Assembly (NCBI GenBank): GCA_016188075.1
Contig: JACPIO010000017.1
Location: 23,406-87,405 of the forward strand
From: Candidatus Wolfebacteria bacterium
GTDB lineage: Bacteria; Patescibacteriota; Minisyncoccia; UBA6257; UBA9933
Reading direction: 5' to 3'
Length of the DNA: 64,000 nucleotides
Positions 1-64,000 of the stretch are shown here, piece after piece. Numbering within the stretch: the stretch's first letter is position 1; every line of letters starts with the position of its first letter. The notes beneath the pieces were generated by a model that ran no database searches, was not told the DNA's origin, and worked only from the letters and a program-made list of their open reading frames with translations. The position numbers were made by a program, and so were the translations under genes.

Positions 1-1367
1 TTCTCGAAGCTCAAGAAAAGGCCGCTGCCCTTCTTGAGGAAATAAAAAAGGAGGAGAAAGAAAGCAAGGTTCAGCTCGGCCGTCTCGAAGAAAGACTCAT
101 TAGAAAAGAAGAGTCGCTCGAAAAACAAGCGGCTGATTTGGTTGACCAAGAAAAGCGGCTGGGAGCGGAGATTGAAAAACTGAAAGGTTTGAAACAAGAG
201 GTTGACAGCTTGAAGCAAAATACAGTAAGAGAGCTTGAAAGAATTTCCGGCTTAAGCCGAGCCGAAGCCAAAGACCTGCTTGTTGCCAAGATTAAATCGG
301 ATTATAACGAAGAGCTGGCTCTTGCCATTCAAAAACTGGAAAGAGAAAAAAGAGACGAACTCGAGAAAAAATCTCTGGAGGTAATGACCGTGGCCATCCA
401 ACGCTACGCGCGTTCTCATGTTTCCGACATAACCACCACGGTCTTCAATCTTAAAGACGAGGATTTGAAAGGTAAGATCATCGGCCGCGAGGGAAGAAAC
501 ATCCGGGCGCTGGAGAGGGCAACCGGAGTGGAGTTTGTGATTGACGAAACGCCGGAGAGTATTCTTATTTCTTCTTTCGATCCGGCGCGCCGCGAGGTGG
601 CGAGGCTGGCTTTGGAAAAGCTGATTAAAGACGGCCGGATTCAGCCGGCTAAGATAGAAGAGAAGGTTGAAGAAGCCAAACAGGAATTAAACAAAAAAAT
701 AATGGAAATCGGGGAGGCCGCCGCTTACGAAGTGGGAATTTACGATCTGCCGAAAGAGATTATTCAGCTTTTGGGCCGGCTTCACTTCCGAACCAGCTAT
801 GGCCAGAACGTTCTTTTAAATTGCATTGAGACGGCGCATTTAGCCGCTATGATAGCCGCGGAGTTGGGTCTTGACCCGGAGGTGGCGAAAAAAGCCGGAC
901 TCCTGCATGATATCGGCAAAGCCATTGATCACGAAGTTCAAGGAAGCCACGTTGATCTCGGCAGAAAAATTCTCAAAAAGTACAACATTCAGAACGAAGT
1001 AATTGAGGCAATGGAAGCCCATCACGAAGAATATCCTTTTGCGTCGCCGGAAGCCTATATAGTGGCGGCAGCCGATGCCCTATCCGCCAGTCGTCCCGGA
1101 GCGCGGAGAGATACGATTGAAAATTATATCAAGCGTCTTGGGGAGTTGGAAAAAATCGCCGCTGGTTTTGACGGAGTAAAAAACGCTTACGCTGTTTCCG
1201 CCGGACGGGAAATAAGGATTTTCGTGGTGCCGGAAAAAATTGATGATTTCGGCGCTCTTCAGCTCGCCAAAAATATTGCCGGTAAAGTGCAGTCGGATTT
1301 AAAATACCCAGGAGAAATCAAGGTAAATGTCATTCGAGAAATAAGAGCGGTGGAATACGCCCGGTAA
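1..1367 (+). CDS. rny: ribonuclease Y (5' end cut by window edge)
   Basis: ORF 138..1367 stays open in the same frame back to nt 3 (LEAQEKAAALLEE... coiled coil). Has a KH-like GREGRNIRALE and an HD motif AGLLHDIGKA. Confidence 0.85.
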   Translation, partial: LEAQEKAAALLEEIKKEEKESKVQLGRLEERLIRKEESLEKQAADLVDQEKRLGAEIEKLKGLKQEVDSLKQNTVRELERISGLSRAEAKDLLVAKIKSDYNEELALAIQKLEREKRDELEKKSLEVMTVAIQRYARSHVSDITTTVFNLKDEDLKGKIIGREGRNIRALERATGVEFVIDETPESILISSFDPARREVARLALEKLIKDGRIQPAKIEEKVEEAKQELNKKIMEIGEAAAYEVGIYDLPKEIIQLLGRLHFRTSYGQNVLLNCIETAHLAAMIAAELGLDPEVAKKAGLLHDIGKAIDHEVQGSHVDLGRKILKKYNIQNEVIEAMEAHHEEYPFASPEAYIVAAADALSASRPGARRDTIENYIKRLGELEKIAAGFDGVKNAYAVSAGREIRIFVVPEKIDDFGALQLAKNIAGKVQSDLKYPGEIKVNVIREIRAVEYAR

Positions 1368-1395
1368 GCCATATTTGACTTTCCACAGGTTATCC

Positions 1396-1424
1396 TTGTT
1401 TTTACCAGATTTTTCCTATATAAT
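1396..1424 (+). promoter_or_regulatory. sigma70-like promoter candidate (TTGTTT-17nt-TATAAT)
   Basis: Perfect -10 hexamer TATAAT at 1419-1424 with TTGTTT 17 nt upstream; lies upstream of hup. No TSS data. Confidence 0.3.
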
Positions 1425-1451
1425 TTGGGGATAAAATAAATTGCCAAAGGT

Positions 1452-1531
1452 CGACGGGAATAGTAAATAGTAAATAGTAATTAGTAAATAGATAAGGAAT
1501 ATAAATTACTAATTACCAATTACTAATTACC
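1452..1531. repeat. inverted pair of TAATTAC-type short repeats (family member, see findings)
   Basis: agtaaatagtaaatagtaattagtaaatag ... attactaattaccaattactaattacc. The arms are reverse complements of each other. The same motif recurs at 5301, 10141, 27831, 41611, 52119 and 63068. Confidence 0.6.
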
Positions 1532-1538
1532 GATCACT

Positions 1539-1814
1539 ATGAATAAAGTTGGACTCGTTGAGGCAGTAATGAAAGCTGCTGGTTTAGAGGTAAAAAAACA
1601 AGCCACTGGCGCCGTTGATGCTGTTTTCGATACCATTACCCAAACAATGAGCCGGGGCGAAGAAGTGGCTATTGCCGGTTTCGGCACCTTTCGAGTGGCG
1701 AAGAGAGCGGCTCGAATGGGTATTAATCCCCGAACAGGCGAGAAGATTCAGATTGCCGCTTCGGTAAAACCAAAATTCCGAGCTGGGAAAGCCTTAAAAG
1801 AGGCCGTAAAATAG
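1539..1814 (+). CDS. hup: DNA-binding protein HU
   Basis: 91 aa; MNK..GLVEAV...FGTFRVAKRAARMGINPRTGEKIQIAASVKPKFRAGKALKEAV is the canonical HU/IHF fold signature. Confidence 0.9.
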   Translation: MNKVGLVEAVMKAAGLEVKKQATGAVDAVFDTITQTMSRGEEVAIAGFGTFRVAKRAARMGINPRTGEKIQIAASVKPKFRAGKALKEAVK

Positions 1815-1840
1815 AGGATTTTTAGCTCGCGAACCAAATT

Positions 1841-1870
1841 AAATAGTCCCGACCGCGGTCGGGACTATTT
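1841..1870 (+). terminator. hairpin terminator after hup (aaatagtcccgaccgcggtcgggactattt)
   Basis: Perfect 13-bp stem with 4-nt loop directly after the hup stop. A related hairpin gtcccgatcgcaatcgggac occurs at 32350. Confidence 0.5.
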
Positions 1871-2007
1871 AATTCAAGCGCCAGCAATTCCTCGCCGCTT
1901 GCGGCGAGGATGAATGGCGTAGATAGGAATTTCGGCGGAGCCGACCCTTATTGGATCGAACCCGCCCTGATGCCGCGTTCCGACTTGTCGGAACGCGGAC
2001 GGGTTCA
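1867..2007 (+). repeat. ~135-nt structured repeat element, copy 1 (long-loop variant)
   Basis: Shares TAATYCAAGCGCCAGCAATTCCTCGCCGCTTGCGGCGAGGATGAATGGCG...GGCGGAGCCGACCCTTATTGGATCGAACCCGCCCTGATGCCGCG-loop-CGCGGACGGGTTCA with copies at 7529, 16025 and 38525. Confidence 0.8.
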
Positions 2008-2493
2008 ATTTCTAATGGCTCTCTCTATTTTCGTAAGTATTTCGCGCGTTTCTTTAATTTTCTCTAATGATTCTTCGATATTGTTATTCTTTAAATTTTC
2101 CTCCGCGATTTTAAAATCATTGACTGCCTCCTGAAGCAGGATGTCGATTTTCGGACCAGGAGAAACGTTCTCCGAAGAAGGTTTATTTTGAAGAATATAT
2201 TTAATCTCGTTCAATTTAAGCTGAATCGAAGCATTAATTTCATCCGCCTGGACTACCAGAGCGTCTTTTCGGGCCTGGTGCGTAAAATAAAAAATCAGGA
2301 GAGTTGAAATAACGACTGCTCCGCCGATCTCGAGGCTGGTTTGTAAGCGAAAGGTTTTTAATACGTCAAAAAAGCGCGCTTTTTCCGCTTTGGGTCCGGA
2401 AGCCAGTATTAAAAATCGGGATCGGGCCGAATACGCCGAATCCGGCTCGATTTTCCTTAGTTCTTTTAAATAAGTTAATAAGTTTTTATTCAT
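2005..2493 (-). CDS. hypothetical membrane/coiled-coil protein, possible anti-sigma factor
   Basis: 162 aa; its start overlaps the stop of the upstream ECF sigma gene by 4 nt; one TM segment plus a coiled-coil C-terminus. Function assigned from position only. Confidence 0.45.
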   Translation of the reverse strand: MNKNLLTYLKELRKIEPDSAYSARSRFLILASGPKAEKARFFDVLKTFRLQTSLEIGGAVVISTLLIFYFTHQARKDALVVQADEINASIQLKLNEIKYILQNKPSSENVSPGPKIDILLQEAVNDFKIAEENLKNNNIEESLEKIKETREILTKIERAIRN

Positions 2494-3044
2494 GCTTCTG
2501 TTTTCACATTTAAGGTTTTTTTGAGCTTTTGGATGGCCCGGTGTTGAAGAAGTCTCACATTCTCGGGCTTTTTTTCTAAAATACGCGCGACTTCATCCGG
2601 CGAAAGCTCCTCCACGAATCTTAGAATAACAATGTCTTGTTCAATTTGATTAAGACATCTCAATGCTTCTTCTACGCGCGCAAGGTCAAGGTTTTGGTCT
2701 ATGATTTTCGAAAGATCATCGTCTCCGGTTTCTTCAAGCTCGTTATTTACCACCTCCTCGAGATCAATATGGATTTTTTTTGTTCGGTAGTAATCAATGA
2801 TTTCGTTGCGGGCAATGCGGTAAAGCCAGCTCGAGAAGGGAAAACCCTCGAACCGGTATTCGATGATTTTCTCGAATCCCTGAAGAAAAACCTGATGGGT
2901 GAGGTCCTCGGCTTCCTCACGAAGGCCTACTTTAAGATAGATAAACCGGTAAATTTGCGGTTGATAATGATCGTAAAGAAGGCCAAAAGCCTGGGCCTCA
3001 CCCTTAATGGCGTGTTTTATGAGATTTTTCTCGCCATCTAACAT
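2490..3044 (-). CDS. RNA polymerase sigma factor, sigma-70 ECF subfamily
   Basis: 184 aa; region 2 (YRFIYLKVG..EDLTHQVFL) and region 4 HTH (ELSPDEVARILEKKPENVRLLQHRAIQKLK). Confidence 0.85.
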   Translation of the reverse strand: MLDGEKNLIKHAIKGEAQAFGLLYDHYQPQIYRFIYLKVGLREEAEDLTHQVFLQGFEKIIEYRFEGFPFSSWLYRIARNEIIDYYRTKKIHIDLEEVVNNELEETGDDDLSKIIDQNLDLARVEEALRCLNQIEQDIVILRFVEELSPDEVARILEKKPENVRLLQHRAIQKLKKTLNVKTEA

Positions 3045-3157
3045 AGATAACGAAGCAGAAAGTGATTAGTTTCCGATTCGGGAAAATGTTGATTTTGGAG
3101 CGGGCCGCCCAAGTAGAACTTGGTCGAGCCTCGCTCAAAATTTTTGCAAAAATTTTG

Positions 3158-3228
3158 AGCGGGTGAAGGGAATCGAACCCTCGTACTCTGATTGGCAACC
3201 AGATGCACTGCCACTGTGCTACACCCGC
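3158..3228 (-). tRNA. tRNA-Gly (GCC)
   Basis: Reverse complement GCGGGTGTAGCACAGTGGCAGTGCATCTGGTTGCCAATCAGAG..GAGGGTTCGATTCCCTTCACCCGCT forms a cloverleaf; anticodon loop TTGCCAA. Confidence 0.85.
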
Positions 3229-3275
3229 ATTCAGTCTTCTTAATATAATCTTGTCCAACTGCTCCGTACAGGCTG

Positions 3276-3359
3276 TGGGCAGAGAGGGACTTGAACCCTC
3301 AAAGGATTACTCCCATAGCGTTCTGAACGCTACGTGTTTGCCAATTTCACCATCTGCCC
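3276..3359 (-). tRNA. tRNA-Leu (CAG)
   Basis: Reverse complement GGGCAGATGGTGAAATTGGCAAACACGTAGCGTTCAGAACGCTA + long variable arm + GAGGGTTCAAGTCCCTCTCTGCCCA; type II tRNA, anticodon loop TTCAGAA. Confidence 0.85.
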
Positions 3360-3369
3360 ATACATTTGG

Positions 3370-5070
3370 TTATTTAAACACCCTTTTCGTCTTCATATAC
3401 CACTTCTCTATAGCAGAGAATCGGTCCGAGGGCAAGGCAATAAAATTTTCTTCAAAACCTTGAAGTCCGCCGCGAATTACATAAAGGTAATTCGGCGAAA
3501 AAAGAAAGATGGCCGGAGCCTCGCCGGAAATAAGCGAGTTTAAACTGGCTAAATCTTTTCTCCGAGCCGTCTCGTCTTCGTCAGTCCGGATCGATTCCAA
3601 GAGCGCGTCGGCCAGCCGGCTTTCGTAAAGAGACAAATTCAGCCCGGGATAAAATCTTTCCGAAGAATGCCAAAAGGAAAAAGGATCGGGATTTTCGCCA
3701 AAAGTGTTTCCAAAAAGAATCATTTCATAGTCGCGAGCTTTGAGCACGCTGTTCGTAATTTCCTCGTGAGACTTCACCGAGACGTTAAGCTTCACGCCGA
3801 TTTTTAACCAGTCGGAAGCAATAAGATTCGCCGCCTCAACCAAAAAGGAATTGTCCGGCACAATTAGATTAAATTCCATTTTGGCAGTTTCTCCGGAACC
3901 GGCAATCAGCCGACCGCCCTTGTCAAGGAGCGGCCCGATTCTTTTTTCCATTATTCCCCCTTCACCCGGGCGCCAGCCGTTTTCCGTGAAAAGAGACAAC
4001 GCTTTGTCCGGCAAAATAAGAGCGGGCTCGCCGTAAGGCGCGGCCTTGTATCCCTCCATTCCGGGAAGAAGCGGCCCCTCTACTCGGAGGGCGTGATTCC
4101 CGAAAACTTTCTCAATAATTTTTTTGCGGTCAACGGCAAGCCCCAAGGCAATTCTTATATTTTTTTCTTGGAGAGCCGGAGCGGAGGCTAAATTAAAGAA
4201 AATGGCGTTGTAGCGGGGCATTCTCAAATCGTACGTCTGCTTCGCGACCGTGATTTTTTCCAAATCCGGCGCGTCGAGATTGCCCGCGCCGTCAACTATC
4301 CCCCTGTTTACCGCTTCAATCAATTCGTCCTTGCTGGGATAGAATTTGAAAATCAGATTATTCAAATACGGCCGCTCCCCTAAATAATTTTCGTTCCTTG
4401 TAAGCTGATATTGACTGATGAATCCGTCTCTTTTTTTCTCGATCGAAAGAAATTTAAACGGTCCGCTCGCGACCGGTTCCAGGTTAAAACTGGAAAGCCG
4501 GATATTGGCCGGCGGCAAAACCCCGAAGATATGCTTGGGAATCGGTCTCAAATCTTTCAAATTGTTTTTAAAGAAGGCGTAAGGAGAAGCTAATTTTAAT
4601 TTGAATTCCAATTCGCTTACTCGCTCGGTCTCCACCCCCTGCCAAGCGAGAAACAAGGGAGAACGAGTATCGGGATCCTGAATCAGATTGATCGTAAAAA
4701 TAACGTCATCGCTCGTAATCTCCACTCCATCATCCCAACGGGCATCGGGCTTAAGCCGGAGATTCCAAGATTTACCCTTGTCGTTCACCTTATAACTCTC
4801 CGCCAAATCCAAAACGTCGCTGAATAAAATTTCCGTCAAATCCCTATCCGGATCGTTCTCGCCCACCAAGACCGGATTCACAAAACTTAATTGCCCGACT
4901 ACGCCTTCGCGGTATTCGCCGCCCAAAGCCGGAATTTCTTTTGTTTTCTCGCCGATAAAATTCGCGCCAATAAAAATTCCGCTTACCGCGAAAACCAAAA
5001 GGCTGGAAGCAAAAATCAACCTCTCAAGGCGCGAAAAAATTTTCCAGATTTTAAGGATTCCCGAAAACAA
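3370..5070 (-). CDS. ABC transporter substrate-binding protein, family 5 (oligopeptide/dipeptide type)
   Basis: 566 aa; N-terminal signal/TM, SBP_bac_5-like body (…DVIFTINLIQDPDTRSPLFLAWQGVE…). Confidence 0.75.
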   Translation of the reverse strand: MFSGILKIWKIFSRLERLIFASSLLVFAVSGIFIGANFIGEKTKEIPALGGEYREGVVGQLSFVNPVLVGENDPDRDLTEILFSDVLDLAESYKVNDKGKSWNLRLKPDARWDDGVEITSDDVIFTINLIQDPDTRSPLFLAWQGVETERVSELEFKLKLASPYAFFKNNLKDLRPIPKHIFGVLPPANIRLSSFNLEPVASGPFKFLSIEKKRDGFISQYQLTRNENYLGERPYLNNLIFKFYPSKDELIEAVNRGIVDGAGNLDAPDLEKITVAKQTYDLRMPRYNAIFFNLASAPALQEKNIRIALGLAVDRKKIIEKVFGNHALRVEGPLLPGMEGYKAAPYGEPALILPDKALSLFTENGWRPGEGGIMEKRIGPLLDKGGRLIAGSGETAKMEFNLIVPDNSFLVEAANLIASDWLKIGVKLNVSVKSHEEITNSVLKARDYEMILFGNTFGENPDPFSFWHSSERFYPGLNLSLYESRLADALLESIRTDEDETARRKDLASLNSLISGEAPAIFLFSPNYLYVIRGGLQGFEENFIALPSDRFSAIEKWYMKTKRVFK

Positions 5071-5076
5071 AGTGGG

Positions 5077-5298
5077 TTAAAAAGATTGCCCGACTATATT
5101 AAAAAGCGAGAGGCCGACAAAAATCAAAGAGAGAACGACGGTGGCGAAAAAGATAACGCGCTCCAGCCCTCGGCGTTGATGATAGACCTCGCCCTCCACG
5201 CCTCCGAAAATAGAAGAGGCGCCGGAAGACCGCTCTTGAAGCAAGATCAAAGCGATCAAAAGAACGGAAACGATAATTTGAACAATAGAGATGAACAT
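5077..5298 (-). CDS. secG: preprotein translocase subunit SecG
   Basis: 73 aa, two TM helices, LLQERSSGASSIFGG...RRGLE signature. Confidence 0.8.
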   Translation of the reverse strand: MFISIVQIIVSVLLIALILLQERSSGASSIFGGVEGEVYHQRRGLERVIFFATVVLSLIFVGLSLFNIVGQSF

Positions 5299-5332
5299 AG
5301 ACGGTAATTGGTAATTAGTAATTAGAAATTTT

Positions 5333-5695
5333 TTACTTGTATACTCTTTTCACGGCAAAGTGGATTAAAAAATTCGTGAGTCCGATAATAAGCGTAGCAT
5401 AAAAAAGAGGCAAAAGTCCATTGATGGTCAAAGTGGCAGAGTAGAGGTCGAGAATGTAGAGTAATATCATATTCACCAAAATTATTCCTAGACCCAAGGT
5501 CAGAAAAATAATCGGGCCCAAAATCAGCTTGAAGACCGGACCCAGAAAGAAGTTAATAAAGGTAAAAATAGCGGCAACCTGGGTCGTTGACCAGAAGTCG
5601 GAGGGAATGCTCACGCCGGACACAAAATTGTTTACCACCCAAAAAGCGACCAGATTGGAAAAAAACGCGATAATGAACCGAGAGGCGATTTTCAT
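5333..5695 (-). CDS. membrane protein, DUF360 / phage-holin-4_2-like family
   Basis: 120 aa, 4 predicted TM helices, LGPIIFLTLGLGIILVN pattern. Confidence 0.55.
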   Translation of the reverse strand: MKIASRFIIAFFSNLVAFWVVNNFVSGVSIPSDFWSTTQVAAIFTFINFFLGPVFKLILGPIIFLTLGLGIILVNMILLYILDLYSATLTINGLLPLFYATLIIGLTNFLIHFAVKRVYK

Positions 5696-5956
5696 AGTTT
5701 TATGATTTTAGCACATCTACGTTATCCACAAAAGACGCTTTCTATATTAAGGTTTGAGATGTATAATATACAAAGGTAATCAAACCCCGTCACCTTTGGA
5801 AGATTGCGTTTCTTATAAACGCCGTGGTTTGACTATATCCGTTTTCCCAAAGACCAAATTTTGGGAATGCGGGGCTAATTAAACAAGAAACGACAATAGC
5901 GTTTACTATCTTCCAAAGGTACGGGGCAAAGGTCGAAAAAACTCGGAAACACAATT

Positions 5957-6646
5957 ATGATACTTCAAAGCTGGGCAGAAGTTACAAGCACTAACCTTCA
6001 GAGAGTCTGGGCAGGGGTTTTAGAAACACTGCCTTTAATTATCGGGGCCATTGTCGTAATTATCGTCGGACTGGTGGTTGCCTCTCTTATTAAATGGCTG
6101 GTCGAGAGCCTGATTAAAGGAATCAAGCTTGACGTTCTCCTTGAAAAATTGGGGCTCACAACCTATTTAAGCCGGGCAGGGCTAAACCTGGACTCGGGGC
6201 GATTTTTCGGCCTTTTGGTTTACTGGTTTTTAGTTATTGTTTTCGTATTGGCCGCGTCCGACATTCTGCATCTCTGGGGCTTATCAATCTTCTTGAGCAA
6301 TGTTTTGGCCTATGTCCCCAACGTAATCGCCGCCATGCTGATGATCCTCGCGGCGGTGGTGGCGGCCAAATTCCTGAAGTCGTTAGTCGGCGCTTCCATT
6401 ATGAGCGCCAAACTTCACGCTTCAAGATTCTTAGGCACTTTCACCTGGTGGGCGGTTGTCATTTTCGGATTACTCGCGGCGCTCTATCAGCTTTTGGGTA
6501 ATTCCGCCACTACCCTAATAAATACCCTGGTTACGGGCGTCATCGCGATGATTGCTCTGGCCGGCGGTATCGCCTTTGGTTTGGGCGGCAAAGAATACGC
6601 GGCGCATCTCTTGGAAAAGCTAAGGGAGCACACCGAAGAAGAATAA
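5957..6646 (+). CDS. hypothetical polytopic membrane protein (conserved TM-helix repeat)
   Basis: 229 aa, several TM helices, no catalytic motif recognised. Confidence 0.55.
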   Translation: MILQSWAEVTSTNLQRVWAGVLETLPLIIGAIVVIIVGLVVASLIKWLVESLIKGIKLDVLLEKLGLTTYLSRAGLNLDSGRFFGLLVYWFLVIVFVLAASDILHLWGLSIFLSNVLAYVPNVIAAMLMILAAVVAAKFLKSLVGASIMSAKLHASRFLGTFTWWAVVIFGLLAALYQLLGNSATTLINTLVTGVIAMIALAGGIAFGLGGKEYAAHLLEKLREHTEEE

Positions 6647-6694
6647 GCGGAGCTCCACGGGAAACGAAGGATCGCCTTTCTAGAAAGACGAAAC

Positions 6695-6726
6695 AAAAAT
6701 TCCCCGCCTTAGGCGGGGAATTTTTG
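6695..6726 (+). terminator. rho-independent terminator
   Basis: aaaaattccccgcc-tta-ggcggggaattttt followed by a T-run; lies 3' of the 5957..6646 gene. Confidence 0.7.
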
Positions 6727-6898
6727 TTGTTGACCCCAACACCAATAGTGGATAGGTTATCATAATAAAGAAAAATTTTGTATATATATTTATAATTTAA
6801 ACCAATTTGGCAGAAATATGGTTAGACGAGAATTTATCAATCCACTATTGGTGTGGGGTTGAAAAAACCCAATTTATATGCTAAGATGTTGAAAACCC

Positions 6899-7531
6899 AT
6901 GACTATTACCTGGTACGGCGAAGGCAGTTTTAAAATTCAGACCGGAGAAACCTCGCTTCTCACGGATCCGTTTGACCCTATAACAGGGCTTACTCCTCCC
7001 CGGTTTAAGCCTCAAATTATTCTCAAAACCCTGAATGCTATCGCTGATCTTTCGGCGAAGGACGCCAAAAATCGAGATGGGCTTTCCATAAACGGCGCGG
7101 GCGAATACAATCTAAGGGGCATAAATATCTTGGGCATTCCGCTCACAGAAGAATCAACCGGCAAATTTTTAAAAACCATCTATATTCTGGAAGCCGAGGA
7201 TATCCGGCTTTGTCTTCTCGGGCACCTGTCCGAAGCGCCGGAAACGGCCACTCTTCAGAAAATCGGGGAGATTGACATTCTTTTTATTCCGGCCGGCGGC
7301 AAACCGTTTCTCGATCAAAAATCAAGTTTTAAGCTCGTGAAGCAGATTGAACCCAAAATAGTCATTCCATCATTTTTTAAACTGCCGGGCCTGAAACGTC
7401 CGGCGGCCGACGTCCAAACCTTCCTCGATGAAGTGAATCACAAAAAAATAGATTCCCAAGAAAAATTATCCATAAAAAGCAAAGAGTTAAGAGAAAGCAA
7501 ATCAATGCAAATCGCGGTTTTAAAAATTTAA
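6899..7531 (+). CDS. MBL-fold metal-dependent hydrolase (UPF0173-like)
   Basis: 210 aa; LTDPFDP... and CLLGHLSE fit the beta-lactamase superfamily pattern. Confidence 0.5.
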   Translation: MTITWYGEGSFKIQTGETSLLTDPFDPITGLTPPRFKPQIILKTLNAIADLSAKDAKNRDGLSINGAGEYNLRGINILGIPLTEESTGKFLKTIYILEAEDIRLCLLGHLSEAPETATLQKIGEIDILFIPAGGKPFLDQKSSFKLVKQIEPKIVIPSFFKLPGLKRPAADVQTFLDEVNHKKIDSQEKLSIKSKELRESKSMQIAVLKI

Positions 7532-7660
7532 TCCAAGCGCCAGCAATTCCTCGCCGCTTGCGGCGAGGATGAATGGCGCGACTAGAAATCTCGGCGGAGC
7601 CGACCCTTATTGGATCGAACCCGCCCTGATGCCGCGCCGCTTGCGGCGCGGACGGGTTCA
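7529..7660 (+). repeat. ~135-nt structured repeat element, copy 2 (short-loop variant)
   Basis: See copy 1. Terminal hairpin is GCCGCGCCGC-ttg-CGGCGCGGAC here versus GCCGCGTTCCGAC-ttg-TCGGAACGCGGAC in copy 1, a compensatory change. Confidence 0.8.
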
Positions 7661-7662
7661 CA

Positions 7663-7953
7663 ATGCAAGCGATAAAAAAATTCCTCGAAAAAATTCAAAA
7701 TTCCGACGAGGCGGCGAAAAAACGCTGGGTGGCGGGCGCGAGCGCCCTTGCCATGATCATGATCATTTTTTTCTGGGCTTTCACAATGAATCCGTTAGCC
7801 GATTCGACCTCTCGTCTTCGCGGAGAGGCGGGGCCGGGTTTCTGGGAAATTTTTACAAGCGGTTTAAGAGAGGTAACGGCGTCGATCAAAAATGAATTGA
7901 AAAATCTGTCTTCAACATTAATCGAAGAGCGATCAATTACCATAGAGAAATAA
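7663..7953 (+). CDS. hypothetical small membrane protein
   Basis: 96 aa, one TM helix; its stop overlaps the gyrA start. Confidence 0.4.
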
Positions 7954-10460
7954 TGATTATGGAAAATCAAAAAAATCAGCGCGTCGAAAAACGCGAAATC
8001 ACGGAAGAATTGAAAGAATCCTATTTGAACTACGCGATGTCCGTTATCGTCTCGCGCGCTCTGCCGGACGTCCGGGACGGCTTAAAGCCGGTGCAGCGCC
8101 GAATTCTCTGGACAATGTGGGACGACGGCTTAACCCACAGCGCCAAATTTCGGAAATCAGCTAACGTAGTCGGGGCGGTTTTGGGCCGTTACCACCCGCA
8201 CGGCGATGCGGCAGTTTACGACGCTCTGGCCCGCATGGCCCAAGACTTTTCGCTGCGGTATCCTTTAGTTGACGGTCAGGGTAATTGGGGCAGCGTTGAC
8301 GGGGACAATCAGGCGGCCATGCGTTACACGGAGGCAAGACTTTCCAAGATTGCCGAGGAAACGCTTTTCGATATCGAAAAGGAAACTGTTGATTGGCAGC
8401 CGAATTATGACGCCACGCGCCAGGAACCAAAAGTTTTACCGGCCAAACTTCCCAGTCTTCTTTTAAACGGCACAATGGGCATTGCCGTGGGCATGGCCAC
8501 GAACATCCCTCCACATAACTTGGGAGAAGTCATTGATGCCGCCGACCACCTAATCGTGAATCCCAAAGCAACGACCGAGGATTTGATGAATCACATCCAA
8601 GGCCCGGATTTCCCGACCGGCGGGATTATTTACAATAAAAAAGCCATTGTCGAAGCTTATATTTCCGGCCGCGGCCCCATCACCTGCCGAGCCAAATCCG
8701 AAATCGAAGAGCGCAAAGCCGGACAATTCAATATCGTAGTTACGGAAATCCCCTATCAAATCAATAAATCCGAACTTTTAATCAAAATCGCCGAGCTCGT
8801 TAACGAGAAAAAAATTGAAGGCATCCGCGACCTTCGAGATGAAAGCGACAGAGACGGAATGAGGATTGTGATTGAACTCAAGACCGACGCGGTGCCGCAG
8901 AAAATTTTAAATCAGCTTTATAAACACACAGACCTCCAAAAAGATTTTCATTTGAATATGATTGCTTTGGTTCGGGGTATCGAACCCCAACTTTTATCCT
9001 TGAAAGAAATTTTGGCCGCCTACCTCGAACACCGAAGAGTGGTGGTGGAAAAACGAACCCGGTTCGAACTTCAGAAAGCCAAAGAAAGGGCTCATATTCT
9101 CGAAGGTTTGTCCCGTGCGCTTTCGGTCATTGATAAAATCATCGCCACCATCAAAAAATCAAAAGACCGGGACGAGGCGCGGGTCAATTTGGTAAAAAAT
9201 TTCAAACTGACGGAAATCCAGGCAACGGCGATTTTGGAGATGCGGCTTCAGACTTTAGCGGCTTTGGAACGCCAGAAAATCGAGGACGAACTCGAAGAAA
9301 AAAGAAAATTGATTATCGAGCTCGAAGCCATTCTCAAAAGCCCGGAGAAAATTCAAAAAATCATAAAAAACGAACTTCAGGAATTGAAAAAAAATTACGG
9401 CGACGAACGCCGAACCCAAGTGGTCGCAGGCGGCCTTCAAGAATTCAAACAGGAAGATTTAGTACCTCAAGAAGAAACCATTATTACTTTCTCGGAAGAC
9501 GGCTACGTGAAACGACTCCCGCCCTCAAGCTTTAAAACGCAGAAACGCGGCGGCAAGGGATTAATTGGTCAGGAAATGAACGAGGAAGACCTTTTGGCGC
9601 ATTTCATTTCCGCCGATACCCACGACAATATTTTATTTTTTACCACCCGGGGCCGGGCCTTTCAGACCAAAGTCTATGAAATACCGGTCGGCAGCCGCAC
9701 TGCCAAGGGAAAACTGATTCAGAATTTTTTGGAAATCCCCGCGGAGGAAACCGTGAGCGCCATTGTTACCTACGCGGCTCACAGACTACAGACTACCGAC
9801 TACAGTAAAAATCAGAAAGCCGTAGACCGTAGTCTGTCGACGCTAGACAATTACTTAGTAATGGCGACTAAAAATGGCTTGATAAAAAAGACTTCGCTCG
9901 CGGATTTTTCTAATGTTCGTCGGAGCGGCATTCTGGCTATGAAACTTCAAAACGACGACCAGCTTAAATGGGCAAAACTTTCTTCGGGCAAAGATGAAAT
10001 CATTTTGGCAACTGGCCGCGGACAAGCCATCAGATTCAAAGAAGCCGATCTCCGGGCCATGGGCAGGACTGCCTCCGGGGTCAAAGCCATAAGGCTAAAG
10101 AGTGGTGATTTTGTCGCTGGACTTGATATAATTAAGACAAGTTCCAAATTACCAATTACCAATTACAAATTACTTATTGTGACCGAAAATGGGTTTGCCA
10201 AACAGACTTCTTTGAAAGATTACAAAATTCAGAAACGCGGGGGCGGCGGCATAAAAACCGCTAAGGTTAATCAAAAAACCGGGCGCGTGATCGCGAGTCA
10301 AATTCTCGAAAATCAGGAAGACTTACTTGCGATCTCAACCAAAGGACAATTGATTCGAACGAAAATCGCGAGTATTCGCTTAGCGGGCCGCGCCACCTCC
10401 GGAGTGCGCATTATGAAATTAAAAGAAGGAGATAAAGTTGCCGGAATAGTATGTCTTTAA
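7953..10460 (+). CDS. gyrA: DNA gyrase subunit A
   Basis: 835 aa; [25 protein letters not shown], active-site region and C-terminal beta-pinwheel repeats. Carries in-frame low-complexity insertions at 9781-9850 and 10141-10175. Confidence 0.95.
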
Positions 10461-11725
10461 CCCGCAATCAAACAATCATCATCGGCGCCGGCGTGGTCGT
10501 TGTTATCGTCATTGTTTTGATTTTAGTCGGCGTTCTGCCCGGGCTTCAGAGCCCGACCGATAAGCCGCCGGCAGTCACGCTTACTGTCTGGGGCATTGAC
10601 GACCAGCCGGCTTTTAACGCTTTGATTGATGGTTATAAAAAAATCCGGCCCAATGCTTCAGTCCTCTACGCCCAAATCCCGGAAGCAAGCTACGAAGAAA
10701 ATCTTGTGAATTCTTTGGCGGCCGGAACCGGCCCGGATGTTTTTATGATCCCAAACGGCCTGATCCGAAAACATGGCGGAAAAATGTTGGCGGCGCCGGC
10801 AAATCAGCTTTCCTTAGGAATGCTTCGCCAGCTTTTCCCTCAAGTTGTCGAGCAAAATTTAGTGGTTCAAAATCAAATTTACAGCCTGCCGCTTTATTTG
10901 GATACCCTGGCGCTTTTTTACAACAAAGACATTTTTGACGCCAAGACCATTTCCCTGCCGCCCCAAACCTGGAAAGATTTTCAAAACATTATTCCTAAAA
11001 TTCGGGAAAATAATGAATCAAATCAGATTGTGAAAGCCGCGGCCGCGATCGGCGGATCAAAAATCAGCATTAAATCCGCCTCGGATATCTTAAATCTTTT
11101 AATGATGCAATTTGGTAATCCCAAAGTAACCACCGAGGAATCTATAAATTTTGACGATCAAGGCCTTCAAGCTTTAAATTTTTATCTCCAATTTGCGAAT
11201 CCCGTAAGTCCGTCCTATACCTGGAACGATAACTTGGGAAATTCGATTGACAATTTCAGTCAGGGAAAAACCGCGATGATTTTCGCCTACAACGGAGACG
11301 CGCCTCTAATTAAAGCTAAAAGTCCGTTTTTGAATTTCGGCATCGCGGCAATGCCCCAATTCAATTTATCCCAACCCGTAAACCAGCCGAATTACTGGGG
11401 ACTCGCTGTTTCCCGCCAAACCAAAAAAGCGGTCTGGGCATGGGATTTTATTATAAATACAACTACGAACCAATTGATTATCGAGAATTACATTCAAATC
11501 AAAGACCAGTCGCCGGGCCTCCGCACTTTAATCCAAAATTATGTTAATGATCCGAATCTCGGTGTTTTCGTAAAACAAGCCCTAACAGCCCGGGCTTGGC
11601 CCGAACCGGATCATAATTTAGTCGGGCAATCGTTTTCCAACGGCATTGCTTCGGTTTTAACCGGCCAAGTTTCGCCAAAACAAGCGCTGGATAGAATTAC
11701 CAATGAAATCAATGCGCTACAATGA
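10451..11725 (+). CDS. ABC transporter substrate-binding protein (family 1, sugar-type)
   Basis: 424 aa; N-terminal TM anchor, SBP_bac_1-like body. Confidence 0.65.
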
Positions 11726-12204
11726 AATATCAAAGATTAAAAATAAAAGATAAGATTTTTCCGTTTTTAATTTGTGTTTTTGCTTTTTGGTTTTTAATTT
11801 TTGATTTATTACCGGCGCATGCCGCCATCCTCCCTGCTCCGAGCGGTCCCGGCGGCCAATATAACTACTGCGACCTACTTCATTTAGGTCAAAACATTAT
11901 TAACTTTATCGTTTCCCTTATCTTCCCTATCGCCACGGTAATGGTTGTTGTCGGCGGAATTTTCATTATGACCGCCCGAGAAAAACCGGATCAAGCCAAG
12001 AAAGGCCGGGAAATCGCAACAGCTGCTGTGATCGGAATTCTTATTACCTTGCTCTCCTGGCTTATATTGGATACAATATTTAAAATAGTGGCTGGTAGGA
12101 GCCCGCAAGCAGGCGGCGGGCCAGCAGTAATTCAAGGGTTGGGCCGCCCATGGAACGAACTAAGATGTGGTAGCCTTCCTTATGGATCAAATCCGGGCTA
12201 CTAG
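11722..12204 (+). CDS. TrbC/VirB2-like pilin-family protein, paralog 1
   Basis: Signal peptide plus two hydrophobic helices separated by a short basic loop (…MTAREKPDQAKKGREIA…), matching VirB2/TrbC topology; first of five tandem paralogs. Confidence 0.45.
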   Translation: MKYQRLKIKDKIFPFLICVFAFWFLIFDLLPAHAAILPAPSGPGGQYNYCDLLHLGQNIINFIVSLIFPIATVMVVVGGIFIMTAREKPDQAKKGREIATAAVIGILITLLSWLILDTIFKIVAGRSPQAGGGPAVIQGLGRPWNELRCGSLPYGSNPGY

Positions 12205-12245
12205 AAATACGGATCAGGGACGTCGCAAGTCCTTAGGTTCAGAAA

Positions 12246-12650
12246 TTGGCGAAGAAAATGAACACCCAAAAATATCAAAAAATATCCATAAGTATCTATA
12301 AGTATCTTTTAATATCTGTAAGTATCTTTTTTTTGATTGCGAATGTTGTTTTGGCTCAAACCTATGACGCCGACCAAGCTGCCCGTGATCTCGCCAGAGG
12401 TTCACCAATTGACAGGCCGGAAAAAGTTTTTCTGGTTCTCAAAAAAATACTTCAGTGGACATACACCATTTTTTTTATAATGGCAGTCTATTTTCTTTTG
12501 CTGGCGGCCTTTACGTATTTGTCCGCCAGCGGTAATCCTGAAAAAATCAAAGCCGCTTCCAGCCAGCTTCTCTGGGGAATGGTCGCTATTGCCGTAGCCT
12601 TAATTTCTGTCGGGGCGGCAGCGATAATCAGGGGTTTTCTTACTCCTTAA
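12246..12650 (+). CDS. TrbC/VirB2-like pilin-family protein, paralog 2
   Basis: Signal peptide (…VVLAQT), helix - SASGNPEKIKAASS - helix. Confidence 0.5.
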   Translation: MAKKMNTQKYQKISISIYKYLLISVSIFFLIANVVLAQTYDADQAARDLARGSPIDRPEKVFLVLKKILQWTYTIFFIMAVYFLLLAAFTYLSASGNPEKIKAASSQLLWGMVAIAVALISVGAAAIIRGFLTP

Positions 12651-12694
12651 ATAAACTTCAGAGATTAAAATCGCTTGATCCTTCCAAATTTATA

Positions 12695-13120
12695 ATGAAT
12701 TTCCAAAAAATTATAAAAAATTCTAAAAAAATCTTGACTTTTTTCATCCTATTTTCCAACTTCTTGTTTCTCGTTCCGCATCCATTAGCTTTAGCGGCCA
12801 TCACTCCGGGCCAAGTTCCGACCGCGGGAGATTTAGACGTTACCCCCTCGCCGGTAAACAGCCCCCAAGACTTGGAACGGGTTACCAAGAACGCTACTAG
12901 CGGTTTTTATGTAAGTTTTTTTATTCTAGCTGTTCTGTTTATTTTAATTGCTGCTTATAAATATCTTTTTGCAATGGGAGACGTTGAAAAACTAAAAAGC
13001 GCTCGCCTTATGCTTATTTATGCGGCAATCGCTATTGCCGTGGCCTTAATGGCTGTTAGTTTCGAGCTGATTATTAAAAATTTTTTAGCTCTTCCCAATG
13101 CCGGGATCCCCAACCAATAA
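12695..13120 (+). CDS. TrbC/VirB2-like pilin-family protein, paralog 3
   Basis: Signal peptide, helix - AMGDVEKLKSARL - helix. Confidence 0.5.
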   Translation: MNFQKIIKNSKKILTFFILFSNFLFLVPHPLALAAITPGQVPTAGDLDVTPSPVNSPQDLERVTKNATSGFYVSFFILAVLFILIAAYKYLFAMGDVEKLKSARLMLIYAAIAIAVALMAVSFELIIKNFLALPNAGIPNQ

Positions 13121-13220
13121 ATAGGAAGTGTTTTATAAATACCTTGAAATTTTCTTCTTAATACCTTAAAATTAAACTATATAAAAGTAAAAAGGTCGAA
13201 ATAAACTTTATCAATCTAAA

Positions 13221-13619
13221 ATGAAATTAACAAACAACAAAAAAATCTTCATAGTCGGCGGAATAACAATTTTAACCTTATTACTAGCAACATCCGCCTT
13301 GGCCCAAAATCCTGATCCTACAACACGGACCGGCATAAGTCGTATAGCGGGAGTCCCAACAAACCCAAACGAACTCCTTACTAGGGTAGGCGACTTCGTA
13401 AGATGGGCATATATTCTCTTTTTTATTCTAGCTGTTCTGTTTGTTCTGATTGCAGCCTATACCTACCTTACAGCTGCTGGCAACCAGGAAAAAATCGATA
13501 AGGCTAAAACTATGCTGATTTACTCTGCCGTTGCGGTTGCTGTGGCCTTAATGGCAATAGTATTTAACACTATTATAGGAGGATTCGTCGGTGGTGGCGG
13601 CGCCATCCCCAATCCATAA
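13221..13619 (+). CDS. TrbC/VirB2-like pilin-family protein, paralog 4
   Basis: Signal peptide (SALAQN), helix - AAGNQEKIDKAKT - helix, Gly-rich C-terminus. Confidence 0.5.
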   Translation: MKLTNNKKIFIVGGITILTLLLATSALAQNPDPTTRTGISRIAGVPTNPNELLTRVGDFVRWAYILFFILAVLFVLIAAYTYLTAAGNQEKIDKAKTMLIYSAVAVAVALMAIVFNTIIGGFVGGGGAIPNP

Positions 13620-13776
13620 GTCATTAACTATCCCCCGCACTCTTGGTTATTTAATGGTTAGTGCGGGGCAGGGCCAAGAACGATATTTTTTATTGTTTTT
13701 CGCCCTGCCCGGTAGTAGACCCTGCCCAATTTTACGATTTAATCTTACGACTTACGATGTCGTAAATAATTAATAC

Positions 13777-14163
13777 TTGCTAATGTCTAAATTTTTTAGA
13801 AAAATTTTTTACGCAGCGGTGGTTTCCTTTTTACCGATCTTTTTTATAAGATTAAAGGTTTTCGCAACAGAGGTTGGTGGCACAAGCGGCCAAACCTATA
13901 CCCTTCAAGACCCTCTCGGCAACCAAAATATTCTTACCATCATAGGCCGGGTTATTGACTACCTAATTTACATTAGCGTTCCGCTCCTTGCCTTATTTAT
14001 TCTCTGGGGCGGTTTTCAGATTTTGGGCGCCAGAGGCGATGTGGAAAAAGTCAAAAACGGCCGGGCCACTATTCAATGGGCAGTCATCGGCTTTACGATT
14101 ATTTTAGTATCAAAAGGAGTAGCTCTTATTCTTTTAAGAATTTTGTACCCTTCTAGCCCCTAA
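13777..14163 (+). CDS. TrbC/VirB2-like pilin-family protein, paralog 5
   Basis: TM, helix - GARGDVEKVKNGRA - helix. Confidence 0.45.
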   Translation: MLMSKFFRKIFYAAVVSFLPIFFIRLKVFATEVGGTSGQTYTLQDPLGNQNILTIIGRVIDYLIYISVPLLALFILWGGFQILGARGDVEKVKNGRATIQWAVIGFTIILVSKGVALILLRILYPSSP

Positions 14164-14263
14164 TTTCTCAAAAAAGAAACCCGTCAGCCAGACAAGAGTC
14201 TCGTAGCGCGTTGCTACGGACCAAAGCCCAGCTGACGGGCAAGACCTAAAACCCGAAAGAGCA

Positions 14264-14719
14264 TTACTTCTTATCGATTGAAACCTCCGCGGCATCACCA
14301 TCGCCGCGGAGCCTGAAGTTCGTAAACTTCACAGCCCCTAACCACTGAGTGGTGTCCGCGCCAAACTCAAGCGCCGGACTCCCGTCCCATGGCAGGAGCC
14401 AAAGACGACCCTGATTCCGTGCCCGGAAGTTAGTCTGGCCAGGGAGCTTCACCCATCCCGACCAGCAATCCAATCTTAACGGGACGCGAATCTGAGGCTG
14501 CAGAAAGCTCAAATGGTAATCTTGAGCATCCCCGCAGGTTGGATATTCCGCCGCCGCCGCTACCTTGGCCGCCGCAGCCGCCTTATTTCGTTCTGCTTCG
14601 GCAGCCTTACCTCTTCCTTCCCAATAGTCGTAACCCTTGACCGCCATAACCAAAAGGGGGCCGGCGATCACAAGCGCCCAGCTAACACCCTTGATCGAAG
14701 AAGTCATCCCGATATGCAT
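14264..14719 (-). CDS. membrane-anchored protein, possible NfeD-like partner of the SPFH protein
   Basis: 151 aa, N-terminal TM segment, C-terminal beta-rich segment; 1-nt junction with the upstream SPFH gene; GC-rich. Confidence 0.4.
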   Translation of the reverse strand: MHIGMTSSIKGVSWALVIAGPLLVMAVKGYDYWEGRGKAAEAERNKAAAAAKVAAAAEYPTCGDAQDYHLSFLQPQIRVPLRLDCWSGWVKLPGQTNFRARNQGRLWLLPWDGSPALEFGADTTQWLGAVKFTNFRLRGDGDAAEVSIDKK

Positions 14720-15811
14720 TTACGGCCTCCTTCCGAGAAGAGCAGTGAGCGCAGCACTCACCACCCCTCGACTCTCGGACGAAATGGTCACTTTTTTCTC
14801 ATCGATCGTCTTCTTTACCTTATCGCGCTCGGTCTGGACGATTTCGAGCGCTTGTTCCGGCGTAAAGTTAAGGGGGGCGGCCATGAGCTCTCGAATCCTC
14901 TCGCGCACATGTTCGAGCTCAATCCGTTCAGCCTCCCTCTGCCGCTCTTCTCGTCGAGCCTTCTCGTAATCCTCCTGTACTTCTGGAGGTCGAGAGAGCT
15001 CACCAACGAGCACTTCGATAACATCAATACCCCATTCGATGGCTCGTTGGTCAGCCCGGCGTTGGATACCGTCGAGTATGAGATCCCTTGCAGCCACCGC
15101 GTCGTCATCGTTTAAAGTCCTGACGGTGGAACGCAGATTCTGTTGGACGAGCTCGACCAAACTTCTGTCGATTACCTCCTCGCCAACAGAGAGTACCTGC
15201 CCGGGGTTTTCAACCCGCCAGCGGATTGCCGACGGCTCCACGGTGATCCGAACGTTATTCGACGAAATCACGGTGAATTTATCGGCCCGAGAACTCCTTT
15301 CGCGTGCATCTACCGCCTCGGCAGCCATAATGGGCCGAGGCAATATCCAACTCCACCCCTCGGAAAGTTCGTAACGGGCGCGAACCAACCCCACTTCTTC
15401 CGGAGTTCCGTCGGGCAACGGACGTATTGCGGTAAACCGTTGCAGCAGACGTCCTCCAAAAATAGTCGGCACACCCCGGTGAGCAATGGGAATCGAGATT
15501 AATCCGGCCACTCCGAAGTAGCCGAAAACGACGAAAGCTACCCCTATATTGTAAGGCCAAGAGATAAGGGTGTATGCGACACCCGTTAATACTCCGACGA
15601 GGAGAATTCCGAGAAGAAACGACCGAACTCGGCTGAGTCTTCGGGGTTCTTCGTCACCGCCCCAAGGCGAGATCGAAGGGGCACTAGGAGGAGTAGGCGG
15701 GGTAGTTATAGCCGTTGTCGGTCGGCGCCCACGGCGCCCAAGAAGGTACCCCAACAAGGCCACGAGAAGCCCTACTACACCGACACCTATCCATGTCCAC
15801 ATCGCATCCAT
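14720..15811 (-). CDS. SPFH/band-7 (stomatin/prohibitin/HflK-C-like) domain protein
   Basis: 363 aa; two N-terminal TM helices, SPFH core and a long Glu/Arg coiled coil (EDYEKARREERQREAERIELEHVRERIREL). Markedly higher GC than the surroundings. Confidence 0.7.
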   Translation of the reverse strand: MDAMWTWIGVGVVGLLVALLGYLLGRRGRRPTTAITTPPTPPSAPSISPWGGDEEPRRLSRVRSFLLGILLVGVLTGVAYTLISWPYNIGVAFVVFGYFGVAGLISIPIAHRGVPTIFGGRLLQRFTAIRPLPDGTPEEVGLVRARYELSEGWSWILPRPIMAAEAVDARERSSRADKFTVISSNNVRITVEPSAIRWRVENPGQVLSVGEEVIDRSLVELVQQNLRSTVRTLNDDDAVAARDLILDGIQRRADQRAIEWGIDVIEVLVGELSRPPEVQEDYEKARREERQREAERIELEHVRERIRELMAAPLNFTPEQALEIVQTERDKVKKTIDEKKVTISSESRGVVSAALTALLGRRP

Positions 15812-16024
15812 CGTCCTTCTCCTTCCGACCCGTGTCGCTCTGGACGACTGGGTCTCATGCGGGTTATTAGGTTATCTTGCTCTCGCGTCCACTAAAGTGA
15901 ACGCGCACTAAGTCAAAGTACAACATCCCGAGTGTCAACTCGGAACTGCCTTAATATAAGCACAAATCGCTAAAAAAGTCAACATCTTGTTTTATTTTAC
16001 TTATTCCCCTTTTTCCCGTTTCTT

Positions 16025-16156
16025 TAATCCAAACGCCAGCAATTCCTCGCCGCTTGTATCGAGGATGAATGGCGCAACTAAGAATCTCGGCGGAGCCGAC
16101 CCTTATTGGATCGAACCCGCCCTGATGCCGCGCCGCTTGCGGCGCGGACGGGTTCA
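16025..16156 (+). repeat. ~135-nt structured repeat element, copy 3
   Basis: First hairpin variant CCTCGCCGCTTGTATCGAGG, short-loop terminal hairpin. An inverted fragment of the same element (catcctcgccgcaagcggcgagg) lies at 16564-16586. Confidence 0.8.
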
Positions 16157-16201
16157 CTCCTCCGCCAATCTTACATTAACCTTGTATTCCCCCAACTCGC
16201 T

Positions 16202-17658
16202 GCTACGTTTAAACGTAGCAGTGAGAACGTAGCAACGAGGGAGGAACGCCGACAGACGAAAAACCCAGGGGAGCAAAAACCATTAAAACTCTTTTCCTTA
16301 GGAGCCGGCTTGATGATAAATCAAACAATTCTGTCCGCTACGTTTAAACGTAGCGGCGAGGCATACATCAAAAATACAGAGAATGACCGACCGAAAGAAA
16401 TCAATCAGTTCCTCCCGTTCGTTCTCCTGCTCGAAATTAATACTCCGTAGTTAACGTTTCGCAAAATTTTAGAGTTGCGCTCGCGTCATTATCTTTCACG
16501 ACATTATCTTTTAAAACTGCCTGCTACGTTTAAACGTAGCAGGCAGGATAACCATAAAACATCCTCGCCGCAAGCGGCGAGGTATTCGGCGATTAGCGCC
16601 ATAAACAAACTTTTGAAAAGATATTCCAATCTAAAAAGATATTCCGGGCGAAAACTAAAGTTGATCAAGAAAATCCCAGCGACCCCTTCCCTTGTAGGCC
16701 GGAATTTTTCTTCTTTTGTACCGCGGTTCGCGGAATCTTAACGGAATATTTTTTAATTTCTTATCCGGGTTGATTTTTTCCCTCCTTTTTAATCCCCTTT
16801 TCACAAAACTAATGGTGTCGGGACTTACGTCAACAATTTCACCTATTTTCCGGTAAGTTAAACCGCGTTCCAAAAGCAAGAGAGTCGCCAATCTTCTTTC
16901 AAGAAGATTAATTTCGCTTCCCGAAAGAAATTTATTTAAACCGCAGAGCAAGTCTTTTTCGGAGGTTGCTCCCCTTATCTCCGTCAAGAACTTTTGCCAT
17001 GCCGCCCTCTTCAAAATCTCCCCTATGTATTTTTTATTAACATTGACCATCTTTTTATTCTTTTAACCATTACTCCGGCTCCATTCACCATTCTAACAGT
17101 CTTTTGCTAATCCTTAAATTATAAAACAAGTAATTATATATTGCTATGTTTAAACATAGCAGGTTAACTGAAAAAGAAGGGTAGAAGGGCTCCGGATTCT
17201 ATTATCTCTATATCAGCATGAGTGACGTCAGTATATCAATATAAACGATATCAGCAGAGATCATTTCGGCGCAGGACGATTCTCTTCGATCTGCTACGTT
17301 TAAACGTAGCAGACAGAGTAAGGATAATCGCAGCTTAGCCAAAAAAACCAGTCCAAATTGCAAAACTATTATTTTCTCTCCACTACGTTTAAACGTAGCG
17401 CGCAGGGTAGGAATAGACAGAAGATGGTCGAGTAACTGGCGCGAATAAACAGCGGCTCCGAATACACGACAGCCGAGAAAGCAAGAGGGGCAAATATTTT
17501 CAGAAAGCAATACTGCGAAAAATACCGCAATGCTACGTTTAAACATAGCAGCGAGACGTAAATCAACTACCTCGCGGTTAGCACTCGCAAAATTTTGAAT
17601 TTATGCTCGTAACGCTATCGTCTAACTTCTAAAATTGCACGCTACGTTTAAACGTAGC
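16202..17658. repeat. array of eight 18-bp perfect palindromes GCTACGTTTAAACGTAGC (irregular spacing)
   Basis: Cores at 16202, 16336, 16523, 17143, 17293, 17382, 17532 and 17641. Flanks extend the palindrome differently in each copy (a perfect 30-mer at 16517-16546). The copy at 17143 carries a compensatory C>T/G>A pair. Confidence 0.85.
16655..17050 (-). CDS. TrpR-like (YerC/YecD family) helix-turn-helix protein
   Basis: 131 aa; ...LTYRKIGEIVDVSPDTISFVKRGLKR matches the Trp-repressor/YerC HTH; basic C-terminal tail. Sits inside the palindrome array. Confidence 0.6.
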   Translation of the reverse strand: MVNVNKKYIGEILKRAAWQKFLTEIRGATSEKDLLCGLNKFLSGSEINLLERRLATLLLLERGLTYRKIGEIVDVSPDTISFVKRGLKRREKINPDKKLKNIPLRFREPRYKRRKIPAYKGRGRWDFLDQL

Positions 17659-17743
17659 ACGTCGCTCTAGGGCGACGAAATTTCAAAAGTGAAAGTAGGA
17701 ATAAAAATGAAAATGAGAAAGAAACGAGGAAGAAAAGATAGAA

Positions 17744-17772
17744 TTGACGACAGGCGACAATTAAATTAAATT
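17744..17772 (+). promoter_or_regulatory. promoter candidate for tRNA-Leu(UAG) (TTGACG-17-TAAATT)
   Basis: -35-like TTGACG at 17744 and -10-like TAAATT at 17767, about 8 nt before the tRNA 5' end. Confidence 0.3.
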
Positions 17773-17779
17773 AAATGGT

Positions 17780-17865
17780 GGGCGAGTGGCGGAACTGGAA
17801 TACGCGTACGCCTTAGAAGCGTATGGACTATGTCCTTGAGGGTTCGAATCCCTCCCCGCCCACCA
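17780..17865 (+). tRNA. tRNA-Leu (UAG), CCA encoded
   Basis: Type II cloverleaf: GGGCGAG/..CCCGCCC acceptor (one A-C mismatch), anticodon loop CTTAGAA, long variable arm, T-arm GAGGGTTCGAATCCCTC, then ACCA. A start at 17777 is an alternative parse. Confidence 0.75.
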
Positions 17866-17876
17866 CAGAATTATCA

Positions 17877-18161
17877 ATGTATTATGTTTACATTTTACAA
17901 AGCTTGAAAGATAATCGCACTTATGTTGGTTATACTCAAAATATCACCAACAGGTTGCATCAACACAATAATGGCGAGGTAAGGGCTACTGCAAACAGGC
18001 AACCATTCAAGTTGTTGTATCTAGAGGAGTGTCAAAACTTAATCGAAGCTAAAAGTAGGGAAAATTATTGGAAATCTGGTGGCGGCAGAAGAAAGCTTAA
18101 AAAATATTTTTTGGATGGGTTCCCGCCCCGATTATCATCGGGGCGAGGCTCGCCCAAATAG
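17877..18161 (+). CDS. GIY-YIG nuclease superfamily protein (YhbQ/UPF0213-like)
   Basis: MYYVYILQSLKDNRTYVGYTQNITNRLHQHNNG...: YVY...YVGYT...RL.QH is the GIY-YIG core. Lies immediately 3' of the tRNA-Leu gene. Confidence 0.65.
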   Translation: MYYVYILQSLKDNRTYVGYTQNITNRLHQHNNGEVRATANRQPFKLLYLEECQNLIEAKSRENYWKSGGGRRKLKKYFLDGFPPRLSSGRGSPK

Positions 18162-18165
18162 ATTT
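18128..18165. repeat. GC-rich multi-hairpin repeat (ccgccccgattatcatcggggcgaggctcgccc)
   Basis: Near-identical unit at 26919-26949, partial at 27012-27031; sits between convergent genes and probably acts as a bidirectional terminator. Confidence 0.55.
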
Positions 18166-18226
18166 GGGCGGCGAATCTCCCCCTCGGCACCTGGGTTAGA
18201 AGTTTGCGATTTAACGCGGGAAGGTT

Positions 18227-21200
18227 TTAGCGCGAGAAGAGTTTCAAAAGCTCCGCGATTTTTGTTTGAAGCAGAGAAACATTGGCTATAAGCTCCGCGG
18301 GATTGGCGTAGAGAGTGGTTGAGGTCGAAATCGGGGTTGAGGTCGCGTACGGCGGAGTCGAAGTAACGGAATAGCCTACTGCAGGAACAACCGTTATTGT
18401 ATTACCAGCTGCTGATTGAATTCCGGCCGGAATAGAGGCGTTGGAGTTTCGTCCGTAAGCCCGGATATCGGAGGCTGAACCAATGGCAAAAATGTATTGT
18501 CCGCCCGAAGAAGCTCCGCCGGAGATAAGTGGAGCGACGTCAGCTCGCAATTCCAACTCAATAGCGCTATTTTGCGGGACAATGGCCGGGATTGAAAGAT
18601 TAAAGACGTAAACCCAAGTGTCTCTATTAGTTGAACTGGCAATGATTGGTCCAGCCACCACCGTGCCGCTATTCAATAATCTGGCATTTTGGAAAGATGG
18701 CGTTGTCGCGTTGTTGGTCGAGACTGCGGTTATGGTTAAAGCGTCAACCCTAATTGGTTCGGCGGAGTTGTTGGCAAAACGAAAGGTGGCTAAACTGTTA
18801 TTGACTGATCCCATCACCACTTGCGTGGACGACGCGGTATTTGGGCTAATGGATACTCTAAGAAAGGCTGACGTATCCGGCGTGGGCGGAGGATTGCCAG
18901 TTGCTGGCGCCCCGGCAACACGGCGGCAAACATCAAATTGAAGCATTTTCTGGATTGTTAGATTCCCGACAATGCCTGTGCCATTCGGGTTAAGTCCTCT
19001 CGCGATTAGAGCATCGCGCAGGTAATCACGTTGAAATGCTTTTACGGCATCAAAGGTTGGATTAAGAATCAAGTCGAATGAGTAATGTCTATCCTCCAGA
19101 TGCCCGATAAATTGACGGATGGATGAATCCGGGTAAGCGCTTGGATTTATATATCCCAAACTCACCAAACACTCCTGGACCTGGGCTTTTTGAGTCGTGG
19201 TTAGATTTACCGCGGAAATATCCGGGTCAAGTGGGCCGCCGAATCTTCTCAATGGCAATCCAGCACCACCACTCCCTGGCCCTCCTATACCACCCATACC
19301 ACCAGCCGTACCTCCTATACCACCTGGTCCACCTCCAGATGCAGCAGCTTCTGCAGCGGCGGCCGTTGCTGCTGCCTCTGCTTGTTCCGCTAGTCCTTGC
19401 GCTCCCGCAGAAGGACCCGCGGTATCTGACGCTCCGCCGCCAGCTTGAGAAACCGTCCCTCCTGCGCCTGTCGAAGAAATAATCGGTCCTTGATTGGCGC
19501 ACAATTGATTTAATTTTCTTTTTGTATAAGTGCCGACAATGCCCGTGCCGTTTTCTCGGCCGCCAGAAGTGTAAATTTCCGAGGAAAATTGATTTTGAAT
19601 TAGTATAACCGATGACGAGGTTTGAGGCCCAAAGGTACCCAAGCCAAGAGCTTCGCTACTAGGCAAAGTAAATTGAGCAGACGGAATCGTTGCCAAACAT
19701 TGTTGTAATCGAACAACTTGGCTTCTATTGTTGTTGGGTGAATCTCGGCGCAACTCCGTTGAATCATTGTAAAGATCAAAAAGCGGTCCCCGAACTGCCG
19801 GCAAAATCTCAAAATTCAAAAGATTAGCTGTGTCAAAAACATTACTACCGGTAATCGCGGTGTGAACTCTTAAGACAAGACTGGAGAGTTCCGAAACGTC
19901 GCGGAAGGTCAAGCGAACCGAAGTACCGCGCGTCAAATCATACTGGGTTTCCGGGTTAAAACTTTCAATCCGGGCGTTTTGAGACACATAACTCCACTTA
20001 ACCCGATCACGGCAAATCTGTCCTTCTCGGCAGAAAGGGGCGGCCCAGGTAAAAGTGGCGGATTCTCCGGCGTTAAATCTGGTTTTTCCGTCCGGCAAAA
20101 GAGAGAAATTAGAGTTGCCTAAGTTGGGAACAAGGGCTTGGGCTGTGGCCGGCGAAGTTAAGGGACCAGAAGTCGGCGCGCCAGAACCAGGAGCAACTAC
20201 TCCGGGACCGCCAGTTCGCGGTCCGACTGTTACTGAAATACTTCTTCTGCCTATTTCGCCTTGGCCAAACGCGGTAGTCGAAAAAAGCGCTCTCAAAACA
20301 ATGTTGACGGTTCTCGAAGTGCTCGTGCTGTTAGTGATTAAAACTTGAGCCGGGAACAAAGTTTCGTGGAAATTATAAGGACCGTTACCTTGTCTTCCGC
20401 AGTATTCTCGGCCGGCATAACCAACGGTCACTGCGTTATCGTCATTTCCTTCACAGCCAAGAGTAATAATGGGAGAAAAACCAAGACCCGGCCGCTTGGA
20501 CGCATTCAGAGCTACCGTGGTTCCGGAATTAATTGTTATAGATGTAACTGGAGTCGGATTGCTTGCGGAGATGGCGGTAAAAGATGAAATAACCGGGCCA
20601 GAGTCAGCAACGCCCGAGTCAGGAGACGGCGCCGAAAGAGTTTGAACCACCCTAAAGATACCCGCGTTAGTGCTTGGGGCAGACCGCGCTCCGGGAATGG
20701 CAACTGGCCTCCCGCCTAACCAGTAGTAACCGTCGGGCACAATATAATACTGATCCGGCATAATCACCCCCAACGTATTTGAGCTTGCCGCTGGAGTGGG
20801 ATTAAGAGGATTACCGATAAAATACGGGTTATCGCCGTTATAATTTACAGCAATAGTGTCGCCGACTTGGGCCCCGGATCCGATATTAGCCTTGATAGTT
20901 AAAAGTCTGTAGCTGCCGCGAGGAATTCTAACCGGAGTTGTTAATTCAATAAAAGTGGCATTAAGAAATGCAGATGCTGAGAAATTTGCGCTGCCGACAT
21001 TGACTGCGCCGTTCCACAAGGTGAGTCCGTTTATAGCCCGCGGGTTGGTGCCACCGAATTTCAATCCAATCCGCCGGAGATCAATGTCATAGCTATCTGA
21101 AGCGAGACGCAAAATTGTTGTTGTAGTATTTTGGGAGTTGGCAAGAACTTCCAAGTTGCCACCGCGCGGCGAGGTATCGTCGAGAGTTATCGTAAAGGCG

Positions 21201-23047
21201 CCGGTCGTTGGAGCAGGAGTCTGGGTAGGCGAAGGAGTGGCGCCCACCGCAGAGCTTGACCCTACGGCAATGGACACGCTTTTTTGGTCGCTCAATACAT
21301 TGCTTGAGGGATTGGTATTGCTATAAACGCTGTAAGTTTTCAGAATCAGAGTAATTGTTTTTTGAGTATTGGCGCTGTTCGTTAAACGAACCAAAGCCGG
21401 AAAAGTGCTAATAATAACTCCATAAGGCCCGTTTATAACATGATTGTCCGCCGGATGATGACCGCAATAAACTTGGTTATTAGAAACCAAGACTAACGAA
21501 ACATCGCCGCTATCATTGCCCTGGCATTCAAGAGTAGCGGCGGCAACGTTTGCTTCGGAATTTAAACGGGCAGTTAAAGTATTAGATCCGCCGGAATTTA
21601 CATACGGAGAAAAGGCGCTGAAGCTTGAAAGGGCCGGCGCAGGCGTTGGAGTTGGAGTTGGTGTTGGTGTTGGTGTTGGTGTTGGTGTTGTGGCTGGCGC
21701 GCTAACCGTTATTGTGAACGGGCTAGTTTGAGCCGAACAATTGCTTTCGTCAGACGAAGCACAAGCCCAGCCGTAGAGATAATAATTGCCCGTCGCAAGG
21801 GTTGGTGAGATATTCAGGATATAAGGATTAGCTGCGCCGACGGAGGTCCGTGGAAAAGATGATACGCCATCATATCTCAAGCTAAAGTGATTGACCGTAC
21901 CACTTACGCCAAGAAAGCTAACCTGGATAGAGGTAGCGCCCTGGGTGACGGCGGAGGGGGCTGAAACCGAAGAAAGAGTTGGCGCCGGAGTCGGGGTTGA
22001 CGAGACCGGCGCGCTCACAGTCGCGGTTGTGGTTTTGTATGGAGAAGGGGTGCCGTCGTTTTTGAAAGCAGCTCCTTGGAGTTCATAAGCTCCGGCGGTA
22101 GTGGGTGTAAAAGAAATTCCGGTACAGAATCCGGTTACGGCAGTAGCAGGATTCCATACGGACGTTCCCTGAACTCTATACTGGAACCCGCAGAAATCAT
22201 TACTGGCGTACCCACTAAAGTTTACGGTCATCTGATTTCCAAGCGTCACCGAGTTCGCCGAGATACTGGTGAGGGTTGGAGTGGTTGGCGTCGGAGTGGG
22301 AGCCGGAGAAACCGTAACAGTAACCACGCTATTGCTGGATCTGCTGTTATCAGCGCCCAGGGCATAAAGAGTAAAAGTGACCAATCCGGGAGATATGCTG
22401 CTATTATTTACGGTAACGACATTACTGGAATTACTAACAACGTTGGCAGGAACATTAGGGGTAAATCCCGGAATAGAAATACTGGGGTTATCCGAAGAAA
22501 AAGAAAGCCAGCCGCTTACGGCATTTTGAGCCGAAGTGTTTAAGGTTACGTTCGATCCAGATGGAACCGTGGTTCCGTTCTGAGGCGAAGAAAGAGAGGC
22601 GGTTACCGGCGGAGCAGCGATGGTAAACGTGTCCGTGGTCGCACCAATTGGCATTGATTGGCCGTCTTTGGATCCATTCCAGTATACGTTAACGGTGTGA
22701 GTGCCGACATTATTGAAAGTGCAGGTGGCGCTATAAGATCCGCCGCAGTTATTAAGATAGGTTCCGTCGAGATTCACGGTCATTATGCCAGCAATCCCCC
22801 AATTGGAAGGCGGCTGACTCGGATAAGTTCCGGTTGAATCACTGCGATAAACCGAAGCATTGAGCGTGGCGGTACTTCCCGAGACGGTAACGGCTGTAAA
22901 GTTGCAAAAACCAAAAGTTGACAAAGTGTAGCCCGGCACCGCGGCGCATTTAGTATCGGCCTGGGCTTCTTTTGTCAAAATCCCCCCGAAAACTCCGAGG
23001 AAAACGACCGCTAATAATATAATGAAAAAATACTTAAAATTTTTCAT
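18227..23047 (-). CDS. giant secreted/cell-surface protein (1606 aa) with PG-binding-like domain
   Basis: Signal peptide MKNFKYFFIILLAVVFLGV; many Thr/Pro linkers (TPTPTPTPTPTPTPTPAP), Ser/Thr/Asn-rich beta-rich segments, a Gly-rich stretch. Near the C-terminus is a PG_binding_1-like segment (TQKAQVQECLVSLGYI...FDAVKAFQRDYL...GTGIVGNLT). Confidence 0.7.
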   Translation of the reverse strand: MKNFKYFFIILLAVVFLGVFGGILTKEAQADTKCAAVPGYTLSTFGFCNFTAVTVSGSTATLNASVYRSDSTGTYPSQPPSNWGIAGIMTVNLDGTYLNNCGGSYSATCTFNNVGTHTVNVYWNGSKDGQSMPIGATTDTFTIAAPPVTASLSSPQNGTTVPSGSNVTLNTSAQNAVSGWLSFSSDNPSISIPGFTPNVPANVVSNSSNVVTVNNSSISPGLVTFTLYALGADNSRSSNSVVTVTVSPAPTPTPTTPTLTSISANSVTLGNQMTVNFSGYASNDFCGFQYRVQGTSVWNPATAVTGFCTGISFTPTTAGAYELQGAAFKNDGTPSPYKTTTATVSAPVSSTPTPAPTLSSVSAPSAVTQGATSIQVSFLGVSGTVNHFSLRYDGVSSFPRTSVGAANPYILNISPTLATGNYYLYGWACASSDESNCSAQTSPFTITVSAPATTPTPTPTPTPTPTPTPAPALSSFSAFSPYVNSGGSNTLTARLNSEANVAAATLECQGNDSGDVSLVLVSNNQVYCGHHPADNHVINGPYGVIISTFPALVRLTNSANTQKTITLILKTYSVYSNTNPSSNVLSDQKSVSIAVGSSSAVGATPSPTQTPAPTTGAFTITLDDTSPRGGNLEVLANSQNTTTTILRLASDSYDIDLRRIGLKFGGTNPRAINGLTLWNGAVNVGSANFSASAFLNATFIELTTPVRIPRGSYRLLTIKANIGSGAQVGDTIAVNYNGDNPYFIGNPLNPTPAASSNTLGVIMPDQYYIVPDGYYWLGGRPVAIPGARSAPSTNAGIFRVVQTLSAPSPDSGVADSGPVISSFTAISASNPTPVTSITINSGTTVALNASKRPGLGFSPIITLGCEGNDDNAVTVGYAGREYCGRQGNGPYNFHETLFPAQVLITNSTSTSRTVNIVLRALFSTTAFGQGEIGRRSISVTVGPRTGGPGVVAPGSGAPTSGPLTSPATAQALVPNLGNSNFSLLPDGKTRFNAGESATFTWAAPFCREGQICRDRVKWSYVSQNARIESFNPETQYDLTRGTSVRLTFRDVSELSSLVLRVHTAITGSNVFDTANLLNFEILPAVRGPLFDLYNDSTELRRDSPNNNRSQVVRLQQCLATIPSAQFTLPSSEALGLGTFGPQTSSSVILIQNQFSSEIYTSGGRENGTGIVGTYTKRKLNQLCANQGPIISSTGAGGTVSQAGGGASDTAGPSAGAQGLAEQAEAAATAAAAEAAASGGGPGGIGGTAGGMGGIGGPGSGGAGLPLRRFGGPLDPDISAVNLTTTQKAQVQECLVSLGYINPSAYPDSSIRQFIGHLEDRHYSFDLILNPTFDAVKAFQRDYLRDALIARGLNPNGTGIVGNLTIQKMLQFDVCRRVAGAPATGNPPPTPDTSAFLRVSISPNTASSTQVVMGSVNNSLATFRFANNSAEPIRVDALTITAVSTNNATTPSFQNARLLNSGTVVAGPIIASSTNRDTWVYVFNLSIPAIVPQNSAIELELRADVAPLISGGASSGGQYIFAIGSASDIRAYGRNSNASIPAGIQSAAGNTITVVPAVGYSVTSTPPYATSTPISTSTTLYANPAELIANVSLLQTKIAELLKLFSR

Positions 23048-23090
23048 ATGTTTTTATTGTAGCAATAATAGCAAAAAATAGAAAAAATTC

Positions 23091-23378
23091 CTATCTTTTT
23101 AATTTTGCCCTAATCGCCGCTTCGATTCTATCGAGGGCATTCGGGGAGGTATTTGATGGCTTAACAGTGGTAGGTTTTGGTATTGGCGCTGGTGCTGGTT
23201 TTGGCGTTAGTATTGGGGTTGAAGTTGGAGTCGGTATAACTTGAACTAGAGGAGTCGGAGAAGCAGTTGCCGGAGCCGACCCCGGCTCTTCGGCTGAATT
23301 ATAAAAAAATCGAACAGCGAATATGCCAGCCACAATCACCGCGATCCCGATAGCAATAACAACAATTATTTTATCCAT
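23091..23378 (-). CDS. small membrane-anchored Pro/Thr-rich protein
   Basis: 95 aa, N-terminal TM helix, then a PTPT-rich linker. Confidence 0.4.
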   Translation of the reverse strand: MDKIIVVIAIGIAVIVAGIFAVRFFYNSAEEPGSAPATASPTPLVQVIPTPTSTPILTPKPAPAPIPKPTTVKPSNTSPNALDRIEAAIRAKLKR

Positions 23379-23384
23379 AAAATT

Positions 23385-23996
23385 TTATTGAGCGGCTGTT
23401 GCGGTTGGAACGCCAGACTGATTAATGGCGTTCGAATCCGCTCCATAGAGATTCTCCGTAGGCAAAGATGACCAAAATTCTGCTGCCGCCTGCTCGCCGT
23501 TACTCGAAAACGAAAGCTGAATAGAATTTATTTGCTGCGAGGCGCTGAAAGTCCGATGAAGGTTTATTGACTTAATCGGCGGAGTAAAATCTTTTACCAC
23601 GCTATTATCAACCAATTTTTTAGCAGACCAGAAAAAAGACTTAATATCTCTGTAATTGGTGGTTCCTTCGTAGTAATTATATACCGCGCTATTCAAGAGA
23701 AATCTTTCGGAGCCGCCCTGACCGCTAACTCTAATAAATTCTTCAACAAGCTGATTTTCGCCACCCCTCTTTAGATTGACAACGCCATAAAGAACCGTAA
23801 TGGGCTGGTCAACGCCACCGGCAATTTGAACTATCCAGTTCCCTGGATCAACGTTTGCTGATCTTGCGGTAAACTCGGCGGCGTATCTCACTTCAACTTC
23901 ATCAAAATCGTATCGGATGCTTTGAGCGACAGAAACGCCGCCAAAAGAAATCAGAGCAAATAAACTAAAAATAAGATATTTTGCGCTTTTGCCCAT
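23385..23996 (-). CDS. hypothetical secreted protein
   Basis: 203 aa with signal peptide (…VSVAQS). Confidence 0.45.
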   Translation of the reverse strand: MGKSAKYLIFSLFALISFGGVSVAQSIRYDFDEVEVRYAAEFTARSANVDPGNWIVQIAGGVDQPITVLYGVVNLKRGGENQLVEEFIRVSGQGGSERFLLNSAVYNYYEGTTNYRDIKSFFWSAKKLVDNSVVKDFTPPIKSINLHRTFSASQQINSIQLSFSSNGEQAAAEFWSSLPTENLYGADSNAINQSGVPTATAAQ

Positions 23997-24095
23997 AAAT
24001 TATTTAATTAAAAACCGTAGCCACTTTTCCTGACGTAATTTTAGCAGGATTCATAGCGGAAAAACAAGATGGGGCGGTTGATAACTAAGCACATG

Positions 24096-24179
24096 TGCCG
24101 GAGGAGGGAGTTGAACCCTCATGAGATTGCTCTCGCACGCTCTTGAGGCGTGTGCGTCTGCCAATTCCGCCACCCCGGC
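24096..24179 (-). tRNA. tRNA-Leu (CAA)
   Basis: Reverse complement GCCGGGGTGGCGGAATTGGCAGACGCACACGCCTCAAGAGCGTG + long variable arm + GAGGGTTCAACTCCCTCCTCCGGCA; anticodon loop CTCAAGA. Confidence 0.85.
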
Positions 24180-24256
24180 AAAATAAAAACACATATTGCT
24201 TGCGGGGTTATTTTACGCTAAAATAAAAAATTAGTAAATCGCGACTGCTTAAATTT

Positions 24257-25270
24257 ATGGAACCAGAAGAAAATTCAAACATTGCGCCTTCCTCATCCCT
24301 TATTCCCGAACCGCCGGAAAAGCCGGTATCCGCGGAAATTTCAGAGCTGGCCGCGCCAACCGAGCCGGTTTCCACTCCGGCTCCTTCTGATATTCCATTT
24401 TCTCCCCGGCCTCCGATAAATCCGCCCGCCCTAAAAAGGAAATTTCCCGAGGCGATTTTTCAGATTGAAACTGACAAAATCAAACCCAATCCGCATCAGC
24501 CGCGCCGCGACTTTGACGAAGACTCCCTAAAGGAACTGGCGGCTTCCATCCGGGAACTGGGCATTCTTCAGCCGCTCGTTGTCTCTAAAATCGAAAAAGA
24601 AACAGATCGCGGCACGGACGTGGAATACGAACTTATAGCCGGCGAACGGCGTTTGATGGCCGTGAAAATACTTGGCTGGGAAAGAGTGCCGGCAATCGTT
24701 CGAACCGTTGATTCCCAATCCGAAAAATTAGAAATGGCCGTGGTGGAAAATCTCCAGCGGTCGAATTTGAATCCGCTGGAAACCGCTCGAGCCTACGCCA
24801 AACTTCAGGACGAATTCCGGCTGACTCAAAGAGAAATCGGCGCCAAAATCGGCAAAAGCCGGGAGACGGTTTCCAACACCTTAAGACTTTTGAATCTGCC
24901 CACGGAAATCCAGGATGCCCTGGCAAAAAACCAAATAAACGAAAGCCAGGCGCGGCTCTTGCTTCAAATCGAAGACCCGAAAGAGCAGCAAATAATTTTC
25001 GAGGATTTATTAAGCCGTAATTTAAGCGTCCGAGAATTAAAATCAAGAATCCGGAAAACCAAACCCCAAAAAACTTCCGGCGAATCCGCTCCGACATTCA
25101 AAGCCACTGATCCGGAAATTCTGAATTTGGAGGAAAAATTAACGGAAATTTTAGGAGCCAAAGTGCAAATTCAAAAAACCGAAGCCGGCGGAAAAATCAT
25201 CATTGATTTTTATTCGGCGGAAGAAATCAAGGGCATTCTCCAGAAATTAAATCCTCATCCGCAAAACTAA
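24257..25270 (+). CDS. parB: chromosome partitioning protein ParB/Spo0J
   Basis: 337 aa; Pro-rich N-terminal extension, ParB box ELIAGERRLMAVKILGWERVPAIV, HTH LTQREIGAKIGKSRETVSNTLRLL. Confidence 0.85.
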   Translation: MEPEENSNIAPSSSLIPEPPEKPVSAEISELAAPTEPVSTPAPSDIPFSPRPPINPPALKRKFPEAIFQIETDKIKPNPHQPRRDFDEDSLKELAASIRELGILQPLVVSKIEKETDRGTDVEYELIAGERRLMAVKILGWERVPAIVRTVDSQSEKLEMAVVENLQRSNLNPLETARAYAKLQDEFRLTQREIGAKIGKSRETVSNTLRLLNLPTEIQDALAKNQINESQARLLLQIEDPKEQQIIFEDLLSRNLSVRELKSRIRKTKPQKTSGESAPTFKATDPEILNLEEKLTEILGAKVQIQKTEAGGKIIIDFYSAEEIKGILQKLNPHPQN

Positions 25271-25274
25271 ACCC

Positions 25275-26819
25275 CTACTTTTTTATTTTCCGCTTTTCCC
25301 GGACATTGGCCCTTATGTGCTTTTTGGCTAATTCGGTTTTGACCGACGCGAGCCACGATTCGGAGGGACGCTTGCCTTTTTGAATTAAAATCTCCACCAC
25401 GTCGCCGGACTGCAGTTTATAGTCCAAAGAAACGATTCGGCTGTTTACTCTCGCGCCGGAACATTGGTCGCCAATATCGCTATGAATATGGTAGGCGAAG
25501 TCAACGGGAGTGGCGCCGGACGGCAAGTCGATCACCGCGCCTTTGGGCGTAATCACAAAAATCCGATCGCGGAAAAAATCAATTTTTAGGGAATCCAAAA
25601 AATTTTCGGAATCCGAAAATTCTTTCTGCCATTCCCGAAGCTGTTCCACCCACGCCAATTCTTTTTTATCGGCGAACATCGGTTGGCGCGAACGATAATC
25701 GCCCGTTTCTTTTTCTTCTTCGTAAAGCCAGTGGGCGGCAATGCCGTTTTCCGCCTGTTCGTGCATTTTTTGCGTCCGAATCTGAAATTCGGTCGGGTGA
25801 TTGTCAACGCAAAAAACCGTCGTGTGAAGACTCTTGTAACCGTTGGGTTTGGGCAGGGCGATGTAGTCTTTGATGCGGCCCGGCAGAGGCGGCCAGAGTT
25901 GATGAATCACTCCCAGGGCGGCATAGCAATCCTCGACGGTCGGGACGATAATCCGCATCGCCACCAAATCGTAAATCTGATCCAAATTCATATCATAACG
26001 TTGAAGTTTTTTATAGAGACTGGCGTAGCGCTTAGCCCGAAAATCGATTTCCAAAACTTTTATTTTATTGTCAGCCAGCGTTTTTTCTATGACGGGCAAA
26101 ACCTTCTCGCGCAAGTATTTCTCCCGCTCTTCGTATTTTTCTTTAACATTTTGAATCAGCCAATCGTAATCTTCCGGATATAAAAACGGGAAGGCCAATT
26201 CTTCGAGTTCGCCGGCCAAGCTCTGCATTCCCAGACGATACGCCAAGGGCGCGTAAATTTCATAGGTTTCCAAAGCAATTCTTTTTTGTTTGGGCGGTGG
26301 GAGCGCGGCCAAAGTTTGCATGTTATGAAGTCGATCAGCCAGTTTGACTAAAACCACCCTTAAATCCCGACTCAAGGCCAAAACCATTTTTCGCAAATTC
26401 TCCGCCTGCGTTTTCGCTCCGCGATATTTGACATGGCCGATTTTCGTCACCCCTTCCACCAAAAAAGCGATTTCTTCGCCGAATTCTTTTTTTATCTCGC
26501 CCAGTCCATGGGGCGTATCTTCTATTACGTCGTGGAGCAGTCCGGCGGCGATGGTCGGCGGATCCAGCCGCCACTGAATCAACTTCATTGCGGTTTTTAC
26601 GACGTGCTTAAAATACGGTTCGCCGGTTTTTCTTTTTTGTCCCTCGTGCGCCTTCTCGGCAAAAAGAAAAGCGCGCCGCAGAAGGTCAGTAATTTGAGGA
26701 TCAATCTCTCCTCCTCTTCGCAGCGCTCTTCTTATAAAGCCGAACCCGCGAAAACCTTTTTCGCCATTGGGTTTTATCGCCGACTTTTTAAATTCTCCGA
26801 GAAAAACTTCGAGTTTCAT
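25275..26819 (-). CDS. RelA/SpoT-family (p)ppGpp synthetase/hydrolase
   Basis: 514 aa; HD domain (AAGLLHDVIEDT), synthetase domain, TGS domain. Confidence 0.85.
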   Translation of the reverse strand: MKLEVFLGEFKKSAIKPNGEKGFRGFGFIRRALRRGGEIDPQITDLLRRAFLFAEKAHEGQKRKTGEPYFKHVVKTAMKLIQWRLDPPTIAAGLLHDVIEDTPHGLGEIKKEFGEEIAFLVEGVTKIGHVKYRGAKTQAENLRKMVLALSRDLRVVLVKLADRLHNMQTLAALPPPKQKRIALETYEIYAPLAYRLGMQSLAGELEELAFPFLYPEDYDWLIQNVKEKYEEREKYLREKVLPVIEKTLADNKIKVLEIDFRAKRYASLYKKLQRYDMNLDQIYDLVAMRIIVPTVEDCYAALGVIHQLWPPLPGRIKDYIALPKPNGYKSLHTTVFCVDNHPTEFQIRTQKMHEQAENGIAAHWLYEEEKETGDYRSRQPMFADKKELAWVEQLREWQKEFSDSENFLDSLKIDFFRDRIFVITPKGAVIDLPSGATPVDFAYHIHSDIGDQCSGARVNSRIVSLDYKLQSGDVVEILIQKGKRPSESWLASVKTELAKKHIRANVREKRKIKK

Positions 26820-26892
26820 AAGGATTGTTTCTTCAATTTTTTATCCTTCTTTTTCTTTATCTTCCTTGTTTTCTCCGGCAGGGGGCGCGGAC

Positions 26893-27031
26893 GGATTTTG
26901 CCACGAGGCAAAATCGCAGCTTGGCCGCCCCGATTTTAATCGGGGCGAGCCTCGCCTGCGACTGGATTTATCCATGAAGCATAGTCGCAGGCGGGCCGCC
27001 CACTATAACGGGCGAGCCTCGCCTGCGGGCT
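26893..27031. repeat. GC-rich palindromic repeat units (…ccgccccgattttaatcggggcgagcctcgcc…)
   Basis: Units at 26893-26950 and 26975-27031 in the rel-topA intergenic region/topA tail; related to 18128-18165; a further partial unit at 27084-27110. Confidence 0.55.
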
Positions 27032-29102
27032 CATCGCTTTTTCTCTCTTTTGCATTAGAATTTTCGGTTACTTGAGGATTGACCCACGAGGCATAATCGC
27101 AGGCGGGATATTTTGAACAGCCGTAGAAAAAACGGCCGCGCTTGGTGCGTTTGCGAACCACTTCACCCTCTGCGCATTTCGGACATTTCATTTTAACGCC
27201 GTTCTCGTCCATCACCACATTTTTTATCGGCTTGGCGTTTTTGCAATCCGGAAAACCCGAGCAAGCCATGAATTTTCCGAAACGGCCGTATTTTATAATC
27301 ATCGGCTTGCCGCATTTTTCGCAATCCTCATCGGTCTTTTCTTCTATGGGTTTTTGCTTTTCCACTTCAAGATATTTTTTTTCCAAATTAACCGAAAACG
27401 GCTCATAAAATTTCCGGATGACATTTTGCCATTTTTCGGCGCCGATCGCGATTTCGTCCAATTCTTCTTCCATCCGGGCCGTAAACTGGATATCGACAAT
27501 TGTCGGGAAATGCTCGGTCAATATTTTATTTACGGCGCAGCCGATTTCGGTTGGCGCGAAACGCCGGTCTTCATTTTTAAGAACGTAATTTCTTTCCTGA
27601 ATCACCGAGATGGTCGGCGCGTAGGTGGAGGGCCGGCCGATGCCGTATTCTTCGAGCGTTTTAATAAGACTGGCTTCGTTGTAGCGCGGAGGCGGTTCGG
27701 TAAAATGCTGAGATGGCAAAACCTCAAGCAGTTTCAATTCTTCTTTTTCCGCGAGCGCCGGCAGTTCTTTTTCCTCGAATTGCGTGGGCCAAATTTTCAA
27801 AAACCCGTCAAATTTTAGAATACTGCCGGTGGTAATTAGTAAATAGTAATTAGCAATTAACGAGTTTTTGGCTTCTATCTCCACCCTTGTGGAGTCAAAA
27901 ATTGCTTGGGGCAGCTGCGAGGCGATAAAACGTCTCCAAATCAATTCGTAAAGTCTTTTTTCTTGATTATTTTCTCCCTGAAATTTTTCCGGAGCAAAGT
28001 CCGGCCGCGTGGGCCGAATAGCCTCATGCGCTTCTTGCGCCAAACGCGACTTTGTTTTAAAAAAGCGCGGGGCTTGACTCGCGTATTCTTTTCCCAATTT
28101 TTTTTCAATCCAGCTTTTAGCGGCCAGAACGGATTCGCGGGAAAGATTCACCGAGTCTGTCCGCATATAAGTGATTAAGCCGTTTTCGTAAAGACTCTGG
28201 GCGAACCGCATTGTTTGCTTAGCCGAACAGCGGAGGCGGCGAGACGCTTCCTGCTGAAGAGTCGATGTGGTAAAAGGCGGTAAGGGATTTCTTTTTAACT
28301 CTTTCTTTTCAATTTTGGAAACTCTAAAATCGCATTGCTTCAAATCAATGGCTATTTTATCCGCCTCCTCTTTTGTTTTAATTCCCAGCTTCGGAACAAC
28401 TTCGCCGTTTATTTTATGAAGCAGCGCAGTAAATTTATTTTCCGCGCCTGCCCCGAGTTTTACCGAGGGGTCGTTCCGCGCTGACTTCCGCGTTATTCCG
28501 CGCGATTGAAGCAGAGCTTCAATCGACCAGTATTCCTCCGGTTTGAAATTTTCAATCTCTTCTTCTCTTTCCGCAATCAAACGAAGCGCCACTGACTGCA
28601 CTCGGCCGGCCGAAAGCCGTCTCATCACCTTTTCCCACAAAAATGGCGAGAGTTTGTATCCCACCAAACGATCCAAAACGCGGCGCGCCTGTTGGGCGTC
28701 CACCAAACTCATATTAACTCCGCGAGGATTTTTTAAAGCTTCCTCAATGGCGGACTTGGTAATTTCGTGAAAAACGATTCTTTGGACCTTTGCCGTCCCC
28801 TCCTCATTTAATCCGAGCGCCTGGATTAAGTGATAGGCAATGGCTTCTCCTTCTCTGTCTTCGTCCGTTGCCATGATGACGGCATCGGCTTTTTCCGCTT
28901 CTTTTTTCAGCTGATTGACGCGCTTTTTGGACCTAATCGGAATGATATAGTGGGGTTCGAAATTTTTCTCAACATCAATTCCGATCTTGCTTTTCGGTAG
29001 ATCGCGAATATGACCCATGGTCGCAAGAACTTCATATTCTTTCCCAAGAAACCCTTTTAAGGTTTTTGATTTAGTTGGACTTTCCACTAAAATTAGTTTC
29101 AT
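27003..29102 (-). CDS. topA: DNA topoisomerase I
   Basis: 699 aa; TOPRIM N-terminus (MKLILVESPTKSKTLKGFLG...GHIRDLP) and C-terminal C4 zinc ribbons. In-frame insertion IANYYLLIT encoded by the TAATTAC repeat at 27831-27864. The 3' end runs into the GC-rich repeat, so the exact stop is uncertain. Confidence 0.9.
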   Translation of the reverse strand: MKLILVESPTKSKTLKGFLGKEYEVLATMGHIRDLPKSKIGIDVEKNFEPHYIIPIRSKKRVNQLKKEAEKADAVIMATDEDREGEAIAYHLIQALGLNEEGTAKVQRIVFHEITKSAIEEALKNPRGVNMSLVDAQQARRVLDRLVGYKLSPFLWEKVMRRLSAGRVQSVALRLIAEREEEIENFKPEEYWSIEALLQSRGITRKSARNDPSVKLGAGAENKFTALLHKINGEVVPKLGIKTKEEADKIAIDLKQCDFRVSKIEKKELKRNPLPPFTTSTLQQEASRRLRCSAKQTMRFAQSLYENGLITYMRTDSVNLSRESVLAAKSWIEKKLGKEYASQAPRFFKTKSRLAQEAHEAIRPTRPDFAPEKFQGENNQEKRLYELIWRRFIASQLPQAIFDSTRVEIEAKNSLIANYYLLITTGSILKFDGFLKIWPTQFEEKELPALAEKEELKLLEVLPSQHFTEPPPRYNEASLIKTLEEYGIGRPSTYAPTISVIQERNYVLKNEDRRFAPTEIGCAVNKILTEHFPTIVDIQFTARMEEELDEIAIGAEKWQNVIRKFYEPFSVNLEKKYLEVEKQKPIEEKTDEDCEKCGKPMIIKYGRFGKFMACSGFPDCKNAKPIKNVVMDENGVKMKCPKCAEGEVVRKRTKRGRFFYGCSKYPACDYASWVNPQVTENSNAKERKSDEPAGEARPL

Positions 29103-29114
29103 ATTCTATTTCTA

Positions 29115-30230
29115 TTATATAGAGATATTATATTTATAAATACCAGATTTCGAAGCTTGATGTTGAATGCTATTCCAATTTCGATTAGGCAACATTGACA
29201 AAATCTCGGTTTTGGATAAGAGGGGATAAAATTGTTTAATAACTTGTTTTTCCTTTTGCGAATAATTTTTTCTATATTTCATTTCAATTTTTATACACCG
29301 TTTTGCCGCCTGAAATTTTCTTTCTATATATAAATAAGCATTGGTATAGAGATAACCTAAGAGAGTTTTAGCAGAATTACACCGATAAGCAATGTGGCAT
29401 AAATTATACTTCCCGTCTTTAGATATAGATTTTGTAACAGTAGAGTAAATATTAAATTTTTTAAGAAAATAGTTTCGGATAAAAGTTACAGTATTTTCTC
29501 CGCCACAAATACTTAAGTTGGGATAGCCTAGTTTATCAATCGAAATGCCCCCATCTCCATCTACAATGCCGCGAATAAAATGTCTAACATATTTTCCGGG
29601 GATATCTGGAATTTTTTCGCGAAGGCTTTTTTGATAAGAAATTTTAAGAATTTTTAAATCATCAACAATTTTTTGGCTGGTAATACATAAATAGGCCGCA
29701 CTTTTAACTAAAGATATTTTATGTTGAGAAGAAAGTTCCCTTTTTATTTTTTCTAAAATATCGACATCTCGTTTTTGAACACCAAATTTCAAAGCATCGC
29801 TATATCCCTCATGCGTTCCTCTAGTAATACAGCCATCAGCCAAGGTAAAACCAAGAACATAAGCCATATTGGGCGACCACTTTTGGAAATAAGATTCATT
29901 GACGTTTATTTTTGGTTTATTAGTACTCCGTTTCAATCCCAATCTCTCTCCTTGAGCTAAGATAGCCGACCACGATCTTTTGGGTAAAAAATTTAACAAT
30001 TCGCCCTCGGTAGAATCTTTAAAATATTTTTTAAGTATTTCATTTTCTTCTCGCTGCCATAATTTTGCGGATGACAAACTAAGACTTAGGGCTTTTGCGA
30101 CTATCGTATCCCTGGTACGCCCAGGGAATTTTTCTGCTATATCTTTGACCCTGAATTTTGGATATAAGGCTATTAAGAGCTCGACTTCTTTATCAGACCA
30201 ATAATGATATTTAATACTTCTATTACCCAT
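29115..30230 (-). CDS. free-standing LAGLIDADG-family homing endonuclease
   Basis: 371 aa; two LAGLIDADG motifs (LGFTLADGC and IRGIVDGDGGIS) with flanking helical W..E..L..Y repeat modules. Very AT-rich gene between topA and dprA. Confidence 0.75.
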   Translation of the reverse strand: MGNRSIKYHYWSDKEVELLIALYPKFRVKDIAEKFPGRTRDTIVAKALSLSLSSAKLWQREENEILKKYFKDSTEGELLNFLPKRSWSAILAQGERLGLKRSTNKPKINVNESYFQKWSPNMAYVLGFTLADGCITRGTHEGYSDALKFGVQKRDVDILEKIKRELSSQHKISLVKSAAYLCITSQKIVDDLKILKISYQKSLREKIPDIPGKYVRHFIRGIVDGDGGISIDKLGYPNLSICGGENTVTFIRNYFLKKFNIYSTVTKSISKDGKYNLCHIAYRCNSAKTLLGYLYTNAYLYIERKFQAAKRCIKIEMKYRKNYSQKEKQVIKQFYPLLSKTEILSMLPNRNWNSIQHQASKSGIYKYNISI

Positions 30231-30329
30231 CTTTACATTTTAGTATATTTTGCGGGAAATTCAACGATAACGAGATTCATAAAACATAAAACATTTGCGC
30301 TTCATGCTTTATGCTTCATGATTTGTGAA

Positions 30330-31214
30330 TCATATCGTATATCCTCTTTCCGACTCCTTTATAAAATTATTGATTACCAGCATCGCGACTGTTTGACTTA
30401 CGACTTGCGGTTCCAGTTTAGTGAGCTCAATAATTTTGTCAATTCGAACCGGCTCCCCCGCCCCTTCAATAACTCTTAAAACCATTAATTGTTTCTCGTC
30501 TTTAATTTTTTGTGATTTCGTATTTTCGTATATTCGTACCTTTTCGTATTTCGTAGCCAGATTGAGGTCTTCCATTATATCTTCCGCCGAAGCAACCAAT
30601 CTCGCCCCGTCCCTGATTAAAGCGTGCGATCCCTTATAGTTGGGGTGCTCGACCGGTCCGGGAAAAACAAAAACTTCGCGACCCTGTTCAGCCGCGAGCC
30701 GCGCCGTAACCAAAGCGCCAGACTCCCTGGGAGCTTCGATTATAATGGCGGCCAAAGAAAGACCGCTTACGATTCTATTTCGTTCAAGAAATCGGTGCGG
30801 CAGGACCGGCGTCCCCGGAGAATATTCCGAGATAATCGCTCCGCCGGCTTGGAGAATCTGATTGGCTAAATTTTCATTCTGCTCAGGATAAATAGAATCG
30901 AGGCCGTTTCCAAGAACGGCAATGGTCGGCGATCCGCCGCGCAAACTGCCTTGGTGAGCCGCGGTGTCAATACCCATCGCCAAACCGCTTACGACAACGA
31001 GTCCCCGGCGCGACAAATCTTCGGCTAATCGTTTGGCCATATTTTTTCCGGCTTCGGTGGCTTTTCTCGTTCCCACAATGGCAACGCGCGGAATGTCGTA
31101 AGCGGGCAATTTCCCCAAAAAATAGAGCCCAGACGGCGCGCCTCGTATTTCCGAAAGCAAGGCCGGATAGCGGCTATCGCCCCTCTCTAAAAAATTTATT
31201 TCCGCTTTTGACAT
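30330..31214 (-). CDS. dprA: DNA processing protein DprA (Smf)
   Basis: 294 aa; ...VAIVGTRKATEAGKNMAKRLAEDLSRRGLVVVSGLAMGIDTAAHQGSL... Carries an in-frame (ttcgta)n insertion at 30521-30570. Confidence 0.85.
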   Translation of the reverse strand: MSKAEINFLERGDSRYPALLSEIRGAPSGLYFLGKLPAYDIPRVAIVGTRKATEAGKNMAKRLAEDLSRRGLVVVSGLAMGIDTAAHQGSLRGGSPTIAVLGNGLDSIYPEQNENLANQILQAGGAIISEYSPGTPVLPHRFLERNRIVSGLSLAAIIIEAPRESGALVTARLAAEQGREVFVFPGPVEHPNYKGSHALIRDGARLVASAEDIMEDLNLATKYEKVRIYENTKSQKIKDEKQLMVLRVIEGAGEPVRIDKIIELTKLEPQVVSQTVAMLVINNFIKESERGYTI

Positions 31215-31297
31215 AGACTAAAACATTGAATAATATTATAAATGAGTAAGCGCGAATTGGCGAATTCTCGCGAATATCGCAAATTAAATCTTTTGGC

Positions 31298-31825
31298 ATG
31301 CAATTCAAAAAATATTTTTTAACTCGAGTCGGAATTGATCTCGCGATCATTATTGCCGCTGCCATCCTCGCGGTCTTTATCGGCTCCGACATGCGAAACC
31401 GCGCCGCCAAAATTACTTCATTAAGAGACGACATTGATTTCTGGACTCAATCAACCGAATCCCTGGCCTTGCTCCGCGAGGACCGGGCTCGAGCCCAAAA
31501 CTATTCCGCCGAACTTCAGAATAGGTTGCCCAGCCGAGACGAGCTTTTAAATTTTTCACGGGATTTAAACATCATCGCCAATCAAAATAAGGTGGGTTTT
31601 AATTCTTCTTTGGGAAACGAAGAGAGGGGCGCCAACGATAAATTGGGCAGAGTGTCTTTTAATTTGACAGCCGAAGGCGCGCTTGATAACATTTTAAACC
31701 TTGCGAAGGGAATAAAAAACAGCCGATACTTTGTCAATACGACCAATTTCGATCTTGTGGCGAAACCCGGAGACGGTTTCCGGCTTTCTATGAACGGACA
31801 GGTATTTTCGTTTTATTCACGCTAA
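31298..31825 (+). CDS. hypothetical membrane-anchored protein (PilO-like topology, speculative)
   Basis: 175 aa; N-terminal TM helix, coiled coil, beta-rich C-terminus. Confidence 0.35.
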   Translation: MQFKKYFLTRVGIDLAIIIAAAILAVFIGSDMRNRAAKITSLRDDIDFWTQSTESLALLREDRARAQNYSAELQNRLPSRDELLNFSRDLNIIANQNKVGFNSSLGNEERGANDKLGRVSFNLTAEGALDNILNLAKGIKNSRYFVNTTNFDLVAKPGDGFRLSMNGQVFSFYSR

Positions 31826-32028
31826 TGACTAAACTATTAAAAAACAGAGAGGTAATTTTTATTGCCCTTAGCCTGCTTTTCCTTTTTCTCGTGGGACTCG
31901 CCGTCTTTTACTCCGTGAGTTTTCTTTTGGACAATTTCCAAAAAGCAATTTCGGAAAACGGGGCAACTGACCAGCAGATTTCCAAATTCAATTTAAAAGG
32001 ATTGGAAGAATTGGGAATTATAAAGTAA
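31825..32028 (+). CDS. hypothetical small membrane protein
   Basis: 67 aa, one TM helix; translationally coupled to the preceding ORF. Confidence 0.3.
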   Translation: MTKLLKNREVIFIALSLLFLFLVGLAVFYSVSFLLDNFQKAISENGATDQQISKFNLKGLEELGIIK

Positions 32029-32038
32029 GCCTTTTTTC

Positions 32039-32294
32039 GGGCGCGTAGTTCAGCTTGCCCCGCCACCTCTGGGCATGTAGCTCAGTGGTAGAGCACAGTC
32101 CTGATAAGACTGGGGTCGGAGGTTCGATCCCTCCCATGCCCACAGAGGTGGCGGGGTGAAGTAGAACGCGTCTCTGATAAAGACGAGGTCGGAGGTTTTC
32201 CCGCATTCATCCCGAACGCAGTGAGGTTAAGCAAGCGCAATCCCGCACAATCCGCCTCTGACAGATTTGTGCGGGACGATCCTTCCCGCGCCCA
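32039..32294 (+). pseudogene. tRNA-Ile(GAU)-like gene interrupted in the D-loop and T-loop (outer copy)
   Basis: 5' GGGCGCG-TA-GTTC (32039-32051) ... GAAC-G-CGTCT-CTGATAA-AGACG-AGGTC-GGAGG-TT (32164-32197) ... CGATC-CTTCC-CGCGCCC-A (32277-32294). Acceptor, D-stem, anticodon arm, V-loop and T-arm all pair. Insertion 1 (32058-32156) is the inner tRNA-Ile with 13-bp IR flanks; insertion 2 (32198-32276) has 7-bp terminal IRs tcccgca/tgcggga. Confidence 0.5.
32071..32142 (+). tRNA. tRNA-Ile (GAU)
   Basis: GGGCATGTAGCTCAGTGGTAGAGCACAGTCCTGATAAGACTGGGGTCGGAGGTTCGATCCCTCCCATGCCCA; flanked directly by perfect 13-bp inverted repeats ccccgccacctct / agaggtggcgggg. Confidence 0.85.
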
Positions 32295-32298
32295 CACG

Positions 32299-32375
32299 AA
32301 TTCCGCTAAAATTTTTAACAAAAATTTTATAGCGGAATTCAGTGTCCCGAGCGAGTCCCGATCGCAATCGGGACG
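32299..32375 (+). terminator. two consecutive hairpins after the tRNA-Ile locus
   Basis: gaattccgctaaaatttttaacaaaaattttatagcggaattc is an AT-core hairpin like the one after tRNA-Gly at 3133-3160. gtcccgatcgcaatcgggac is the same family as the hup terminator. Confidence 0.45.
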
Positions 32376-32466
32376 ACGAGGGGCTACATAAGCCACCCGG
32401 GTGGCGTATTGAATTGTATTACAAAACCCCTATCAAATTGAACCGATTTCTATTAGAATATTTAGA

Positions 32467-32838
32467 ATGGCTCTCATTCTTTACCTTGGCAATCGTTTTT
32501 TCTATCGGCTCGCCGAATTCTTCCGACATTGGTACAAAAACAGCTTCCGGATTTACGGCCACTTTGTAATTTCCACTCTTGAAAAACTCGACCAAAGTTT
32601 AGCTTGGAGAATCACTCTCAAGCACCTTTTTGAACCCCTTTATCAAGACCGCAGTTTTATCGGCTATATTTTGGGTTTCATTTTTCGAGTGGGGAGGCTC
32701 ATAATCGGCGGCGCAATCCATCTCTTCCTCATAACCATCGCCCTTCTACTCTATCTATCTTGGCTCGTCATTCCCGTTTTCATAATTTCTAAAATACTCA
32801 ATCTGCCGATCCCCATAAATATTCCAAACTTTTTCTAA
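32467..32838 (+). CDS. hypothetical membrane protein
   Basis: 123 aa; C-terminal TM helices; its stop abuts the start of the Clp ATPase. Confidence 0.35.
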   Translation: MALILYLGNRFFYRLAEFFRHWYKNSFRIYGHFVISTLEKLDQSLAWRITLKHLFEPLYQDRSFIGYILGFIFRVGRLIIGGAIHLFLITIALLLYLSWLVIPVFIISKILNLPIPINIPNFF

Positions 32839-35354
32839 TGCCAGAATTTAAGATGCAAAATTTATATCTCAAGGATGCGCGGATCGAGATGGCGACCGCC
32901 CTCCGTTTCGTCCTTCGCCTTATCACCTATTCTTTTTATACCTTATTTACGGCGGCTGTTTTATCCCTGCTCCTCACTGATATCCCCTCTCTGTTTTGGC
33001 TGGGAGTTTTGGGCGCTTTATTTTTAGCGGACAGAATGCTCCACGTTGGCGAAGCCGAGAGGACGCTCAACGACCCGGGGGCGAGCACCGACGAGACAAT
33101 CAATATTGCCAACCATCTCGCTCCAAAAACTTTATCGATTCTCGAAAGGGCGATCGAGCGGTCATCCATCACCGGAAGCAATCTCCATCTCTCGCTTCTC
33201 AAAATTTTAATCAAAGAAAAAGACGTCGCGGAGGCGCTCGCAAGATTGGAAATATCCAGCAAAGAATTTGAGACGAAGATTGACGACTTGCTGAAAAGCG
33301 AATTGACTCAAAAGATTTTTAGGGAGAAATTATTCGACGATGTCGCGGCCTTAACCAAAATTGCTTTTGTCCTCGGCCAGGCCTCGAAAGAAAAATTCAT
33401 TGAGCCCAGAGTTTTATTTGCCGCCGCCCCCCTGGCTCAAGACGCGAAACTAAACAGACTTTTCGGCGTTTTCGGAATAGATTCCCAAGATCTCCAAAAC
33501 GCGATGCTTTTCGGCCGGTTCAGCCGAGACTCTGGCTGGCTTAAAAACTTGCCGGCTTCTTTGGCTGGTTTCGCGAACAGTCCCTCGAGAATCCGCAAAC
33601 GCTTTATGAATCGCGCCTGGACAGCCCGACCCACGCCCACCCTTGACAAATACTCCATAGATTTCACCAATCTCGCGAGACGGGAAAAAATAGGATTTCT
33701 CATAGGCCACAAGGAAGAATACAATCGCCTGATTGACATTCTCTCTCGTCCGTCAAAGCCAAACGCGCTTTTAGTGGGCGACCCGGGCAGCGGCAAAGAA
33801 ACGATTATCGCTCATCTCGCTTTTAAAATCGCGAAAGACGAAGTCCCGGCGGCCCTTTTTGACAAAAGATTGATTTCTCTGCAGATCGGTAATTTGGTTT
33901 CCGGCGCCACCTCGGATGAAGTTTCGAAGCGCGTCAATGACGTCATCGGCGAAATTTTGGCGGCCGGAAACGTCATCCTGCACATTCCCGACATTCATAA
34001 TCTCACCAAAACTTCAGGGCCTCAATATCTAAGCGCGGCTGACATCTTAATCCCGGCAGTGACCACCGACGAATTTCCGCTCGTCGGCTCCACCTATCCC
34101 AGAGAATTTAAAGCAATGATAGAATCGCAAAGTGATTTTTCTTCGGCGTTTGAGATAATCCGCGTTAACGAAATAAGCGAAGAGGAAGCAACCCAAATTT
34201 TAACTTACGAGAGCTTGGTTTTGGAAAAACAATATCACCTGACAATAACCATCGGCGCCGTGAACCAAGCAGTCAATCTGGCGCATAAATATTTTCGGCA
34301 AAAATTTCTGCCGTCGAGCGCCGAAGAACTGCTGAAAGAAGCTCTGGCCTGGGCTAGCCAAAAAGGCGACCGAATCCTCCGGTCCGACGATTTGATTCAA
34401 ATCGCCGAGCGAAAAATCAACATTCCTCTTCATCGCACCAACAAAGAAGAAACGGAAAAACTGCTTAATCTGGAAAGCCTCATCCACGAAAGACTGGTTG
34501 ATCAGGAAGAAGCGGTCAAAGCCGTGAGCAGCGCTCTTCGAGAATACCGGAGCGGCCTGGCGCGCCAAGGCGGACCCATGGCGGCGTTTCTTTTTGTCGG
34601 ACCCACGGGCGTGGGCAAAACCGAACTCGCCAAAACCTTGGCGAAAATCCAATTTGGCTCGGAGAAAATGATGATCCGCTTTGACATGTCCGAATACCAG
34701 GATAAACAAAGCATCTACCGCTTTATCGGCTCTCCGGACGGCAGGATGGCCGGCAATTTGACCGAATCCGTTATTCAAAAACCCTACTCGTTAATTCTTT
34801 TGGATGAATTTGAAAAAGCCAATTCGGACATCTTAAATCTTTTTCTTCAAGTATTTGACGACGGCCGACTAACCGATAACCTGGGACGCACCATTGATTT
34901 CGTAAATACGATGATCATTGCCACTTCGAACGCGCATTCGGAATTCATAAAAACGCACATTGAAGCCCATACGCCGATGCCCGTGATCGCCGAAGAGCTC
35001 AAAAAGAAATTGACGGACTATTTCCGGCCGGAATTATTAAATCGCTTCTCCAATATAATTGTCTTTAAAACCTTAAGCCGTGAGGACATTGAGGCGATTG
35101 CGCGGATTCAGCTTAAAAACCTGGCCCAAGACGTACTCGAAACCAACGCCATCAATTTATTCTACGATGACGCCGTGGTAAAAAAAGTTGCCGAACTCGG
35201 TTTTGATCCGGTCTTCGGCGCCCGACCTTTGCGCGGCGTTATTTCCGACAAAATCCGGAGTGTTCTGGCGGAGAAAATCTTGAAAGGCGAAATCGTAAAA
35301 GGGAGCGAAATAAAAATATCCCTGGAAGCCGATGAGTTAAAATTCTCTTTTTGA
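32838..35354 (+). CDS. Clp/Hsp100-family AAA+ ATPase (ClpB/ClpC-like) with hydrophobic N-terminus
   Basis: 838 aa; Clp_N-like repeats. D1 has a degenerate Walker A (GDPGSGKE) and Walker B (VILHIPDIH, no DE). D2 is canonical (FLFVGPTGVGKTELAK; LILLDEFEKAN) and a C-terminal D2-small domain is present. Confidence 0.75.
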   Translation: MPEFKMQNLYLKDARIEMATALRFVLRLITYSFYTLFTAAVLSLLLTDIPSLFWLGVLGALFLADRMLHVGEAERTLNDPGASTDETINIANHLAPKTLSILERAIERSSITGSNLHLSLLKILIKEKDVAEALARLEISSKEFETKIDDLLKSELTQKIFREKLFDDVAALTKIAFVLGQASKEKFIEPRVLFAAAPLAQDAKLNRLFGVFGIDSQDLQNAMLFGRFSRDSGWLKNLPASLAGFANSPSRIRKRFMNRAWTARPTPTLDKYSIDFTNLARREKIGFLIGHKEEYNRLIDILSRPSKPNALLVGDPGSGKETIIAHLAFKIAKDEVPAALFDKRLISLQIGNLVSGATSDEVSKRVNDVIGEILAAGNVILHIPDIHNLTKTSGPQYLSAADILIPAVTTDEFPLVGSTYPREFKAMIESQSDFSSAFEIIRVNEISEEEATQILTYESLVLEKQYHLTITIGAVNQAVNLAHKYFRQKFLPSSAEELLKEALAWASQKGDRILRSDDLIQIAERKINIPLHRTNKEETEKLLNLESLIHERLVDQEEAVKAVSSALREYRSGLARQGGPMAAFLFVGPTGVGKTELAKTLAKIQFGSEKMMIRFDMSEYQDKQSIYRFIGSPDGRMAGNLTESVIQKPYSLILLDEFEKANSDILNLFLQVFDDGRLTDNLGRTIDFVNTMIIATSNAHSEFIKTHIEAHTPMPVIAEELKKKLTDYFRPELLNRFSNIIVFKTLSREDIEAIARIQLKNLAQDVLETNAINLFYDDAVVKKVAELGFDPVFGARPLRGVISDKIRSVLAEKILKGEIVKGSEIKISLEADELKFSF

Positions 35355-36040
35355 ATTCGCGACGAAACCCTACAATGAAAATAAAAATTGACATTAATTT
35401 AGAAAATTTCAAGATTAACCGGATTGCTAAATACCTGATACTGGCAGACTTGTTCTTCTTGGGCGGCTGGAGCTTGATTGATCCGATTTTCGCGATTTTC
35501 GTGATTCAAAAAATCGCCGGCGCCACGATTGTGACAGTGGGCATCGCCACAGCCATTACACTTTTAACCAAGTCAATTTTCCAGATACCCGTCGCGATTT
35601 ATTTGGATAAAAAAGCTGGCGAGAAAGACGATTTTTATGCTTTGGTTTTGGGTCTTATGCTTACCGGACTTACCGCGATTTTATTTGTGCTTACCAAAAA
35701 CATCGCTGTGCTTTATTTAATAGTTTTTTTGAAAGGTATGGCTTTTGGGTTATACGTGCCTTCGTGGTCAGCGATTTTTTCGCGCCATCTTGATCCGGAT
35801 CGCTATGCCTTTGATTGGTCCCTTGATAGCACCACGGCCGGACTCGCGGCCGGGGTGGCTTCGTTTACCGGAGGGATTTTGGCGAGCGTCTGGGGATTCG
35901 AAGCGGTGTTTATTTTGACGAGTGCTTTATCTTTCGCGAGCGCCTTTCTTTTATTTTTCGTGCCGAACTTAATTATTCCTCGCGCCTCATCCCAGACACC
36001 AATTATCAAAAACTACACGCCGCCAACTTTGAGCAAATGA
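35351..36040 (+). CDS. hypothetical polytopic membrane protein (MFS-half-like)
   Basis: 229 aa with about 6 TM helices. Confidence 0.4.
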   Translation: MNSRRNPTMKIKIDINLENFKINRIAKYLILADLFFLGGWSLIDPIFAIFVIQKIAGATIVTVGIATAITLLTKSIFQIPVAIYLDKKAGEKDDFYALVLGLMLTGLTAILFVLTKNIAVLYLIVFLKGMAFGLYVPSWSAIFSRHLDPDRYAFDWSLDSTTAGLAAGVASFTGGILASVWGFEAVFILTSALSFASAFLLFFVPNLIIPRASSQTPIIKNYTPPTLSK

Positions 36041-36047
36041 TCTATTA

Positions 36048-37862
36048 ATGCTCAATCAAGAACTCGCCAAAATTTTTTACGAGATCGCTCTCTACCTCCA
36101 AATGGATGAAGTGGCTTTCAAACCGCAGGCTTACGAGCGGGTCGGGGCGAGCTTAGAAAATTTATCCCAAAGCGTTGACTCTATTTATAAAAAAGAAGGT
36201 CTGATGGGACTCGAGAAAATTCCCGGCGTGGGCCGGGGCATCGCGGAAAAAATCATAGAGTACTTAGAAAACGGTCAAATTGACGAACACGAAAAATTAA
36301 AAAAGAAAATTCCGGTGAATCTGGAGGAGCTTTCAGCCATCGAAGGACTGGGGCCCAAAAGCATAAAAAAACTCTATCACAAACTCGGCGTTAAAAATCG
36401 TGAGGATTTAGAGAGTGCGGCTCGTAAACACAAAATCCGCGACCTCGAAGGTTTTGGCGAAAAAAGCGAAGAGAGAGTTTTAAAAAGCATTGAATTTTTG
36501 AAAAAATCCAAGGGCCGATTTATTTTGGGTTTTATTATGCCTGCGGTGCGCGAAATTGAAAATCAGCTTGGGCGACTTAAGGAGACTAAAAAAATCGTTG
36601 TTGCCGGCTCGGTTCGGCGCCGCAAAGAAACCATCGGCGACGTGGATATATTAATTGTCTCGGATACACCGCGACCTCTGATGGATTTTTTTATAAAAAT
36701 GCCTGAAGTGATTCAGGTTTGGGCTCATGGCGAAACCAAATCCAGCATTAAGCTTCAAAACGGCTTAGATATTGATTTAAGGGTGGTGCCGGAAAAATCC
36801 TACGGCGCGGCTCTAAATTATTTTACCGGCTCCAAAGAACACAATATAGCTTTACGGGAAATCGCTATTAAAAAAGGATATAAATTGAATGAATACGGAC
36901 TCTTTGGATACGGTAGGGGCCGAGCTTCCCGAGGTTCAACCTCCCAAATATTAAAGTCGATTCGCGAGGAGGTTGAACCTCGCAAAAATTGGCGTCAGAT
37001 CGCCGGCACGACCGAAGAGGAAATTTACAAATTACTGGGCCTTGATTATATTGAACCGGAACTGCGGGAAAACACCGGAGAAATCGAAGCGGCTAAAGCT
37101 GATAAACTACCCAAACTGATAAACTACTCTAATCTCCAAGGCGATCTTCAAATTCAAACCAACTGGACTGACGGAAAAAATTCCATCGAAGAAATGGCCC
37201 GGGCGGCAATGGAGGCTGGCCTTAATTACATCGCGATCACGGATCACAGCAAAAGATTAGCAATGACCGGCGGACTGGACGAGAAAAAAATCCAAAAGCA
37301 ATGGCAGGAAATCGACAGAGTTAATAAAAAGCTTCATGCTTCAGGCTTCAAGTTTCATGTTCTTAAAGGCAGTGAGTGCGATATTTTGAAAGACGGATCG
37401 CTTGATTTACCGGATGAAATTTTATCCAAGCTTGATGTCTGTGGAGCCGCGATTCATTCTTACTTTAACTTATCGCGCAAAGACCAGACCGAGCGATTAA
37501 AAAGAGCGATGCGAAATCCGAACGTGGATATTATTTTTCACCCGACCGGTCGAAAAATCCAATCCCGGGAGCCGTATGATTTAGATATTGACGAAATTAT
37601 CAAAACCGCCAAAGAAACCAACACGATTTTGGAAGTCGATTCTTACCCGGACCGACTGGACCTGAAAGACGAGCACATTCGAAAATGCGTGGAGGCCGGA
37701 GTCATGCTCGCGATTGATTCGGACGCGCATTCCGTAAGCCATCTCCCCTATCTTGAATACGGCATCGCGCAGGCGAGACGCGGGTGGTGTGAAAAAAAAG
37801 ATATTATAAATACAAGACCATTACCAGAGATGCTAAAATTGCTAAAAGACAAACAAGAATAA
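36048..37862 (+). CDS. polX: DNA polymerase X family protein with C-terminal PHP domain
   Basis: 604 aa; HhH motifs, Pol-beta nucleotidyltransferase core (GSVRRRKETIGDVDILIV), PHP domain (ITDHSK..., HPTGRKI...). In-frame insertion KLHASGFKFHVLKG at 37336-37370. Confidence 0.85.
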   Translation: MLNQELAKIFYEIALYLQMDEVAFKPQAYERVGASLENLSQSVDSIYKKEGLMGLEKIPGVGRGIAEKIIEYLENGQIDEHEKLKKKIPVNLEELSAIEGLGPKSIKKLYHKLGVKNREDLESAARKHKIRDLEGFGEKSEERVLKSIEFLKKSKGRFILGFIMPAVREIENQLGRLKETKKIVVAGSVRRRKETIGDVDILIVSDTPRPLMDFFIKMPEVIQVWAHGETKSSIKLQNGLDIDLRVVPEKSYGAALNYFTGSKEHNIALREIAIKKGYKLNEYGLFGYGRGRASRGSTSQILKSIREEVEPRKNWRQIAGTTEEEIYKLLGLDYIEPELRENTGEIEAAKADKLPKLINYSNLQGDLQIQTNWTDGKNSIEEMARAAMEAGLNYIAITDHSKRLAMTGGLDEKKIQKQWQEIDRVNKKLHASGFKFHVLKGSECDILKDGSLDLPDEILSKLDVCGAAIHSYFNLSRKDQTERLKRAMRNPNVDIIFHPTGRKIQSREPYDLDIDEIIKTAKETNTILEVDSYPDRLDLKDEHIRKCVEAGVMLAIDSDAHSVSHLPYLEYGIAQARRGWCEKKDIINTRPLPEMLKLLKDKQE

Positions 37863-37870
37863 AATTATCG

Positions 37871-37888
37871 GTGCAGTTAACTGCACCA
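37871..37888 (+). terminator. hairpin ggtgcagttaactgcacc after polX
   Basis: Perfect 7-bp stem directly after the polX stop; a second GC hairpin at 37920-37950 (gccccggctcgctgaatgacgaaaccggggc). Confidence 0.4.
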
Positions 37889-37975
37889 CTTTCGTTTATT
37901 GTCTTATTAAAAAAGAACGCCCCGGCTCGCTGAATGACGAAACCGGGGCTCACTGCAGGCGCGGTGCAATATCCG

Positions 37976-38317
37976 TCACGCCATTCGACGGACGCACATG
38001 ATGTTTAACTCATCCGACCAGTATCCCAAGATGAATGAGGCGTCACCGCGAGTGATGGTAACCTCCGTCGTCTCGCCTGCACGAATCTTCCCTTTCGCCT
38101 CGGCGATCTCGCTCCGAATTGCCACCTCGTCGCGTGCTTCGACGCCACCTGCTTCGAGTGACGCCGACAAGAGCAAGTGGACCAATTTCTCCAGCCGCTC
38201 TCTGACGAGTGGTGCAGGGAATTCGTCAATCCCACTCAACTTCCGCATCAAGCTACCACCGCATTCACTCACGACCGGCCTCCTTTCGGATTCTTGGCTA
38301 CAATCAATAGCCATAGG
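37976..38317 (-). CDS. hypothetical protein in a GC-rich islet
   Basis: About 113 aa from the internal Met (MAIDCSQESERRP...); the ORF-track N-terminal extension to 38485 is AT-rich and probably spurious. Local GC is clearly above the window average. Confidence 0.35.
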   Translation of the reverse strand, partial: PMAIDCSQESERRPVVSECGGSLMRKLSGIDEFPAPLVRERLEKLVHLLLSASLEAGGVEARDEVAIRSEIAEAKGKIRAGETTEVTITRGDASFILGYWSDELNIMCVRRMA

Positions 38318-38524
38318 AAAGAACTGCTTCTGGCACCATTGCCATTGCGGAAATCCTAACACGAACTTTCTATTTTTGTAAAGAAAAGTGGGAGAGATGA
38401 TAAAGGCGTAGATAATAAAAAATGAAAGAAAAAGAACAAGGAGAAAGAATAAGGAGGGGGTATGTCTGTATAGCGCACTATACACCTAAATTTGAGGTAA
38501 GATAATGACCGATATCAGAAATCT

Positions 38525-38663
38525 TTAATCCAAGCGCCAGCAATTCCTCGCCGCTTGTATCGAGAATGAATGGCGCAACTAGAAATCTCGGCGGAGCCGA
38601 CCCTTATTGGATCGAACCCGCCCTGATGCCGCGTTCCGACTTGTCGGAACGCGGACGGGTTCA
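38525..38663 (+). repeat. ~135-nt structured repeat element, copy 4 (long-loop variant)
   Basis: First hairpin is the copy-3 type (ttgtatcgag), terminal hairpin is the copy-1 type (ttccgacttgtcggaac); mosaic of the variants. Confidence 0.8.
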
Positions 38664-38990
38664 CTCTCTGAAATCTCTAAAAAATATCTAAAGCAGAAAT
38701 ATCACCCCGCCCCGCATCTCGCTGTATAGGACACTATACAGATAAAATCACCGCGAAAACTCGTCTCGTAAACCCCGTTAGAACGGGCGCTTCGCGGCCG
38801 GCTGATGGGAGCATTATACTCCCCATCAGCTATTTTATCTCTACCGCCGACAGAGTCGGCGGCGTTCTAACGGGGTAAATCTCTAAAATAAAAAATCTGT
38901 CGGTTCGCTATTCACTCTATTCCGCTGTATAGCACACTATACAGCTCAAATTGAGACGGGAAGTCATAAGCAAATCGCTTCATAAACGAA

Positions 38991-39386
38991 TTACCAATGG
39001 GGTCTGCGTCGTTCTTTTCTGATAAATCTGTATTTTCTAAATTTCAGCTTTAAGGGGTCGCGCCAGCCGGATCGGGCATTATTTTTAGTTTCAGAATATT
39101 TCCGTTTTTTCCAAACCGGTCTTTTGAAGTTGTTTTTAACAAAATTTACAGTTGCCCTTGTTACGTCCGCCCTCCTCGCAATCTCCGAATAGGAGATTTT
39201 TTCCTTCAATAGACTTTTGACCGCCAGTCGTTTTTCCATCAAGACAATTTCCTCATCGGTCAAGCCGCGCCTCAAGGCATTTTTGAGTTCGTTTTCATTC
39301 CTCGACGCCCGAAGGTTTACAAAAAATCCCTCCCAGATTTCTTTTTTAAATTTTTCATCAAAATACTTCCTACTCGTCCTGCTCAT
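38991..39386 (-). CDS. TrpR-like (YerC/YecD family) helix-turn-helix protein, paralog 2
   Basis: 131 aa; ...ISYSEIARRADVTRATVNFVKNNFKR is a Trp-repressor-like HTH; basic C-terminal tail as in 16655..17050. Confidence 0.6.
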   Translation of the reverse strand: MSRTSRKYFDEKFKKEIWEGFFVNLRASRNENELKNALRRGLTDEEIVLMEKRLAVKSLLKEKISYSEIARRADVTRATVNFVKNNFKRPVWKKRKYSETKNNARSGWRDPLKLKFRKYRFIRKERRRPHW

Positions 39387-39519
39387 CTGTATAGTATACT
39401 ATACGGTTAAAAGGAAAACAATGCCCGCAGGTCTTCCGTGGTCATACATTTTTGGCAAATTCCAAATCGCGTGATAAAATAGAAGAGGAATCCCGAGAAT
39501 TATGTTAAAATGAAAACTT

Positions 39520-40065
39520 ATGGAACAAACAAAAGGAGCAATCCGGCCGCAGCGCCGAATAAAAAAGCAGGTTGTGGCGGGTTTTGTAATTTATCGACGC
39601 ACCTCCGAGGGAATAAAATTTCTTTTATTGTATCGCCGGGGCAATTACTGGAATTTCCCCAAGGGACATTTTGACCGCGGAGAAAATAGCATAGCCACTG
39701 CGCTTCGCGAAACAGAAGAAGAAACCGGGATAAAGAAATCCGAGCTCCGAATCATTTCTGGTTTTCGAACCTACGAGCAATTTTATTTTCACCGAGGAGA
39801 CCAAAAAATTCATGATACCGTAATTCTCTATTTGGCCGAAACTCACAAAGCAGACATAAAAATCGCGGCCAGAGAACACAGCGGCTTTGCCTGGTTTCTC
39901 TACAAAGATGCTATTCGTGTTTTGGGCGATAAATATTCCGCCACGCAAGAAGTACTAAAACAAGCTCACGATTTTATTTACCGACGGCATAGCCGCCATC
40001 GCCTAAATAAGCAAAATCTAAGAATCACGACCAAAAAACACTTTCAAGAAAAAATTAGATTCTAA
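39520..40065 (+). CDS. NUDIX hydrolase
   Basis: 181 aa; Nudix box GHFDRGENSIATALRETEEETGI. Confidence 0.8.
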   Translation: MEQTKGAIRPQRRIKKQVVAGFVIYRRTSEGIKFLLLYRRGNYWNFPKGHFDRGENSIATALRETEEETGIKKSELRIISGFRTYEQFYFHRGDQKIHDTVILYLAETHKADIKIAAREHSGFAWFLYKDAIRVLGDKYSATQEVLKQAHDFIYRRHSRHRLNKQNLRITTKKHFQEKIRF

Positions 40066-40066
40066 G

Positions 40067-40460
40067 ATGGAAAAACAGGTTGAAATCGGCACATCTCCCA
40101 GCGCAGTAGCGGCTCTCGTAATATCTCCCAAGGGGATTCCTTTAATCCGCGATCCAAAAAAACCGGCGCCTCATTACTGGAAACTGCCGGGCGGGAGAAG
40201 CGGGGGAAGTAGAAGAAGAAATCGGTCTTATCTTAAAAAAAGACGAGCTCAAAATTGTCTACCGAGAAGAAAGAGAGAGCCACGCCTTTTATCTTTTCCG
40301 GGACGAGGTTTTTTCTCTGGAGGGTTTAAAATCCAAAGGCGACGAGGGCGAAGAGGTCAAATTGTTTTTACCGGAAGAATTAAAAAATCTCCCGGATCTT
40401 TTCCCGCCTCACCGAGAGATTTTAGAAGAAATCAAATTTATCCCCCACACCTATACATAG
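40067..40460 (+). pseudogene. second NUDIX paralog, frameshifted with truncated Nudix box
   Basis: Frame 2 gives ...VAALVISPKGIPLIRDPKKPAPHYWKLPGG. After about 40200 the Nudix-like sequence continues in another frame (GEAGEVEEEIGLILKKDELKIVYREE...FIPHTYT*). The box lacks the x7-RE segment. Confidence 0.5.
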
Positions 40461-40479
40461 GTGCGCGGATTTATTTAGT

Positions 40480-40824
40480 TCATTTCGCCATTTCCACGAT
40501 TTTTTCAAAAACTGCTGGCTCGTTTTTTGCCAAATCTGCCAAGATTTTGCGGTCAAGTAGAATATCGCGCTTTTTTAAGCCGGCGATGAAACGGCTGTAG
40601 CTTAGGCCGTGCAGCCGGACTCCGGGGTTAATTTGCGTTTGCCAAAGCGTCCGGAAATCCCTTTTCTTTTTTTTTCGGCCGTGGAAGGCGCGAGGCAACG
40701 CGTGAAGCAAGGCTTCCTTGGCCGCGCGTTCTTTGGATTTCCGGCCCCACCGAAAACCCTTAGTGTATTTGAGCAGACGTTCCCGCTTTTTATGGGCTAT
40801 TGTACCTCGTTTAACGCGTGTCAT
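40480..40824 (-). CDS. rplT: 50S ribosomal protein L20
   Basis: 114 aa; MTRVKRGTIAHKKRERLLKYTKGFRWGRK... Confidence 0.95.
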   Translation of the reverse strand: MTRVKRGTIAHKKRERLLKYTKGFRWGRKSKERAAKEALLHALPRAFHGRKKKKRDFRTLWQTQINPGVRLHGLSYSRFIAGLKKRDILLDRKILADLAKNEPAVFEKIVEMAK

Positions 40825-40932
40825 TTTAGCTTTTTAGCATATCGATACCAATATACAAATGTACGAATTATACTAATCACAAGCCATCGATTCATTCGTA
40901 TCATTAGTAAATTCGTATATTCGCATCGATAC

Positions 40933-41106
40933 TTACAAATACCTCTTTACTATCTTTTTTCCGATTACTTCCAATGTTCTTAATCCTTTTTTTCTTTTAA
41001 CCTGCTGCGTTCTTTTCTTAGCTAAAAAATGGCCTTGAGCCATGGCCCGCCTCAAAATTTTTCCGGTTCTGGTCACCTTGAAACGATCCGAGATAAATTT
41101 ACGCAT
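40933..41106 (-). CDS. rpmI: 50S ribosomal protein L35
   Basis: 57 aa, MRKFISDRFKVTRTGKILRRAMAQGHFLAKKRTQQVKRKK...; absent from the ORF track (below its size cut-off); completes the conserved infC-rpmI-rplT order. Confidence 0.8.
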   Translation of the reverse strand: MRKFISDRFKVTRTGKILRRAMAQGHFLAKKRTQQVKRKKGLRTLEVIGKKIVKRYL

Positions 41107-41110
41107 AAAA

Positions 41111-41597
41111 CTACTTTTTCATGATTTGCAGCATCAATCCTCTGCCTCCGAACTTCGGCTCAAAAGTTATTTGGTAGGGAACGCTAATCATTTTCATAAA
41201 TTCTTCTAACTTTTGCATAGCCCAATCCCTGTTGAATTTCTCTCTGCCCCGAAGCCGGAGCGTAATTCCCACCTTGTGCCCTTCGTCTAAAAACGACTCC
41301 GTCTTTCTCGCCTTAACCCGCAAGTCATTTTGCGCCTCTCGGACGCCTATCTGAACCTGTTTTAGTTCGCTCGCTCTCTGGCTGGCTTTTTGTTTTTGAA
41401 GTTCTTTCTCTTTCTGATAACGGAATTTATCGAAGCTGATGATCTTCGCGACCGGCGGTTTGGCGGCGGGAGCGATTTCGATTAAATCCAATCCCCGCTC
41501 TTTGGCGAGCCGGAGGGCGTCGTCTCTCTGCATTATGTCCAAATTTTTCCCGGCCTCGTCAAGCACGCGGAGTTCAGACGCGGTTATTTGATTGTTG
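41111..41597 (-). CDS. infC: translation initiation factor IF-3 (probable non-AUG, ATT start)
   Basis: IF-3 N- and C-domains. Homology extends upstream of the track's GTG start (INYRINNQITASELRVLDEAGK...) to an in-frame ATT at 41597 preceded by GGGAAAAGAG. Confidence 0.8.
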
Positions 41598-41641
41598 ATG
41601 CGGTAATTAATACTCTTTTCCCTAACTACTAATTACTAATT

Positions 41642-41990
41642 TGGTGGAGATGAGGGTATTGAAACCCTGTCCAAAAATTAACTTTAAAAATTTCTACAGG
41701 TTTAGTCCCGATGAATGAAGGATTAAGGAATGAAATCGGGACGAAAAATCCTTAATTCTTTGCCGATTTTTGTCCCCGCCAAAATTGGCAATTTAGGCGG
41801 GCTAGTCTAATTTATTACACCCGAACCTCTTGATTCAGACACCCAAGAGCGGATGCCGCTTAGGCAAAAGCGAAAGCGGGAGCTAATCTGTTATTGGCAG
41901 ATATAGTTTTGATTCGATGATTTTCAAGGTGACGAATCATCCTTGACCTGCGATTTTTAAAGATCATTTCTGTCGAGGCCTTGCATCCCC
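41642..41990 (-). ncRNA. ssrA: tmRNA (SsrA)
   Basis: 5' GGGGATGCAAGGCCTCGACAG... and 3' ...GGACAGGGTTTCAATACCCTCATCTCCACCA. G3-U70 wobble in the acceptor (Ala identity), T-arm-like hairpin. Candidate tag ORF GCC AAT AAC AGA TTA GCT CCC GCT TTC GCT TTT GCC TAA (ANNRLAPAFAFA*). Adjacent to smpB. Confidence 0.75.
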
Positions 41991-42074
41991 GCGAATTTTT
42001 CCTACGAACGAAGCGAGTAGCTGAAAAATTCAGCGCCTCGCCGAAGCAATACGTAGGCGGGCTACCGAATCTAA

Positions 42075-42512
42075 CTACAACCTTCTCCCGATTTCCCTTT
42101 CGACATCCCTTTTCTTGATCAATTCTCTCTTATCGCCCTTCTTTCGCGACTTACCCAATCCAATTTCTATCTTGATTCGGTGCGCTTTAGTATAAACTTT
42201 CAAGGGTACCAAAGTCAAGCCTTTTTCCTTTGTGCGGCCGATTAAACTTTTAATCTCGGATTTTCTAAGAAGCAGGCGCCGGGTTCTTTTGGAATCGTAA
42301 TCTGCCGGAGTATTCAAGGGTTGATAAGGCGGAATATCGGCGTTTAAAAGCCAGATTTGATTATCTTTTATGATCGCATAGGCGCCGGCCAAGTTAATCC
42401 GACCGGATTTTACGGCTTTCACTTCAAACCCGCGAAGCTCAATACCGGCTTCGTAGGCTTCGAGGATCTCGTAATCAAACCGGGCTCGTCTATTTTCGGA
42501 AAGCGTGGACAT
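42075..42512 (-). CDS. smpB: SsrA-binding protein SmpB
   Basis: 145 aa; ...RRARFDYEILEAYEAGIELRGFEVKAVKSGRINLAGAYA... Confidence 0.9.
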   Translation of the reverse strand: MSTLSENRRARFDYEILEAYEAGIELRGFEVKAVKSGRINLAGAYAIIKDNQIWLLNADIPPYQPLNTPADYDSKRTRRLLLRKSEIKSLIGRTKEKGLTLVPLKVYTKAHRIKIEIGLGKSRKKGDKRELIKKRDVEREIGRRL

Positions 42513-42608
42513 AGATTAAGTATCGAGAATTTTATGGATAGTAGCAAGCAGAAAATCGAATATAATCAAATTTTGCAATTTAGCAGCTCGTCGCTTAATA
42601 TAAATACA

Positions 42609-44327
42609 ATGCTCCAAACCAAAATCGCTGAACAATTAAAAAGAATTATAAAAGCAAAATCTGTGGAGATAGAAGTTTTCGCGCCGGAGAATCCGAAACA
42701 CGGGCATTATTCGACGAACGCGGCTTTGAAATTGGCGAAGGTTCTCAAAAAAAATCCGTTCGAGATCGGAGAAAAAATTAAGAAATTACTGGAAACTAAG
42801 AAATTTTTTGAACGGATCGAGGTGGTGCCGCCGGGATTTATCAACTTTTGGATTTCGGAGGAAATTTTAGAAACGGAGCTAAAAACAATAATAAAATCCG
42901 AGGATGACTACGGCCAATCAGAAAATCTCAAAGGCAAAAAGGTGATGCTTGAATTTACCGACCCGAATCCCTTTAAAGAATTTCATATTGGCCATTTATA
43001 CACGAATATCGTGGGCGAATCTTTGGCCAGAATTCTCGAAGCGAACGGGGCAAGGGTAAAAAGAGCCAATTATCAAGGGGACGTGGGCATGCACGCGGCC
43101 AAAGCCATTTGGGGAATAAAAAAGAAAATGGCAAGCGAGAAAATGAACTTAACTGAACTCGCCAAGCGAACGCTGGATTATCGAATTAAATTTATGGGCG
43201 TGGGATACGCGCTGGGAGACAAGGGGTTTACGGAAAACGAAGCGATCAAGCTAGAAATAGTAGACCTTAATAAAAAAATTTTCGCGCTTGATAAAGATAT
43301 TAAAGAAATTTATCAAAAGGGCCGGAAGTGGAGTCTGGACTATTTTGAAAAAATCTACAAGCGGCTGGGGACAAAATTTGATTTTTATTATTTCGAGCGG
43401 GAAGCAGGCGAGGTGGGATTCAAAATCGTAAAAGATGGCCTTAAAAGGGGGTTATTCGAAGAGAGCGATGGAGCAATTATTTTTCCGGGTGAAAAATACG
43501 GTTTGCACCGCCGGGTTTTCATAAATAGCCAAGGATTGCCGACGTATGAAGCGAAGGAATTGGGACTCGCGCCCACCAAATACAAAGATTTTAAATATGA
43601 TCTTTCTTTAATTATCACCGCCAATGAAATCATCGATTATTTTAAGGTTTTGATTATGGCTTTAAAGCAAATTTATCCGAAACTGGGGGCACGGACGCGG
43701 CATATCCCGCATGGGATGGTGCGGTTCGCTTCTGGAAAAATGTCCAGCCGAACCGGCAATGTTGTTAAAGGCGAGGATTTATTAGAAGAAGTTAAAAAGG
43801 GGGTTTTGAAAATTATCGAAAAGGGAGAACGAAAAATTTCCGCCAAAGAAAGAGGTGACGTCGCTGAAGCGGTGGCTTTGGCTGCGATAAAATACGCGTT
43901 TCTTAAAACCTCTATTGGCAGTGATATGGTTTTTGATTTTAAGAGAGCGTTGAGTTTGGAAGGCGATTCCGGGCCGTATATTCAATACACCTATGCCCGA
44001 CTAAAAAGCGTTTTACGGAAGGCGAGCGGCTGGCCGAAAAAAATTGACTTTATGCTTTTAGACACCGAACCAGAGAAGGCGGTCGTGCGGGAATTGATTT
44101 ATTTTCCGGACGCGGTCAGCCGAGCGGCCGAGAGATTGGAAACAAATATCATCACCGAATATCTTTATAAATTGGCTGGCGCCTTAAATGTTTTTTACGA
44201 AACCACGCCGATTTTGAAAGCCGACCGACCCTTGCGCGAAAACCGATTGAATTTAATCCGAGCCGCCACAATTGTCTTAAAAAACAGCCTGCGGCTTTTG
44301 GGTATCAAAGCGCCGGAGAGGATGTAG
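42609..44327 (+). CDS. argS: arginine--tRNA ligase
   Basis: Class I HIGH (EFHIGHLYTN) and ArgRS anticodon-binding C-terminus. Start placed at the Met of MLQTKIAEQLKR; the track ORF begins at 42357 and overlaps smpB. Confidence 0.85.
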   Translation: MLQTKIAEQLKRIIKAKSVEIEVFAPENPKHGHYSTNAALKLAKVLKKNPFEIGEKIKKLLETKKFFERIEVVPPGFINFWISEEILETELKTIIKSEDDYGQSENLKGKKVMLEFTDPNPFKEFHIGHLYTNIVGESLARILEANGARVKRANYQGDVGMHAAKAIWGIKKKMASEKMNLTELAKRTLDYRIKFMGVGYALGDKGFTENEAIKLEIVDLNKKIFALDKDIKEIYQKGRKWSLDYFEKIYKRLGTKFDFYYFEREAGEVGFKIVKDGLKRGLFEESDGAIIFPGEKYGLHRRVFINSQGLPTYEAKELGLAPTKYKDFKYDLSLIITANEIIDYFKVLIMALKQIYPKLGARTRHIPHGMVRFASGKMSSRTGNVVKGEDLLEEVKKGVLKIIEKGERKISAKERGDVAEAVALAAIKYAFLKTSIGSDMVFDFKRALSLEGDSGPYIQYTYARLKSVLRKASGWPKKIDFMLLDTEPEKAVVRELIYFPDAVSRAAERLETNIITEYLYKLAGALNVFYETTPILKADRPLRENRLNLIRAATIVLKNSLRLLGIKAPERM

Positions 44328-44471
44328 TTTATTTTCTAATTCGCGCGAATAGAGAATAAAAAATGCCGGCTTTTGACATAAGATAGTTTCTCAAGTAAGG
44401 TTTTTATATCCGCAAAAGGCGGATTGAATAGCAACTTGGCAACCACATAGAGGAAGAAGGGAGGAAAAGCC

Positions 44472-46079
44472 ATGCTCCAGACATTTCAGAAAGCGACCGA
44501 GCAGGCACTTGCGGCAATCCGCGAAGAGATGACCGTTCGAAAAACCACAGAGGTGTTTCTGCTTTTTACTATGGGCAGCCAGTTTGATCATCTGATCAAG
44601 ATGGCGCTCGAGAGGCTCGGAGTGTATTGTCTAGTGGCTGACCCAGCAAAGACGACCGTGGATGACGTTCGTATACTCTGGCCAACCGGGATTGTAATTT
44701 CCGGTGGTCCAGCCTCTGTCCACAGCGAACCACCACCGTTTGATTACCTCATTTTCGACCTTGGCATTCCAGTACTCGGAATCTGTCTTGGTTACCAGAT
44801 GTGGGCGAAACACATCGGCGTCGAGGTGAAGGCGGCGGACAAACGAGAATTTGGGCCGCACGATCTCGTCGTGACGAGCCCTGACTACACCCTATTCTAC
44901 GGATGTCCTCGTCGCATGAAAGTCCTCGAGAGTCACGGCGATCGGGTGGAGCCCTGTCCGCATTTCGAAATTACCGCTTCGACGGATAACGCGTTAGCGG
45001 CGGCCGCGCGGCATAACCATCTACACGGTCTGCAGTTTCACCCGGAATGCACGGAAACCGAGTACGGACCGCAGATCTTCGAGAATTTTTGTTTTCGAAT
45101 CTGCGGTGCTCGGGATCGTTACCCGGCCCAAGATGTCGCCCAGCAAAAGATAGCGCATCTCCGGGAGCAAACCCGAGACAAACGAGTGCTTTTGGCCCTC
45201 TCGGGCGGGTCGGATTCGTCGACCGTTGCCTATCTTTTGAAAGAGGCGATGCGGGACAATGGCGGAAAACTCCGCGGCGTCTATATCAAGGGTATTGACC
45301 GGCCAGATGACGAAGCTCACGCTAGGCAATACTTCGGCCACGAAGATTGGCTGGAGTTTCGAGTTGTAGACGAAACCGAAGCGTTCCTTGCGGCAGTCAA
45401 AGGCAAAACCTCGATGAGCGATAAGCGGTTAGCAATGAAGTTCGGGGTTTACCAAAGGGTTCTGGAGCGCGAAATCCAGGAGTACGCCGCCTCGCTCGTG
45501 GCGCAGGGCACGCTTTATACAGACAATAGCGAGAGCGGCCTTGGCTACACGGGTGGAGCCAGGAAGGCGGTGATCAAGCATCACCACAATACCGGCCTTC
45601 AATTCTCGGTGCCAGAACTCACGCCGCTTGACGACTGCGTGAAGGATAGCGGACGGAACATTGGCCGGTCGATCGGCGTGCCGGAAGCGTTACTCACCCG
45701 CCACCCGTTTCCGGGGCCAGGCCTCTTGCTCCGCGTTGAAGGAGAAGTAACCGCCGAGAAACTCGCGATGGCTCACTGGATCGACGACATCTACATTTCC
45801 GAACTCCGGAAGTGGAATCTCTACGATTCGGTTTGGCAAGCCGGAGCAGTGGTTACCGTCTCCACCCACACGGTCAGCATGGGAGATGATGCTGGCAGTC
45901 ACGCGGTCGTATGTCTTTGGGCAGTCTGGAGCGTAAACGGCTTTACTGCCCGATGGGCGGAACTGCCGGTTGATTTCCAACGGCATGTTTCCCGCCGAAT
46001 CACCAACGAAGTGAAAGGAGCGGGAGCGGTTACGTACCGCATCTCCGACAAGCCGCCGACCACGATTGAGTCGGGGTAA
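44472..46079 (+). CDS. guaA: GMP synthase (glutamine-hydrolysing), GATase + ATP-PPase + dimerisation domains
   Basis: 535 aa; GATase Cys (GICLGYQM) and HPE; PP-loop SGGSDSS; GMP-synthase C-terminal ...TRHPFPGPGLLLRV.../...RISDKPPTTIE. GC content and third-position GC clearly above neighbouring genes. Confidence 0.85.
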   Translation: MLQTFQKATEQALAAIREEMTVRKTTEVFLLFTMGSQFDHLIKMALERLGVYCLVADPAKTTVDDVRILWPTGIVISGGPASVHSEPPPFDYLIFDLGIPVLGICLGYQMWAKHIGVEVKAADKREFGPHDLVVTSPDYTLFYGCPRRMKVLESHGDRVEPCPHFEITASTDNALAAAARHNHLHGLQFHPECTETEYGPQIFENFCFRICGARDRYPAQDVAQQKIAHLREQTRDKRVLLALSGGSDSSTVAYLLKEAMRDNGGKLRGVYIKGIDRPDDEAHARQYFGHEDWLEFRVVDETEAFLAAVKGKTSMSDKRLAMKFGVYQRVLEREIQEYAASLVAQGTLYTDNSESGLGYTGGARKAVIKHHHNTGLQFSVPELTPLDDCVKDSGRNIGRSIGVPEALLTRHPFPGPGLLLRVEGEVTAEKLAMAHWIDDIYISELRKWNLYDSVWQAGAVVTVSTHTVSMGDDAGSHAVVCLWAVWSVNGFTARWAELPVDFQRHVSRRITNEVKGAGAVTYRISDKPPTTIESG

Positions 46080-46108
46080 GAACGGCGCTCGAGTAGCAGA
46101 ACGCATCA

Positions 46109-46143
46109 GGGCTCGACTAAGACTCTATATCTCGGTCGAGCCC
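46109..46143 (+). terminator. hairpin terminator after guaA
   Basis: gggctcgactaagactctatatctcggtcgagccc followed by ttccattttta. Confidence 0.5.
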
Positions 46144-46202
46144 TTCCATTTTTATTTAATAGAATAACGGCCTTCCTCTCAAAGTTTATCTTAAGATAAA
46201 CT

Positions 46203-46826
46203 TTATTGTCCAAAAAATTGACTAACTTTTTCAATCAATTCTTCGGGTTTATTAGCCAACGCTATTGGGTTGCCGCGGCTTAAGGTTTCTTTATCGTGAA
46301 AACCCCAGGCAACGGCAATACTTTCTACTCCGGCTTTTTCGGCTTCGCGGAGATCACCCAAGGTATCGGTTATAGAAAGGCAGTCCTCCGGCCCGACGCC
46401 GTATTTTTCGAAAATCATTTTTATTTTTTCGACCTTGCTTCGATGGATATCATTGCCCATAATTTCCGTAAAATATTGAGCGGCGTTGCGATTCTCTAAA
46501 TACTTCCGAATCGGGCTGGAGATACTTGAAGAAACAACCATTAGGATATAATTCTCGGCTAAATTTTTTATACATTCCAATATCCCTCTGAATATCGGAC
46601 TTTTCATAAGCGCGGGAACGTATCTATCGAAAAAATATTTCTCATCTTCGTCGGTCAAAGGCCGACCATTCGCTTCAGCCCAACTCTCATTAATATTGCC
46701 CTCAAAACGCCTTTTCATTTCCTCGCGAGTAAGCGATGGCTCAAACGATCTATTTACCTCATAGGCGCCCTCAAAAGAATCCACAATGACGCCGTCGAAA
46801 TCGAATAAGATAATTTGGCGATTCAT
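46203..46826 (-). CDS. HAD-superfamily hydrolase (beta-phosphoglucomutase-like phosphatase)
   Basis: 207 aa; motif I ILFDFDGVIVDS. Confidence 0.7.
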   Translation of the reverse strand: MNRQIILFDFDGVIVDSFEGAYEVNRSFEPSLTREEMKRRFEGNINESWAEANGRPLTDEDEKYFFDRYVPALMKSPIFRGILECIKNLAENYILMVVSSSISSPIRKYLENRNAAQYFTEIMGNDIHRSKVEKIKMIFEKYGVGPEDCLSITDTLGDLREAEKAGVESIAVAWGFHDKETLSRGNPIALANKPEELIEKVSQFFGQ

Positions 46827-46830
46827 AGCT

Positions 46831-47382
46831 TTACGACGTGCTTTCTTTAGAATTATTTAGGAGATTGTAAAATTTTTCTTTGAGTTTGTCGAGCTTGGGA
46901 CTAATGACAACTTGGCAATAAGGAGCGTTAGAATTTTTTTGATAATAATTCCGATGATAATTTTCCGCTTCGTAAAATTTTTCCAAAGGCTTTAATTCGG
47001 TTACCACGCGCTTGCCTGGTTGACTTAATTCTTCGATGAATTGTTTTGCTTCTTTTTCTTGCTCGGGAGTTGTATAAAAAATGATAGAACGATATTGCGT
47101 GCCCACATCGTTGCCTTGACGATTTAAAGTGGTCGGATCATGCGTGGCGAAAAAAACCGTTAAAAGATCCTGATAAAAAATTTGAATAGGATCGTATTCG
47201 AGTTTAATTACTTCGGCATGGCCAGTCTTACCACTCAATACTTCTTCATAGATGGGGTTAGTTTTTCCGCCGCCGGCATATCCGGGCACAACCGAAACCA
47301 CGCCCTTCAAGCCTTTGAAAACCGCTTCGGTGCACCAAAAGCAGCCGCCGCCAAAAACCGCGATTTCATTTTTTTCTGCCAT
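46831..47382 (-). CDS. msrA: peptide methionine sulfoxide reductase MsrA
   Basis: 183 aa; active-site GGGCFWCTE. Confidence 0.9.
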   Translation of the reverse strand: MAEKNEIAVFGGGCFWCTEAVFKGLKGVVSVVPGYAGGGKTNPIYEEVLSGKTGHAEVIKLEYDPIQIFYQDLLTVFFATHDPTTLNRQGNDVGTQYRSIIFYTTPEQEKEAKQFIEELSQPGKRVVTELKPLEKFYEAENYHRNYYQKNSNAPYCQVVISPKLDKLKEKFYNLLNNSKESTS

Positions 47383-47386
47383 AAGA

Positions 47387-49913
47387 TTATTTTCGGCGGT
47401 TCATCAACTTCTCCAGCTCGTAAACCATCTCGGTGGTTTTTATAATCGCGTCCGGGTTCAAAGACATTGATTCGATTCCTTCTTCAATCAAAAACTTGGC
47501 GAATTCCGGAAAAGTCGAGGGCGCGTCGCCGCAGATACCGACATACTTTTTGGCTTTACGGCATTTACGGATTACTTCGGCAATAAGTTTTTTTACTGAT
47601 TCGTCGCGTTCGTCGGCAATTCCTTTAATTTGGCCGCCGGCGTCGCGGTCAATGCCAACCGCAAGTTGGGTTAAATCATTCGAACCAATACTCATTCCGT
47701 CAAAAATTTTCAAAAACTCGTCGGCTAAAATGACGTTCGAGGGAATCTCGGCCATCACGTAGACTTTCAACGCAGACTCACGCTGACTTTTTTCCGCGTA
47801 GTTCCGCGTTAGTTTCCGCGTAGTTCCGCGAAAAAGTCCTTGCTTTGCCATAATGGCAAGGACTTTTTGTCCTTCCTCGGCTGTTCGGCAAAAGGGAATC
47901 ATCACCGCGATATTATCCAATCCCATTTCCTCGCGGACTTTTTTAATAGCCTTAATCTCTAAAATAAAGGCCGGCGCGAAATCCGGATGGTAATAGCGGG
48001 AGGCGCCGCGCCAGCCAATCATCGGATTCTCTTCTTGCGGTTCGTAGAGCTCGCCGCCGATTAAAGTGCGATATTCGTTAGTTTTAAAATCGGAGAATCG
48101 GACAATCACCTCTTTGGGATAAAAAGCCGCCCCGATTTTTGCGATACCATAAGCGAGTTTGTCAATATAAAATTGGGTTTTATCATTGTAGCCGATAGTC
48201 CGCTTTTCAATCTCTTTTATGATTTGTTTTAGATATTTAGTATTTTTGAATTTAGAATTTATTTGAAACTTGGAAATTGGAAATTGGAAATTCCTCTTCT
48301 TGATTTTTTCAAAATCAAGAATGAGGTTCGGATGTATTCCGATTTCCGAAGCGATAATAAACTCTTCCCGAGCCAATCCCACTCCATCGTTTGGCAAAAA
48401 CGATTTTTCAAAGGCTGTGTCCGGGGTCGCGATATTCATCGTGATTTTTGTTTTGGGCCGAGGGATTTTTTTGATATTGTGCTCGACTATTTTGAATTTC
48501 AGTACGCCGGAATAAACCAGGCCATCGCTCCCGGAACAGTCCACTGTAATCATCTCGCCGGTTTTAATTTTCCGCGTGGCGTTTTCCGTCCCCACAACAC
48601 AGGGAATTCCCAGATTGATGAATATTTTTCGTGTCTAAGATCACGCGGGCAAGGCCTGTCGCGATTTTACTCCCAACCGACGCGCCTTTGACGAGTAATT
48701 TCGGATTTCGGATTGCGGATTGCGGATTTTCTAACTTATATTCTTTTACTTTTGAATAATCGCGTTCCGCGTGAATTGTTTCCGGTCGGGCTTGGACAAT
48801 AAAAAGCTTCCCGGTTTTTCCGTCTTTGGCCCATTCCAAATCCATGGGCGTCCATTTTTTATGCCTTTTAGTATAATGTTCTTCAATTAAAACCGCCCAG
48901 CGAGCCAATTTTAGAATTTCTCCATCGTTTAAAATAAAATTTTCTTTTTCTTTTTGGGAGGTTGATACGATTTTTGTGTTTTTGATGGTTCGACGCGGCT
49001 CACCACTGGTGGTTCGACGCCGCCGACCACCAGTGCCGCTGGCTTCTCCATAAATCATCTTTCGATTTTTTACCCCCAATCTTTTATCGATAATCGGCAC
49101 AAGCGCGGACTGACGCTGACTTGACGCGGACTGACGCGAAATATCTCTGCGTAGGTCTGCGTGTAGTCCGCGTTGTTCTGCGAGTTTTGGTTTAAAAACT
49201 AAAAATTCGTCCGGCGTTACTTCGCCCTGAACAATCATTTCGCCCAAGCCCCACGAACCGTTAATGATAATTAAATCTTTGAACCCGGACTCGGTGTCAA
49301 GAGTGAATATCACGCCGGATGAACCTAAATCCGAACGCACCATTTTTTGAACGCCAACAGATAGAGCAACCTTAAAATGATCGAATCCTTTGTCGACGCG
49401 GTAAGAGATCGCCCGATCGGTAAAAAGCGAAGCCATGGCGGAGCGAACCGCGAGCAAAATTTCTTGCGAGCCCCGAATGTTTAAATACGTTTCGTGCTCC
49501 CCGGCAAAAGAAGCTCCGGGCAAATCCTCGGCCGTAGCAGAAGAGCGGACAGCCGTATCGGTATTTTTGCCGTACTTTTTTTCCATTTCGGCGCAGGCTT
49601 GCGCGATGTCTTTCTCGAGATCTTTGGGAAAATTTTTGGAACGAATTTCCTCGCGGATGAGCTTGGCGCGTTTTTCCAAATCATGAAGATTTTTTGTGTC
49701 CAATCCCTTTAAGGCAGTTTTAATAAATTTTTTTAGGCCGGTTTTGTCAAGAAAATAGCGGTAAGCAGTCGCGGTTACGACAAATCCGCCGGGGATATTA
49801 ATGCCCTTTAATTCCAGCTTTTGAATCATCTCGCCCAAAGAGGCATTTTTTCCGCCGACTTCCGGAACGTCTTTAATGGAGACCGCAGAAAGATTTTTAA
49901 TAAAAGGCTTCAT
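47387..49913 (-). pseudogene. ppsA: phosphoenolpyruvate synthase-like gene, disrupted (two ORF fragments 48564..49913 and 47387..48595)
   Basis: N-fragment has the PEP/pyruvate-binding domain and ends ...IATGLARVILDTKNIHQ. C-fragment begins at the ...ELGIPCVVGTENATRKIKTGEMITVDC motif of the phospho-His domain and continues into the TIM-barrel PEP-utilising domain. The frame changes at about 48610 and the ~55 codons that normally carry the catalytic His are absent. Several in-frame low-complexity insertions. Confidence 0.65.
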
Positions 49914-50003
49914 GGAGGCGTAATACCAATCTACGAATGCGCACGAATGATACGAATAGCTGCGAATTGATTCGTGACATTCGTATTAATTCGTAGATTC
50001 GTA

Positions 50004-51323
50004 TTATATCTTTAATACTACCATCAAATCCGCCACGTTGAAACTTTTCGGTTCGACAAAAAGCAAATCTCCGGTTTTTTCGAAAAAATGGAATGAATCG
50101 TGGTTATCCAGAAATTCTCCCTTGTCGAGATTTAAATTTCGCGCGGCCTCGATTGTTTTCGCGTCCGCGATGGCGCCGGCGGCCTCCGTCGCGTCGTGGC
50201 CATCGCTCGCGAAGGACATCATCACCGCGCCATCTTTTATGCCGGATTCGAAACTGCAGATTGCCCCTAAAACCGCCTCCATATTTCTTCCGCCTTTACC
50301 TAATTTGTGATTTTTGATAGTTACCGTTGTTTCTCCGGCAGCCAAAAAAACTTGATTCGATTTTATATTCCGCAGCATAGGCTCGAATATATCTTTTGCT
50401 TCGCCCTCTAGGGCCAGCGAGTAAATCTTACTTAAAAAGCCCAGTTTCTCCGCTTCCGCAAGCATGGCCATGACCGCGTCCTGGTTACAGACAAAAAGCA
50501 TGTTGGTTGTTTTTTTAAAAAGCGCTTTTTCTTTGGGCGTTTCAATCAAATGAAAATCCGCCGGATTCAAATTGTATTTTTTCAAAATTGTTTCCGCGTC
50601 AGCTTTTGTGGTTTCGTCAAAAACAGTGGGGCCGGACGCGATTATTCCCAAGTGATTGCCGCAGACGTCGGAAACAATCAGAGAAACGATTGTTGCTCTC
50701 GAAGCCATCTTTACTAACCCGCCGCCCTTCAAGATAGAAAGGTGTTTCCGTACCGTATTTAATTCTTCGATATTAGCTCCGGCTTTTGTCAGTTCTTTGG
50801 TAATTAAACTGGAATCTTTCAACTCTTCTTCGGAAACGCAGGTTAAGGAAGATCCGCCGCCTCCCACAAAAACAAGCAATAAATCTTCCTTAGTTAAAGA
50901 CTGGGCCAGCTTGATAATTTCTTTGGTCGCGACGATATTAGGCTCCGAAGGCAAGGGATGGGTACCTTTTAAAATTTCTAATTTCAAATTTCTGATTTCA
51001 AATTGCGGATTGCCAATATCAAGAGCGATGCCTTTTTCCAGTCGCTCGCCTAAAATATTAGCAATGGCATTGGAAGCCAAAGACGATCCCTTACCGATGC
51101 CGACCAGAAAGACCTTTTGAAATTTTGCCAAATCGATTTTAAATCCGCGATCAAAAAATAATCCCCTTGAACCAAAGTGTTTTATGACAAGCCGGTCTTT
51201 TTTCAAACTGACTTTTCGTAAAATTGCCGACTCAATCTCAATGGCCCGATAACCGGCTTCGGCGATTTTCAGGGCTTTTTCCCGTAAAGGCGTTTTCGCT
51301 AAATCTTTAAAATTGGTAATCAT
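50004..51323 (-). CDS. glycerate 2-kinase (MOFRL family)
   Basis: DUF4147 + MOFRL domains (…LLLVFVGGGGSSL…, …GGRNMEAVLGA…); start placed at internal Met (MITNFKDLAK), which avoids overlap with the ROK gene. Confidence 0.7.
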   Translation of the reverse strand: MITNFKDLAKTPLREKALKIAEAGYRAIEIESAILRKVSLKKDRLVIKHFGSRGLFFDRGFKIDLAKFQKVFLVGIGKGSSLASNAIANILGERLEKGIALDIGNPQFEIRNLKLEILKGTHPLPSEPNIVATKEIIKLAQSLTKEDLLLVFVGGGGSSLTCVSEEELKDSSLITKELTKAGANIEELNTVRKHLSILKGGGLVKMASRATIVSLIVSDVCGNHLGIIASGPTVFDETTKADAETILKKYNLNPADFHLIETPKEKALFKKTTNMLFVCNQDAVMAMLAEAEKLGFLSKIYSLALEGEAKDIFEPMLRNIKSNQVFLAAGETTVTIKNHKLGKGGRNMEAVLGAICSFESGIKDGAVMMSFASDGHDATEAAGAIADAKTIEAARNLNLDKGEFLDNHDSFHFFEKTGDLLFVEPKSFNVADLMVVLKI

Positions 51324-51333
51324 CCCCAAAAAT

Positions 51334-52101
51334 TTATTTTTTAAATAAAAGCGCTGCGCCGATAGCCGAAGAAGCTTCACCCAAGCGGCCCTCAAGGATG
51401 GGTATCCGCTTTAGGGGCGGGAGAACGCGTCTTGCCGCAGCCTGCCGAACCATGTTGATTTTAACGCCCTTGCTTGCGACTCCGCCGCCGCCCAAAACCA
51501 CCGCCTCCGGATCAAAAGCGTTTATTAAATTAGCCGCGGCAATCCCGATTATTTTACTCCGATCGCCTATTTTCAAAAAAGTCGATTTGGCGCCCAGGTC
51601 CTCCAATGTTTTACCCCCGTCAATTATCATATTGCCGAATTCTCCGGCGGTATTGTTTTCTCCGGAATAAATTTTTCCATCAATCATTATTCCTCCGCCG
51701 ATTCCGGTTCCAATAGTCAAGCTGACCGCGTTTTTATATTTCCGCGCGGCGCCCCACGCCGCCTCTCCCCGAAGAAAACAGCGGCTGTCGTTATCCACCA
51801 AAACCGACTGACAAAATTTCTCAAAAAAATTTTTAATGTTCCAGCCTTTTAAAAACGGCAAAATTTTATCGTAAAGTAAAACGCCGCGTTTTGAATCCAC
51901 TGCGCCTCTTATTCCCACTCCGATGCCTTTAATTTTTTTGCCAGCCGTAACCGAGGCAACGAATTTCTCAAGAGTTTTTAAAAAGTCTTTTTTATTTTTC
52001 GGCGTCGGTAAGACGAAATACGCCGGCTTATGCCGCTTAAAATTACTCATTAAAACCGCTCCGATTTTTGTCCCTCCGATATCGATTCCGAGATAATACA
52101 T
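51334..52101 (-). CDS. ROK-family sugar kinase (glucokinase-like)
   Basis: 255 aa; MYYLGIDIGGTKIGAVL ATP-binding N-terminus. Confidence 0.75.
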   Translation of the reverse strand: MYYLGIDIGGTKIGAVLMSNFKRHKPAYFVLPTPKNKKDFLKTLEKFVASVTAGKKIKGIGVGIRGAVDSKRGVLLYDKILPFLKGWNIKNFFEKFCQSVLVDNDSRCFLRGEAAWGAARKYKNAVSLTIGTGIGGGIMIDGKIYSGENNTAGEFGNMIIDGGKTLEDLGAKSTFLKIGDRSKIIGIAAANLINAFDPEAVVLGGGGVASKGVKINMVRQAAARRVLPPLKRIPILEGRLGEASSAIGAALLFKK

Positions 52102-52118
52102 ACCAAAATTTTTAATTT

Positions 52119-53945
52119 TTAATTATTACTAATTACTTTTTTTGCCTCTTCCCAAATAAGCGGATCGTTGTGCTTTTCTTTCAAAAGATACCACCATTCG
52201 GCGCCCCAGAGATAGTAATCTTCAAAACCAGTCTGTTTGGCATATTCTATTGTATCCCGAAAATAATCCGGACTAAAGAGGGCAATTTGTTCCTCGTAAG
52301 TTAATTCCGGAATTTCCTTCGCGCCCCACGGCTCGGCCTGAAGCTCAATCACAATAAACTTCTTTTCGTCATCGCGAGTAAGCCATCGAACCGCTCTTTC
52401 TTTTAACGGAAAATATTTTGGATCGATATGGTAATCAATTGGTCCAAGAATCGGACCGATAAAGCGCGGGTAAGCTTTCCGGTACATTGTTGTTCCAAAA
52501 ACATCGCCGGCGGCCGCCGCCTTGTGCCACAATCCAAACTCGCCGCCGTCGGTTATAAGCACCGGCCGCGATCCATCGAGATTTTTTACTATTTTAACTT
52601 CTTCTTCCAAAAATTTTTCGCCGCGGGAAGGACACTTGCCAAACATTAAAAAGGGTTCGTTTTCCACTTGCCACATTTCTATTGCCGAATCGTTCTTGTA
52701 TTTATTAACAAGTATTTCTATGTAATCCCGCAGAGCGATTTCCCGATCTCCGGTTTTTAAATTTTTTGCCCATTCCGGGATATGACATTCCGGCCAGCGC
52801 GGCGCCTTCATGCCTAAAGTTAAAATAATCTTAATTCCTTTTCCCCGGGCTTGATTAAGCTGCCAATCTAAATCGGAAAAATCATAGCTGGTTCTGTTTT
52901 TTTCAATTTTATCCCAATAAGCGACCAATCGAATTTTTTTCGGCCTTAAGTCGTCGACGATGGCCGTAAAATTTTCCCGCCAATTCAAATTCAGCTGTTC
53001 GGAAAATTTTTGAGAAAAAGTAACGCCCCATCTTAAGGGTCGGTTGGGATCAATGGCAATGCCCCGACCGTATTCCACGGAACCGAGCATTATCAATCCC
53101 GCGGCAATAAAAATAAGAGCGACAATCTTGCCCAAAAGCGCCCGGCCTCGAAATCGCTCGCGGAGCAATAACCAGCCGGCGAAAAAAACCACAATGTATT
53201 TAAAACTTTGCGTGGCGTCAACCAGGGCCGGCTGGCTTAGAAACAAAGCGTAGGAAAAAAGCAAAGAACCTAATCCGGCGTAGGCGCGGTTCATAAAATA
53301 AAGAGAATTATTGGAGATTTCGGCTTTTCCGGTTTCGGCAAAAAATCTCTTTCGCAAACGAGGAATCAAAAGAAGAATTAACACAAAGGCGATGGCGCCA
53401 AGCTTCAACCAAATAAAACCATTGATAAAGGCCGTGTTCTCAAAAACAATCTTGGCTAAAACCAAATAAAAGCCAAGGCCAAGAGCGCTGCCGACCGCGT
53501 AGATTAAAAGCGATAAGCGCTTAACCTTCCGCTCGGCAAAAAAAAGAATCAAAGTGGCAATACCCAAAAAGACAAACCCGATTATCTGCCCTAAATCCAA
53601 GGAATATTCCAAGAATATCGAACTAAGCACCAAAGTAAAAATGGGAGATAACCCGCCGATGAACGGTATGGTTTCCGACGCCTCGGTCACGACTAATCCC
53701 GAATAAAGAAGAAAAATCGAAAGCATTAAAGCCGCCCCGGCCGCAAAACAGAGCAAAATTATTTTTAAAGGCAAAAGAGCAAAGCCAAAAGGGACAAGAA
53801 CCAAGGCAAACCCGCCCACGAGCCCGAGCCAGAAAGTATAAACCCAGGGATCAAAAAACTTTCGCCTTAAAAGAATTCTGTCAAAAACCGAAGAAGTGCC
53901 GGCGATAAACTGCGAACCAACGGCAAAGGTAAGCCAGTCAAACAT
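52119..53945 (-). CDS. fusion protein: polytopic membrane domain + glycoside hydrolase (GH5-like) domain
   Basis: 608 aa; N-terminal ~290 aa with about 10 TM helices; C-terminal domain has the WQVENEP acid/base motif and a later ELQAEPW motif typical of clan GH-A. Last codons (KKVISNN*) are encoded by a TAATTAC-type repeat. Confidence 0.5.
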   Translation of the reverse strand: MFDWLTFAVGSQFIAGTSSVFDRILLRRKFFDPWVYTFWLGLVGGFALVLVPFGFALLPLKIILLCFAAGAALMLSIFLLYSGLVVTEASETIPFIGGLSPIFTLVLSSIFLEYSLDLGQIIGFVFLGIATLILFFAERKVKRLSLLIYAVGSALGLGFYLVLAKIVFENTAFINGFIWLKLGAIAFVLILLLIPRLRKRFFAETGKAEISNNSLYFMNRAYAGLGSLLFSYALFLSQPALVDATQSFKYIVVFFAGWLLLRERFRGRALLGKIVALIFIAAGLIMLGSVEYGRGIAIDPNRPLRWGVTFSQKFSEQLNLNWRENFTAIVDDLRPKKIRLVAYWDKIEKNRTSYDFSDLDWQLNQARGKGIKIILTLGMKAPRWPECHIPEWAKNLKTGDREIALRDYIEILVNKYKNDSAIEMWQVENEPFLMFGKCPSRGEKFLEEEVKIVKNLDGSRPVLITDGGEFGLWHKAAAAGDVFGTTMYRKAYPRFIGPILGPIDYHIDPKYFPLKERAVRWLTRDDEKKFIVIELQAEPWGAKEIPELTYEEQIALFSPDYFRDTIEYAKQTGFEDYYLWGAEWWYLLKEKHNDPLIWEEAKKVISNN

Positions 53946-55203
53946 TAAAATGATTTTCGATTATTTTTTTATATTCCCAGGCGCTCGGCCGGATTTTGCG
54001 CTCGAGAGTTCGATAATCAATTTCCACCAAGCCAAAGCGAGGCCAGAAACCATTGTCCCACTCGAAATTATCCGAAAGCGACCAGTGAAAATAGCCGCGG
54101 ACGGGAACGCCGCGCGCTAAAGCTCTCCCCGCGGCCTCAATGGTTTCCTTAATAAACCAAGCGCGATTTTTATCGCGCGCATCGGCCAAGCCGCTTTCCG
54201 TTATATAAATCGGCCTCTCGTAAACTTGGAGGTCCCGCAAAATGGATTCTATCCCTTCGGGATGAAGATCCCAGCCGACATCGGAGATAACTTCATTGGC
54301 GCTTCTCAATCCGTAACGGATGCGATGATGAAAGTAAAAGTTGAGTCCAATGGCGTCAATTTCGTTTTTTATTTTTTGGAGAAAACGATGATTCCAGAAA
54401 CGCTCAAATAATACTTTAAGAAAAGCGTTAACGGGGCCGCCGGACGATTTGAAATCCGAAAGGTTGCAAACGATGCCAATGGTAAACCTTGAACTGATTT
54501 TTTTCATCGCGCGGTAAGCCAACCGATGAGCCAAAATCAGAGAATTGAATCCGCGATAAAAATAAAAGAATCCATTTTTTTGAGGCGGCCGCCTCCCTCT
54601 ATAGTAAGCGTTTAAACAATAAATTTCCGGTTCGTTGATGGTAAACCAAAATTGAACATCGTTTTTAAAGGCGACGGCTAACCTTTCGGCGTAACGGACG
54701 AAATATCTTTGAAAATCTTCAGTCAATATTCCGCCCTTGTTTTCGAGCCACCGAGGCAAGGTCCAATGCCATAAAGTTACAAACGGCTCCATGTCCCGCT
54801 CGCGGAGCGCCCTAATTACTTCGCGATAATGCTCAATTTCTTTGCCGTTGAATTTTCCCTCTTCGGGCTCTATCCGCGACCACTCGATGGAAAAGCGATG
54901 GGCGTTGTGGCCCAATGATTGGGCAATATCAAAATCTTCTTTAAAGCGGTTGTAGTGGTCGCATGCTTGTCCGGAAATATAATTTTCAACTTGGAACGGA
55001 TTAGGGTGATTATTTAAAATATAATCCGGCCAGTGCTTTTTTTGCGCGCTTTGCGATAGGCGCTTTGCGTTTTGCCTTTCGAATAAAGTCCAATCATTTT
55101 GGTTGCCGCCCTCTACCTGGTGGGCTGACGTCGCCGCTCCCCAAAAAAATCCCGCCGGAAAAACAGATTTCCGGGCGCTTTTAGTGTTATCTTTAAATTC
55201 CAT
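53938..55203 (-). CDS. glycoside hydrolase family 1 (beta-glucosidase-like)
   Basis: FPAGFFWGAATSAHQVEGG, TLWHWTLPRWL, acid/base TINEPE and nucleophile region ITESGLAD (ESG in place of the usual ENG). Start placed at internal Met MEFKDN...; the track extends to 55356. Confidence 0.75.
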   Translation of the reverse strand: MEFKDNTKSARKSVFPAGFFWGAATSAHQVEGGNQNDWTLFERQNAKRLSQSAQKKHWPDYILNNHPNPFQVENYISGQACDHYNRFKEDFDIAQSLGHNAHRFSIEWSRIEPEEGKFNGKEIEHYREVIRALRERDMEPFVTLWHWTLPRWLENKGGILTEDFQRYFVRYAERLAVAFKNDVQFWFTINEPEIYCLNAYYRGRRPPQKNGFFYFYRGFNSLILAHRLAYRAMKKISSRFTIGIVCNLSDFKSSGGPVNAFLKVLFERFWNHRFLQKIKNEIDAIGLNFYFHHRIRYGLRSANEVISDVGWDLHPEGIESILRDLQVYERPIYITESGLADARDKNRAWFIKETIEAAGRALARGVPVRGYFHWSLSDNFEWDNGFWPRFGLVEIDYRTLERKIRPSAWEYKKIIENHFNV

Positions 55204-55204
55204 T

Positions 55205-56140
55205 TTAGTAGCAAATTTCACGGCCGGAAAATTTCGACTGGATTTTAATGACGCCGGCGCCGGGGACGACCTCGCCGATGATTTCGGCATCCAAAGAATG
55301 AAGCATCGGGAGGTATTGAATAGCGTCATATTTAGACATCCCCAAAATAAAACCAATGCCGCAGTTGAACGTTTGGTACATTTCCTCGTCGGTTATTCCG
55401 TGTCCGTAAATTTCATAAAATATCCGATGGGGCCGAAGGTTGTAATTAGAGCCGATGTTGATGTCGGCATCCGGCGGAAGAATATCTTTCAATTTCGTAA
55501 AAGCGCCGCCGGTTATATGCATCATTCCGTGGATATTGATTTTATCGAGGAGCGACCAAACATTTTTAAAATAGATTTTGGTCGGGAAAATAAATTCGGG
55601 CCGAGGCTCTTCGCCGAACAATTCCCGAACCTTGGTAAAACCATTCGAATGAAGACCATTGCTCGTGAACCCCACCAGAAGATCGCCGACTTGAAGCTCA
55701 TTCGCTTTTATTTCTTTCACGAAGCCAAGCATCGCGATACCGATCTCCAACCCTTCCTGGGTATCGTGAATAGCGGTTTCGCCGCGCGGAATCACAATTT
55801 GCCGCTCCCGACACTCCAAGACCAAACTGCTTAAAATTCCCAAAATGGCGTCCTTGTCGTCTCTGGGCAAAAAAACATGATCAATCAAGGCGTAAGGCAT
55901 CGCCCGCGCCATCAACATATCGTTTAAATTCATCGCCATGGCGTCAAGGACGGCGTTCTTAAAAGTTCGCCTCTTCCAGTGATAGATCCCCTTGGTGCCG
56001 ACGCCGTCCGCGTGGTGAAATTCCGGATAGAAAAATTTTTTGTAAAGCACGCCGTCTTTGACCAAGGCGTAGGGCGTTTCCCATGTTTGCCTCACCAAAG
56101 AGACAATCTCGTCTTTATAAGGCTTGGTCGGATTGTACAT
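55205..56140 (-). CDS. AIR-synthase-related (PurM-like) protein
   Basis: 311 aa; ADGVGTK motif and PurM-like N/C domains; cannot distinguish PurM from ThiL/HypE-like from sequence alone. Confidence 0.55.
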   Translation of the reverse strand: MYNPTKPYKDEIVSLVRQTWETPYALVKDGVLYKKFFYPEFHHADGVGTKGIYHWKRRTFKNAVLDAMAMNLNDMLMARAMPYALIDHVFLPRDDKDAILGILSSLVLECRERQIVIPRGETAIHDTQEGLEIGIAMLGFVKEIKANELQVGDLLVGFTSNGLHSNGFTKVRELFGEEPRPEFIFPTKIYFKNVWSLLDKINIHGMMHITGGAFTKLKDILPPDADINIGSNYNLRPHRIFYEIYGHGITDEEMYQTFNCGIGFILGMSKYDAIQYLPMLHSLDAEIIGEVVPGAGVIKIQSKFSGREICY

Positions 56141-59100
56141 TAAGAAATTTTTTTCAAGCCCATCCAGATTGGTTGATTTTCGAATTGAGTTTCGAGTTCC
56201 GCGTCAAATTTTTCTGATTTCCTAAACTCCACATTTTTCGCTCCGATTTTCAACTTAAATTGATTGACCTGCTTCCCGAGTGCTTCCCGGACCCACGGCG
56301 GCGCCTCGAGCCATAAATAAATTTTGTCTTTGGGCAAATAACCGGCCTTCTGCCGCAAATCCTGAACAATTCGAACAAAATCTCTTAAAATTCCTTCTTC
56401 GCGCAAGGCCGGAGTGATTTTCGTGTCCAGCTCGACCTCATTTTTAATTTTCGCATCGAAAATAATTTTTTTGACGTTAATTTCGTCGGCAAGAATTTTT
56501 AATAGTTCCTGATTTTTTCTAATTTCTAACTTCTCATTTTTAATTTCTAATTTCTGTAGCGGCTGCCTGATTTTGACCCTGGCTTGGGCCCGCGCTTCAA
56601 GCGCCAAAGAAGCAAGGCGCCGAATTTCTTTCATCTGATAAATCAGTTTTTTTTCGGATGGGCTTAATTTTTCTACCTTAGGCCAACCCGCCAAATGGAC
56701 CGATTCGTGATGCGCGCCCTCTGAATCCTTGTTTAATTTTAAATGCAAAAGGTCGGCCAAAAATGGCACAAAGGGCGCCGTGACTTTGGAAAGTTCGCTT
56801 AGAATAAATTGGGTCGTCGCGATTGCTTCTTTTTTATTTTTCGCGCCCCTTGAGCCATTGTCCGATTTAAATCTTTCGCGGGAGCGGCGGATGTACCACG
56901 TTGACAGGTCGTCGATAAAATCAGCGATGGGGCGAACCGCTTGGTCGAGTTCGTAACCATCCATAGCTTTTGAGACGGAACCAACCAACTCTTTAAGCCG
57001 CCCTAAAATCCATAAGTCTAAAAGATTTTTAGTCGTTTGTCGTTTGTCGTTAGTCGTTAGTATTTTCCGACCTGCGTAGATTTCGTAAAAACTAAAAACA
57101 TTTAAAAGCCGCAAAATTACTTTTTTATAAATTTCGTCCACTCCTTTTTCGGAAAAATTGAGATCTTCGGCGCGGACGGCCGGCGAAGATAAAAGATAGA
57201 AACGAAGAGTGTCAACGCCGTATTTAGCCACAATATCCATCGGGTCGGGGTAATTTTTAAGCCGTTTGCTCATTTTCTGGCCGTCTTCGGCGAGGACGAT
57301 ACCGTTTACAATCACATTTTTAAAAGCTGGCTTGCCAAAAAGAGACGTTCCTAAAACATGGAGCGTGTAGAACCAACCGCGAGTCATGTCAACTCCTTCG
57401 GCGATAAATTTCGCCGGAAAGTTCTTTTCGAATTTGGCTTTGTTTTCAAAAGGATAATGCGATTGGCCGTAGGGCATGGCGCCGGACTCAAACCAACAAT
57501 CAAAAACATACTCCACGCGCTTCATCTTGCTACCGCAGGAGCAATTAATCTCAAATTCATCAATATAAGGACGATGGAGGTCAAGCTCAAAATTATCGTT
57601 ATGCGGCAATGGAGAAAAATCCAGCCTCATCATTGCTCCGGTTTTTATAAAATCGTCTTCTTGCGCTTTTTTGATCACGACTGATTTTTTGTCGTCAGCG
57701 CCAATGGCGCCGGCCGCCATTAGCCAAATCGGATACTCGTGGCTCACAATTAAAATCTTTTTATTTTTATAACGGGAATTAATCTCATAAAGAAATTCTG
57801 TTACGCGGTTTTTCAGTTCGGTTAAATTTTCGCCTTGAGGAGGATTTTTCACGAATCTTTCTAAAAGAGGGGCGTAGGCGCGGTAATTCCGGATTGATTC
57901 GCCGTCAAACGCGCCCGTATTTACCTCGCGCAATCGCTTATCAAAAATAATTTTTTCTCTTGGCAGATTAAGCGCTTCTTTTAAGATAAAAGTTGTTTCT
58001 TTGGATCGGAAAAAGTCCGAAGAAAAAATTAAATCAATTTTTTCTTTTCGGAGTTTTTTGGCCGTCTCCCTAACCTCTTCGCGGCCGCGCGGAGTTAAAG
58101 GATACTTAGTGCTTTTTTTAACATCAGAACTTAAAACATTTAATACGTTGTGCCGAGCTTCGCCGTGCCGCATCAAAAAATATTGATTGTCGGATTTGGG
58201 AAGGGCATCCTTTAATTCCTGAAGCGAACCAATTATTTTAATTCCATTGCAGGATTTAGGATTTAGGATTTCGGATTTCCCTGCTTGGCAGCGCCAAACA
58301 GGGATGGGCGCTCCCCAATAGCGCGAACGGGAAATAGCCCAATCCGGCGCGTCCTCGAGCCCTCTGCCAAAACGACCATCTTTCAAGTGTTTCGGAACCC
58401 AATTTATTTTTTGATTATTGGAGAGCAAGTCATTTTTTATTGCCGTCACCTTCACAAACCAGGACGAGGCGGCATAATTCAAAAGAGGCGTTTCGCACCG
58501 CCAGCAATGCGGATAAGAATGAGTGATTCTTTCAGATTTAAAAAGCTTGTCTTTTTTTTCTAAAAGCTCAATGATTTTGTTGTCAGTGGACTCGTGCTCG
58601 CCCTTGGGTTTTACGGGCAAGCCGGAAAAATCTTTGACTTCCGGTTTGAACCTGCCGTCCATTCCCACGTGCTGAATAAAAGGCAGATCATATTTTTGGC
58701 CGAGGGCCATATCATCTGCTCCGAAAGCCGGTGCAATATGAACAATGCCCGTGCCTTCATCGGTTTTTACAAAATCCGCCGGATAAATCCTCCAACCATT
58801 TCTGCGTTGTTCTGCGTTTATTTCCGCGTCGTTCTGCGGTTTAGCATAATAGTCAAAAAGCGGTTTGTATTTTTTACCGATAAGATCGCGGGCGTCTACG
58901 CTTCGGACAATTTTATATTCTTTGCCAAAAACAGATTCTACGCGAGACTCGGCAAGAATATACGCGTTGCCGGGAATTTGCCCTTCGACTTTTACATATT
59001 TAACCTTTGGATTTACCGCGAGCGCCGCGTTGCCCGGCAGGGTCCAAGGAGTAGTGGTCCAAGCGAGTAAATAGTTTTTAGTTTTCGGTTTTTGGTTTTT

Positions 59101-59763
59101 GGTTTCTTCCAATTCAAATTCAACAATCACTGACGAATCCTCAATATCCTTATATCCCTGGGCCACCTCGAAATTGGAAAGGGTGGTTTCGCAGCGCGGA
59201 CAAATGTGCATTGACTTGTAGCCCTCGTAAATCAGTTTTTTGTCGTAAAGGGTCTTGAAAACCCACCAGACCGATTCGGTGTATTCCGAATCCATTGTCC
59301 GATAGTCATTTTCCATATCTACCCAACGGCCGATCCGCGGGATAATTTTTTTCCAGTCACTTACGTAGCGGAGCACTTCGTTCCGCGCCGCTTCGTTAAA
59401 TTTTCCGACGCCGAATTTTTCAATGTCTTTTTTAGTTTCGAGACTTAAATTCTGCTCGATGATATTTTCAATAGGCAAACCATGGCAATCCCAACCCCAT
59501 TTACGCTCCACGCGATAGCCTTTCATCGTTTGATAACGGGGGATAACGTCCTTAATCACGCTCGCCAAAATATGGCCGTAGTGCGGCAGGCCGGTCGCAA
59601 AAGGCGGGCCATCGTAGAAAACGTAGTCTTTCCGCGTTAATCCGCGTCCAGTCCGCGTAGTTCTGCTCTTGAAAGATTTCTCGAAAATCCGATGCTCCTG
59701 CCAGTATTTCAGGATTTTTTCCTCAAGTTCGAAGGGTTTAAGATTTTTAAGATCGCCAAACAT
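56140..59763 (-). CDS. ileS: isoleucine--tRNA ligase with an inserted histidine-phosphatase (PGAM-like) domain
   Basis: 1207 aa; HIGH (PHYGH), CP1 editing (TTTPWTLPGNAALAV), WRCETPLL..., KMSKR. An RHG phosphatase domain (LMRHGEARHN...ILIVSHEYP; about aa 527-718, nt ~57610-58185) lies between WGAPIPVWRC and DLHRPYIDEF. Several low-complexity in-frame insertions. Confidence 0.85.
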   Translation of the reverse strand: MFGDLKNLKPFELEEKILKYWQEHRIFEKSFKSRTTRTGRGLTRKDYVFYDGPPFATGLPHYGHILASVIKDVIPRYQTMKGYRVERKWGWDCHGLPIENIIEQNLSLETKKDIEKFGVGKFNEAARNEVLRYVSDWKKIIPRIGRWVDMENDYRTMDSEYTESVWWVFKTLYDKKLIYEGYKSMHICPRCETTLSNFEVAQGYKDIEDSSVIVEFELEETKNQKPKTKNYLLAWTTTPWTLPGNAALAVNPKVKYVKVEGQIPGNAYILAESRVESVFGKEYKIVRSVDARDLIGKKYKPLFDYYAKPQNDAEINAEQRRNGWRIYPADFVKTDEGTGIVHIAPAFGADDMALGQKYDLPFIQHVGMDGRFKPEVKDFSGLPVKPKGEHESTDNKIIELLEKKDKLFKSERITHSYPHCWRCETPLLNYAASSWFVKVTAIKNDLLSNNQKINWVPKHLKDGRFGRGLEDAPDWAISRSRYWGAPIPVWRCQAGKSEILNPKSCNGIKIIGSLQELKDALPKSDNQYFLMRHGEARHNVLNVLSSDVKKSTKYPLTPRGREEVRETAKKLRKEKIDLIFSSDFFRSKETTFILKEALNLPREKIIFDKRLREVNTGAFDGESIRNYRAYAPLLERFVKNPPQGENLTELKNRVTEFLYEINSRYKNKKILIVSHEYPIWLMAAGAIGADDKKSVVIKKAQEDDFIKTGAMMRLDFSPLPHNDNFELDLHRPYIDEFEINCSCGSKMKRVEYVFDCWFESGAMPYGQSHYPFENKAKFEKNFPAKFIAEGVDMTRGWFYTLHVLGTSLFGKPAFKNVIVNGIVLAEDGQKMSKRLKNYPDPMDIVAKYGVDTLRFYLLSSPAVRAEDLNFSEKGVDEIYKKVILRLLNVFSFYEIYAGRKILTTNDKRQTTKNLLDLWILGRLKELVGSVSKAMDGYELDQAVRPIADFIDDLSTWYIRRSRERFKSDNGSRGAKNKKEAIATTQFILSELSKVTAPFVPFLADLLHLKLNKDSEGAHHESVHLAGWPKVEKLSPSEKKLIYQMKEIRRLASLALEARAQARVKIRQPLQKLEIKNEKLEIRKNQELLKILADEINVKKIIFDAKIKNEVELDTKITPALREEGILRDFVRIVQDLRQKAGYLPKDKIYLWLEAPPWVREALGKQVNQFKLKIGAKNVEFRKSEKFDAELETQFENQPIWMGLKKIS

Positions 59764-60003
59764 AGCACACGAATAGCACTCGCTCGCACTTCATACTCGC
59801 GAAACACGAACGTGCCCACTCGAATAAGATTCTATAAAAATAGCGGAAAAATGAGAATTTGTCTAATTGAACTTTATTGGATTTTATGGAAAACAAAAGA
59901 GGGGTGAAAGGCAATAAGACAACGACACGCCCACAAGGGTCCCAAAATGTTTACCTCTTAAAAGATTAATCTTTTATAATATACAAACTTTTGGGGACAT
60001 TCT

Positions 60004-60912
60004 TTATTTTCTTCGCCTCCCGTGAAACGCTCGGTGAACTTCTTTCAACTCTTTATTAGTAATGTGAGTGTAAATTTGAGTGGTGGAAATGTTGGAGTGA
60101 CCCAAGAGTTCTTGAACTGAACGCAGATCCGCGCCGCCGATTAATAAATCCGTTGCGAATTGGTGGCGAAGCTGGTGCGGGGTAACGTGATCCGGAATAC
60201 CGGCTTTCCTTGTGTAAAAATTTACCAATCTCTGCACTGCCCGCGGAATAATCCGGCCTATCACCCTTGGTTGTTTGTTGTTAGTTGTTCGTTGTGAGTT
60301 TTTGCTCAAACTCACAAACATCGCTTCTTCGGCGTCACCTCTTTTATCCAAATAATTTTTGATGGCTTTTTTGGCCCGGTCGGAGAAAAAAACCACCCGC
60401 AATTTATCGCCTTTGCCCCGCACGCTGATTTCGCCTCTTTCCAAATCAAGATAGCGATTCAAACCGCAAAGTTCGGAAATCCGGAGGCCGGTGGAAAATA
60501 GAGTTTCCAAAATGGCTTTGTCCCGAAGCGAGCGCAAATCATTGCCCTTGGGTGCGTCCAGCAATCTTTCCAAATCTTTATATTCCAGGATTTCAATCTG
60601 GCGCTCCGGAATTTTCGGCAGTTCGATTTTATCAGGAGATAAAACCGGAATATCGCGCTTGATTAAATATTTTAAAAAACTCCGCAAAGCAATAATATAA
60701 TAGCTTTGGGTATTTTTTTTGATATTTCTTCGCGCTAAGTCGAGTCGAAAGTCGCGCACCGCCTCCGCCGTAACGTCTTTTTCATTTTTTATTTTCGCAA
60801 AATTTAAAAACGCCGCAAGATACCTTTCATAATTTTCCCGCGTTTTAATCGAACGATTTTTCTCGATTTCGAGGTAATTAAGGTAATCAATGAGAAGTTT
60901 ATTTATATCCAT
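60004..60912 (-). CDS. tyrosine recombinase XerC/XerD family
   Basis: 302 aa; ...LRISELCGL..., HQLRHQFATDLL, LGHSNISTTQIYTHI catalytic Tyr region. In-frame insertion at 60261-60310. Confidence 0.85.
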   Translation of the reverse strand: MDINKLLIDYLNYLEIEKNRSIKTRENYERYLAAFLNFAKIKNEKDVTAEAVRDFRLDLARRNIKKNTQSYYIIALRSFLKYLIKRDIPVLSPDKIELPKIPERQIEILEYKDLERLLDAPKGNDLRSLRDKAILETLFSTGLRISELCGLNRYLDLERGEISVRGKGDKLRVVFFSDRAKKAIKNYLDKRGDAEEAMFVSLSKNSQRTTNNKQPRVIGRIIPRAVQRLVNFYTRKAGIPDHVTPHQLRHQFATDLLIGGADLRSVQELLGHSNISTTQIYTHITNKELKEVHRAFHGRRRK

Positions 60913-61023
60913 AAGTCATGATTCAAGATTTATGATTTAGGATTTATGAAGAGATGTCGCACATTAATTTTAGCACATGCGAGTTTACTTATCTATCGAT
61001 TTGGTATTATTATGGAAATAACT

Positions 61024-62307
61024 ATGCGAGACAAAATTTTGAAAAAATTAGTGAGGGAAGAAGCAAGGCGGCAGGCGGAGACGCTTGACCTTATTCCCTC
61101 GGAAAACATTGTTTCCAAGGAAATTTTGCGGATTCTGGGGTCGCCCTTAACAAATAAATATTCCGAAGGGTACCCGGGAAAGCGCTATTATGCTGGCAAC
61201 AAAATCGTTGACGAGATCGAACTTCTGGCGCAGGAGCGGGCACGAAAGGTTTTTCGATTAGGGAAAAACTGGCATGTGAATGTTCAGCCGTATTCAGGAT
61301 CGCCGGCTAACGCCGCCGTGTATCTGGCGCTCCTCAAACCGAAAGACAAAATTATGGGAATGAATCTCTCCTCGGGCGGCCACCTTACCCATGGATCGCG
61401 CGTGAGCTTTTCCGGAAAATTTTTCACCTCTGTTCCATTTGACGTCGAGCGAGACGGATTTCTAAATTACAGCAATCTCCGAAAACTTGCCCGAAAAGAA
61501 AAACCAAAAATCATCGTGGCCGGATTTACCGCTTATCCACGCATTGTTGATTTCAAAAAATTTAGCGCGATCGCGAAGGAAATCGGTGCTTATTTAATGG
61601 TTGATATGGCGCATATTGCCGGGCTCGTAGCTTCAGGAGCGCATCCCTCGCCATTCCCTTACGCAGATGTAGTAACAACGACCACCCACAAAACTTTGCG
61701 CGGACCCAGAGGAGCAATCATATTTGTAAACAAAAATTCAAAATTCATTTTTGCGAAACAAATCCCCGGAGGGTCAAATCAAAAATCAAAATTATCAATC
61801 GCCGATGCGATTGATCGGGCGGTTTTCCCGGGTCTTCAGGGCGGCCCGCACGATAATCAGACTGCGGCTATTGCCCAATGTCTTTACGAAGCAATGCAAC
61901 CATCATTTAAAAAATACGGCTGGCAGATTGTCAAAAACGCCAAGGCGCTGGCTCGGGAATTAATAAAATTGGGTTTCAATTTGGTTTCCGGCGGCACGGA
62001 TAATCATTTAATGTTAATTGATTTAACCAATATGGGAATTTCCGGACGCGAGGCACAGGACGCACTCGAAGAAGTCGGGATTATTGTAAACAGGAATACT
62101 ATCCCTTATGACACCCGCTCGCCATTTGATCCATCCGGAATCAGAATCGGCACGCCGAGTTTAACCACGCGCGGAATGAAAGAAAGAGAAATGAAAAGAA
62201 TCGCGGAGCTAATTTATTTAACCCTGACCAAAAAAGAAAAACCGGCTCTAATCAAAAAAGAGATTCAAAAACTCTGCCAAAAATTTCCAATCGAGCGGCA
62301 GCTTTAA
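61024..62307 (+). CDS. glyA: serine hydroxymethyltransferase
   Basis: SHMT motifs (YSEGYPGKRYYAG, TTHKTLRGPRG). Start placed at MRDKILKK; in-frame A/T-rich insertion at about 61721-61800. Confidence 0.9.
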   Translation: MRDKILKKLVREEARRQAETLDLIPSENIVSKEILRILGSPLTNKYSEGYPGKRYYAGNKIVDEIELLAQERARKVFRLGKNWHVNVQPYSGSPANAAVYLALLKPKDKIMGMNLSSGGHLTHGSRVSFSGKFFTSVPFDVERDGFLNYSNLRKLARKEKPKIIVAGFTAYPRIVDFKKFSAIAKEIGAYLMVDMAHIAGLVASGAHPSPFPYADVVTTTTHKTLRGPRGAIIFVNKNSKFIFAKQIPGGSNQKSKLSIADAIDRAVFPGLQGGPHDNQTAAIAQCLYEAMQPSFKKYGWQIVKNAKALARELIKLGFNLVSGGTDNHLMLIDLTNMGISGREAQDALEEVGIIVNRNTIPYDTRSPFDPSGIRIGTPSLTTRGMKEREMKRIAELIYLTLTKKEKPALIKKEIQKLCQKFPIERQL

Positions 62308-62324
62308 AGCTACCGCTTTAAAAA

Positions 62325-63190
62325 ATGATTATTGACGGGAAAGCGATAGCGGAAAAAATTATCGCCGATTTAAAAAAACAACCAATTCCCAAAAAGATTC
62401 TGGCGGCGGTTTTGGTGGGCGAAAATGCGGCTTCGGTTTCATTTTTAAAACAAAAAGAAAAAATTGCCAAGGAATTAGGGGTAGATTTTAGAATTTATAA
62501 ACTTAGCGAAGGCCTGAAAAGCGACGGTCTGCGAAAGGAAGTTGGAAGAATCGCGAGGCAAAGTAGGGTGGGCGGGATTATCGTCCAATTACCTCTGCCT
62601 CAAGGCATAAACCGGCGATATGTTTTAAACGCCATTCCCTTGGAAAAAGACGTTGATGTTTTGAGCGAAAAAGCGCAGGAAGCGTTTCGGCTGGGAAAAA
62701 GCAAAATTTTGCCGCCGAAGCGTTTCGGCTGGGAAAAAGCAAAATTTTGCCGCCGGCAGTTGGCGTCGTTGAAGAAATTATTCATGCTTCAGGCTTCACG
62801 CTTCATGATTCACGAGTTGCCGTCGTGGGCCTTGGCTTTTTAGTTGGAAAGCCGATTTCCGAATGGCTTAGGGACAAAACCAAAGAATTGTATTTATTAG
62901 ATAAAGGCGATGATTTTTCTGTTTTGAAAAACGCTGACTTAGTGATTACTGGTGTTGGCCAAGCCGGAATTATAAAGCCCGAGATGTTAAAAGACGGCGC
63001 CGGCGTAGTTGATTTCGGGTACTCCATTGATACGGCCGGCAAAATCCACGGCGACTTCGACACTCAATTACCAGTTACTAATTACCAATTACTGCGTTTT
63101 TATACAAAAACTCCGGGCGGCACCGGCCCGATACTGGTCGCGAAACTTTTTGAGAATTTTTATAGTTTGTGCTTACATCAAAAATCTTAA
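62325..63190 (+). pseudogene. folD: methylenetetrahydrofolate dehydrogenase/cyclohydrolase FolD, frameshifted by a 38-bp tandem duplication
   Basis: Two track ORFs (62325..62843, 62747..63190) are both FolD-like. The unit gaagcgtttcggctgggaaaaagcaaaattttgccgcc is duplicated head-to-tail at 62669-62706 and 62707-62744. Removing one copy restores ...GKSKILPPAVGVVEEII.... Confidence 0.7.
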
Positions 63191-63259
63191 TTAATGAAGC
63201 ACAAAATATATCGCTGGCTACCTTAATTAAAACACTGAAAGCCAGCGATATAGGTTGAA

Positions 63260-64000
63260 TCAGGAAACGGTTTGAGTTTTCATCGCCGCCAGCGTTTTCT
63301 TTTTTATTTCCTCCAGAAGTTTTTTGTCTCCTTTTAATTTTTCGCGGCTGGCCTCCGCTCCAACTCCTAATTTTTCATTCTCGAAACTTAAAGTGTTGCC
63401 GGTTTTTTTAACAACCCCGGCCCTCAAAGCCACGTTCAAAACATCGCCTTCATAAGAAATCCCTTCGCCGTACATAATATCAAACTCGGCGATCTTGAAG
63501 GGCGGGGCCACCTTGTTCTTCGCCACTTTGGCGCGGGTGCGATTGCCAATGACGTCTTCGCCTTTTTTTATCTGGGCAATGCGTCTTAAATCAATTCTCA
63601 CTGACGCGTAAAATTTTAAGGCCCGGCCGCCCGGAGTGGTCGTCGGATCGCCATAACCCATCATTCCGATTTTATCCCGAAGCTGGTTTATAAAAATAAT
63701 CAAGGTGTTGGCGCGGTCGGCGATGGCCGTGATTTTGCGAAGACATTGACTCATCATCCGCGCCTGAAGTCCGATAAACTGGGCGCCCATTTCGCCTTCA
63801 ATTTCGGCCTTGGGAGTCAAAGCCGCGACCGAGTCAACAACCACAATGTCAATCATTTGCGACCGGACCAAACTTTCCAAGATATTTAAAGCGTCTTCCC
63901 CGGAATCCGGCTGGGAAATGATAAGATCACTAAGCTTCACTCCTAATTTTTGGGCGTACTCGGGATCCAAGGCGTGCTCCGCGTCAATGTAAGCGGCTTT
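63260..64000 (-). CDS. recA: recombinase RecA (N-terminus beyond window end)
   Basis: C-terminal two-thirds of RecA (…[11 protein letters not shown]…[20 protein letters not shown]…); homology continues to the last nt (…[10 protein letters not shown]). Confidence 0.9.

Follow-up and report, generated by a model that had tools for sequence, protein, structure and literature searches.

Operator-like palindromes around a TrpR-like gene in a probable mosaic of resident genes at tRNA-Leu(UAG) of Candidatus Wolfebacteria

Does an accessory-looking stretch of DNA beside a tRNA gene represent one inserted element, or can it be explained by resident genes and their control sites? The question is raised by positions 14164-18165 of a 64-kb stretch from Candidatus Wolfebacteria (the whole of which is called the window here), where an SPFH gene, a structured repeat, palindromes around a TrpR-like gene, a tRNA gene and a GIY-YIG nuclease gene lie between a pilin array and a giant gene (Table 1). 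A first-pass annotation had named these parts, all of which we recovered where it had placed them, and had interpreted them as an integration hotspot or a decaying integrated element. It had also correctly noted that composition changes along the span: GC content is 0.39-0.44 in the pilin array, 0.55-0.59 at 14150-15950, 0.36-0.43 at 16400-18050 and about 0.49 in the giant gene. Its statement that there is little conventional coding DNA holds for 15812-16654 and 17051-17779 (1572 bp, 39% of the span), whereas the remainder consists of ordinary genes. In other genomes, too, tRNA-Leu(UAG) has the SPFH gene pair and the pilin array as neighbours, which speaks against one inserted element. We consider it likely that the span is instead made up of resident chromosomal genes, as a mosaic of three units, and that the palindromes are operators of a TrpR-like repressor.

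Table 1. Features of positions 14164-18165 (window numbering)
Feature	Position	Strand	Remarks
Convergent terminator region, last pilin gene/SPFH-partner gene	14164..14263	.	Includes long hairpin 14181-14240; terminator-like site 14196->14180(-)
Partner of SPFH gene, 151-aa membrane-anchored ORF	14264..14719	-	
SPFH/Band-7 membrane protein gene	14720..15811	-	Pfam Band_7 2.8e-18; GC 0.56
Promoter-like site TTGACT-18-TATATT for SPFH operon	15953..15982	-	Consensus match only, 10/12
GC-rich structured segment	16030..16170	.	Two of three related hairpins: 16044-16064, 16127-16147
Operator-like palindrome 1	16202..16219	.	Exact consensus
Operator-like palindrome 2	16337..16354	.	Exact consensus
109-bp direct repeat, left copy	16434..16541	+	69% identical to right copy; ends in palindrome
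Operator-like palindrome 3	16523..16540	.	Exact consensus; nearest to TrpR-like stop codon
GC-rich hairpin and T-run, likely intrinsic terminator of TrpR-like gene	16563..16582	-	Third hairpin-family member
TrpR-like DNA-binding protein gene, 131 aa	16655..17050	-	Pfam Trp_repressor PF01371 2.1e-8
TATAAT -10 element, likely TrpR-like gene promoter	17133..17138	-	4 nt downstream of palindrome 4
Operator-like palindrome 4, promoter-proximal	17143..17160	.	GCTATGTTTAAACATAGC; two symmetric changes, still perfect palindrome
Operator-like palindrome 5	17293..17310	.	Exact consensus
Operator-like palindrome 6	17382..17399	.	1 mismatch
Operator-like palindrome 7	17532..17549	.	1 mismatch
109-bp direct repeat, right copy	17560..17659	+	Ends in palindrome
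Operator-like palindrome 8	17641..17658	.	Exact consensus; 86 bp upstream of tRNA promoter-like site
Promoter-like site TTGACG-17-TAAATT before tRNA-Leu	17744..17772	+	Consensus match only
tRNA-Leu(UAG)	17780..17865	+	ARAGORN; Rfam tRNA 51.8 bits; CCA not encoded
Stand-alone GIY-YIG nuclease domain protein gene, 94 aa	17877..18161	+	Pfam GIY-YIG 1.3e-17; starts 11 nt after tRNA

The neighbourhood of SPFH pair, pilin array and tRNA-Leu(UAG) recurs in three other Parcubacteria genomes. The closest locus, L009, also from Wolfebacteria, keeps the window's order of gyrA, solute-binding protein, pilin, partner, SPFH and tRNA-Leu(tag) genes, and in L010 the SPFH gene lies within a pilin array and is followed by tRNA-Leu(tag). 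SPFH homologues of about 50% identity adjoin pilin arrays in L009, L010 and L011, and a small gene also comes after the SPFH gene in L009, L010 and L024; homology of these small genes to the 151-aa partner of the window was undetectable, and the latter gave no match to known families. As the SPFH pair of L009 is likewise GC-rich (0.59-0.61 versus 0.51 overall), the jump in composition does not indicate recent arrival. A first unit would be the GC-rich operon of the SPFH gene and its small partner, which goes together with the adjacent pilin array. The segment upstream of this operon (16030-16170) folds better than all of 200 shuffled sequences (z = -3.7 for the plus and -4.4 for the minus strand), and a third hairpin of the same family is found at 16562-82; for the segment, Rfam gave no match and none of the fetched loci contained a homologue. 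A third Wolfebacteria genome (L024) carries, in this order, an SPFH gene, a palindrome, a TrpR-like gene, a second palindrome, tRNA-Leu(tag), tRNA-Leu(caa), parA, parB and relA. The window is collinear with it from the SPFH gene through the TrpR-like gene with its palindromes and tRNA-Leu(UAG) to tRNA-Leu(CAA), parB and relA/spoT, with identities of 63% for ParB, 79% for RelA/SpoT and 45% for the TrpR-like protein. An M48 peptidase gene is present in L024 only, when compared with the window and L009.

The span also carries an 18-bp palindrome, GCTACGTTTAAACGTAGC, that occurs in eight copies at no more than two mismatches (chance expectation 0.03). All eight are clustered in the 1.46 kb that surround the TrpR-like gene, and the 64 kb contain no further copy. 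In L024 the site reads GATACGTTTAAACGTATC, which matches the window consensus except at the symmetric positions 2 and 17. Palindrome 3 is the core of a longer perfect palindrome of 30 bp (16517-16546), after which the gene strand reads TTTT, and a promoter-like TTTAAA-18-GATAAT on the plus strand overlaps palindrome 5. No recognisable function was found in the spacers between the palindromes. Logan contigs show three clustered variants in the right copy of the direct repeat (17604, 17610 and 17614), all of which agree with the left copy. The protein encoded among the palindromes exceeds the Pfam Trp_repressor cut-off of 27 bits with a score of 34.5 bits, its family profile matches solved TrpR-like structures at 1e-9 with 3kor, 3g1c and 3frw as best sequence matches, and the top fold matches of its AF2 model (pLDDT 85) are all TrpR. 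Judged from sequence, the eight palindromes are most likely the binding sites of this regulator. For a simple autoregulator, eight sites in otherwise non-coding DNA is an unusual number; elsewhere the count reaches five at most. The family itself, of about 130 aa, comprises about 190 cluster representatives. The window protein has a basic tail and, at its C-terminus, the motif PxYxGxGRWxFL, which is conserved in the alignment. Short members of about 90 aa lack this motif and keep both flanking sites.

The association of gene and palindrome extends throughout the family. In 42 of the 43 homologous loci from other candidate-phyla-radiation (CPR) bacteria for which both flanks were available, a locus-specific 18-bp palindrome is present on both sides of the TrpR-like gene, one copy 33-218 bp before the ATG and the other near the stop codon, with the paired sites 380-690 bp apart; among shifted control windows, none of 205 was bracketed. 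The sequence of the palindrome varies by locus, and paralogues within one genome use different sites (L018 versus L023, L022 versus L025). A generic genome-wide hairpin is excluded because of these differences between loci and between paralogues. Within orthologous groups, the sequence of the recognition helix and the site are both shared, a co-variation of protein and site that is also expected from shared descent alone. A -10-like hexamer follows the upstream site within 15 nt in 21 of 34 non-redundant loci (nine perfect TATAAT, ten with a TG extension); at the downstream sites of these 34 loci, a perfect TATAAT was never found.

How could such an arrangement, the second of the three units, work? 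Given the TrpR fold and the resemblance of the sites to trp operators, a dimer of the helix-turn-helix protein would be expected to sit on each palindrome. Palindrome 4 abuts the -10 element of the TrpR-like gene, and therefore binding there would repress the gene. The other copies may act as auxiliary operators that raise the local concentration of the repressor; they might also let the DNA between them loop, which presupposes contacts between dimers, and perhaps protect or regulate the SPFH and tRNA-Leu promoters on either side. One upstream and one downstream site are the rule in relatives, a set that local duplication would have expanded to eight in the window, with the 109-bp direct repeat as its probable trace.

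Known regulators offer partial parallels. The window protein belongs to the same Pfam family and has the same fold as E. coli TrpR, the repressor of the trp, trpR and aroH operators. The likeness includes operator-sized 18-bp perfect palindromes in the CPR family, many of them centred, like the E. coli trp operator, on AGTTAACT, and a site that overlaps the regulator's own promoter and therefore implies autoregulation. However, sequence identity is only about 20%, the window protein has the additional basic tail and C-terminal motif, and its gene is bracketed on both sides, with eight clustered sites. Synthesis of tryptophan is not known from these organisms. Within the TrpR family, HisR/YerC proteins use lineage-specific palindromic operators of about 20 bp and are frequently autoregulated (PMC9413887). 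The solved structures that best match the window protein (3kor, 3g1c, 3frw) are relatives of HisR (B. subtilis YerC; YerC/YecD TrpR-related family, TIGR02531); with 20.1 bits versus a TIGR02531 cut-off of 42.2, the window protein is not itself a member. HisR proteins, furthermore, are shorter than 100 aa, descriptions of them mention no bracketing sites, and no histidine genes occur near the TrpR-like gene. By analogy, lac O1/O2/O3, gal OE/OI and lambda cI OL/OR may be compared, where identical operators a few hundred bp apart flank a transcription unit and, in lambda, the operator sets enclose the repressor gene itself; the folds of these looping repressors are unrelated to that of the window protein.

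Four other explanations deserve consideration. An integration hotspot at tRNA-Leu(UAG), or an integrated element in decay, whose scars would be the repeats and composition shifts, appears very improbable to us. The GC shifts, the tRNA at the edge and the tie of the GIY-YIG family to tRNA genes would fit, as would the fact that everything 3' of tRNA-Leu(UAG) differs among the window, L009 and L024, the last of which has a 3'-half tRNA-Leu-like remnant directly after tRNA-Leu(tag). Some local flux, to which the inversion of the TrpR-like unit relative to L024, its absence from L009 and the M48 peptidase gene of L024 also point, stands from the earlier proposal, the rest of which mostly fails: the SPFH pair, pilins and tRNA-Leu(tag) are syntenic in three genomes and the TrpR-like unit in one, so that conserved synteny, which the first-pass annotation itself had named as the argument against its reading, is largely what the relatives show. 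In addition, the GC excess is shared by L009, and none of the four protein genes of the span encodes a recombinase, in line with the original remark that neither an integrase nor an att duplication is visible. The direct repeat of the tRNA 3' end that it proposed to look for has no copy anywhere in the 64 kb, and the DNA that looks accessory is found 5' of the tRNA, whereas integrases usually target the 3' end. The repeats, taken at first as hallmarks of integration, are better read as regulator binding sites and GC-rich hairpins than as att or IS remnants. Unlikely, too, is a selfish or invertible cassette of palindrome, TrpR-like gene and palindrome, in which the protein drives propagation, inversion or excision and the eight sites record repeated rearrangement. 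It would account for the near-universal bracketing, for the inversion of the unit in the window relative to L024 between collinear flanks, for its absence from L009, where only a degenerate solo palindrome (9464-9483) is found, for two copies in some genomes and for genomic contexts so varied that in four loci the gene stands between the halves of a split comEC; Logan contigs also break at 16051 and 16562. These breaks are not at palindromes, however, the protein lacks a catalytic domain, no recombinase is encoded nearby, and the family has no matches in viral contigs. Context is kept within lineages, where neighbours diverge about as much as the cassette, and the upstream site abuts the -10 element, exactly where an operator belongs. 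REP elements with their RAYT transposases resemble the locus in that a gene is flanked by genome-specific palindrome copies, but the window protein is a helix-turn-helix regulator and not an HUH/Y1 transposase, and its palindromes are local, with no copy elsewhere in the 64 kb.

Could the palindromes instead function in RNA only, forming hairpins by which transcripts of a non-coding array are terminated, stabilised or processed, with no dedicated protein to bind them? Several copies extend to GC-clamped hairpins with T-runs (among them 16517-16546 and, downstream of the gene, the sites in L013, L021 and L029) and the spacers are non-coding. A T-run follows the downstream site in 9 of the 34 loci, yet the rate is identical for upstream sites, so that "terminator" is no general answer for the downstream sites. 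Each paralogue in a genome has its own palindrome, the sites are trp-operator-like with AT-rich centres and no loop, Rfam gave no match, and the upstream copy precedes the -10 element and is therefore not transcribed from the gene's own promoter; we regard this explanation as very improbable. Least credible of all is that the TrpR-like protein binds the palindrome cluster for chromosome maintenance, with the array near parB serving as a replication origin, a centromere-like site or an organiser. The sign of the local GC skew does change near 17100, parB is 7 kb away and the clustering resembles centromere-like arrays. On the other hand, DnaA boxes do not cluster (13 matches versus 10.3 expected in 64 kb, none in 16-17.8 kb), the region examined has no dnaA gene, GC skew in the window tracks gene strand without a global minimum here, and in 40-odd relatives the sites merely bracket the gene in varied contexts.

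In the resident-gene reading, tRNA-Leu(UAG) would be an ancestral neighbour and, with the GIY-YIG gene, the third unit. The GIY-YIG gene behind it is probably co-transcribed with the tRNA, and 3' processing of the tRNA would then free an mRNA with a short leader. A precedent is SegB of phage T4, a free-standing GIY-YIG homing endonuclease encoded in a tRNA gene cluster (PMC2330249). Neither gene is located in an intron, and both have tRNA genes on one or either side; the window protein differs in that it consists of the putative catalytic domain alone, without a DNA-binding domain, and in that it is chromosomal in CPR bacteria, not phage-borne. In all nine independent loci examined, the distance from the GIY-YIG homologue to a co-oriented tRNA or tmRNA gene was at most 350 nt, and three of these loci have gaps of only 4, 5 and 11 nt. 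Since the family adjoins many different tRNA genes, mobility of the GIY-YIG gene is suggested.

The palindrome GCTACGTTTAAACGTAGC occurs eight times in the window compared with 0.03 copies expected by chance, and a scan of the complete 64 kb placed every copy within one 1.46-kb cluster and none elsewhere. The cluster surrounds a gene for a TrpR-like protein, and we fetched 45 loci encoding relatives of this protein from genome and metagenome collections via a 9-sequence alignment. These loci apparently all stem from CPR bacteria (Saccharibacteria, Jorgensenbacteria, Paceibacterota and Wolfebacteria). The same 18-bp palindrome is present on both sides of the TrpR-like gene in 42 of the 43 loci for which both flanks are available, with one copy residing 33-218 bp 5′ of the ATG and the other near the stop codon, and not a single palindrome pair was retrieved by the same search from 205 shifted windows in the same loci that served as a control. 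The palindrome sequence is locus-specific (e.g., GCTATAATCGATTATAGC, GCTATCTTTAAAGATAGC, ACTACAGTTAACTGTAGT, GTGTCATTCGAATGACAC and GGTGCAGTTAACTGCACC). Paralogues within one genome carry different palindromes (compare L018 with L023 and L022 with L025, all loci with TrpR-like relatives), and members of orthologous groups have both the recognition helix and the site in common. Many sites of the family share the centre AGTTAACT with the classical Escherichia coli trp operator, GTACTAGTTAACTAGTAC.

A -10 element lies 1-15 nt after the upstream copy in 21 of 34 non-redundant loci (nine perfect TATAAT, ten with a TG extension), and a perfect TATAAT does not follow the downstream copy in any of the 34. 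In the window, the promoter-proximal site (17143-17160, GCTATGTTTAAACATAGC) is followed on the gene strand by TATAAT at 17138-17133. It is the sole copy with two symmetric substitutions, such that the perfect palindrome is retained, and this fits an autoregulatory operator of lower affinity. Because of site position and the rule that holds across the family, we read the palindromes as predicted operators of the TrpR-like protein and its gene as probably autorepressed. Hardly any CPR transcription factors have known targets; here, each gene is flanked by its own candidate operators, so that the family is legible from sequence, and its dozens of natural protein-site pairs provide a ready-made table of TrpR-fold specificities.

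The protein itself matches Pfam PF01371 (Trp_repressor) with 34.5 bits (cut-off 27, E 2.1e-8), and the family profile retrieves the solved TrpR-like proteins 3kor, 3g1c and 3frw (1e-9 to 6e-7) as well as E. coli TrpR (2e-3). An AlphaFold (AF2) model calculated from 32 homologues reached a pLDDT of 85, with values above 90 for residues 11-90, and the top 27 PDB matches in a fold search with this model were exclusively TrpR or TrpR-like proteins (probability 0.91-1.00, target-normalised TM 0.52-0.71). The sequence score, the all-helical helix-turn-helix fold and, in silico, a palindromic operator of ~18-20 bp at the promoter all agree with membership in PF01371. Assignment to YerC/YecD (HisR) was rejected, as TIGR02531 gave 20.1 bits, below its cut-off of 42.2. 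HisR (YerC), a member of the TrpR family, resembles the proteins described here in having lineage-specific palindromes, of 20 bp in its case, and is frequently autoregulating (PMC9413887). A word-indexed protein search returned only the TrpR-like protein itself, and a full HMMER search was used instead; it yielded ~190 cluster representatives of roughly 130 aa that share a basic tail and, at the C-terminus, the conserved motif PxYxGxGRWxFL. A phage association of the family was discarded, as the viral contig collection yielded no relatives and PHROG matches were only weak. Further TrpR-like or GIY-YIG copies were not found elsewhere in the 64 kb. The core novelty is a CPR-wide family of TrpR-like regulators whose genes are bracketed by their own predicted operators; our literature search, incomplete in coverage and therefore no proof of novelty, found no description of such a bracketed family in CPR.

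Other explanations for the repeated palindromes were considered and rejected. REP/RAYT elements do not apply, since the protein is a TrpR-fold regulator and not an HUH/Y1 transposase and the copies are confined to the 1.46-kb cluster within the 64 kb. A CRISPR array would consist of 23-47-bp repeats at regular intervals, separated by spacers about as long as the repeats. The repeat core found here measures 18-22 bp, start-to-start spacings are irregular (135, 186, 620, 150, 89, 150 and 109 bp), and neither a Cas nor an IntI gene was seen in the span, which speaks against an integron-like array as well. For a chromosomal replication origin, DnaA boxes are absent from 16-17.8 kb and their total in the window is at chance level; GC skew is uninformative in this respect at window scale. 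A role of the downstream palindrome as a general terminator is not supported either, as T-runs are no commoner downstream than upstream. In the window itself, however, the 30 bp at 16517-16546 form a perfect palindrome with TTTT behind it.

The number of sites in other loci is two, sometimes three to five, and the eight in the window are the largest set seen. Some of the extra sites precede neighbouring genes, such as a third site directly 5′ of folD in L025 and L026, and it is therefore likely that TrpR-like family proteins act on a small number of promoters in their vicinity. In these two loci the third locus-specific palindrome (at 4831 and 2328, respectively) is located 36-44 nt 5′ of the folD start codon, which suggests that the short (~90 aa) family members encoded there may also regulate folD. 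In the window, traces of local duplication are a direct repeat of 109 bp (16434-16541 and 17560-17659), each copy of which ends in a palindrome, and 56-nt similarities around three palindromes. Near-identical Logan contigs exist in runs SRR121134xx; three of them (L001-L003) have clustered variants at 17604, 17610 and 17614 (T>C, T>C, G>A), all of which replace the base of the right 109-bp copy by that of the left one, and this looks like gene conversion between the two. Helical phasing of the palindrome spacing is not apparent. The spacers contain neither gene remnants nor known RNAs: decayed TrpR-like copies were rejected, as tblastn of the protein against 15900-17900 gave nothing better than E 0.08 outside the gene, an Rfam scan of 13000-19000 at E up to 1 recovered the tRNA as sole match, and homologues of the non-coding spacers or of the structured segment were absent from all fetched loci. 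A 112-aa ORF called in the Logan contigs (17208-17546, minus strand) crosses three palindromes, matches no family and is regarded as spurious. As for the additional copies, our best guess is a role as auxiliary operators, which would concentrate the repressor locally and allow looping, and this is the least secure step in our interpretation; they might also shield or control the promoters of tRNA-Leu (nearest site 86 bp upstream) and of the SPFH gene (220 bp upstream).

The GC-rich segment to the left of the array, upstream of the predicted SPFH promoter, is predicted to fold on the minus strand into a three-way structure (-69 kcal/mol, z = -4.4). Logan contigs from the same population (L001-L008, four or five sequencing runs) stop exactly at 16050/16051 and 16562, inside related GC-rich hairpins (16044-64 and 16562-82) that both carry the 10-nt direct repeat TCCTCGCCGC. 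Either a structural variant of the 510-bp segment or a loss of coverage at the hairpins may account for these breaks; one contig, L004, continues across 16562.

Features of the flagged span and the gyrA gene to its left (window coordinates)
Feature	Position	Strand	Remarks
GyrA gene, 835-aa ORF	7953-10460		Pfam
Convergent terminator region, 3′ of the last T4SS-pilin-like gene			Left edge of the span
151-aa ORF	14264-14719	-	GC 0.56-0.57 together with the SPFH gene, window 0.455
SPFH/Band-7 gene	14720-15811	-	Band_7 domain present
Promoter-like site of the SPFH operon	15982-15953	-
GC-rich structured segment	16030-16170		More stable than all shuffles
Palindromes, three copies of GCTACGTTTAAACGTAGC	Between the 16030-16170 segment and the TrpR-like terminator hairpin
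GC hairpin + T-run	16582-16563	-	Terminator-like, for the TrpR-like gene
TrpR-like gene, 131 aa	16655-17050	-
Palindromes, five further copies	Between the TrpR-like gene and the tRNA-Leu promoter-like site
Promoter-like site, then tRNA-Leu(UAG)	17744-17772; 17780-17865	+
GIY-YIG gene, 94 aa	17877-18161	+	11 nt 3′ of tRNA-Leu(UAG)

The first-pass annotation had described the span as a composite of an SPFH islet, a structured repeat, palindromes with a TrpR-like gene, tRNA-Leu(UAG) and a GIY-YIG nuclease, and had seen in it the usual hallmarks of an integration hotspot or a decaying integrated element. All of these parts are present and the composite is real, yet it is not one element. That no integrase is visible was borne out for the span and its immediate flanks, as a recombinase is absent among the four protein genes of 14164-18165 (SPFH, unknown, TrpR-like and GIY-YIG). 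The same is true for an att duplication: a repeat of the tRNA-Leu 3′ end was sought, and its terminal 25 and 17 nt occur once each in the 64 kb when three and two mismatches, respectively, are allowed. Presence or absence of the whole block among relatives had been proposed as a check, and here the idea of a single accessory block failed, because most of it is shared: the SPFH pair and the tRNA with L009 and L024 (other Wolfebacteria genomes) and L010 (Parcubacteria Gr01-1014_2), the TrpR-like unit with L024, and only the GIY-YIG and giant genes with none of them. As to the non-coding "accessory" DNA, it is found 5′ of tRNA-Leu. The reading as a tRNA-integrated island or prophage remnant is only partly supported, as against it stand the missing recombinase, the missing att repeat and the occurrence of most of the block in relatives; what stands of the proposal is that the locus varies between relatives, around a syntenic core free of marks of integrase-mediated insertion. 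The case calls for caution with island hallmarks in general: the jump in composition, the neighbouring tRNA, the small nuclease gene and the repeats together gave the impression of an integrated island, but were resident and syntenic in these genomes.

SPFH homologues with ~50% identity are encoded in L009 and in Parcubacteria Gr01-1014_2 (L010/L011). The gene order in L009 (gyrA, solute-binding protein, pilin array, small partner gene, SPFH, tRNA-Leu(tag)) is identical to that in the window, and in L010 the SPFH gene is located inside the pilin array with tRNA-Leu(tag) after it. The SPFH pair in L009 has a GC content of 0.59-0.61 compared with 0.51 overall. The composition step is therefore a common property of the gene pair and not a mark of recent arrival. 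In the window (14264-15811) and in L009 (9623-11220), the pair is ~10 GC points above its own genome, even though the two proteins share no more than 50% identity; L024 and L010 show a smaller excess. When the 151-aa SPFH neighbour was checked for membership among NfeD partners, no Pfam or NCBIfam family was matched, Band_7 being present in the SPFH gene itself.

The gene order in L024 is SPFH, M48 peptidase, palindrome GATACGTTTAAACGTATC, TrpR-like gene, the same palindrome again, tRNA-Leu(tag), HD protein, tRNA-Leu(caa), parA, parB and relA/spoT. The same backbone is found in the window with tRNA-Leu(caa) at 24095-24179, parB at 24257-25270 and relA/spoT at 25275-26819 (63% identity to L024 for ParB, 79% for RelA/SpoT), and the L024 operator differs from that of the window only at the symmetric positions 2 and 17. 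This shared backbone and the nearly identical operator indicate that the TrpR-like unit is ancestral beside tRNA-Leu(UAG). L009 lacks the TrpR-like gene and has a degenerate solo palindrome, ATACGGTTGATAAACCGTAC, at 9464-9483 between tRNA-Leu(tag) and SPFH; it resembles the Wolfebacteria operator and may be a relic of gene loss. Between their two tRNA-Leu genes, the window and L024 have unrelated DNA, comprising GIY-YIG, a 1606-aa and a 203-aa ORF in the window and an HD gene in L024. The variable part of the locus is 17866-24094 and not the flagged interval. The 1606-aa protein encoded there is without Pfam match, and a single HD-domain gene occupies the same interval in L024. Directly 3′ of the intact tRNA-Leu(tag) in L024, positions 4655-4720 align with a tRNA-Leu 3′ half, from the variable arm through the T arm to the acceptor strand. 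They resemble the tRNA-Leu 3′ end of the window and may have been left behind when a tRNA end was replaced.

A second lead, which merits a systematic survey, is the linkage of GIY-YIG genes with tRNA genes. The 94-aa protein of the window matches PF01541 with 64.3 bits (cut-off 22.6) and has many relatives in CPR genomes with 55-71% identity. In nine of nine independent loci, GIY-YIG genes with products of 80-110 aa reside no more than 350 nt from a same-strand tRNA or tmRNA gene.

RNA genes next to small GIY-YIG genes in the nine independent loci
Locus	RNA gene	Position of GIY-YIG
Window	tRNA-Leu(tag)	11 nt after
L058	tRNA-Glu(ctc)	4 nt after
L067	tRNA-Gly(tcc)	5 nt after
L061	tRNA-Gly(ccc)	73 nt after
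L070	tRNA-Gly(gcc)	72 nt after
L063	tRNA-Gly(gcc)	277 nt after
L060	Two tRNA-Met	Between both
L066	tRNA-Gly(tcc), tRNA-Leu(taa)	Two copies between
L020	tmRNA	Two copies, one on each side

This is far beyond chance, because at most roughly one gene in six has a tRNA neighbour in genomes of this kind, a background estimated from the six RNA genes in the window. Gaps of 4-11 nt are too short for a promoter or ribosome-binding site and therefore suggest co-transcription with the tRNA; tRNA 3′ processing would then release a GIY-YIG mRNA with a short leader. Among described systems, the closest analogue that we found is the GIY-YIG homing endonuclease SegB of T4, which is free-standing and encoded within a tRNA cluster (PMC2330249); the window protein differs from it in having no DNA-binding domain. 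A Seg-like free-standing homing endonuclease was rejected, as the 94 aa leave no second domain, and matches to homing-endonuclease models are weak for PHROG (2e-3) and below threshold for TIGR01453 (16.3, cut-off 56). The gene may be either selfish or a housekeeping partner of tRNA genes. Should the linkage hold genome-wide, it would point to selfish nucleases with tRNA genes as landing sites or to a class of bacterial genes expressed by tRNA punctuation. A description of tRNA-adjacent mini GIY-YIG genes in CPR was not found in the literature, the coverage of which was incomplete, so that novelty is not proven. In L063/L064, a faint LAGLIDADG_3 match at 819-1463 occurs in the same tRNA cluster as GIY-YIG, such that two nuclease-like genes are interleaved with tRNAs.

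A more far-reaching reading combines both leads. The bracketed TrpR-like gene would be an undescribed minimal cassette, widespread in CPR, with self-complementary ends bound by its own product and thereby capable of inversion, deletion and spread. The eight-site array would represent its enlarged version, assembling a more extensive nucleoprotein complex that governs the tRNA-Leu and SPFH promoters, and the tRNA-tethered GIY-YIG genes would be a novel group of selfish, free-standing nuclease genes expressed by way of tRNA processing. The main support for the cassette is possible recombination between the bracket sites: the palindrome copies are direct and inverted repeats of one another simultaneously, and recombination between them could therefore invert or delete the unit. 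Compared with L024, the window has the TrpR-like gene in the opposite orientation with both flanks running the same way, the gene is lost from L009 except for the solo site, and in four genomes it sits between the halves of a split comEC. Taken as a whole, we nevertheless consider this combined proposal improbable and retain the palindromes as predicted operators of a resident regulator gene. As to comEC, the TrpR-like gene and its palindromes lie exactly between two ComEC-part genes in L018, L019, L022 and L027 (and in L040, L044 and L057). One of these flanking genes encodes the N-terminal part (DUF4131 and Competence domains, ~485 aa) and the other a metallo-beta-lactamase (~283 aa), which add up to a full-length ComEC. 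Either a cassette splits comEC, or the TrpR-like regulator controls competence genes.

Follow-up and report, generated by a model that had tools for sequence, protein, structure and literature searches.

The palindrome-rich island within the 64-kb stretch of DNA that was analysed (the window) is probably the operator array, enlarged in this lineage, of a TrpR-family repressor, one that is specific to Patescibacteria, brackets its own gene with predicted binding sites and would regulate its own expression. The same layout recurs in related genomes, and we therefore conclude that the protein stands for a regulator family not described before, and that the island is no isolated case. An operator or decoy-site array had been proposed in a preliminary description of this DNA; that proposal gains sequence-level support from bracketing palindromes in homologues, site geometry, covariation of the sites with residue 77 of the protein and the rarity of the 18-bp palindrome.

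The 64 kb were scanned for the palindrome GCTACGTTTAAACGTAGC with up to three mismatches. All eight matches fell inside positions 16202–17658, a span of 1.46 kb, and none was found elsewhere in the window (Table 1). By chance 0.03 matches are expected, and eight or more were reached in 0 of 100 shuffles. The eight copies claimed beforehand are thus obtained when near-copies are counted, but only five are exact, the other three carrying one or two mismatches. The start-to-start spacings are 135, 186, 620, 150, 89, 150 and 109 bp, so that the earlier range of 95–627 bp becomes 89–620 bp; the eight sites show no helical phasing. Other features described beforehand were found again: extension of most copies by differing flanks (C/G in copy 2 at the place where copy 1 has T/A), the perfect 30-mer around copy 3, and the compensatory double substitution, which is in copy 4 and gives it exactly the sequence of the operator-like site that accompanies the homologue at locus L015. 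The outermost pair of copy 6 reads as A.C from the + strand and as G.T from the − strand, and copy 7 is a hybrid of a left arm GCTACG and a right arm CATAGC. A search for the exact 18-mer showed it to be rare, with 25 stretches in the 185,579 genomes searched; the only multi-copy stretch brackets the gene of a 44%-identical homologue. The single match in IMG/VR is an isolated copy. The exact locus of the window is also present in the samples of SRR12113422–30.

Table 1. Features of the island and its borders, in window coordinates.
Feature	Position	Strand	Paired bases beyond the 18-mer	Remarks
SPFH/Band_7 gene	14720–15811	−		in a stretch of 54% GC
Palindrome copy 1	16202–16219		2	exact; 22-mer perfect palindrome 16200–16221; 435 bp 3' of the stop codon of the TrpR-like gene
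Orphan half-site ACGTAGC	16227–16233			14 bp start-to-start from the right arm of copy 1
Palindrome copy 2	16337–16354		2	exact; 22-mer perfect palindrome 16335–16356
Upstream flank of copy 3	16450–16522	+		duplicated 5' of copy 8 (17576–17640); pairwise alignment
Palindrome copy 3	16523–16540		6	exact; 30-mer perfect palindrome 16517–16546; 114 bp 3' of the stop codon of the TrpR-like gene, just past the terminator-like hairpin
Terminator-like hairpin of the TrpR-like gene	16563–16582	−		GC-rich stem, then T-rich tail
TrpR-fold HTH gene, 131 aa	16655–17050	−		Pfam Trp_repressor PF01371
Palindrome copy 4	17143–17160		1	GCTATGTTTAAACATAGC; symmetric double substitution
Palindrome copy 5	17293–17310		3	exact; 24-mer perfect palindrome 17290–17313
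Palindrome copy 6	17382–17399		1	starts ACTACG; 1 mismatch
Palindrome copy 7	17532–17549		1	ends AACATAGC; 1 mismatch
Palindrome copy 8	17641–17658		0	exact; no flank extension; about 86 bp 5' of a promoter-like site of tRNA-Leu
tRNA-Leu(tag)	17780–17865	+		right boundary of the island
Palindrome, 22-mer form				CTGCTACGTTTAAACGTAGCAG

The island lies between the SPFH gene in its GC-rich stretch and tRNA-Leu, both of which are present as the preliminary description had them. A tRNA-like sequence also adjoins the gene and palindromes of the syntenic relative L052, but there the gene orientation is opposite. The TrpR-like gene had been named as the sole convincing ORF of the island, and it is the only one with a family match. 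The other island ORFs carry ATFKRS/LRLNVA, which is the palindrome translated, as suggested beforehand for ATFKRS; at E ≤ 0.1 they gave nothing in Pfam above noise and were rejected as genes. An Rfam scan of 14–20 kb at E ≤ 1 matched the tRNA alone; the island therefore contains no known RNA family. The 3' end of tRNA-Leu has no second copy in the window and therefore no att-type repeat, so tRNA-linked integration was rejected, as was a defence island, since PADLOC has no match for the regulator or for SPFH, GIY-YIG and the neighbouring proteins.

The 131-aa protein matched PF01371 with an E-value of 2e-8 (34.5 bits against a gathering cutoff of 27), and this family is also listed in precomputed annotation for every homologue looked up. 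Only TrpR and HTH families matched in Pfam, and the protein has no catalytic domain. Searched against PDB sequences, a family profile recovered the TrpR-like structures 3kor, 3g1c and 3frw (E 2e-10 to 4e-7, with 1.8e-10 for 3kor); its match to E. coli TrpR gave an E-value of about 1e-3. The AlphaFold model of the protein has a pLDDT of 85 and shows the all-helical TrpR-like fold, in which helices D–E form the HTH; its 23 best PDB fold matches are all TrpR or TrpR-like (probability 0.87–1.00, target TM 0.5–0.7), with Foldseek E-values that are weak (0.07–0.5) because the domain is small. The NCBIfam YerC/YecD cutoff (TIGR02531, 42.2 bits) was not reached by the window protein (20.1 bits) or by two relatives (31–35 bits). 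A basic C-terminal tail carries the conserved motif P-x-Y-x-G-K/R-G-R-W.

Copy 4, which had been placed about 95 bp from the start of this gene, lies 92 bp 5' of the start codon and is the probable, predicted autoregulatory operator. A promoter scanner found no consensus promoter overlapping it. By eye, weak matches overlap the right arm of the palindrome both in the window (TAGCAA-17-TATAAT) and in L015 (TAGCAA-17-TTTAAT). Downstream of the gene, the hairpin at 16563–16582 looks like its intrinsic terminator.

Homologues were identified by exhaustive HMMER search, whereas a word-based single-sequence search returned the query alone; the family comprises about 190 sequence clusters. Palindromes were read in 18 loci and then in 4 more. 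A locus-specific palindrome adjoins the TrpR-like gene in all 22 of these loci, which are not all independent lineages, and lies on both sides of it in 21. The palindromes are lineage-specific and 16–18 bp long, with two to nine copies per locus (nine in L050), nearly all within about 600 bp. One copy is usually found 1–92 bp 5' of the start codon and another just 3' of the stop codon. Within a locus the arms are conserved, and the central 4–6 bases can vary (L032, L047, L031, L037). Many proximal sites are merely 1–30 bp from the start codon or within the end of the upstream ORF (L015, L047), positions that suit a roadblock or 5'-UTR element over a classical promoter operator. Some orphan copies occupy places where no promoter would be expected; that of L025, for example, lies between convergent gene ends. 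Comparison with syntenic regions had been recommended earlier, and L052, from another member of the Wolfebacteria, proved to carry a plain module with two sites, of sequence GATACGTTTAAACGTATC; no DNA similarity links its noncoding part with that of the window island. The array in the window is therefore a lineage-specific expansion.

These data also bear on a degenerate CRISPR array, which short palindromic repeats separated by unrelated sequence might suggest. The preliminary description had argued against it from the irregular spacing and the non-identical flanks, and that dismissal stands, given irregular spacing and spacers with no relation to one another. In addition, a functional-looking gene occupies one of the 'spacers', a tandem-repeat finder reports no array, the neighbouring proteins scanned have no cas or defence matches (Pfam, PADLOC), and in the 22 other loci the TrpR-like gene is always at the centre of the architecture. 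We give this explanation practically no credence.

The genomic contexts of the module vary among relatives. About a third of loci lie in DNA-uptake genes, recurrently in the gap that separates the halves of a split comEC, beside comFC or beside type IV pilus genes, and the position inside split comEC is maintained at 30–54% protein identity. Recent disruption of ComEC by insertion was rejected because all of the best 120 ComEC-N homologues measure about 480–500 aa and are devoid of Lactamase_B. The module adjoins SPFH/ParB in two Wolfebacteria, and the 64-kb window contains no comEC, comFC or pilB. These neighbourhoods in relatives only suggest a link between the regulator and DNA uptake.

The palindromes fit the consensus G[C/G]TNY-N8-RNA[G/C]C, i.e. 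5 + 8 + 5 bp. TrpR half-sites have the arrangement GNACT-N8 within palindromes of 18–20 bp, and HisR/YerC palindromes are 20 bp long (PMC9413887). Compared at the level of sequence, the 5-bp half-sites 8 bp apart in the family palindrome reproduce the geometry of the TrpR operator and resemble that of HisR/YerC. Residue 77 stands at the start of the recognition helix and aligns with Ile79 of TrpR, a DNA-contacting position. Every half-site is N[C/A]TA in the 11 loci with Pro77 or Ser77 and NGT in the 8 with Arg77, leaving no exception in 19 loci, a count that ignores phylogeny; a rough neighbour-joining tree suggests at least three switches. Loci L061 and L062 were picked beforehand for Pro77, and both showed the predicted CTA type. 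The recognition helix TISFVK is nearly invariant while half-sites vary widely, and specificity therefore rests on few residues. Arg53 is invariant and, in an alignment by eye, corresponds to the ligand-binding Arg54 of TrpR.

Besides fold and half-site spacing, the family would share with TrpR an operator before its own gene, a placement that suggests autoregulation. In E. coli, trpR is itself autoregulated. The family differs from TrpR in an additional C-terminal tail, basic and about 40 aa long, that bears the conserved GKGRW motif, in having Phe at the position of TrpR Arg84, in sites that bracket the gene on both sides in arrays of up to eight or nine with another half-site sequence, and in the lack of nearby trp genes. 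The HisR/YerC-YecD proteins of Firmicutes, whose solved structures are the three PDB matches above, are closest by sequence; their operators are palindromic and lineage-specific, and about half are autoregulated (PMC9413887). Compared with them, the three proteins scored fall below the TIGR02531 cutoff, and the family has a longer C-terminal tail and multi-copy bracketing sites with hairpin-extended flanks, and lacks his genes among the neighbours in any locus.

Dyad symmetry continues past the core by a mean of 3.2 bp, against 0.44 bp in offset controls, and the extension reaches 3 bp or more in 25 of 55 copies against 1.8% of controls. The flanks concerned are not conserved between copies yet are complementary, so that the perfect palindromes reach lengths of up to 40 nt. 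Such symmetry suggests that a hairpin constraint is at work in addition or that template-switch mutation has acted, and it lends independent support to the earlier idea of hairpin selection. Perfect palindromes of 30–40 nt exceed the need of a TrpR-size footprint.

The palindromes might accordingly act mainly as nucleic-acid hairpins, the adjacent protein being incidental or structure-binding. In RNA they could form stems at transcript ends that resemble terminators, stabilise the transcript or undergo RNase III-type processing; in single-stranded DNA they could form hairpins or cruciforms. The complementary flanks fit such a role, as do symmetric double substitutions (window copy 4 and the L050 copy at 2277), the loop-like variability of the central 4–6 nt, and copies directly 3' of stop codons and at convergent gene ends. 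However, structure alone explains neither the same arm sequence on both flanks of the gene nor the tracking of residue 77 by that sequence. DNA hairpin energies of the eight window copies range from −4.5 to −16.3 kcal/mol (−16.3 for copy 3), and copies 6–8, with hairpins no better than shuffles, nevertheless keep their sequence; what the eight copies have in common is sequence, not hairpin stability. A terminator scan found no stem-plus-T-tract coinciding with any palindrome, and the gene has its own terminator-like hairpin. Single mismatches are G.T on the sense strand in 7 cases and A.C in 3, a difference that is not significant and a count too small to separate the RNA from the DNA level. 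Moreover, quasi-palindromes can be perfected and lengthened by template-switch mutation in the absence of selection (PMC7202029, PMC8794818). We therefore consider a mainly structural role unlikely.

The flanks of the eight copies do not align past about 10 bp, with the exception of copies 3 and 8. Their 73-nt and 65-nt flanks share 46 identical positions, with a score about 5.7 standard deviations above shuffles, indicating that segmental duplication accounts for at least part of the growth of the array. The sole origin detectable for any copy is such duplication of a flank together with its palindrome. Rearrangement is also evident between genomes. Relative to the conserved genes that flank it, the module has opposite orientations in the window and in L052, and loci L039 and L043 have flanks that are 99.7% identical around a cassette with 71% identity in DNA and 52% in protein, the left breakpoint falling inside the upstream gene. 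Phage, plasmid and IMG/VR collections contained no homologues, and an origin from phage, plasmid or virus was rejected on that ground.

Both rearrangements would fit a small selfish or recombinogenic cassette with the logic of REP/RAYT, in which the HTH protein takes the place of the RAYT and the palindromes serve as ends; their spread, duplication and inversion would follow as side effects of what the cassette does. In REP/RAYT systems a single-copy gene lies between cognate hairpin-forming palindromes that co-diverge with it, and the TrpR-like gene shares this arrangement. Varied genomic contexts and short-read contigs that break off at the array are in keeping with such a cassette, as are the orphan copies, also with extended stems of a similar kind, that a further contig of the same MAG carries. 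Against it, the protein is a 131-aa HTH protein with a basic tail, not an HUH/Y1 transposase, and the palindromes show no large-scale dispersal, being confined to the island in the 64-kb window and numbering three exact copies in the scanned MAG that holds L015. The position of the module is stable over deep divergence, both in split comEC and beside SPFH/ParB, the family is absent from the mobile-element collections named above, and the L039/L043 breakpoint fits homologous recombination rather than site-specific insertion. Of the marks of a transposon or MITE, a transposase domain and hits in the phage, plasmid and IMG/VR collections were absent, while one inversion and one allelic replacement were seen. 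A selfish cassette is thus rather improbable. Gene and palindromes may constitute a novel kind of self-contained hairpin-DNA element, in which the basic-tailed HTH protein recognises its own palindromes, extruded as cruciforms or single-stranded hairpins, and thereby drives or guides their duplication, inversion and occasional dispersal, following REP/RAYT-like logic without an HUH enzyme. With a third of loci inside DNA-uptake genes, the element would possibly have a connection to single-stranded DNA entering the cell. We regard this proposal as decidedly doubtful.

ParB (24257–25270) lies 6.6 kb and gyrA 5.7 kb from the array, and the palindromes might constitute an origin-proximal, centromere-like site of the nearby ParAB, either a non-canonical parS or an iteron cluster. 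The parS consensus TGTTNCACGTGAAACA has no match at up to three mismatches in the window, and none at up to two in the other loci examined, including the ParAB-carrying L052; this absence would fit a non-canonical site. In plasmid centromeres such as ParR-parC and SopB-sopC (whose units each contain a 16-bp inverted repeat), clustered palindromes at the promoter or gene of a small autoregulated protein are bound by that protein, and the window likewise has many short sites around the gene of a small protein. In contrast to those arrays, the module is chromosomal and irregularly spaced, has no consistently adjacent partner NTPase, and belongs to a family missing from the plasmid and phage collections searched. 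Most other loci have no ParAB near the module, the palindrome differs by lineage whereas parS is highly conserved, and cumulative GC skew has no clean turning point at the island. A partition site is very improbable. In sum, we rejected the identities CRISPR, REP/RAYT, parS and phage- or plasmid-borne element for the module.

Under the operator-array interpretation, which we favour, the 131-aa protein would dimerise as TrpR does, and the dimer would read the 18-bp palindrome as two 5-bp half-sites 8 bp apart. Binding to the copy at 17143, upstream of its own gene, would result in autoregulation, presumably by repression, while the copies across the gene and farther out would serve as extra sites to loop, bridge, titrate or roadblock; some neighbouring genes may be controlled as well. 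The canonical module, as relatives show it, has one site 5' and one 3' of the gene. In the lineage of the window the sites would have multiplied to eight, with segmental duplication as at least part of the cause, and the stretch that holds the gene would have been inverted. The sites are also prone to hairpin formation, and perfect symmetry would have been retained and would have spread into the flanks through hairpin or cruciform selection or through template-switching during replication.

We know of almost nothing established about transcription factors and their sites in Patescibacteria (CPR), bacteria whose genomes are tiny and encode few regulators, and of which few representatives have been cultured. 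The present analysis provides a candidate regulator–operator pairing that can be tested in vitro, with the cognate site readable from each genome, and a one-residue rule (Pro/Ser77 versus Arg77) that predicts the half-site. The long perfect palindromes form a natural data set for hairpin selection versus template-switch mutation. Should binding fail, the module would be more interesting still, because the association of gene and palindromes would then need a non-operator explanation. Patescibacteria are thought to depend on DNA uptake for nucleotides, and the placement of the module at comEC, comFC and type IV pilus genes would make the protein a first candidate regulator of that process.

The 64-kb window was searched for GCTACGTTTAAACGTAGC at up to three mismatches. 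Eight sites were found, all within 16202-17658, against a chance expectation of 0.03, and the other 62 kb contained none. The preliminary description had reported eight copies of one palindrome; the number held, but only five are exact and three are near-copies. The copy at 17143 (GCTATGTTTAAACATAGC) contains the compensatory double substitution recognized earlier, a symmetric C5>T/G14>A pair, while the outermost base is changed at 17382 and the copy at 17532 is a hybrid with one arm of each type. Successive starts are separated by 135, 186, 620, 150, 89, 150 and 109 bp, i.e. a range of 89-620 bp and not 95-627 bp as previously given. Unlike flanks do lengthen most of the palindromes: copies 1-5 are perfect over 22, 22, 30, 20 and 24 nt, respectively, while copy 8 is not extended. 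The 620-bp gap contains the sole credible gene, 16655-17050 (-). All other ORFs of the island were without a Pfam match and are just the palindrome translated as ATFKRS or LRLNVA. These points, as well as the edges of the island (see table), agree with the preliminary description. We also observed a second hairpin family, which is GC-rich and includes CCTCGCCG-CAAG/CTTG-CGGCGAGG as well as similar sequences. On one strand the tetraloop is of CUUG type. One member is the terminator-like element of the gene itself.

The gene product matched Pfam Trp_repressor above threshold and has the same sequence as HYV91_02585, a protein from a Candidatus Wolfebacteria MAG. With a cutoff of E<=1e-3, an exhaustive HMMER search yielded 191 cluster representatives, almost all 120-165 aa long. 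Their N terminus (residues 1-90) is a TrpR-like domain, which is followed by a basic linker and a conserved C-terminal motif (P-x-Y-x-G-K/R-G-R-W-x-F-L); the window protein has no catalytic domain. The family profile matched the solved TrpR-like proteins 3kor, 3g1c and 3frw (E values from 2e-10 to 4e-7) and, more weakly, E. coli TrpR (E value about 1e-3). The best PDB matches of an AlphaFold model (pLDDT 85) were TrpR and TrpR-like chains. Judged by profile and predicted fold, the protein is a member of the TrpR family. The proteins score too low for the curated YerC/YecD (HisR) cutoff, indicating a separate subfamily; HisR/YerC identity was rejected on this score and because no his genes were seen among the neighbours. 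Searches of phage, plasmid and IMG/VR collections returned no homologue, and no description of the family was found in the searchable literature.

A genome-wide count of the 18-mer, proposed as a check in the preliminary description, was carried out with GCTAYGTTTAAACRTAGC on 185,579 genomes, one per species. It returned only 25 stretches, nearly all single copies in unrelated bacteria. The sole two-copy stretch, in another Wolfebacteria (L015), brackets a homologue gene (44% identity to the window protein), with copies 31 bp before and 22 bp after it. Homologous loci (L numbers) were then gathered from metagenomes and by exact-protein look-up. A locus-specific palindrome adjoins the gene in 22 of 22 other loci and lies on both sides in 21, although not all are independent lineages (L039 and L043, like L057 and L058, are close relatives). 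The usual layout is one palindrome 1-92 bp before the start codon and one 2-50 bp past the stop, and no palindrome is more than about 600 bp from the gene except one L037 site 2.7 kb off. From this layout we conclude that the eight copies are the upper end of a general design and no exception. Orphan cognate palindromes away from any TrpR-like gene were seen on three contigs.

Features of the window and of related loci
Locus	Position	Feature	Remarks
Window	11722-14163	four consecutive paralogous small T4SS_pilin (PF18895) genes	followed by high-GC stretch
Window	left edge of island	SPFH gene	in 54% GC stretch
Window	16042-16065, 16125-16148, 16560-16583	GC-rich hairpins, second family	first two left of palindrome 1
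Window	16563-16582	terminator-like GC-rich hairpin	of TrpR-like gene
Window	right edge of island	tRNA-Leu(tag)	
Window	17880-18161 (+)	small GIY-YIG domain gene	directly after tRNA-Leu(tag)
Window	18227-23047 (-)	1606-aa ORF	Thr/Ser/Pro/Ala-rich repeats, N-terminal hydrophobic segment
Window	24257-25270	full-length ParB	ParB_N, HTH_ParB, ParB_C
Window	41642-41990 (-)	tmRNA gene	tag peptide ANNRLAPAFAFA; ordinary
L052		palindrome GATACGTTTAAACGTATC	2 copies
L031		palindrome GGTCTAA-N4-TTAGACC	2 copies
L032		palindrome GCTATA-N6-TATAGC	3 copies
L037		palindrome GCTCTAA-N4-TTAGAGC	5 copies
L038, L047		palindrome GGTATAA-N4-TTATACC	2 copies each
L043		palindrome GGTTTAATTAATTAAACC	3 copies
L039, L049		palindrome GTTTAA-N4-TTAAAC	tandem pairs
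L050		palindrome GTCCAA-N4-TTGGAC	9 copies
L055		palindrome GCTACCGCATGCGGTAGC	2 copies
L060		palindrome CTACCGCATGCGGTAG	4 copies
L057, L058		palindrome GCTATCC-N4-GGATAGC	3 copies each
L059		palindrome GTCTCTTATAAGAGAC	3 copies
L056		palindrome GGTCTGA-N4-TYRGACC	2 copies
L061		palindrome ACTACGATATATCGTAGT	2 copies
L062		palindrome GCTATAG-N4-CTATAGC	tandem, only upstream of gene
L063		palindrome GCGCCTATTAATAGGCGC	4 copies
L025	392-423	orphan palindrome, 32-nt perfect	between convergent gene ends; other contig of L015 MAG
L024	5876-5901	orphan palindrome, 26 nt	intergenic; different Patescibacteria MAG
L037	1194-1215	orphan palindrome, 22 nt	33 bp upstream of Mur-ligase gene
L015, L038, L047		TrpR-like gene	between ComEC N-part (DUF4131 + Competence) and separate ComEC Lactamase_B part
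L015	3596-6440	ComEC as two ORFs	DUF4131 + Competence, then Lactamase_B
L047	2517-5293	ComEC as two ORFs	same
L038	5-1907	ComEC as two ORFs	same
L039, L043, L049		TrpR-like gene	convergent with ComFC-type gene
L050, L051		TrpR-like gene	between pilin-like genes and PilB
L057, L058		TrpR-like gene	after PilC and pilins

The common palindrome form, G[C/G]TNY-N8-RNA[G/C]C, has a 5+8+5 bp geometry. Each TrpR monomer recognizes a GNACT half-site, and eight base pairs separate the two half-sites (consensus TGTAcTnGTnnACnAgTACA); HisR/YerC regulators use lineage-specific 20-bp palindromes (cacTTTAnnnnnnTAAAgtg), about half of these regulators having their own site in front (PMC9413887). At four loci (L032, L047, L031 and L037) the arms are kept and the central 4-6 bases may vary, as expected if the arms are the part that is read. 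An alignment of the family with TrpR and HisR placed P77-D78-T79-I80-S81-F82 of the window protein opposite I79-A80-T81-I82-T83-R84 of TrpR; TrpR contact residues were taken from PMC9413887. Half-site bases 2-4 are CTA or ATA where residue 77 is Pro (10 loci) or Ser (1 locus), and bases 2-3 are GT where it is Arg (8 loci). There was no exception among the loci sorted, a count that ignores phylogeny; Arg-type proteins occupy at least three separate positions in a rough neighbour-joining tree. Two late look-ups were picked for Pro77 proteins, one in a distant branch, and both showed a CTA-type site as predicted. At the sequence level, this covariation is of the kind expected from direct readout. 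Predicted DNA folding energies of the eight window copies range from -4.5 to -16.3 kcal/mol, three being no better than shuffles, and the feature common to these copies is sequence, not hairpin strength.

Symmetry extends beyond such an operator. Among 55 sites, dyad symmetry past the shared core averaged 3.2 bp, compared to 0.44 bp in offset controls, and reached at least 3 bp at 25 sites versus 1.8% of controls. Extensions differ between copies of one locus (CT, CC, CTGCCT and TCT in the window; TGTTTT/AAAACA versus AATTTAAT/ATTAAATT in L055) and are still complementary, so that perfect palindromes reach 30-40 nt. Double substitutions that preserve the symmetry are present in copy 4 of the window and at 2277 of L050. 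The extended symmetry and the paired substitutions exceed the needs of a TrpR-size footprint. One explanation is that hairpins or cruciforms, at the DNA or RNA level, are selected for. A second, non-exclusive explanation is replication template-switching, which perfects quasi-palindromes and produces compensatory changes in one step (PMC7202029, PMC8794818). In L015, L047, L049 and L037, some sites fall within the 3' end of an upstream ORF or directly adjoin the start codon; here, and at the one orphan site between convergent gene ends (L025), a roadblock or an action at the RNA level is more readily imagined than occlusion of a promoter. A terminator scan called none of the palindromes as canonical terminators. 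More generally, CRISPR, parS, terminators and transposons each failed at least one defining feature or stayed unsupported, and the likeness to REP/RAYT is in layout only. Canonical parS (TGTTNCACGTGAAACA) was absent at up to three mismatches from the window and at up to two from its ParAB-containing relative L052.

L052, from another Wolfebacteria, also provided the syntenic comparison suggested earlier. Gene order is kept (T4SS-type pilin, Band_7/SPFH, TrpR-like gene, tRNA-like sequence, ParA/ParB and RelA), the tRNA-like sequence just downstream of the module having been read by eye. Only two sites bracket the gene in L052, and the gene is oriented towards the tRNA, opposite to its orientation in the window; the window lineage has thus both inverted the segment containing the gene and increased the number of sites. 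Copies 3 and 8 have homologous upstream flanks of ~70 bp (a pairwise alignment of the 73-nt and 65-nt stretches gives 46 identical positions and scores about 5.7 sd above shuffles), indicating that at least one copy originated when a palindrome was duplicated together with its flank; the remaining flanks in the window are unrelated to one another. Copy 4, nearest the start codon, is the same as the L015 site and unlike the other seven, and is the best candidate for a putative ancestral autoregulatory operator.

Two contigs of one study, L039 (1-660) and L043 (3773-4580), have flanks that are 99.7% identical, but a cassette of ~700 bp with just 71% DNA and 52% protein identity. This cassette runs from the 3' end of a Na/Ca exchanger gene through the TrpR-like gene to the last palindrome, and the palindrome centre differs between the two contigs (CCAA vs TTAA). 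As the left breakpoint is inside the upstream gene, homologous replacement is suggested rather than site-specific insertion. Together with the inversion relative to L052, this replacement hints at recombinational activity around the module. The pattern is reversed between L050 (1975-3280) and L051 (1400-2720), in which the noncoding 9-site array is 96-99% identical and the flanking pilin-like proteins just 81-89%, a contrast that may reflect nothing but fast pilin evolution. Two sites degenerate in L050 are perfect in L051.

DNA-uptake genes adjoin the TrpR-like gene in about 4 independent contexts among roughly 13 (rough binomial p about 0.003, assuming that about 5% of positions adjoin such genes); other neighbours are unrelated housekeeping genes, and comEC, comFC and pilB are absent from the 64-kb window. 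This link is suggestive only. In L015, L047 and L038 the gene and two palindromes sit exactly at the junction of the ComEC halves, with the upstream palindrome translated as the final residues of the N-part (AMFKHS in L015). None of the best 120 ComEC-N homologues from the protein database has a Lactamase_B domain, so the split is, on sequence comparison, ancient and general in the clade.

Elsewhere in the window, the 54% GC stretch at 14.0-16.0 kb (about 45% elsewhere) carries the SPFH/Band_7 gene together with an ORF of 151 aa that matched no family; L052 has the pilin/Band_7 arrangement as well. The 1606-aa ORF had no Pfam match at E<=0.001 and is probably a large surface protein. As the longest GIY-YIG ORF (17823-18161) overlaps the tRNA 3' end, its start is probably an internal ATG near 17880.

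The identical locus was recovered from four short-read assemblies (L027-L030; Logan; SRR12113422, -24, -28, -30), and all four contigs stop ~90-93 bp past the TrpR-like stop codon, beside the 30-nt palindrome 3. De Bruijn assemblies evidently break at the array, and palindrome arrays of this kind may therefore be under-represented in metagenome bins. Compared to known TrpR members, the family differs in its basic C-terminal tail, sites flanking the gene on both sides, arrays of up to nine sites and hairpin-extended flanks. The putative module would act through palindromic operators in the manner of a TrpR/HisR repressor, and autoregulation is probable.

Follow-up and report, generated by a model that had tools for sequence, protein, structure and literature searches.

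The window analysed here is a 64,000-nt stretch of chromosomal DNA from an uncultured, ultrasmall bacterium, Candidatus Wolfebacteria (Patescibacteria), in which a 371-aa ORF separates topA from dprA. All features of the locus lie on the reverse strand, and their window coordinates are listed below, with the endonuclease gene abbreviated LAG.

27003..29102, reverse strand: topA, the gene for DNA topoisomerase I (Pfam Topoisom_bac, 4.6e-127; Toprim and Zn_ribbon_Top1 also matched)
27003..29007, reverse strand: remainder of topA, of resident (Wolfebacteria) ancestry, based on Pfam domains and identity to LAG-free relatives
29008..29102, reverse strand: 5' end of the functional topA (nt 1 to about 95), a putative replacement linked to the cassette
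29062..29084, reverse strand: predicted target-equivalent position in the functional topA, nt 19-41, E7-S-P-T-K-S-K-T14 of the TOPRIM motif, recoded
29115..30230, reverse strand: LAGLIDADG homing endonuclease gene, 371 aa, ATG start, a single chain with two domains
29130..29267, reverse strand: third, C-terminal Myb/SANT-like module (aa 322-367)
29340..29879, reverse strand: LAGLIDADG core, with domain 1 at aa ~118-195 (LGFTLADG, D132) and domain 2 at aa ~210-297 (RGIVDGDG, D226)
29925..30206, reverse strand: first and second Myb/SANT-like modules at the N-terminus (aa 9-55 and 57-102), each of three helices and putatively serving in accessory DNA binding
30231..30250, reverse strand: left end of the candidate cassette, a 20-nt spacer with a -10-like TAAAAT at 30237..30242, 6 nt before the LAG ATG
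30251..30280, reverse strand: displaced resident-type topA 5' end, topA nt 1-30, ATGAATCTCGTTATCGTTGAATTTCCCGCA, encoding MNLVIVEFPA
30330..31214, reverse strand: dprA, the upstream neighbour (Pfam DNA_processg_A, 8e-75), outside the element

The 371-aa ORF contains both LAGLIDADG motifs, LGFTLADGC (D132-G133) and IRGIVDGDGG (D224-G225-D226-G227). The HMM search that an initial annotation of this DNA had proposed as a check returned a match of Pfam LAGLIDADG_3 to aa 214-279, which exceeds the cutoff only marginally (23.5 vs 22.5 bits) and covers the second domain only, while PHROG 4645 'endonuclease' matches aa 44-315 (1.2e-37). The predicted fold agrees with the HMM match: the AlphaFold model (pLDDT 86.8) carries the alpha-beta-beta-alpha-beta-beta-alpha core in tandem, and Foldseek relates it with a probability of 1.00 to I-OnuI, I-AniI, I-Tsp061I, PI-PfuI and the TliVMA endonuclease domain. 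Searches of NCBIfam yielded nothing meaningful, those of PDB chain sequences only chance beta-lactamase matches (E>1), and the PADLOC defence models no match. The homolog family comprises at least 120 clusters at 90% identity, and among 120 homologs D132 is retained in 120, D226 in 119 and the motif glycines in all 120. The ORF is therefore confirmed as a real two-domain, single-chain LAGLIDADG endonuclease, with predicted cleavage activity. Enzymes of this type make Mg-dependent cuts at long sites (about 18-22 bp) and leave 4-nt 3' overhangs. The annotation of the gene reads 'hypothetical protein'.

The repeated helical modules that the initial annotation had placed at both ends of the protein are likewise borne out, as aa 9-55, 57-102 and 322-367 align with one another in an internal repeat alignment and all three form three-helix units in the AlphaFold model, the N-terminal helices falling at residues 13-49 and 60-96. 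The Pfam Myb_DNA-binding match to the N-terminal modules is weak (E=0.0088); phrog_323 matches the helical repeats in 3 stretches, and the N-terminal part of phrog_1891 'HNH endonuclease' matches the N-terminal modules. The C-terminal module is absent from a subfamily of ~325 aa, with 26 of the 120 homologs being shorter than 340 aa. The annotation had also remarked upon the AT-richness of the gene relative to its neighbours, and GC is indeed 0.29-0.35 along the ORF vs ~0.46-0.53 in topA and dprA. At the gene level, GC is 0.33 vs 0.46 and GC3 0.26 vs 0.49, the endonuclease gene being the lower in both. The LAG gene is lower in overall GC than topA in every host genome, and LAG GC follows that of the host. 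Since this is a trait of the family in every host, AT-richness by itself is no proof of recent arrival and was rejected as a stand-alone sign of it.

Among the close-relative loci extending far enough, topA lies directly downstream of LAG in 27 of 27, whether or not dprA is present, with intervening gaps of about -32 to +63 nt (in the window, the working topA begins 12 nt past the LAG gene). In one third of LAG loci, dprA is either undetected in the fetched flank or kilobases distant. Judging from these loci, the conserved partner of LAG is topA, rather than the dprA-topA gap. The distribution of LAG is patchy, with about 23 GTDB species representatives carrying it, and it is absent from 79 of 80 metagenomic TopA relatives. 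In most LAG-free loci of this set, dprA sits immediately upstream of topA, and four Wolfebacteria lineages without LAG keep the order dprA-topA-relA/spoT with a spacer of 50-110 bp. Relatives with an uninterrupted topA-dprA pair, which the initial annotation had suggested looking for, thus exist in Wolfebacteria, and by the evidence of these loci dprA-topA adjacency is the common ancestral arrangement. The lineages with empty sites are also the closer relatives, as their TopA is 71-72% identical to that of the window vs 66-67% for the nearest LAG-positive relative. No pair of genomes near-identical except for the cassette was found.

The short sequence between LAG and dprA explains where the junction lies. 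A 30-nt copy of a topA start stands upstream of LAG and reads on as a 15-codon ORF with a TAA stop at 30233. It agrees at 19/21 with the topA starts of two empty-site loci (L088 and L093) vs 14/21 with the functional copy of its own genome, and it matches the naive-type pattern exactly and uniquely, whereas 100 shuffles gave 0 matches. Equivalent displaced copies stopping after codon 10 occur in at least 12 other LAG-positive loci, and many lineages share this junction after topA codon 10. The earlier description of the gene as wedged between topA and dprA is accordingly correct as to the gap, which measures 1227 nt in this genome, and incorrect as to a true intergenic location, since the junction falls inside the topA coding sequence; LAG merely appears intergenic because the topA 5' end is duplicated. 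Variation among the displaced copies is mostly at third codon positions (3/1/6), which suggests independent insertions into topA genes that had already diverged. However, conservation of the displaced start could partly reflect its use as a -35 element or short upstream ORF, rather than fresh insertions. The short topA-like start can also mislead gene callers, as two called proteins begin with MIIVEPPT or MRLVIVENPT.

A promoter scan identified TTGAAT-16-TAAAAT at 30264..30237. Its -35-like hexamer (30259..30264) falls within the displaced topA start, at codons V6-E7. A -10-like hexamer is found 5-8 nt ahead of the LAG ATG in 12 of 20 loci vs a background of 14% (p=3e-6). We infer a hybrid leaderless promoter, composed partly of displaced topA codons and partly of the left end of the cassette.

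The functional topA is itself a mosaic. Its codons 1-30 are 86% identical in nucleotides and 97% in amino acids to the LAG-positive locus L001 vs 52-63% in nucleotides to LAG-free relatives, and the TopA imported tract, 97% identical to L001 in amino acids, is 83% identical to another locus, L112. Conversely, over TopA residues 31-699 the identity is 72-75% to LAG-free relatives vs 68% to L001. The breakpoint maps to topA nt 90-100 (Fisher 4e-6 to 2e-9, permutation p<=0.002); the best matches of the 5' tract are LAG-positive loci, whereas the five best over the remaining gene are all LAG-free. Sharing of the 5' tract among LAG-positive loci is similarly supported (permutation p=0.0045). The functional topA 5' end therefore follows the history of the LAG gene and not that of the remainder of topA. 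One further locus (L104) was considered as a decayed LAG locus on account of its cassette-like topA start and 500-bp dprA-topA gap, but this gap holds an unrelated 125-aa ORF and the candidate was dropped.

Differences specific to cassette-linked topA copies flank the junction at nt 30 on both sides. The Ser8 codon is AGY in 23 of 23 cassette-linked copies vs TCN in 22 of 33 naive alleles (p=1e-7), while nt 34 G>T (Ala12Ser) is enriched in the cassette-linked copies (p=1.8e-5). Among the displaced copies, Ser8 codons are mixed and in our reading resemble those of naive alleles. No universal 'immunity' substitution is present, as Ala12 is kept in 6 of 23 cassette-linked copies and AGY already occurs in some naive alleles. 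We infer the target site in naive topA from the junction and allele comparison only; the equivalent position in the functional topA is a recoded, presumably cleavage-resistant form.

With a dN/dS of 0.12-0.20 and catalytic residues kept in nearly all homologs, LAG is not a remnant, an option that the initial annotation had left open. In 5 of 7 genome pairs, LAG dS is 0.8-1.1 vs a topA dS of 2.1 to saturated; several topA pairs and one LAG pair are saturated, and only the direction of this contrast is used. LAG thus appears younger than topA in several genome pairs. Lower LAG dS may partly stem from extreme AT bias. Two genome pairs look co-inherited for LAG and topA, and across relatives LAG distances correlate with those of TopA (Mantel r=0.51, p=1e-4), the two having diverged equally on average (0.44 vs 0.42), which suggests that much of the history has been vertical. 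The LAG ORF is interrupted in L014 and L024; topA is also frameshifted in L014, which may be an assembly error, and these loci were not counted as firm evidence of LAG decay. A single 1035-aa ORF spans LAG and TopA in L028, where the topA ATG is kept, and this was treated as loss of a stop codon rather than as a proven fusion protein.

Based upon these features, we consider it probable that a homing cassette has entered topA at codon 10/11, bringing with it a recoded replacement for the topA 5' end. Such a cassette would be built around the free-standing single-chain LAGLIDADG endonuclease, and its insertion site is fixed, lying within the TOPRIM motif VESPT^K at topA codons 10/11. It would consist of a short left end bearing a promoter, the gene for the endonuclease, a few bases of spacer and a topA 5' portion of its own. 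If the enzyme behaves like other homing endonucleases, it would cut a naive topA at a site of roughly 22 bp centred on nt 30; the break would be mended from a copy that bears the cassette, and the recipient would thereby acquire both the cassette and a little of the adjoining topA (~65 nt in this genome). Insertion would sever the resident topA start, leaving the 30-nt piece upstream, and simultaneously restore the essential gene via the imported 5' end, which would escape cleavage through its differences near the junction (Ser8 TCN to AGY, Ala12 to Ser and Ile5 to Leu). A more ambitious proposal is that these cassettes constitute an active bacterial chromosomal homing family that invades the coding sequence of the essential topA, at its TOPRIM catalytic motif, without an intron or intein, has an immune recoded start and a self-assembled leaderless promoter (-35 from host codons, -10 from the cassette), and is hard to lose because topA expression is placed behind a selfish gene. 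We regard this broader proposal as tentative, and somewhat more likely to be wrong than right.

Several alternatives merit consideration. LAG could instead be a domesticated LAGLIDADG/Myb-like DNA-binding protein, namely a vertically inherited and immobile topA operon partner (a regulator or supercoiling-linked factor) that was lost in many lineages. Such a role would be in keeping with LAG being as conserved as TopA (51-75% vs 47-67% identity among relatives, with the distance correlation given above) and tightly coupled to, or overlapping, topA, as well as with its low dN/dS, the 'transcriptional regulator' label of the phrog_323 matches on the helical repeats, and the ORF of L028 that reads through into topA. 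Domesticated LAGLIDADG proteins commonly lose catalytic Asp residues, yet both are kept in essentially all 120 homologs, and neither loss or relaxation of the catalytic residues nor uniform vertical presence within a clade was observed. Furthermore, a gene of this kind would hardly be found in ~23 species representatives and just 1 of 80 TopA relatives while closer relatives have empty sites, a simple host gene does not predict a displaced start and mosaic topA 5' end, and LAG dS is lower than that of topA. We therefore judge domestication to be unlikely. The cassette could also have been mobile once and now persist as an inactive or tolerated passenger, with the mosaicism of topA arising via ordinary homologous recombination. 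Its persistence would be understandable, as topA follows LAG so closely that a promoter of its own could not fit between them; topA expression would survive only a precise deletion, and an imprecise one would be lethal. The interrupted copies in L014 and L024 might represent broken forms, but the former is compromised by the frameshift in its topA. A functionless gene should gather active-site and frameshift mutations, whereas 119-120 of 120 homologs have kept the motifs and show a low dN/dS, and the recurring identical junction, with displaced copies that differ in a synonymous manner, argues for repeated site-specific insertion. The passenger scenario consequently seems just as improbable as domestication.

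It is far less probable still that the endonuclease is borne by an intron or intein that was overlooked. In Patescibacteria, the best-known LAGLIDADG genes are those of rRNA introns (PMC11270868), and intein endonuclease domains are among the closest solved structures. However, Rfam detected no intron RNA within 28800..30500, either at gathering thresholds or at E<=1, and a Pfam scan of the locus found neither a Hint nor an intein domain. Both flanking genes, topA and dprA, are complete, and the ORF has start and stop codons of its own and is followed by an intact topA start. Together with the HMM match, the fold and the empty sites, these results uphold the initial view of a free-standing, double-motif LAGLIDADG gene. 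A phage vector for the cassette is similarly unsupported, as no close relative occurs on viral contigs: a phage genome collection contained only distant LAG relatives (<=32% identity), as did IMG/VR (<=34% over full-length matches and <=42% over single-domain pieces).

The homing cassette interpretation, if correct, has several implications. It would extend the 'endonuclease + replacement gene end' strategy, known for fungal mitochondrial 3' ends, to bacterial chromosomes and to a 5' end, and would constitute a third route, beside introns and inteins, by which a homing endonuclease can enter an essential coding sequence without death of the host. A literature search of incomplete coverage turned up no account of a LAGLIDADG element associated with topA in CPR bacteria. 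The homologs represent a large and well conserved candidate meganuclease family with an unusual, putative three-module accessory DNA-binding architecture and a predicted target in the topA TOPRIM motif. Additionally, the mosaic topA offers direct sequence evidence of homologous recombination between diverged Patescibacteria lineages, in which gene flow is hard to study, and imported 5' tracts can distort topA phylogenies. Should the family prove to be active, the spread of the cassette would record homologous DNA exchange among uncultured Patescibacteria lineages.

Among known systems, the LAGLIDADG genes of CPR rRNA genes share with the topA cassette both the host phylum and the nuclease superfamily, and target-specific homing was inferred for them from conserved insertion sites (PMC11270868). 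Those genes reside inside 16S and 23S rRNA genes, in many cases as part of a group I intron, and are excised at the transcript level (PMC11270868), whereas the topA cassette occupies a protein-coding gene in which no RNA element was detected. I-OnuI, I-AniI, I-Tsp061I and PI-PfuI/TliVMA share the fold of two domains in a single chain, in which each LAGLIDADG helix contributes one catalytic acidic residue, but they are intron- or intein-encoded and only 11-24% identical in sequence to the 371-aa protein. Matches to monomeric LAGLIDADG structures are limited to the core (~185-270 columns of the 371-residue query), and none covers the Myb/SANT-like modules.

The free-standing homing endonucleases of T4-like phages, encoded by seg and mob genes and associated with 'intronless homing' (PMC2988022), likewise lie outside introns and inteins, are present or absent between conserved genes and have accessory DNA-binding modules appended to the nuclease domain. 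They spread by double-strand-break repair with flanking co-conversion, as the topA cassette presumably does too. However, the T4 enzymes are of the GIY-YIG or HNH type, are intergenic and often cut away from their insertion site (PMC2988022), while the topA cassette encodes a LAGLIDADG enzyme, is chromosomal and has its junction in coding sequence, at topA nt 30. In the cases of mobE in Aeh1 nrdA and mobA in T4 gene 60/39, the gene is split into two pieces and no replacement end is supplied (PMC2988022). Like homing elements in general, the topA cassette has a precise site that is occupied in some related genomes and empty in others, and it shows apparent co-conversion of flanking host sequence.

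The closest parallels are the mORFs of fungal mitochondria, described from Allomyces macrogynus atp6, Glomus sp. atp6/atp9/cox2/nad3, Rhizopus atp9 and Mortierella cox2 (PMC3630166). In both cases, an endonuclease ORF (LAGLIDADG or GIY-YIG among mORFs) is inserted directly into a protein-coding gene without an intron or intein, and is sometimes in frame with the host gene (PMC3630166). A foreign copy of the gene end becomes functional while the native end is displaced, the latter grouping with the host lineage and the imported end elsewhere (PMC3630166); the same pattern of functional imported end and displaced, host-like native end is found at topA. Unlike mORFs, which replace the 3' (C-terminal) end of genes in mitochondrial genomes, the topA cassette supplies a new 5' (N-terminal) end together with its start codon. 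Its host is a bacterial (Patescibacteria) chromosome instead of a fungal mitochondrial genome, its target is an essential DNA topology gene, its promoter is apparently built in part from displaced host codons, and its nuclease carries three Myb/SANT-like modules.

The LAGLIDADG homing endonuclease gene (LAG) lies exactly where the initial annotation had placed it, and Pfam matches bear out topA and dprA as its same-strand neighbours:

29115..30230, minus strand, LAG ORF, 371 aa, ATG start
27003..29102, minus strand, topA (Topoisom_bac, 4.6e-127)
30330..31214, minus strand, dprA (DNA_processg_A, 8e-75)

An identical protein is annotated as 'hypothetical protein' in the source Candidatus Wolfebacteria (Patescibacteria/CPR) genome. 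The reported AT-richness is likewise genuine, with a GC content of 0.29-0.35 along the ORF vs. about 0.46-0.53 in the flanking genes (LAG vs. topA: gene GC 0.33 vs. 0.46; GC3 0.26 vs. 0.49). It is a trait of the LAG family, as LAG falls below topA in overall GC in every genome compared and follows the GC of its host.

The LAGLIDADG assignment was upheld by the HMM search, in which Pfam LAGLIDADG_3 matched the second domain narrowly over threshold (23.5 vs. 22.5 bits), and PHROG 4645 'endonuclease' matched aa 44-315 (1.2e-37). A confident AlphaFold model built from 30 homologs (pLDDT 86.8) places two N-terminal three-helix modules before a tandem alpha-beta-beta-alpha-beta-beta-alpha core and one three-helix module after it, and Foldseek matched the model with a probability of 1.00 to the PDB structures of I-OnuI, I-AniI, I-Tsp061I, PI-PfuI, and the TliVMA endonuclease domain, all of which are monomeric LAGLIDADG enzymes. 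The repeated helical modules described at both ends are indeed mutual repeats (aa 9-55, 57-102, and 322-367); their resemblance to Myb/SANT domains (Pfam) is weak, and in PHROG they hit a 'D5-like regulator' family and the N-terminal portion of a family of phage HNH endonucleases. Such an arrangement is typical of accessory DNA-binding modules attached to free-standing endonucleases. When the window is compared with the LAG-carrying relative L001, identity within the initial ~300 nt of LAG, encoding the two N-terminal Myb-like modules, is only 61-65% (window 29931-30230, L001 3954-4253) vs. 79-87% beyond them and 86% in the adjoining topA tract, which hints that these repeats may be subject to modular exchange.

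The gene had been considered either a free-standing homing endonuclease gene or a remnant of one, and only the former alternative stands. Across 120 homolog clusters, D132 is present in 120/120, D226 in 119/120, and all motif glycines in 120/120. Given this retention and a dN/dS of 0.12-0.20, LAG is best read as a maintained nuclease. Its location outside an intron or intein also held, as no intron RNA was found around it in Rfam at gathering thresholds or even at E<=1, nor any intein domain at the locus (Pfam). LAG had no match among the PADLOC defence-system models.

When examining the distribution of LAG, it is evident that its conserved partner is topA rather than the dprA-topA gap. The family comprises 294 matches, the best 120 of which (E<1e-117) are 52-75% identical over their full length. 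Among close-relative loci extending far enough, in hosts labelled Wolfebacteria, Nealsonbacteria, Staskawiczbacteria, Doudnabacteria, and others, topA lies directly downstream on the same strand in 27/27, with gaps of about -32 to +63 nt, whereas dprA is found within about 850 nt upstream (mostly within about 170 nt) in only about two thirds of loci, being 2-3 kb away or undetected within the fetched flank in the remainder. Carriers are rare, amounting to about 23 GTDB species representatives and 1/80 metagenomic TopA relatives. About 55 TopA clusters are 67-75% identical to the window TopA, above the 66-67% of its nearest LAG-carrying relative. In all four of these closer lineages that were inspected, topA has dprA as its immediate upstream neighbour and relA/spoT on its downstream side, an order shared with the window, but the dprA-topA spacer is 50-110 bp and holds no LAG gene. 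The nearness of LAG to dprA probably just reflects a common ancestral dprA-topA arrangement.

Several loci deserve separate mention. In the empty-site Wolfebacteria L093 (10632-12016) and L094 (9834-11218), a ParA-like gene near topA (850-aa product) contains a LAGLIDADG_3-bearing intein, so homing elements other than LAG do occur in these genomes. The Nealsonbacteria locus L004 has, besides its upstream LAG, a second ORF of 224 aa just past topA (8333-9007) with a faint LAGLIDADG_3 signal. In L028 (5971-9078), a single 1035-aa ORF joins a LAG protein with a shortened N-terminus to TopA without an intervening stop codon, which may be a fusion protein or merely a lost stop codon. The LAG-free locus L104 combines a cassette-type topA start with a 125-aa ORF between dprA and topA (2565-2942), which, from its sequence alone, we tentatively read as a four-helix-bundle protein like those of 23S rRNA intervening sequences; a cassette may once have occupied this site or been replaced there. 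Finally, remoter single-domain LAGLIDADG relatives (40-47% to domain 1) in Moranbacteria- and Nomurabacteria-type genomes, none in rRNA introns, lie near tRNA genes: ~25-300 nt off on each side of ORFs at ~6001-6375 in L032, L035, and L058, and ~80 nt upstream only in L056. This suggests a second group of free-standing LAGLIDADG genes in Patescibacteria.

A plain intergenic gap between two genes, as originally described, does not account for the insertion site. Alignment of occupied and empty sites revealed that the 99-bp dprA-LAG spacer of the window holds ATGAATCTCGTTATCGTTGAATTTCCCGCA at 30280..30251, a displaced topA start of the LAG-free Wolfebacteria type (MNLVIVE...), 19/21 identical to the empty-site L088 and L093. 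The match of this remnant to a pattern of the naive type (a topA start without cassette) is unique, with zero mismatches and 0 matches in 100 shuffles. The functional topA begins 12 nt past the LAG stop with a differing sequence, ATGAAACTAATTTTAGTGGAA..., near-identical to that of L001. Over codons 1-30, it shares 86% (nt) and 97% (aa) identity with L001 and only 52-63% (nt) with LAG-free relatives, and from about codon 31-45 the affinities swap, with LAG-free relatives then closer. In a maximum-association scan, the breakpoint fell at nt 90-100: informative sites joining the window with L001 vs. the empty-site relative number 24-34 vs. 2-4 on the left of it and 172-231 vs. 246-280 on the right (Fisher p 4e-6 to 2e-9; permutation p <=0.002). 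The best protein matches for TopA residues 1-30 are LAG-carrying (L001 97%, L112 83%, L004 73%), while the five best for residues 31 to the end are all LAG-free. Across all loci, the 5' tract is shared more by pairs of LAG carriers than by mixed pairs of matched divergence (permutation p=0.0045).

The dprA-topA spacers themselves (window 30281-30329, L088 ~4895-5000, L093 ~4918-5000) are built of short tandem motifs that form imperfect inverted repeats, such as CATGAAGCATAAAGCATGAAGC...GTTTTATGTTTTATG (window) and GACTACTGAC.../...GTCAGAAGTCAG (L093). Their sequence is lineage-specific and their layout alike; as hairpins, they may serve in termination or regulation.

The junction is recurrent. 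A topA-start copy stopping after codon 10 (VESPT, about nt 30) is found about 48-51 nt before the LAG start in L007, L010, L012, L019, L023, L026, and L027, shorter or weaker copies in L004, L011, L015, and L016, and copies in frame with the endonuclease in L018 and protein P0003 (MIIVEPPT..., MRLVIVENPT...). Among nine copies, codon positions 1/2/3 hold 3/1/6 variable sites (entropy 2.7/0.5/8.3), with retention of the peptide M-x-L-V-I-V-E. This is the pattern of copies that diverged while functional coding DNA, and it suggests that insertion took place independently several times, in topA genes that had already diverged. Loci without a recognisable topA remnant (L001, L013, and L021; L022, L024, and L030) share left ends of other types, one with a common AAATCTATGAAAGAAAAATTAAGTAATCAT and another with a TTGACA-N17-GATAAT promoter-like element; hence, the left end of the cassette has several variants. 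The functional starts behind LAG are also recoded: Ser8 is AGY in 23/23 cassette-linked topA copies, vs. TCN in 22/33 naive alleles (p=1e-7), and nt 34 G>T (Ala12Ser, p=1.8e-5) and Ile5Leu are likewise cassette-associated. By our reading, remnant Ser8 codons are mixed like naive alleles, about 6/12 being TCN-type if the TTT of the window and CCG of L018 are taken as single-mutation derivatives. With nt 30 lying between the sites that tell the two classes apart (nt 22-23 and nt 34), the putative target would be a LAGLIDADG site of roughly 22 bp with the junction at its centre, within the codons of the TOPRIM motif E-S-P-T-K-A-K-T.

Based upon these features, a mechanism can be proposed. The cassette, seated in topA at codon 10/11, would start with a left end bearing a putative promoter, followed by LAG, a spacer of a few bases, and a recoded 5' end of topA. 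The enzyme would cut naive topA alleles at this position, and repair from an occupied allele, using resident nt 1-30 plus upstream DNA as the left arm and topA past the cut as the right arm, would import the cassette along with a short tract of co-converted topA. The resident 5' end would be left behind as the remnant, and an imported, presumably immune, start installed. The two 30-nt direct copies could also allow precise cassette loss through recombination. We consider such a gene-end-replacing homing cassette the probable explanation as a whole, with cleavage, target, immunity, and promoter being putative; the free-standing endonuclease originally proposed is thereby supported and sharpened.

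Regarding expression, the 18-21 nt between remnant and LAG ATG hold an extended -10-like box that ends 6 nt before the ATG, present in 12/20 loci vs. 14% background (p=3e-6) and in 9/10 loci with a full remnant. A promoter scan of the window identified TTGAAT-16-TAAAAT at 30264..30237, with the -35 within remnant codons V6-E7, which suggests that the promoter is a hybrid and the transcript leaderless. Since promoter-like matches in the region are not above chance in total, the evidence for this promoter is its conservation across loci. Because topA follows LAG so closely or overlaps it, topA is probably transcribed through the LAG gene.

As for the history of the two genes, LAG and TopA distances correlate (Mantel r=0.51, p=1e-4), and the two have diverged equally on average; much inheritance is therefore vertical or transfer has been mainly among relatives. 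The synonymous divergence of LAG in 5/7 genome pairs is 0.8-1.1, far under that of the adjoining topA (2.1 to saturated), a contrast that AT bias may inflate; in two of the seven pairs both genes look co-inherited. No close LAG relatives were found on viral contigs in a phage genome collection and IMG/VR.

Past its stop at 27003, the window topA is also followed by two additional degenerate tandem copies of its C-terminal segment (segment and copies within 26850-27107, minus strand). The segment reads PACDYASWVNP...PAGEARPL and the copies ACDYASWINPVAGEARPD and CDFASWQNPSAPPAGENKEDKEKEG, each ending in a stop. The repeats are:

27076-27107, 26964-26995, and 26893-26924, minus strand, 32-nt repeat family of the topA 3' end copies
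27010-27027 and 26943-26960, minus strand, exact 18-nt repeat of the topA 3' end copies

The segment had no second copy in the eight relatives checked (single in 8/8). The extra copies look like displaced alternative 3' ends, and the window topA thus has duplicated ends on both sides.

In CPR bacteria, LAGLIDADG genes are known from rRNA-gene insertions, and the paper describing them makes no mention of free-standing or topoisomerase-associated ones (PMC11270868). We found no published description of a topA-linked LAG cassette in the literature searched, although coverage was incomplete and its absence is therefore unproven. The free-standing endonucleases of T4-type phages are intergenic GIY-YIG or HNH enzymes that split genes on entering coding regions (PMC2988022); they share intronless homing and co-conversion with the proposed topA cassette. 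Among described systems, those nearest to it are the fungal mitochondrial elements known as mobile ORFs (Allomyces atp6; Glomus atp6, atp9, cox2, and nad3), in which a LAGLIDADG or GIY-YIG ORF brings a foreign C-terminal gene end that supplants the native one, the latter staying displaced downstream and grouping with the host lineage (PMC3630166). The topA cassette is their mirror image, concerning the 5' end of a gene on a bacterial chromosome rather than the C-terminal end of a mitochondrial one, and what it adds to the known gene-end-replacing elements is a bacterial host, the 5' end, and topA.
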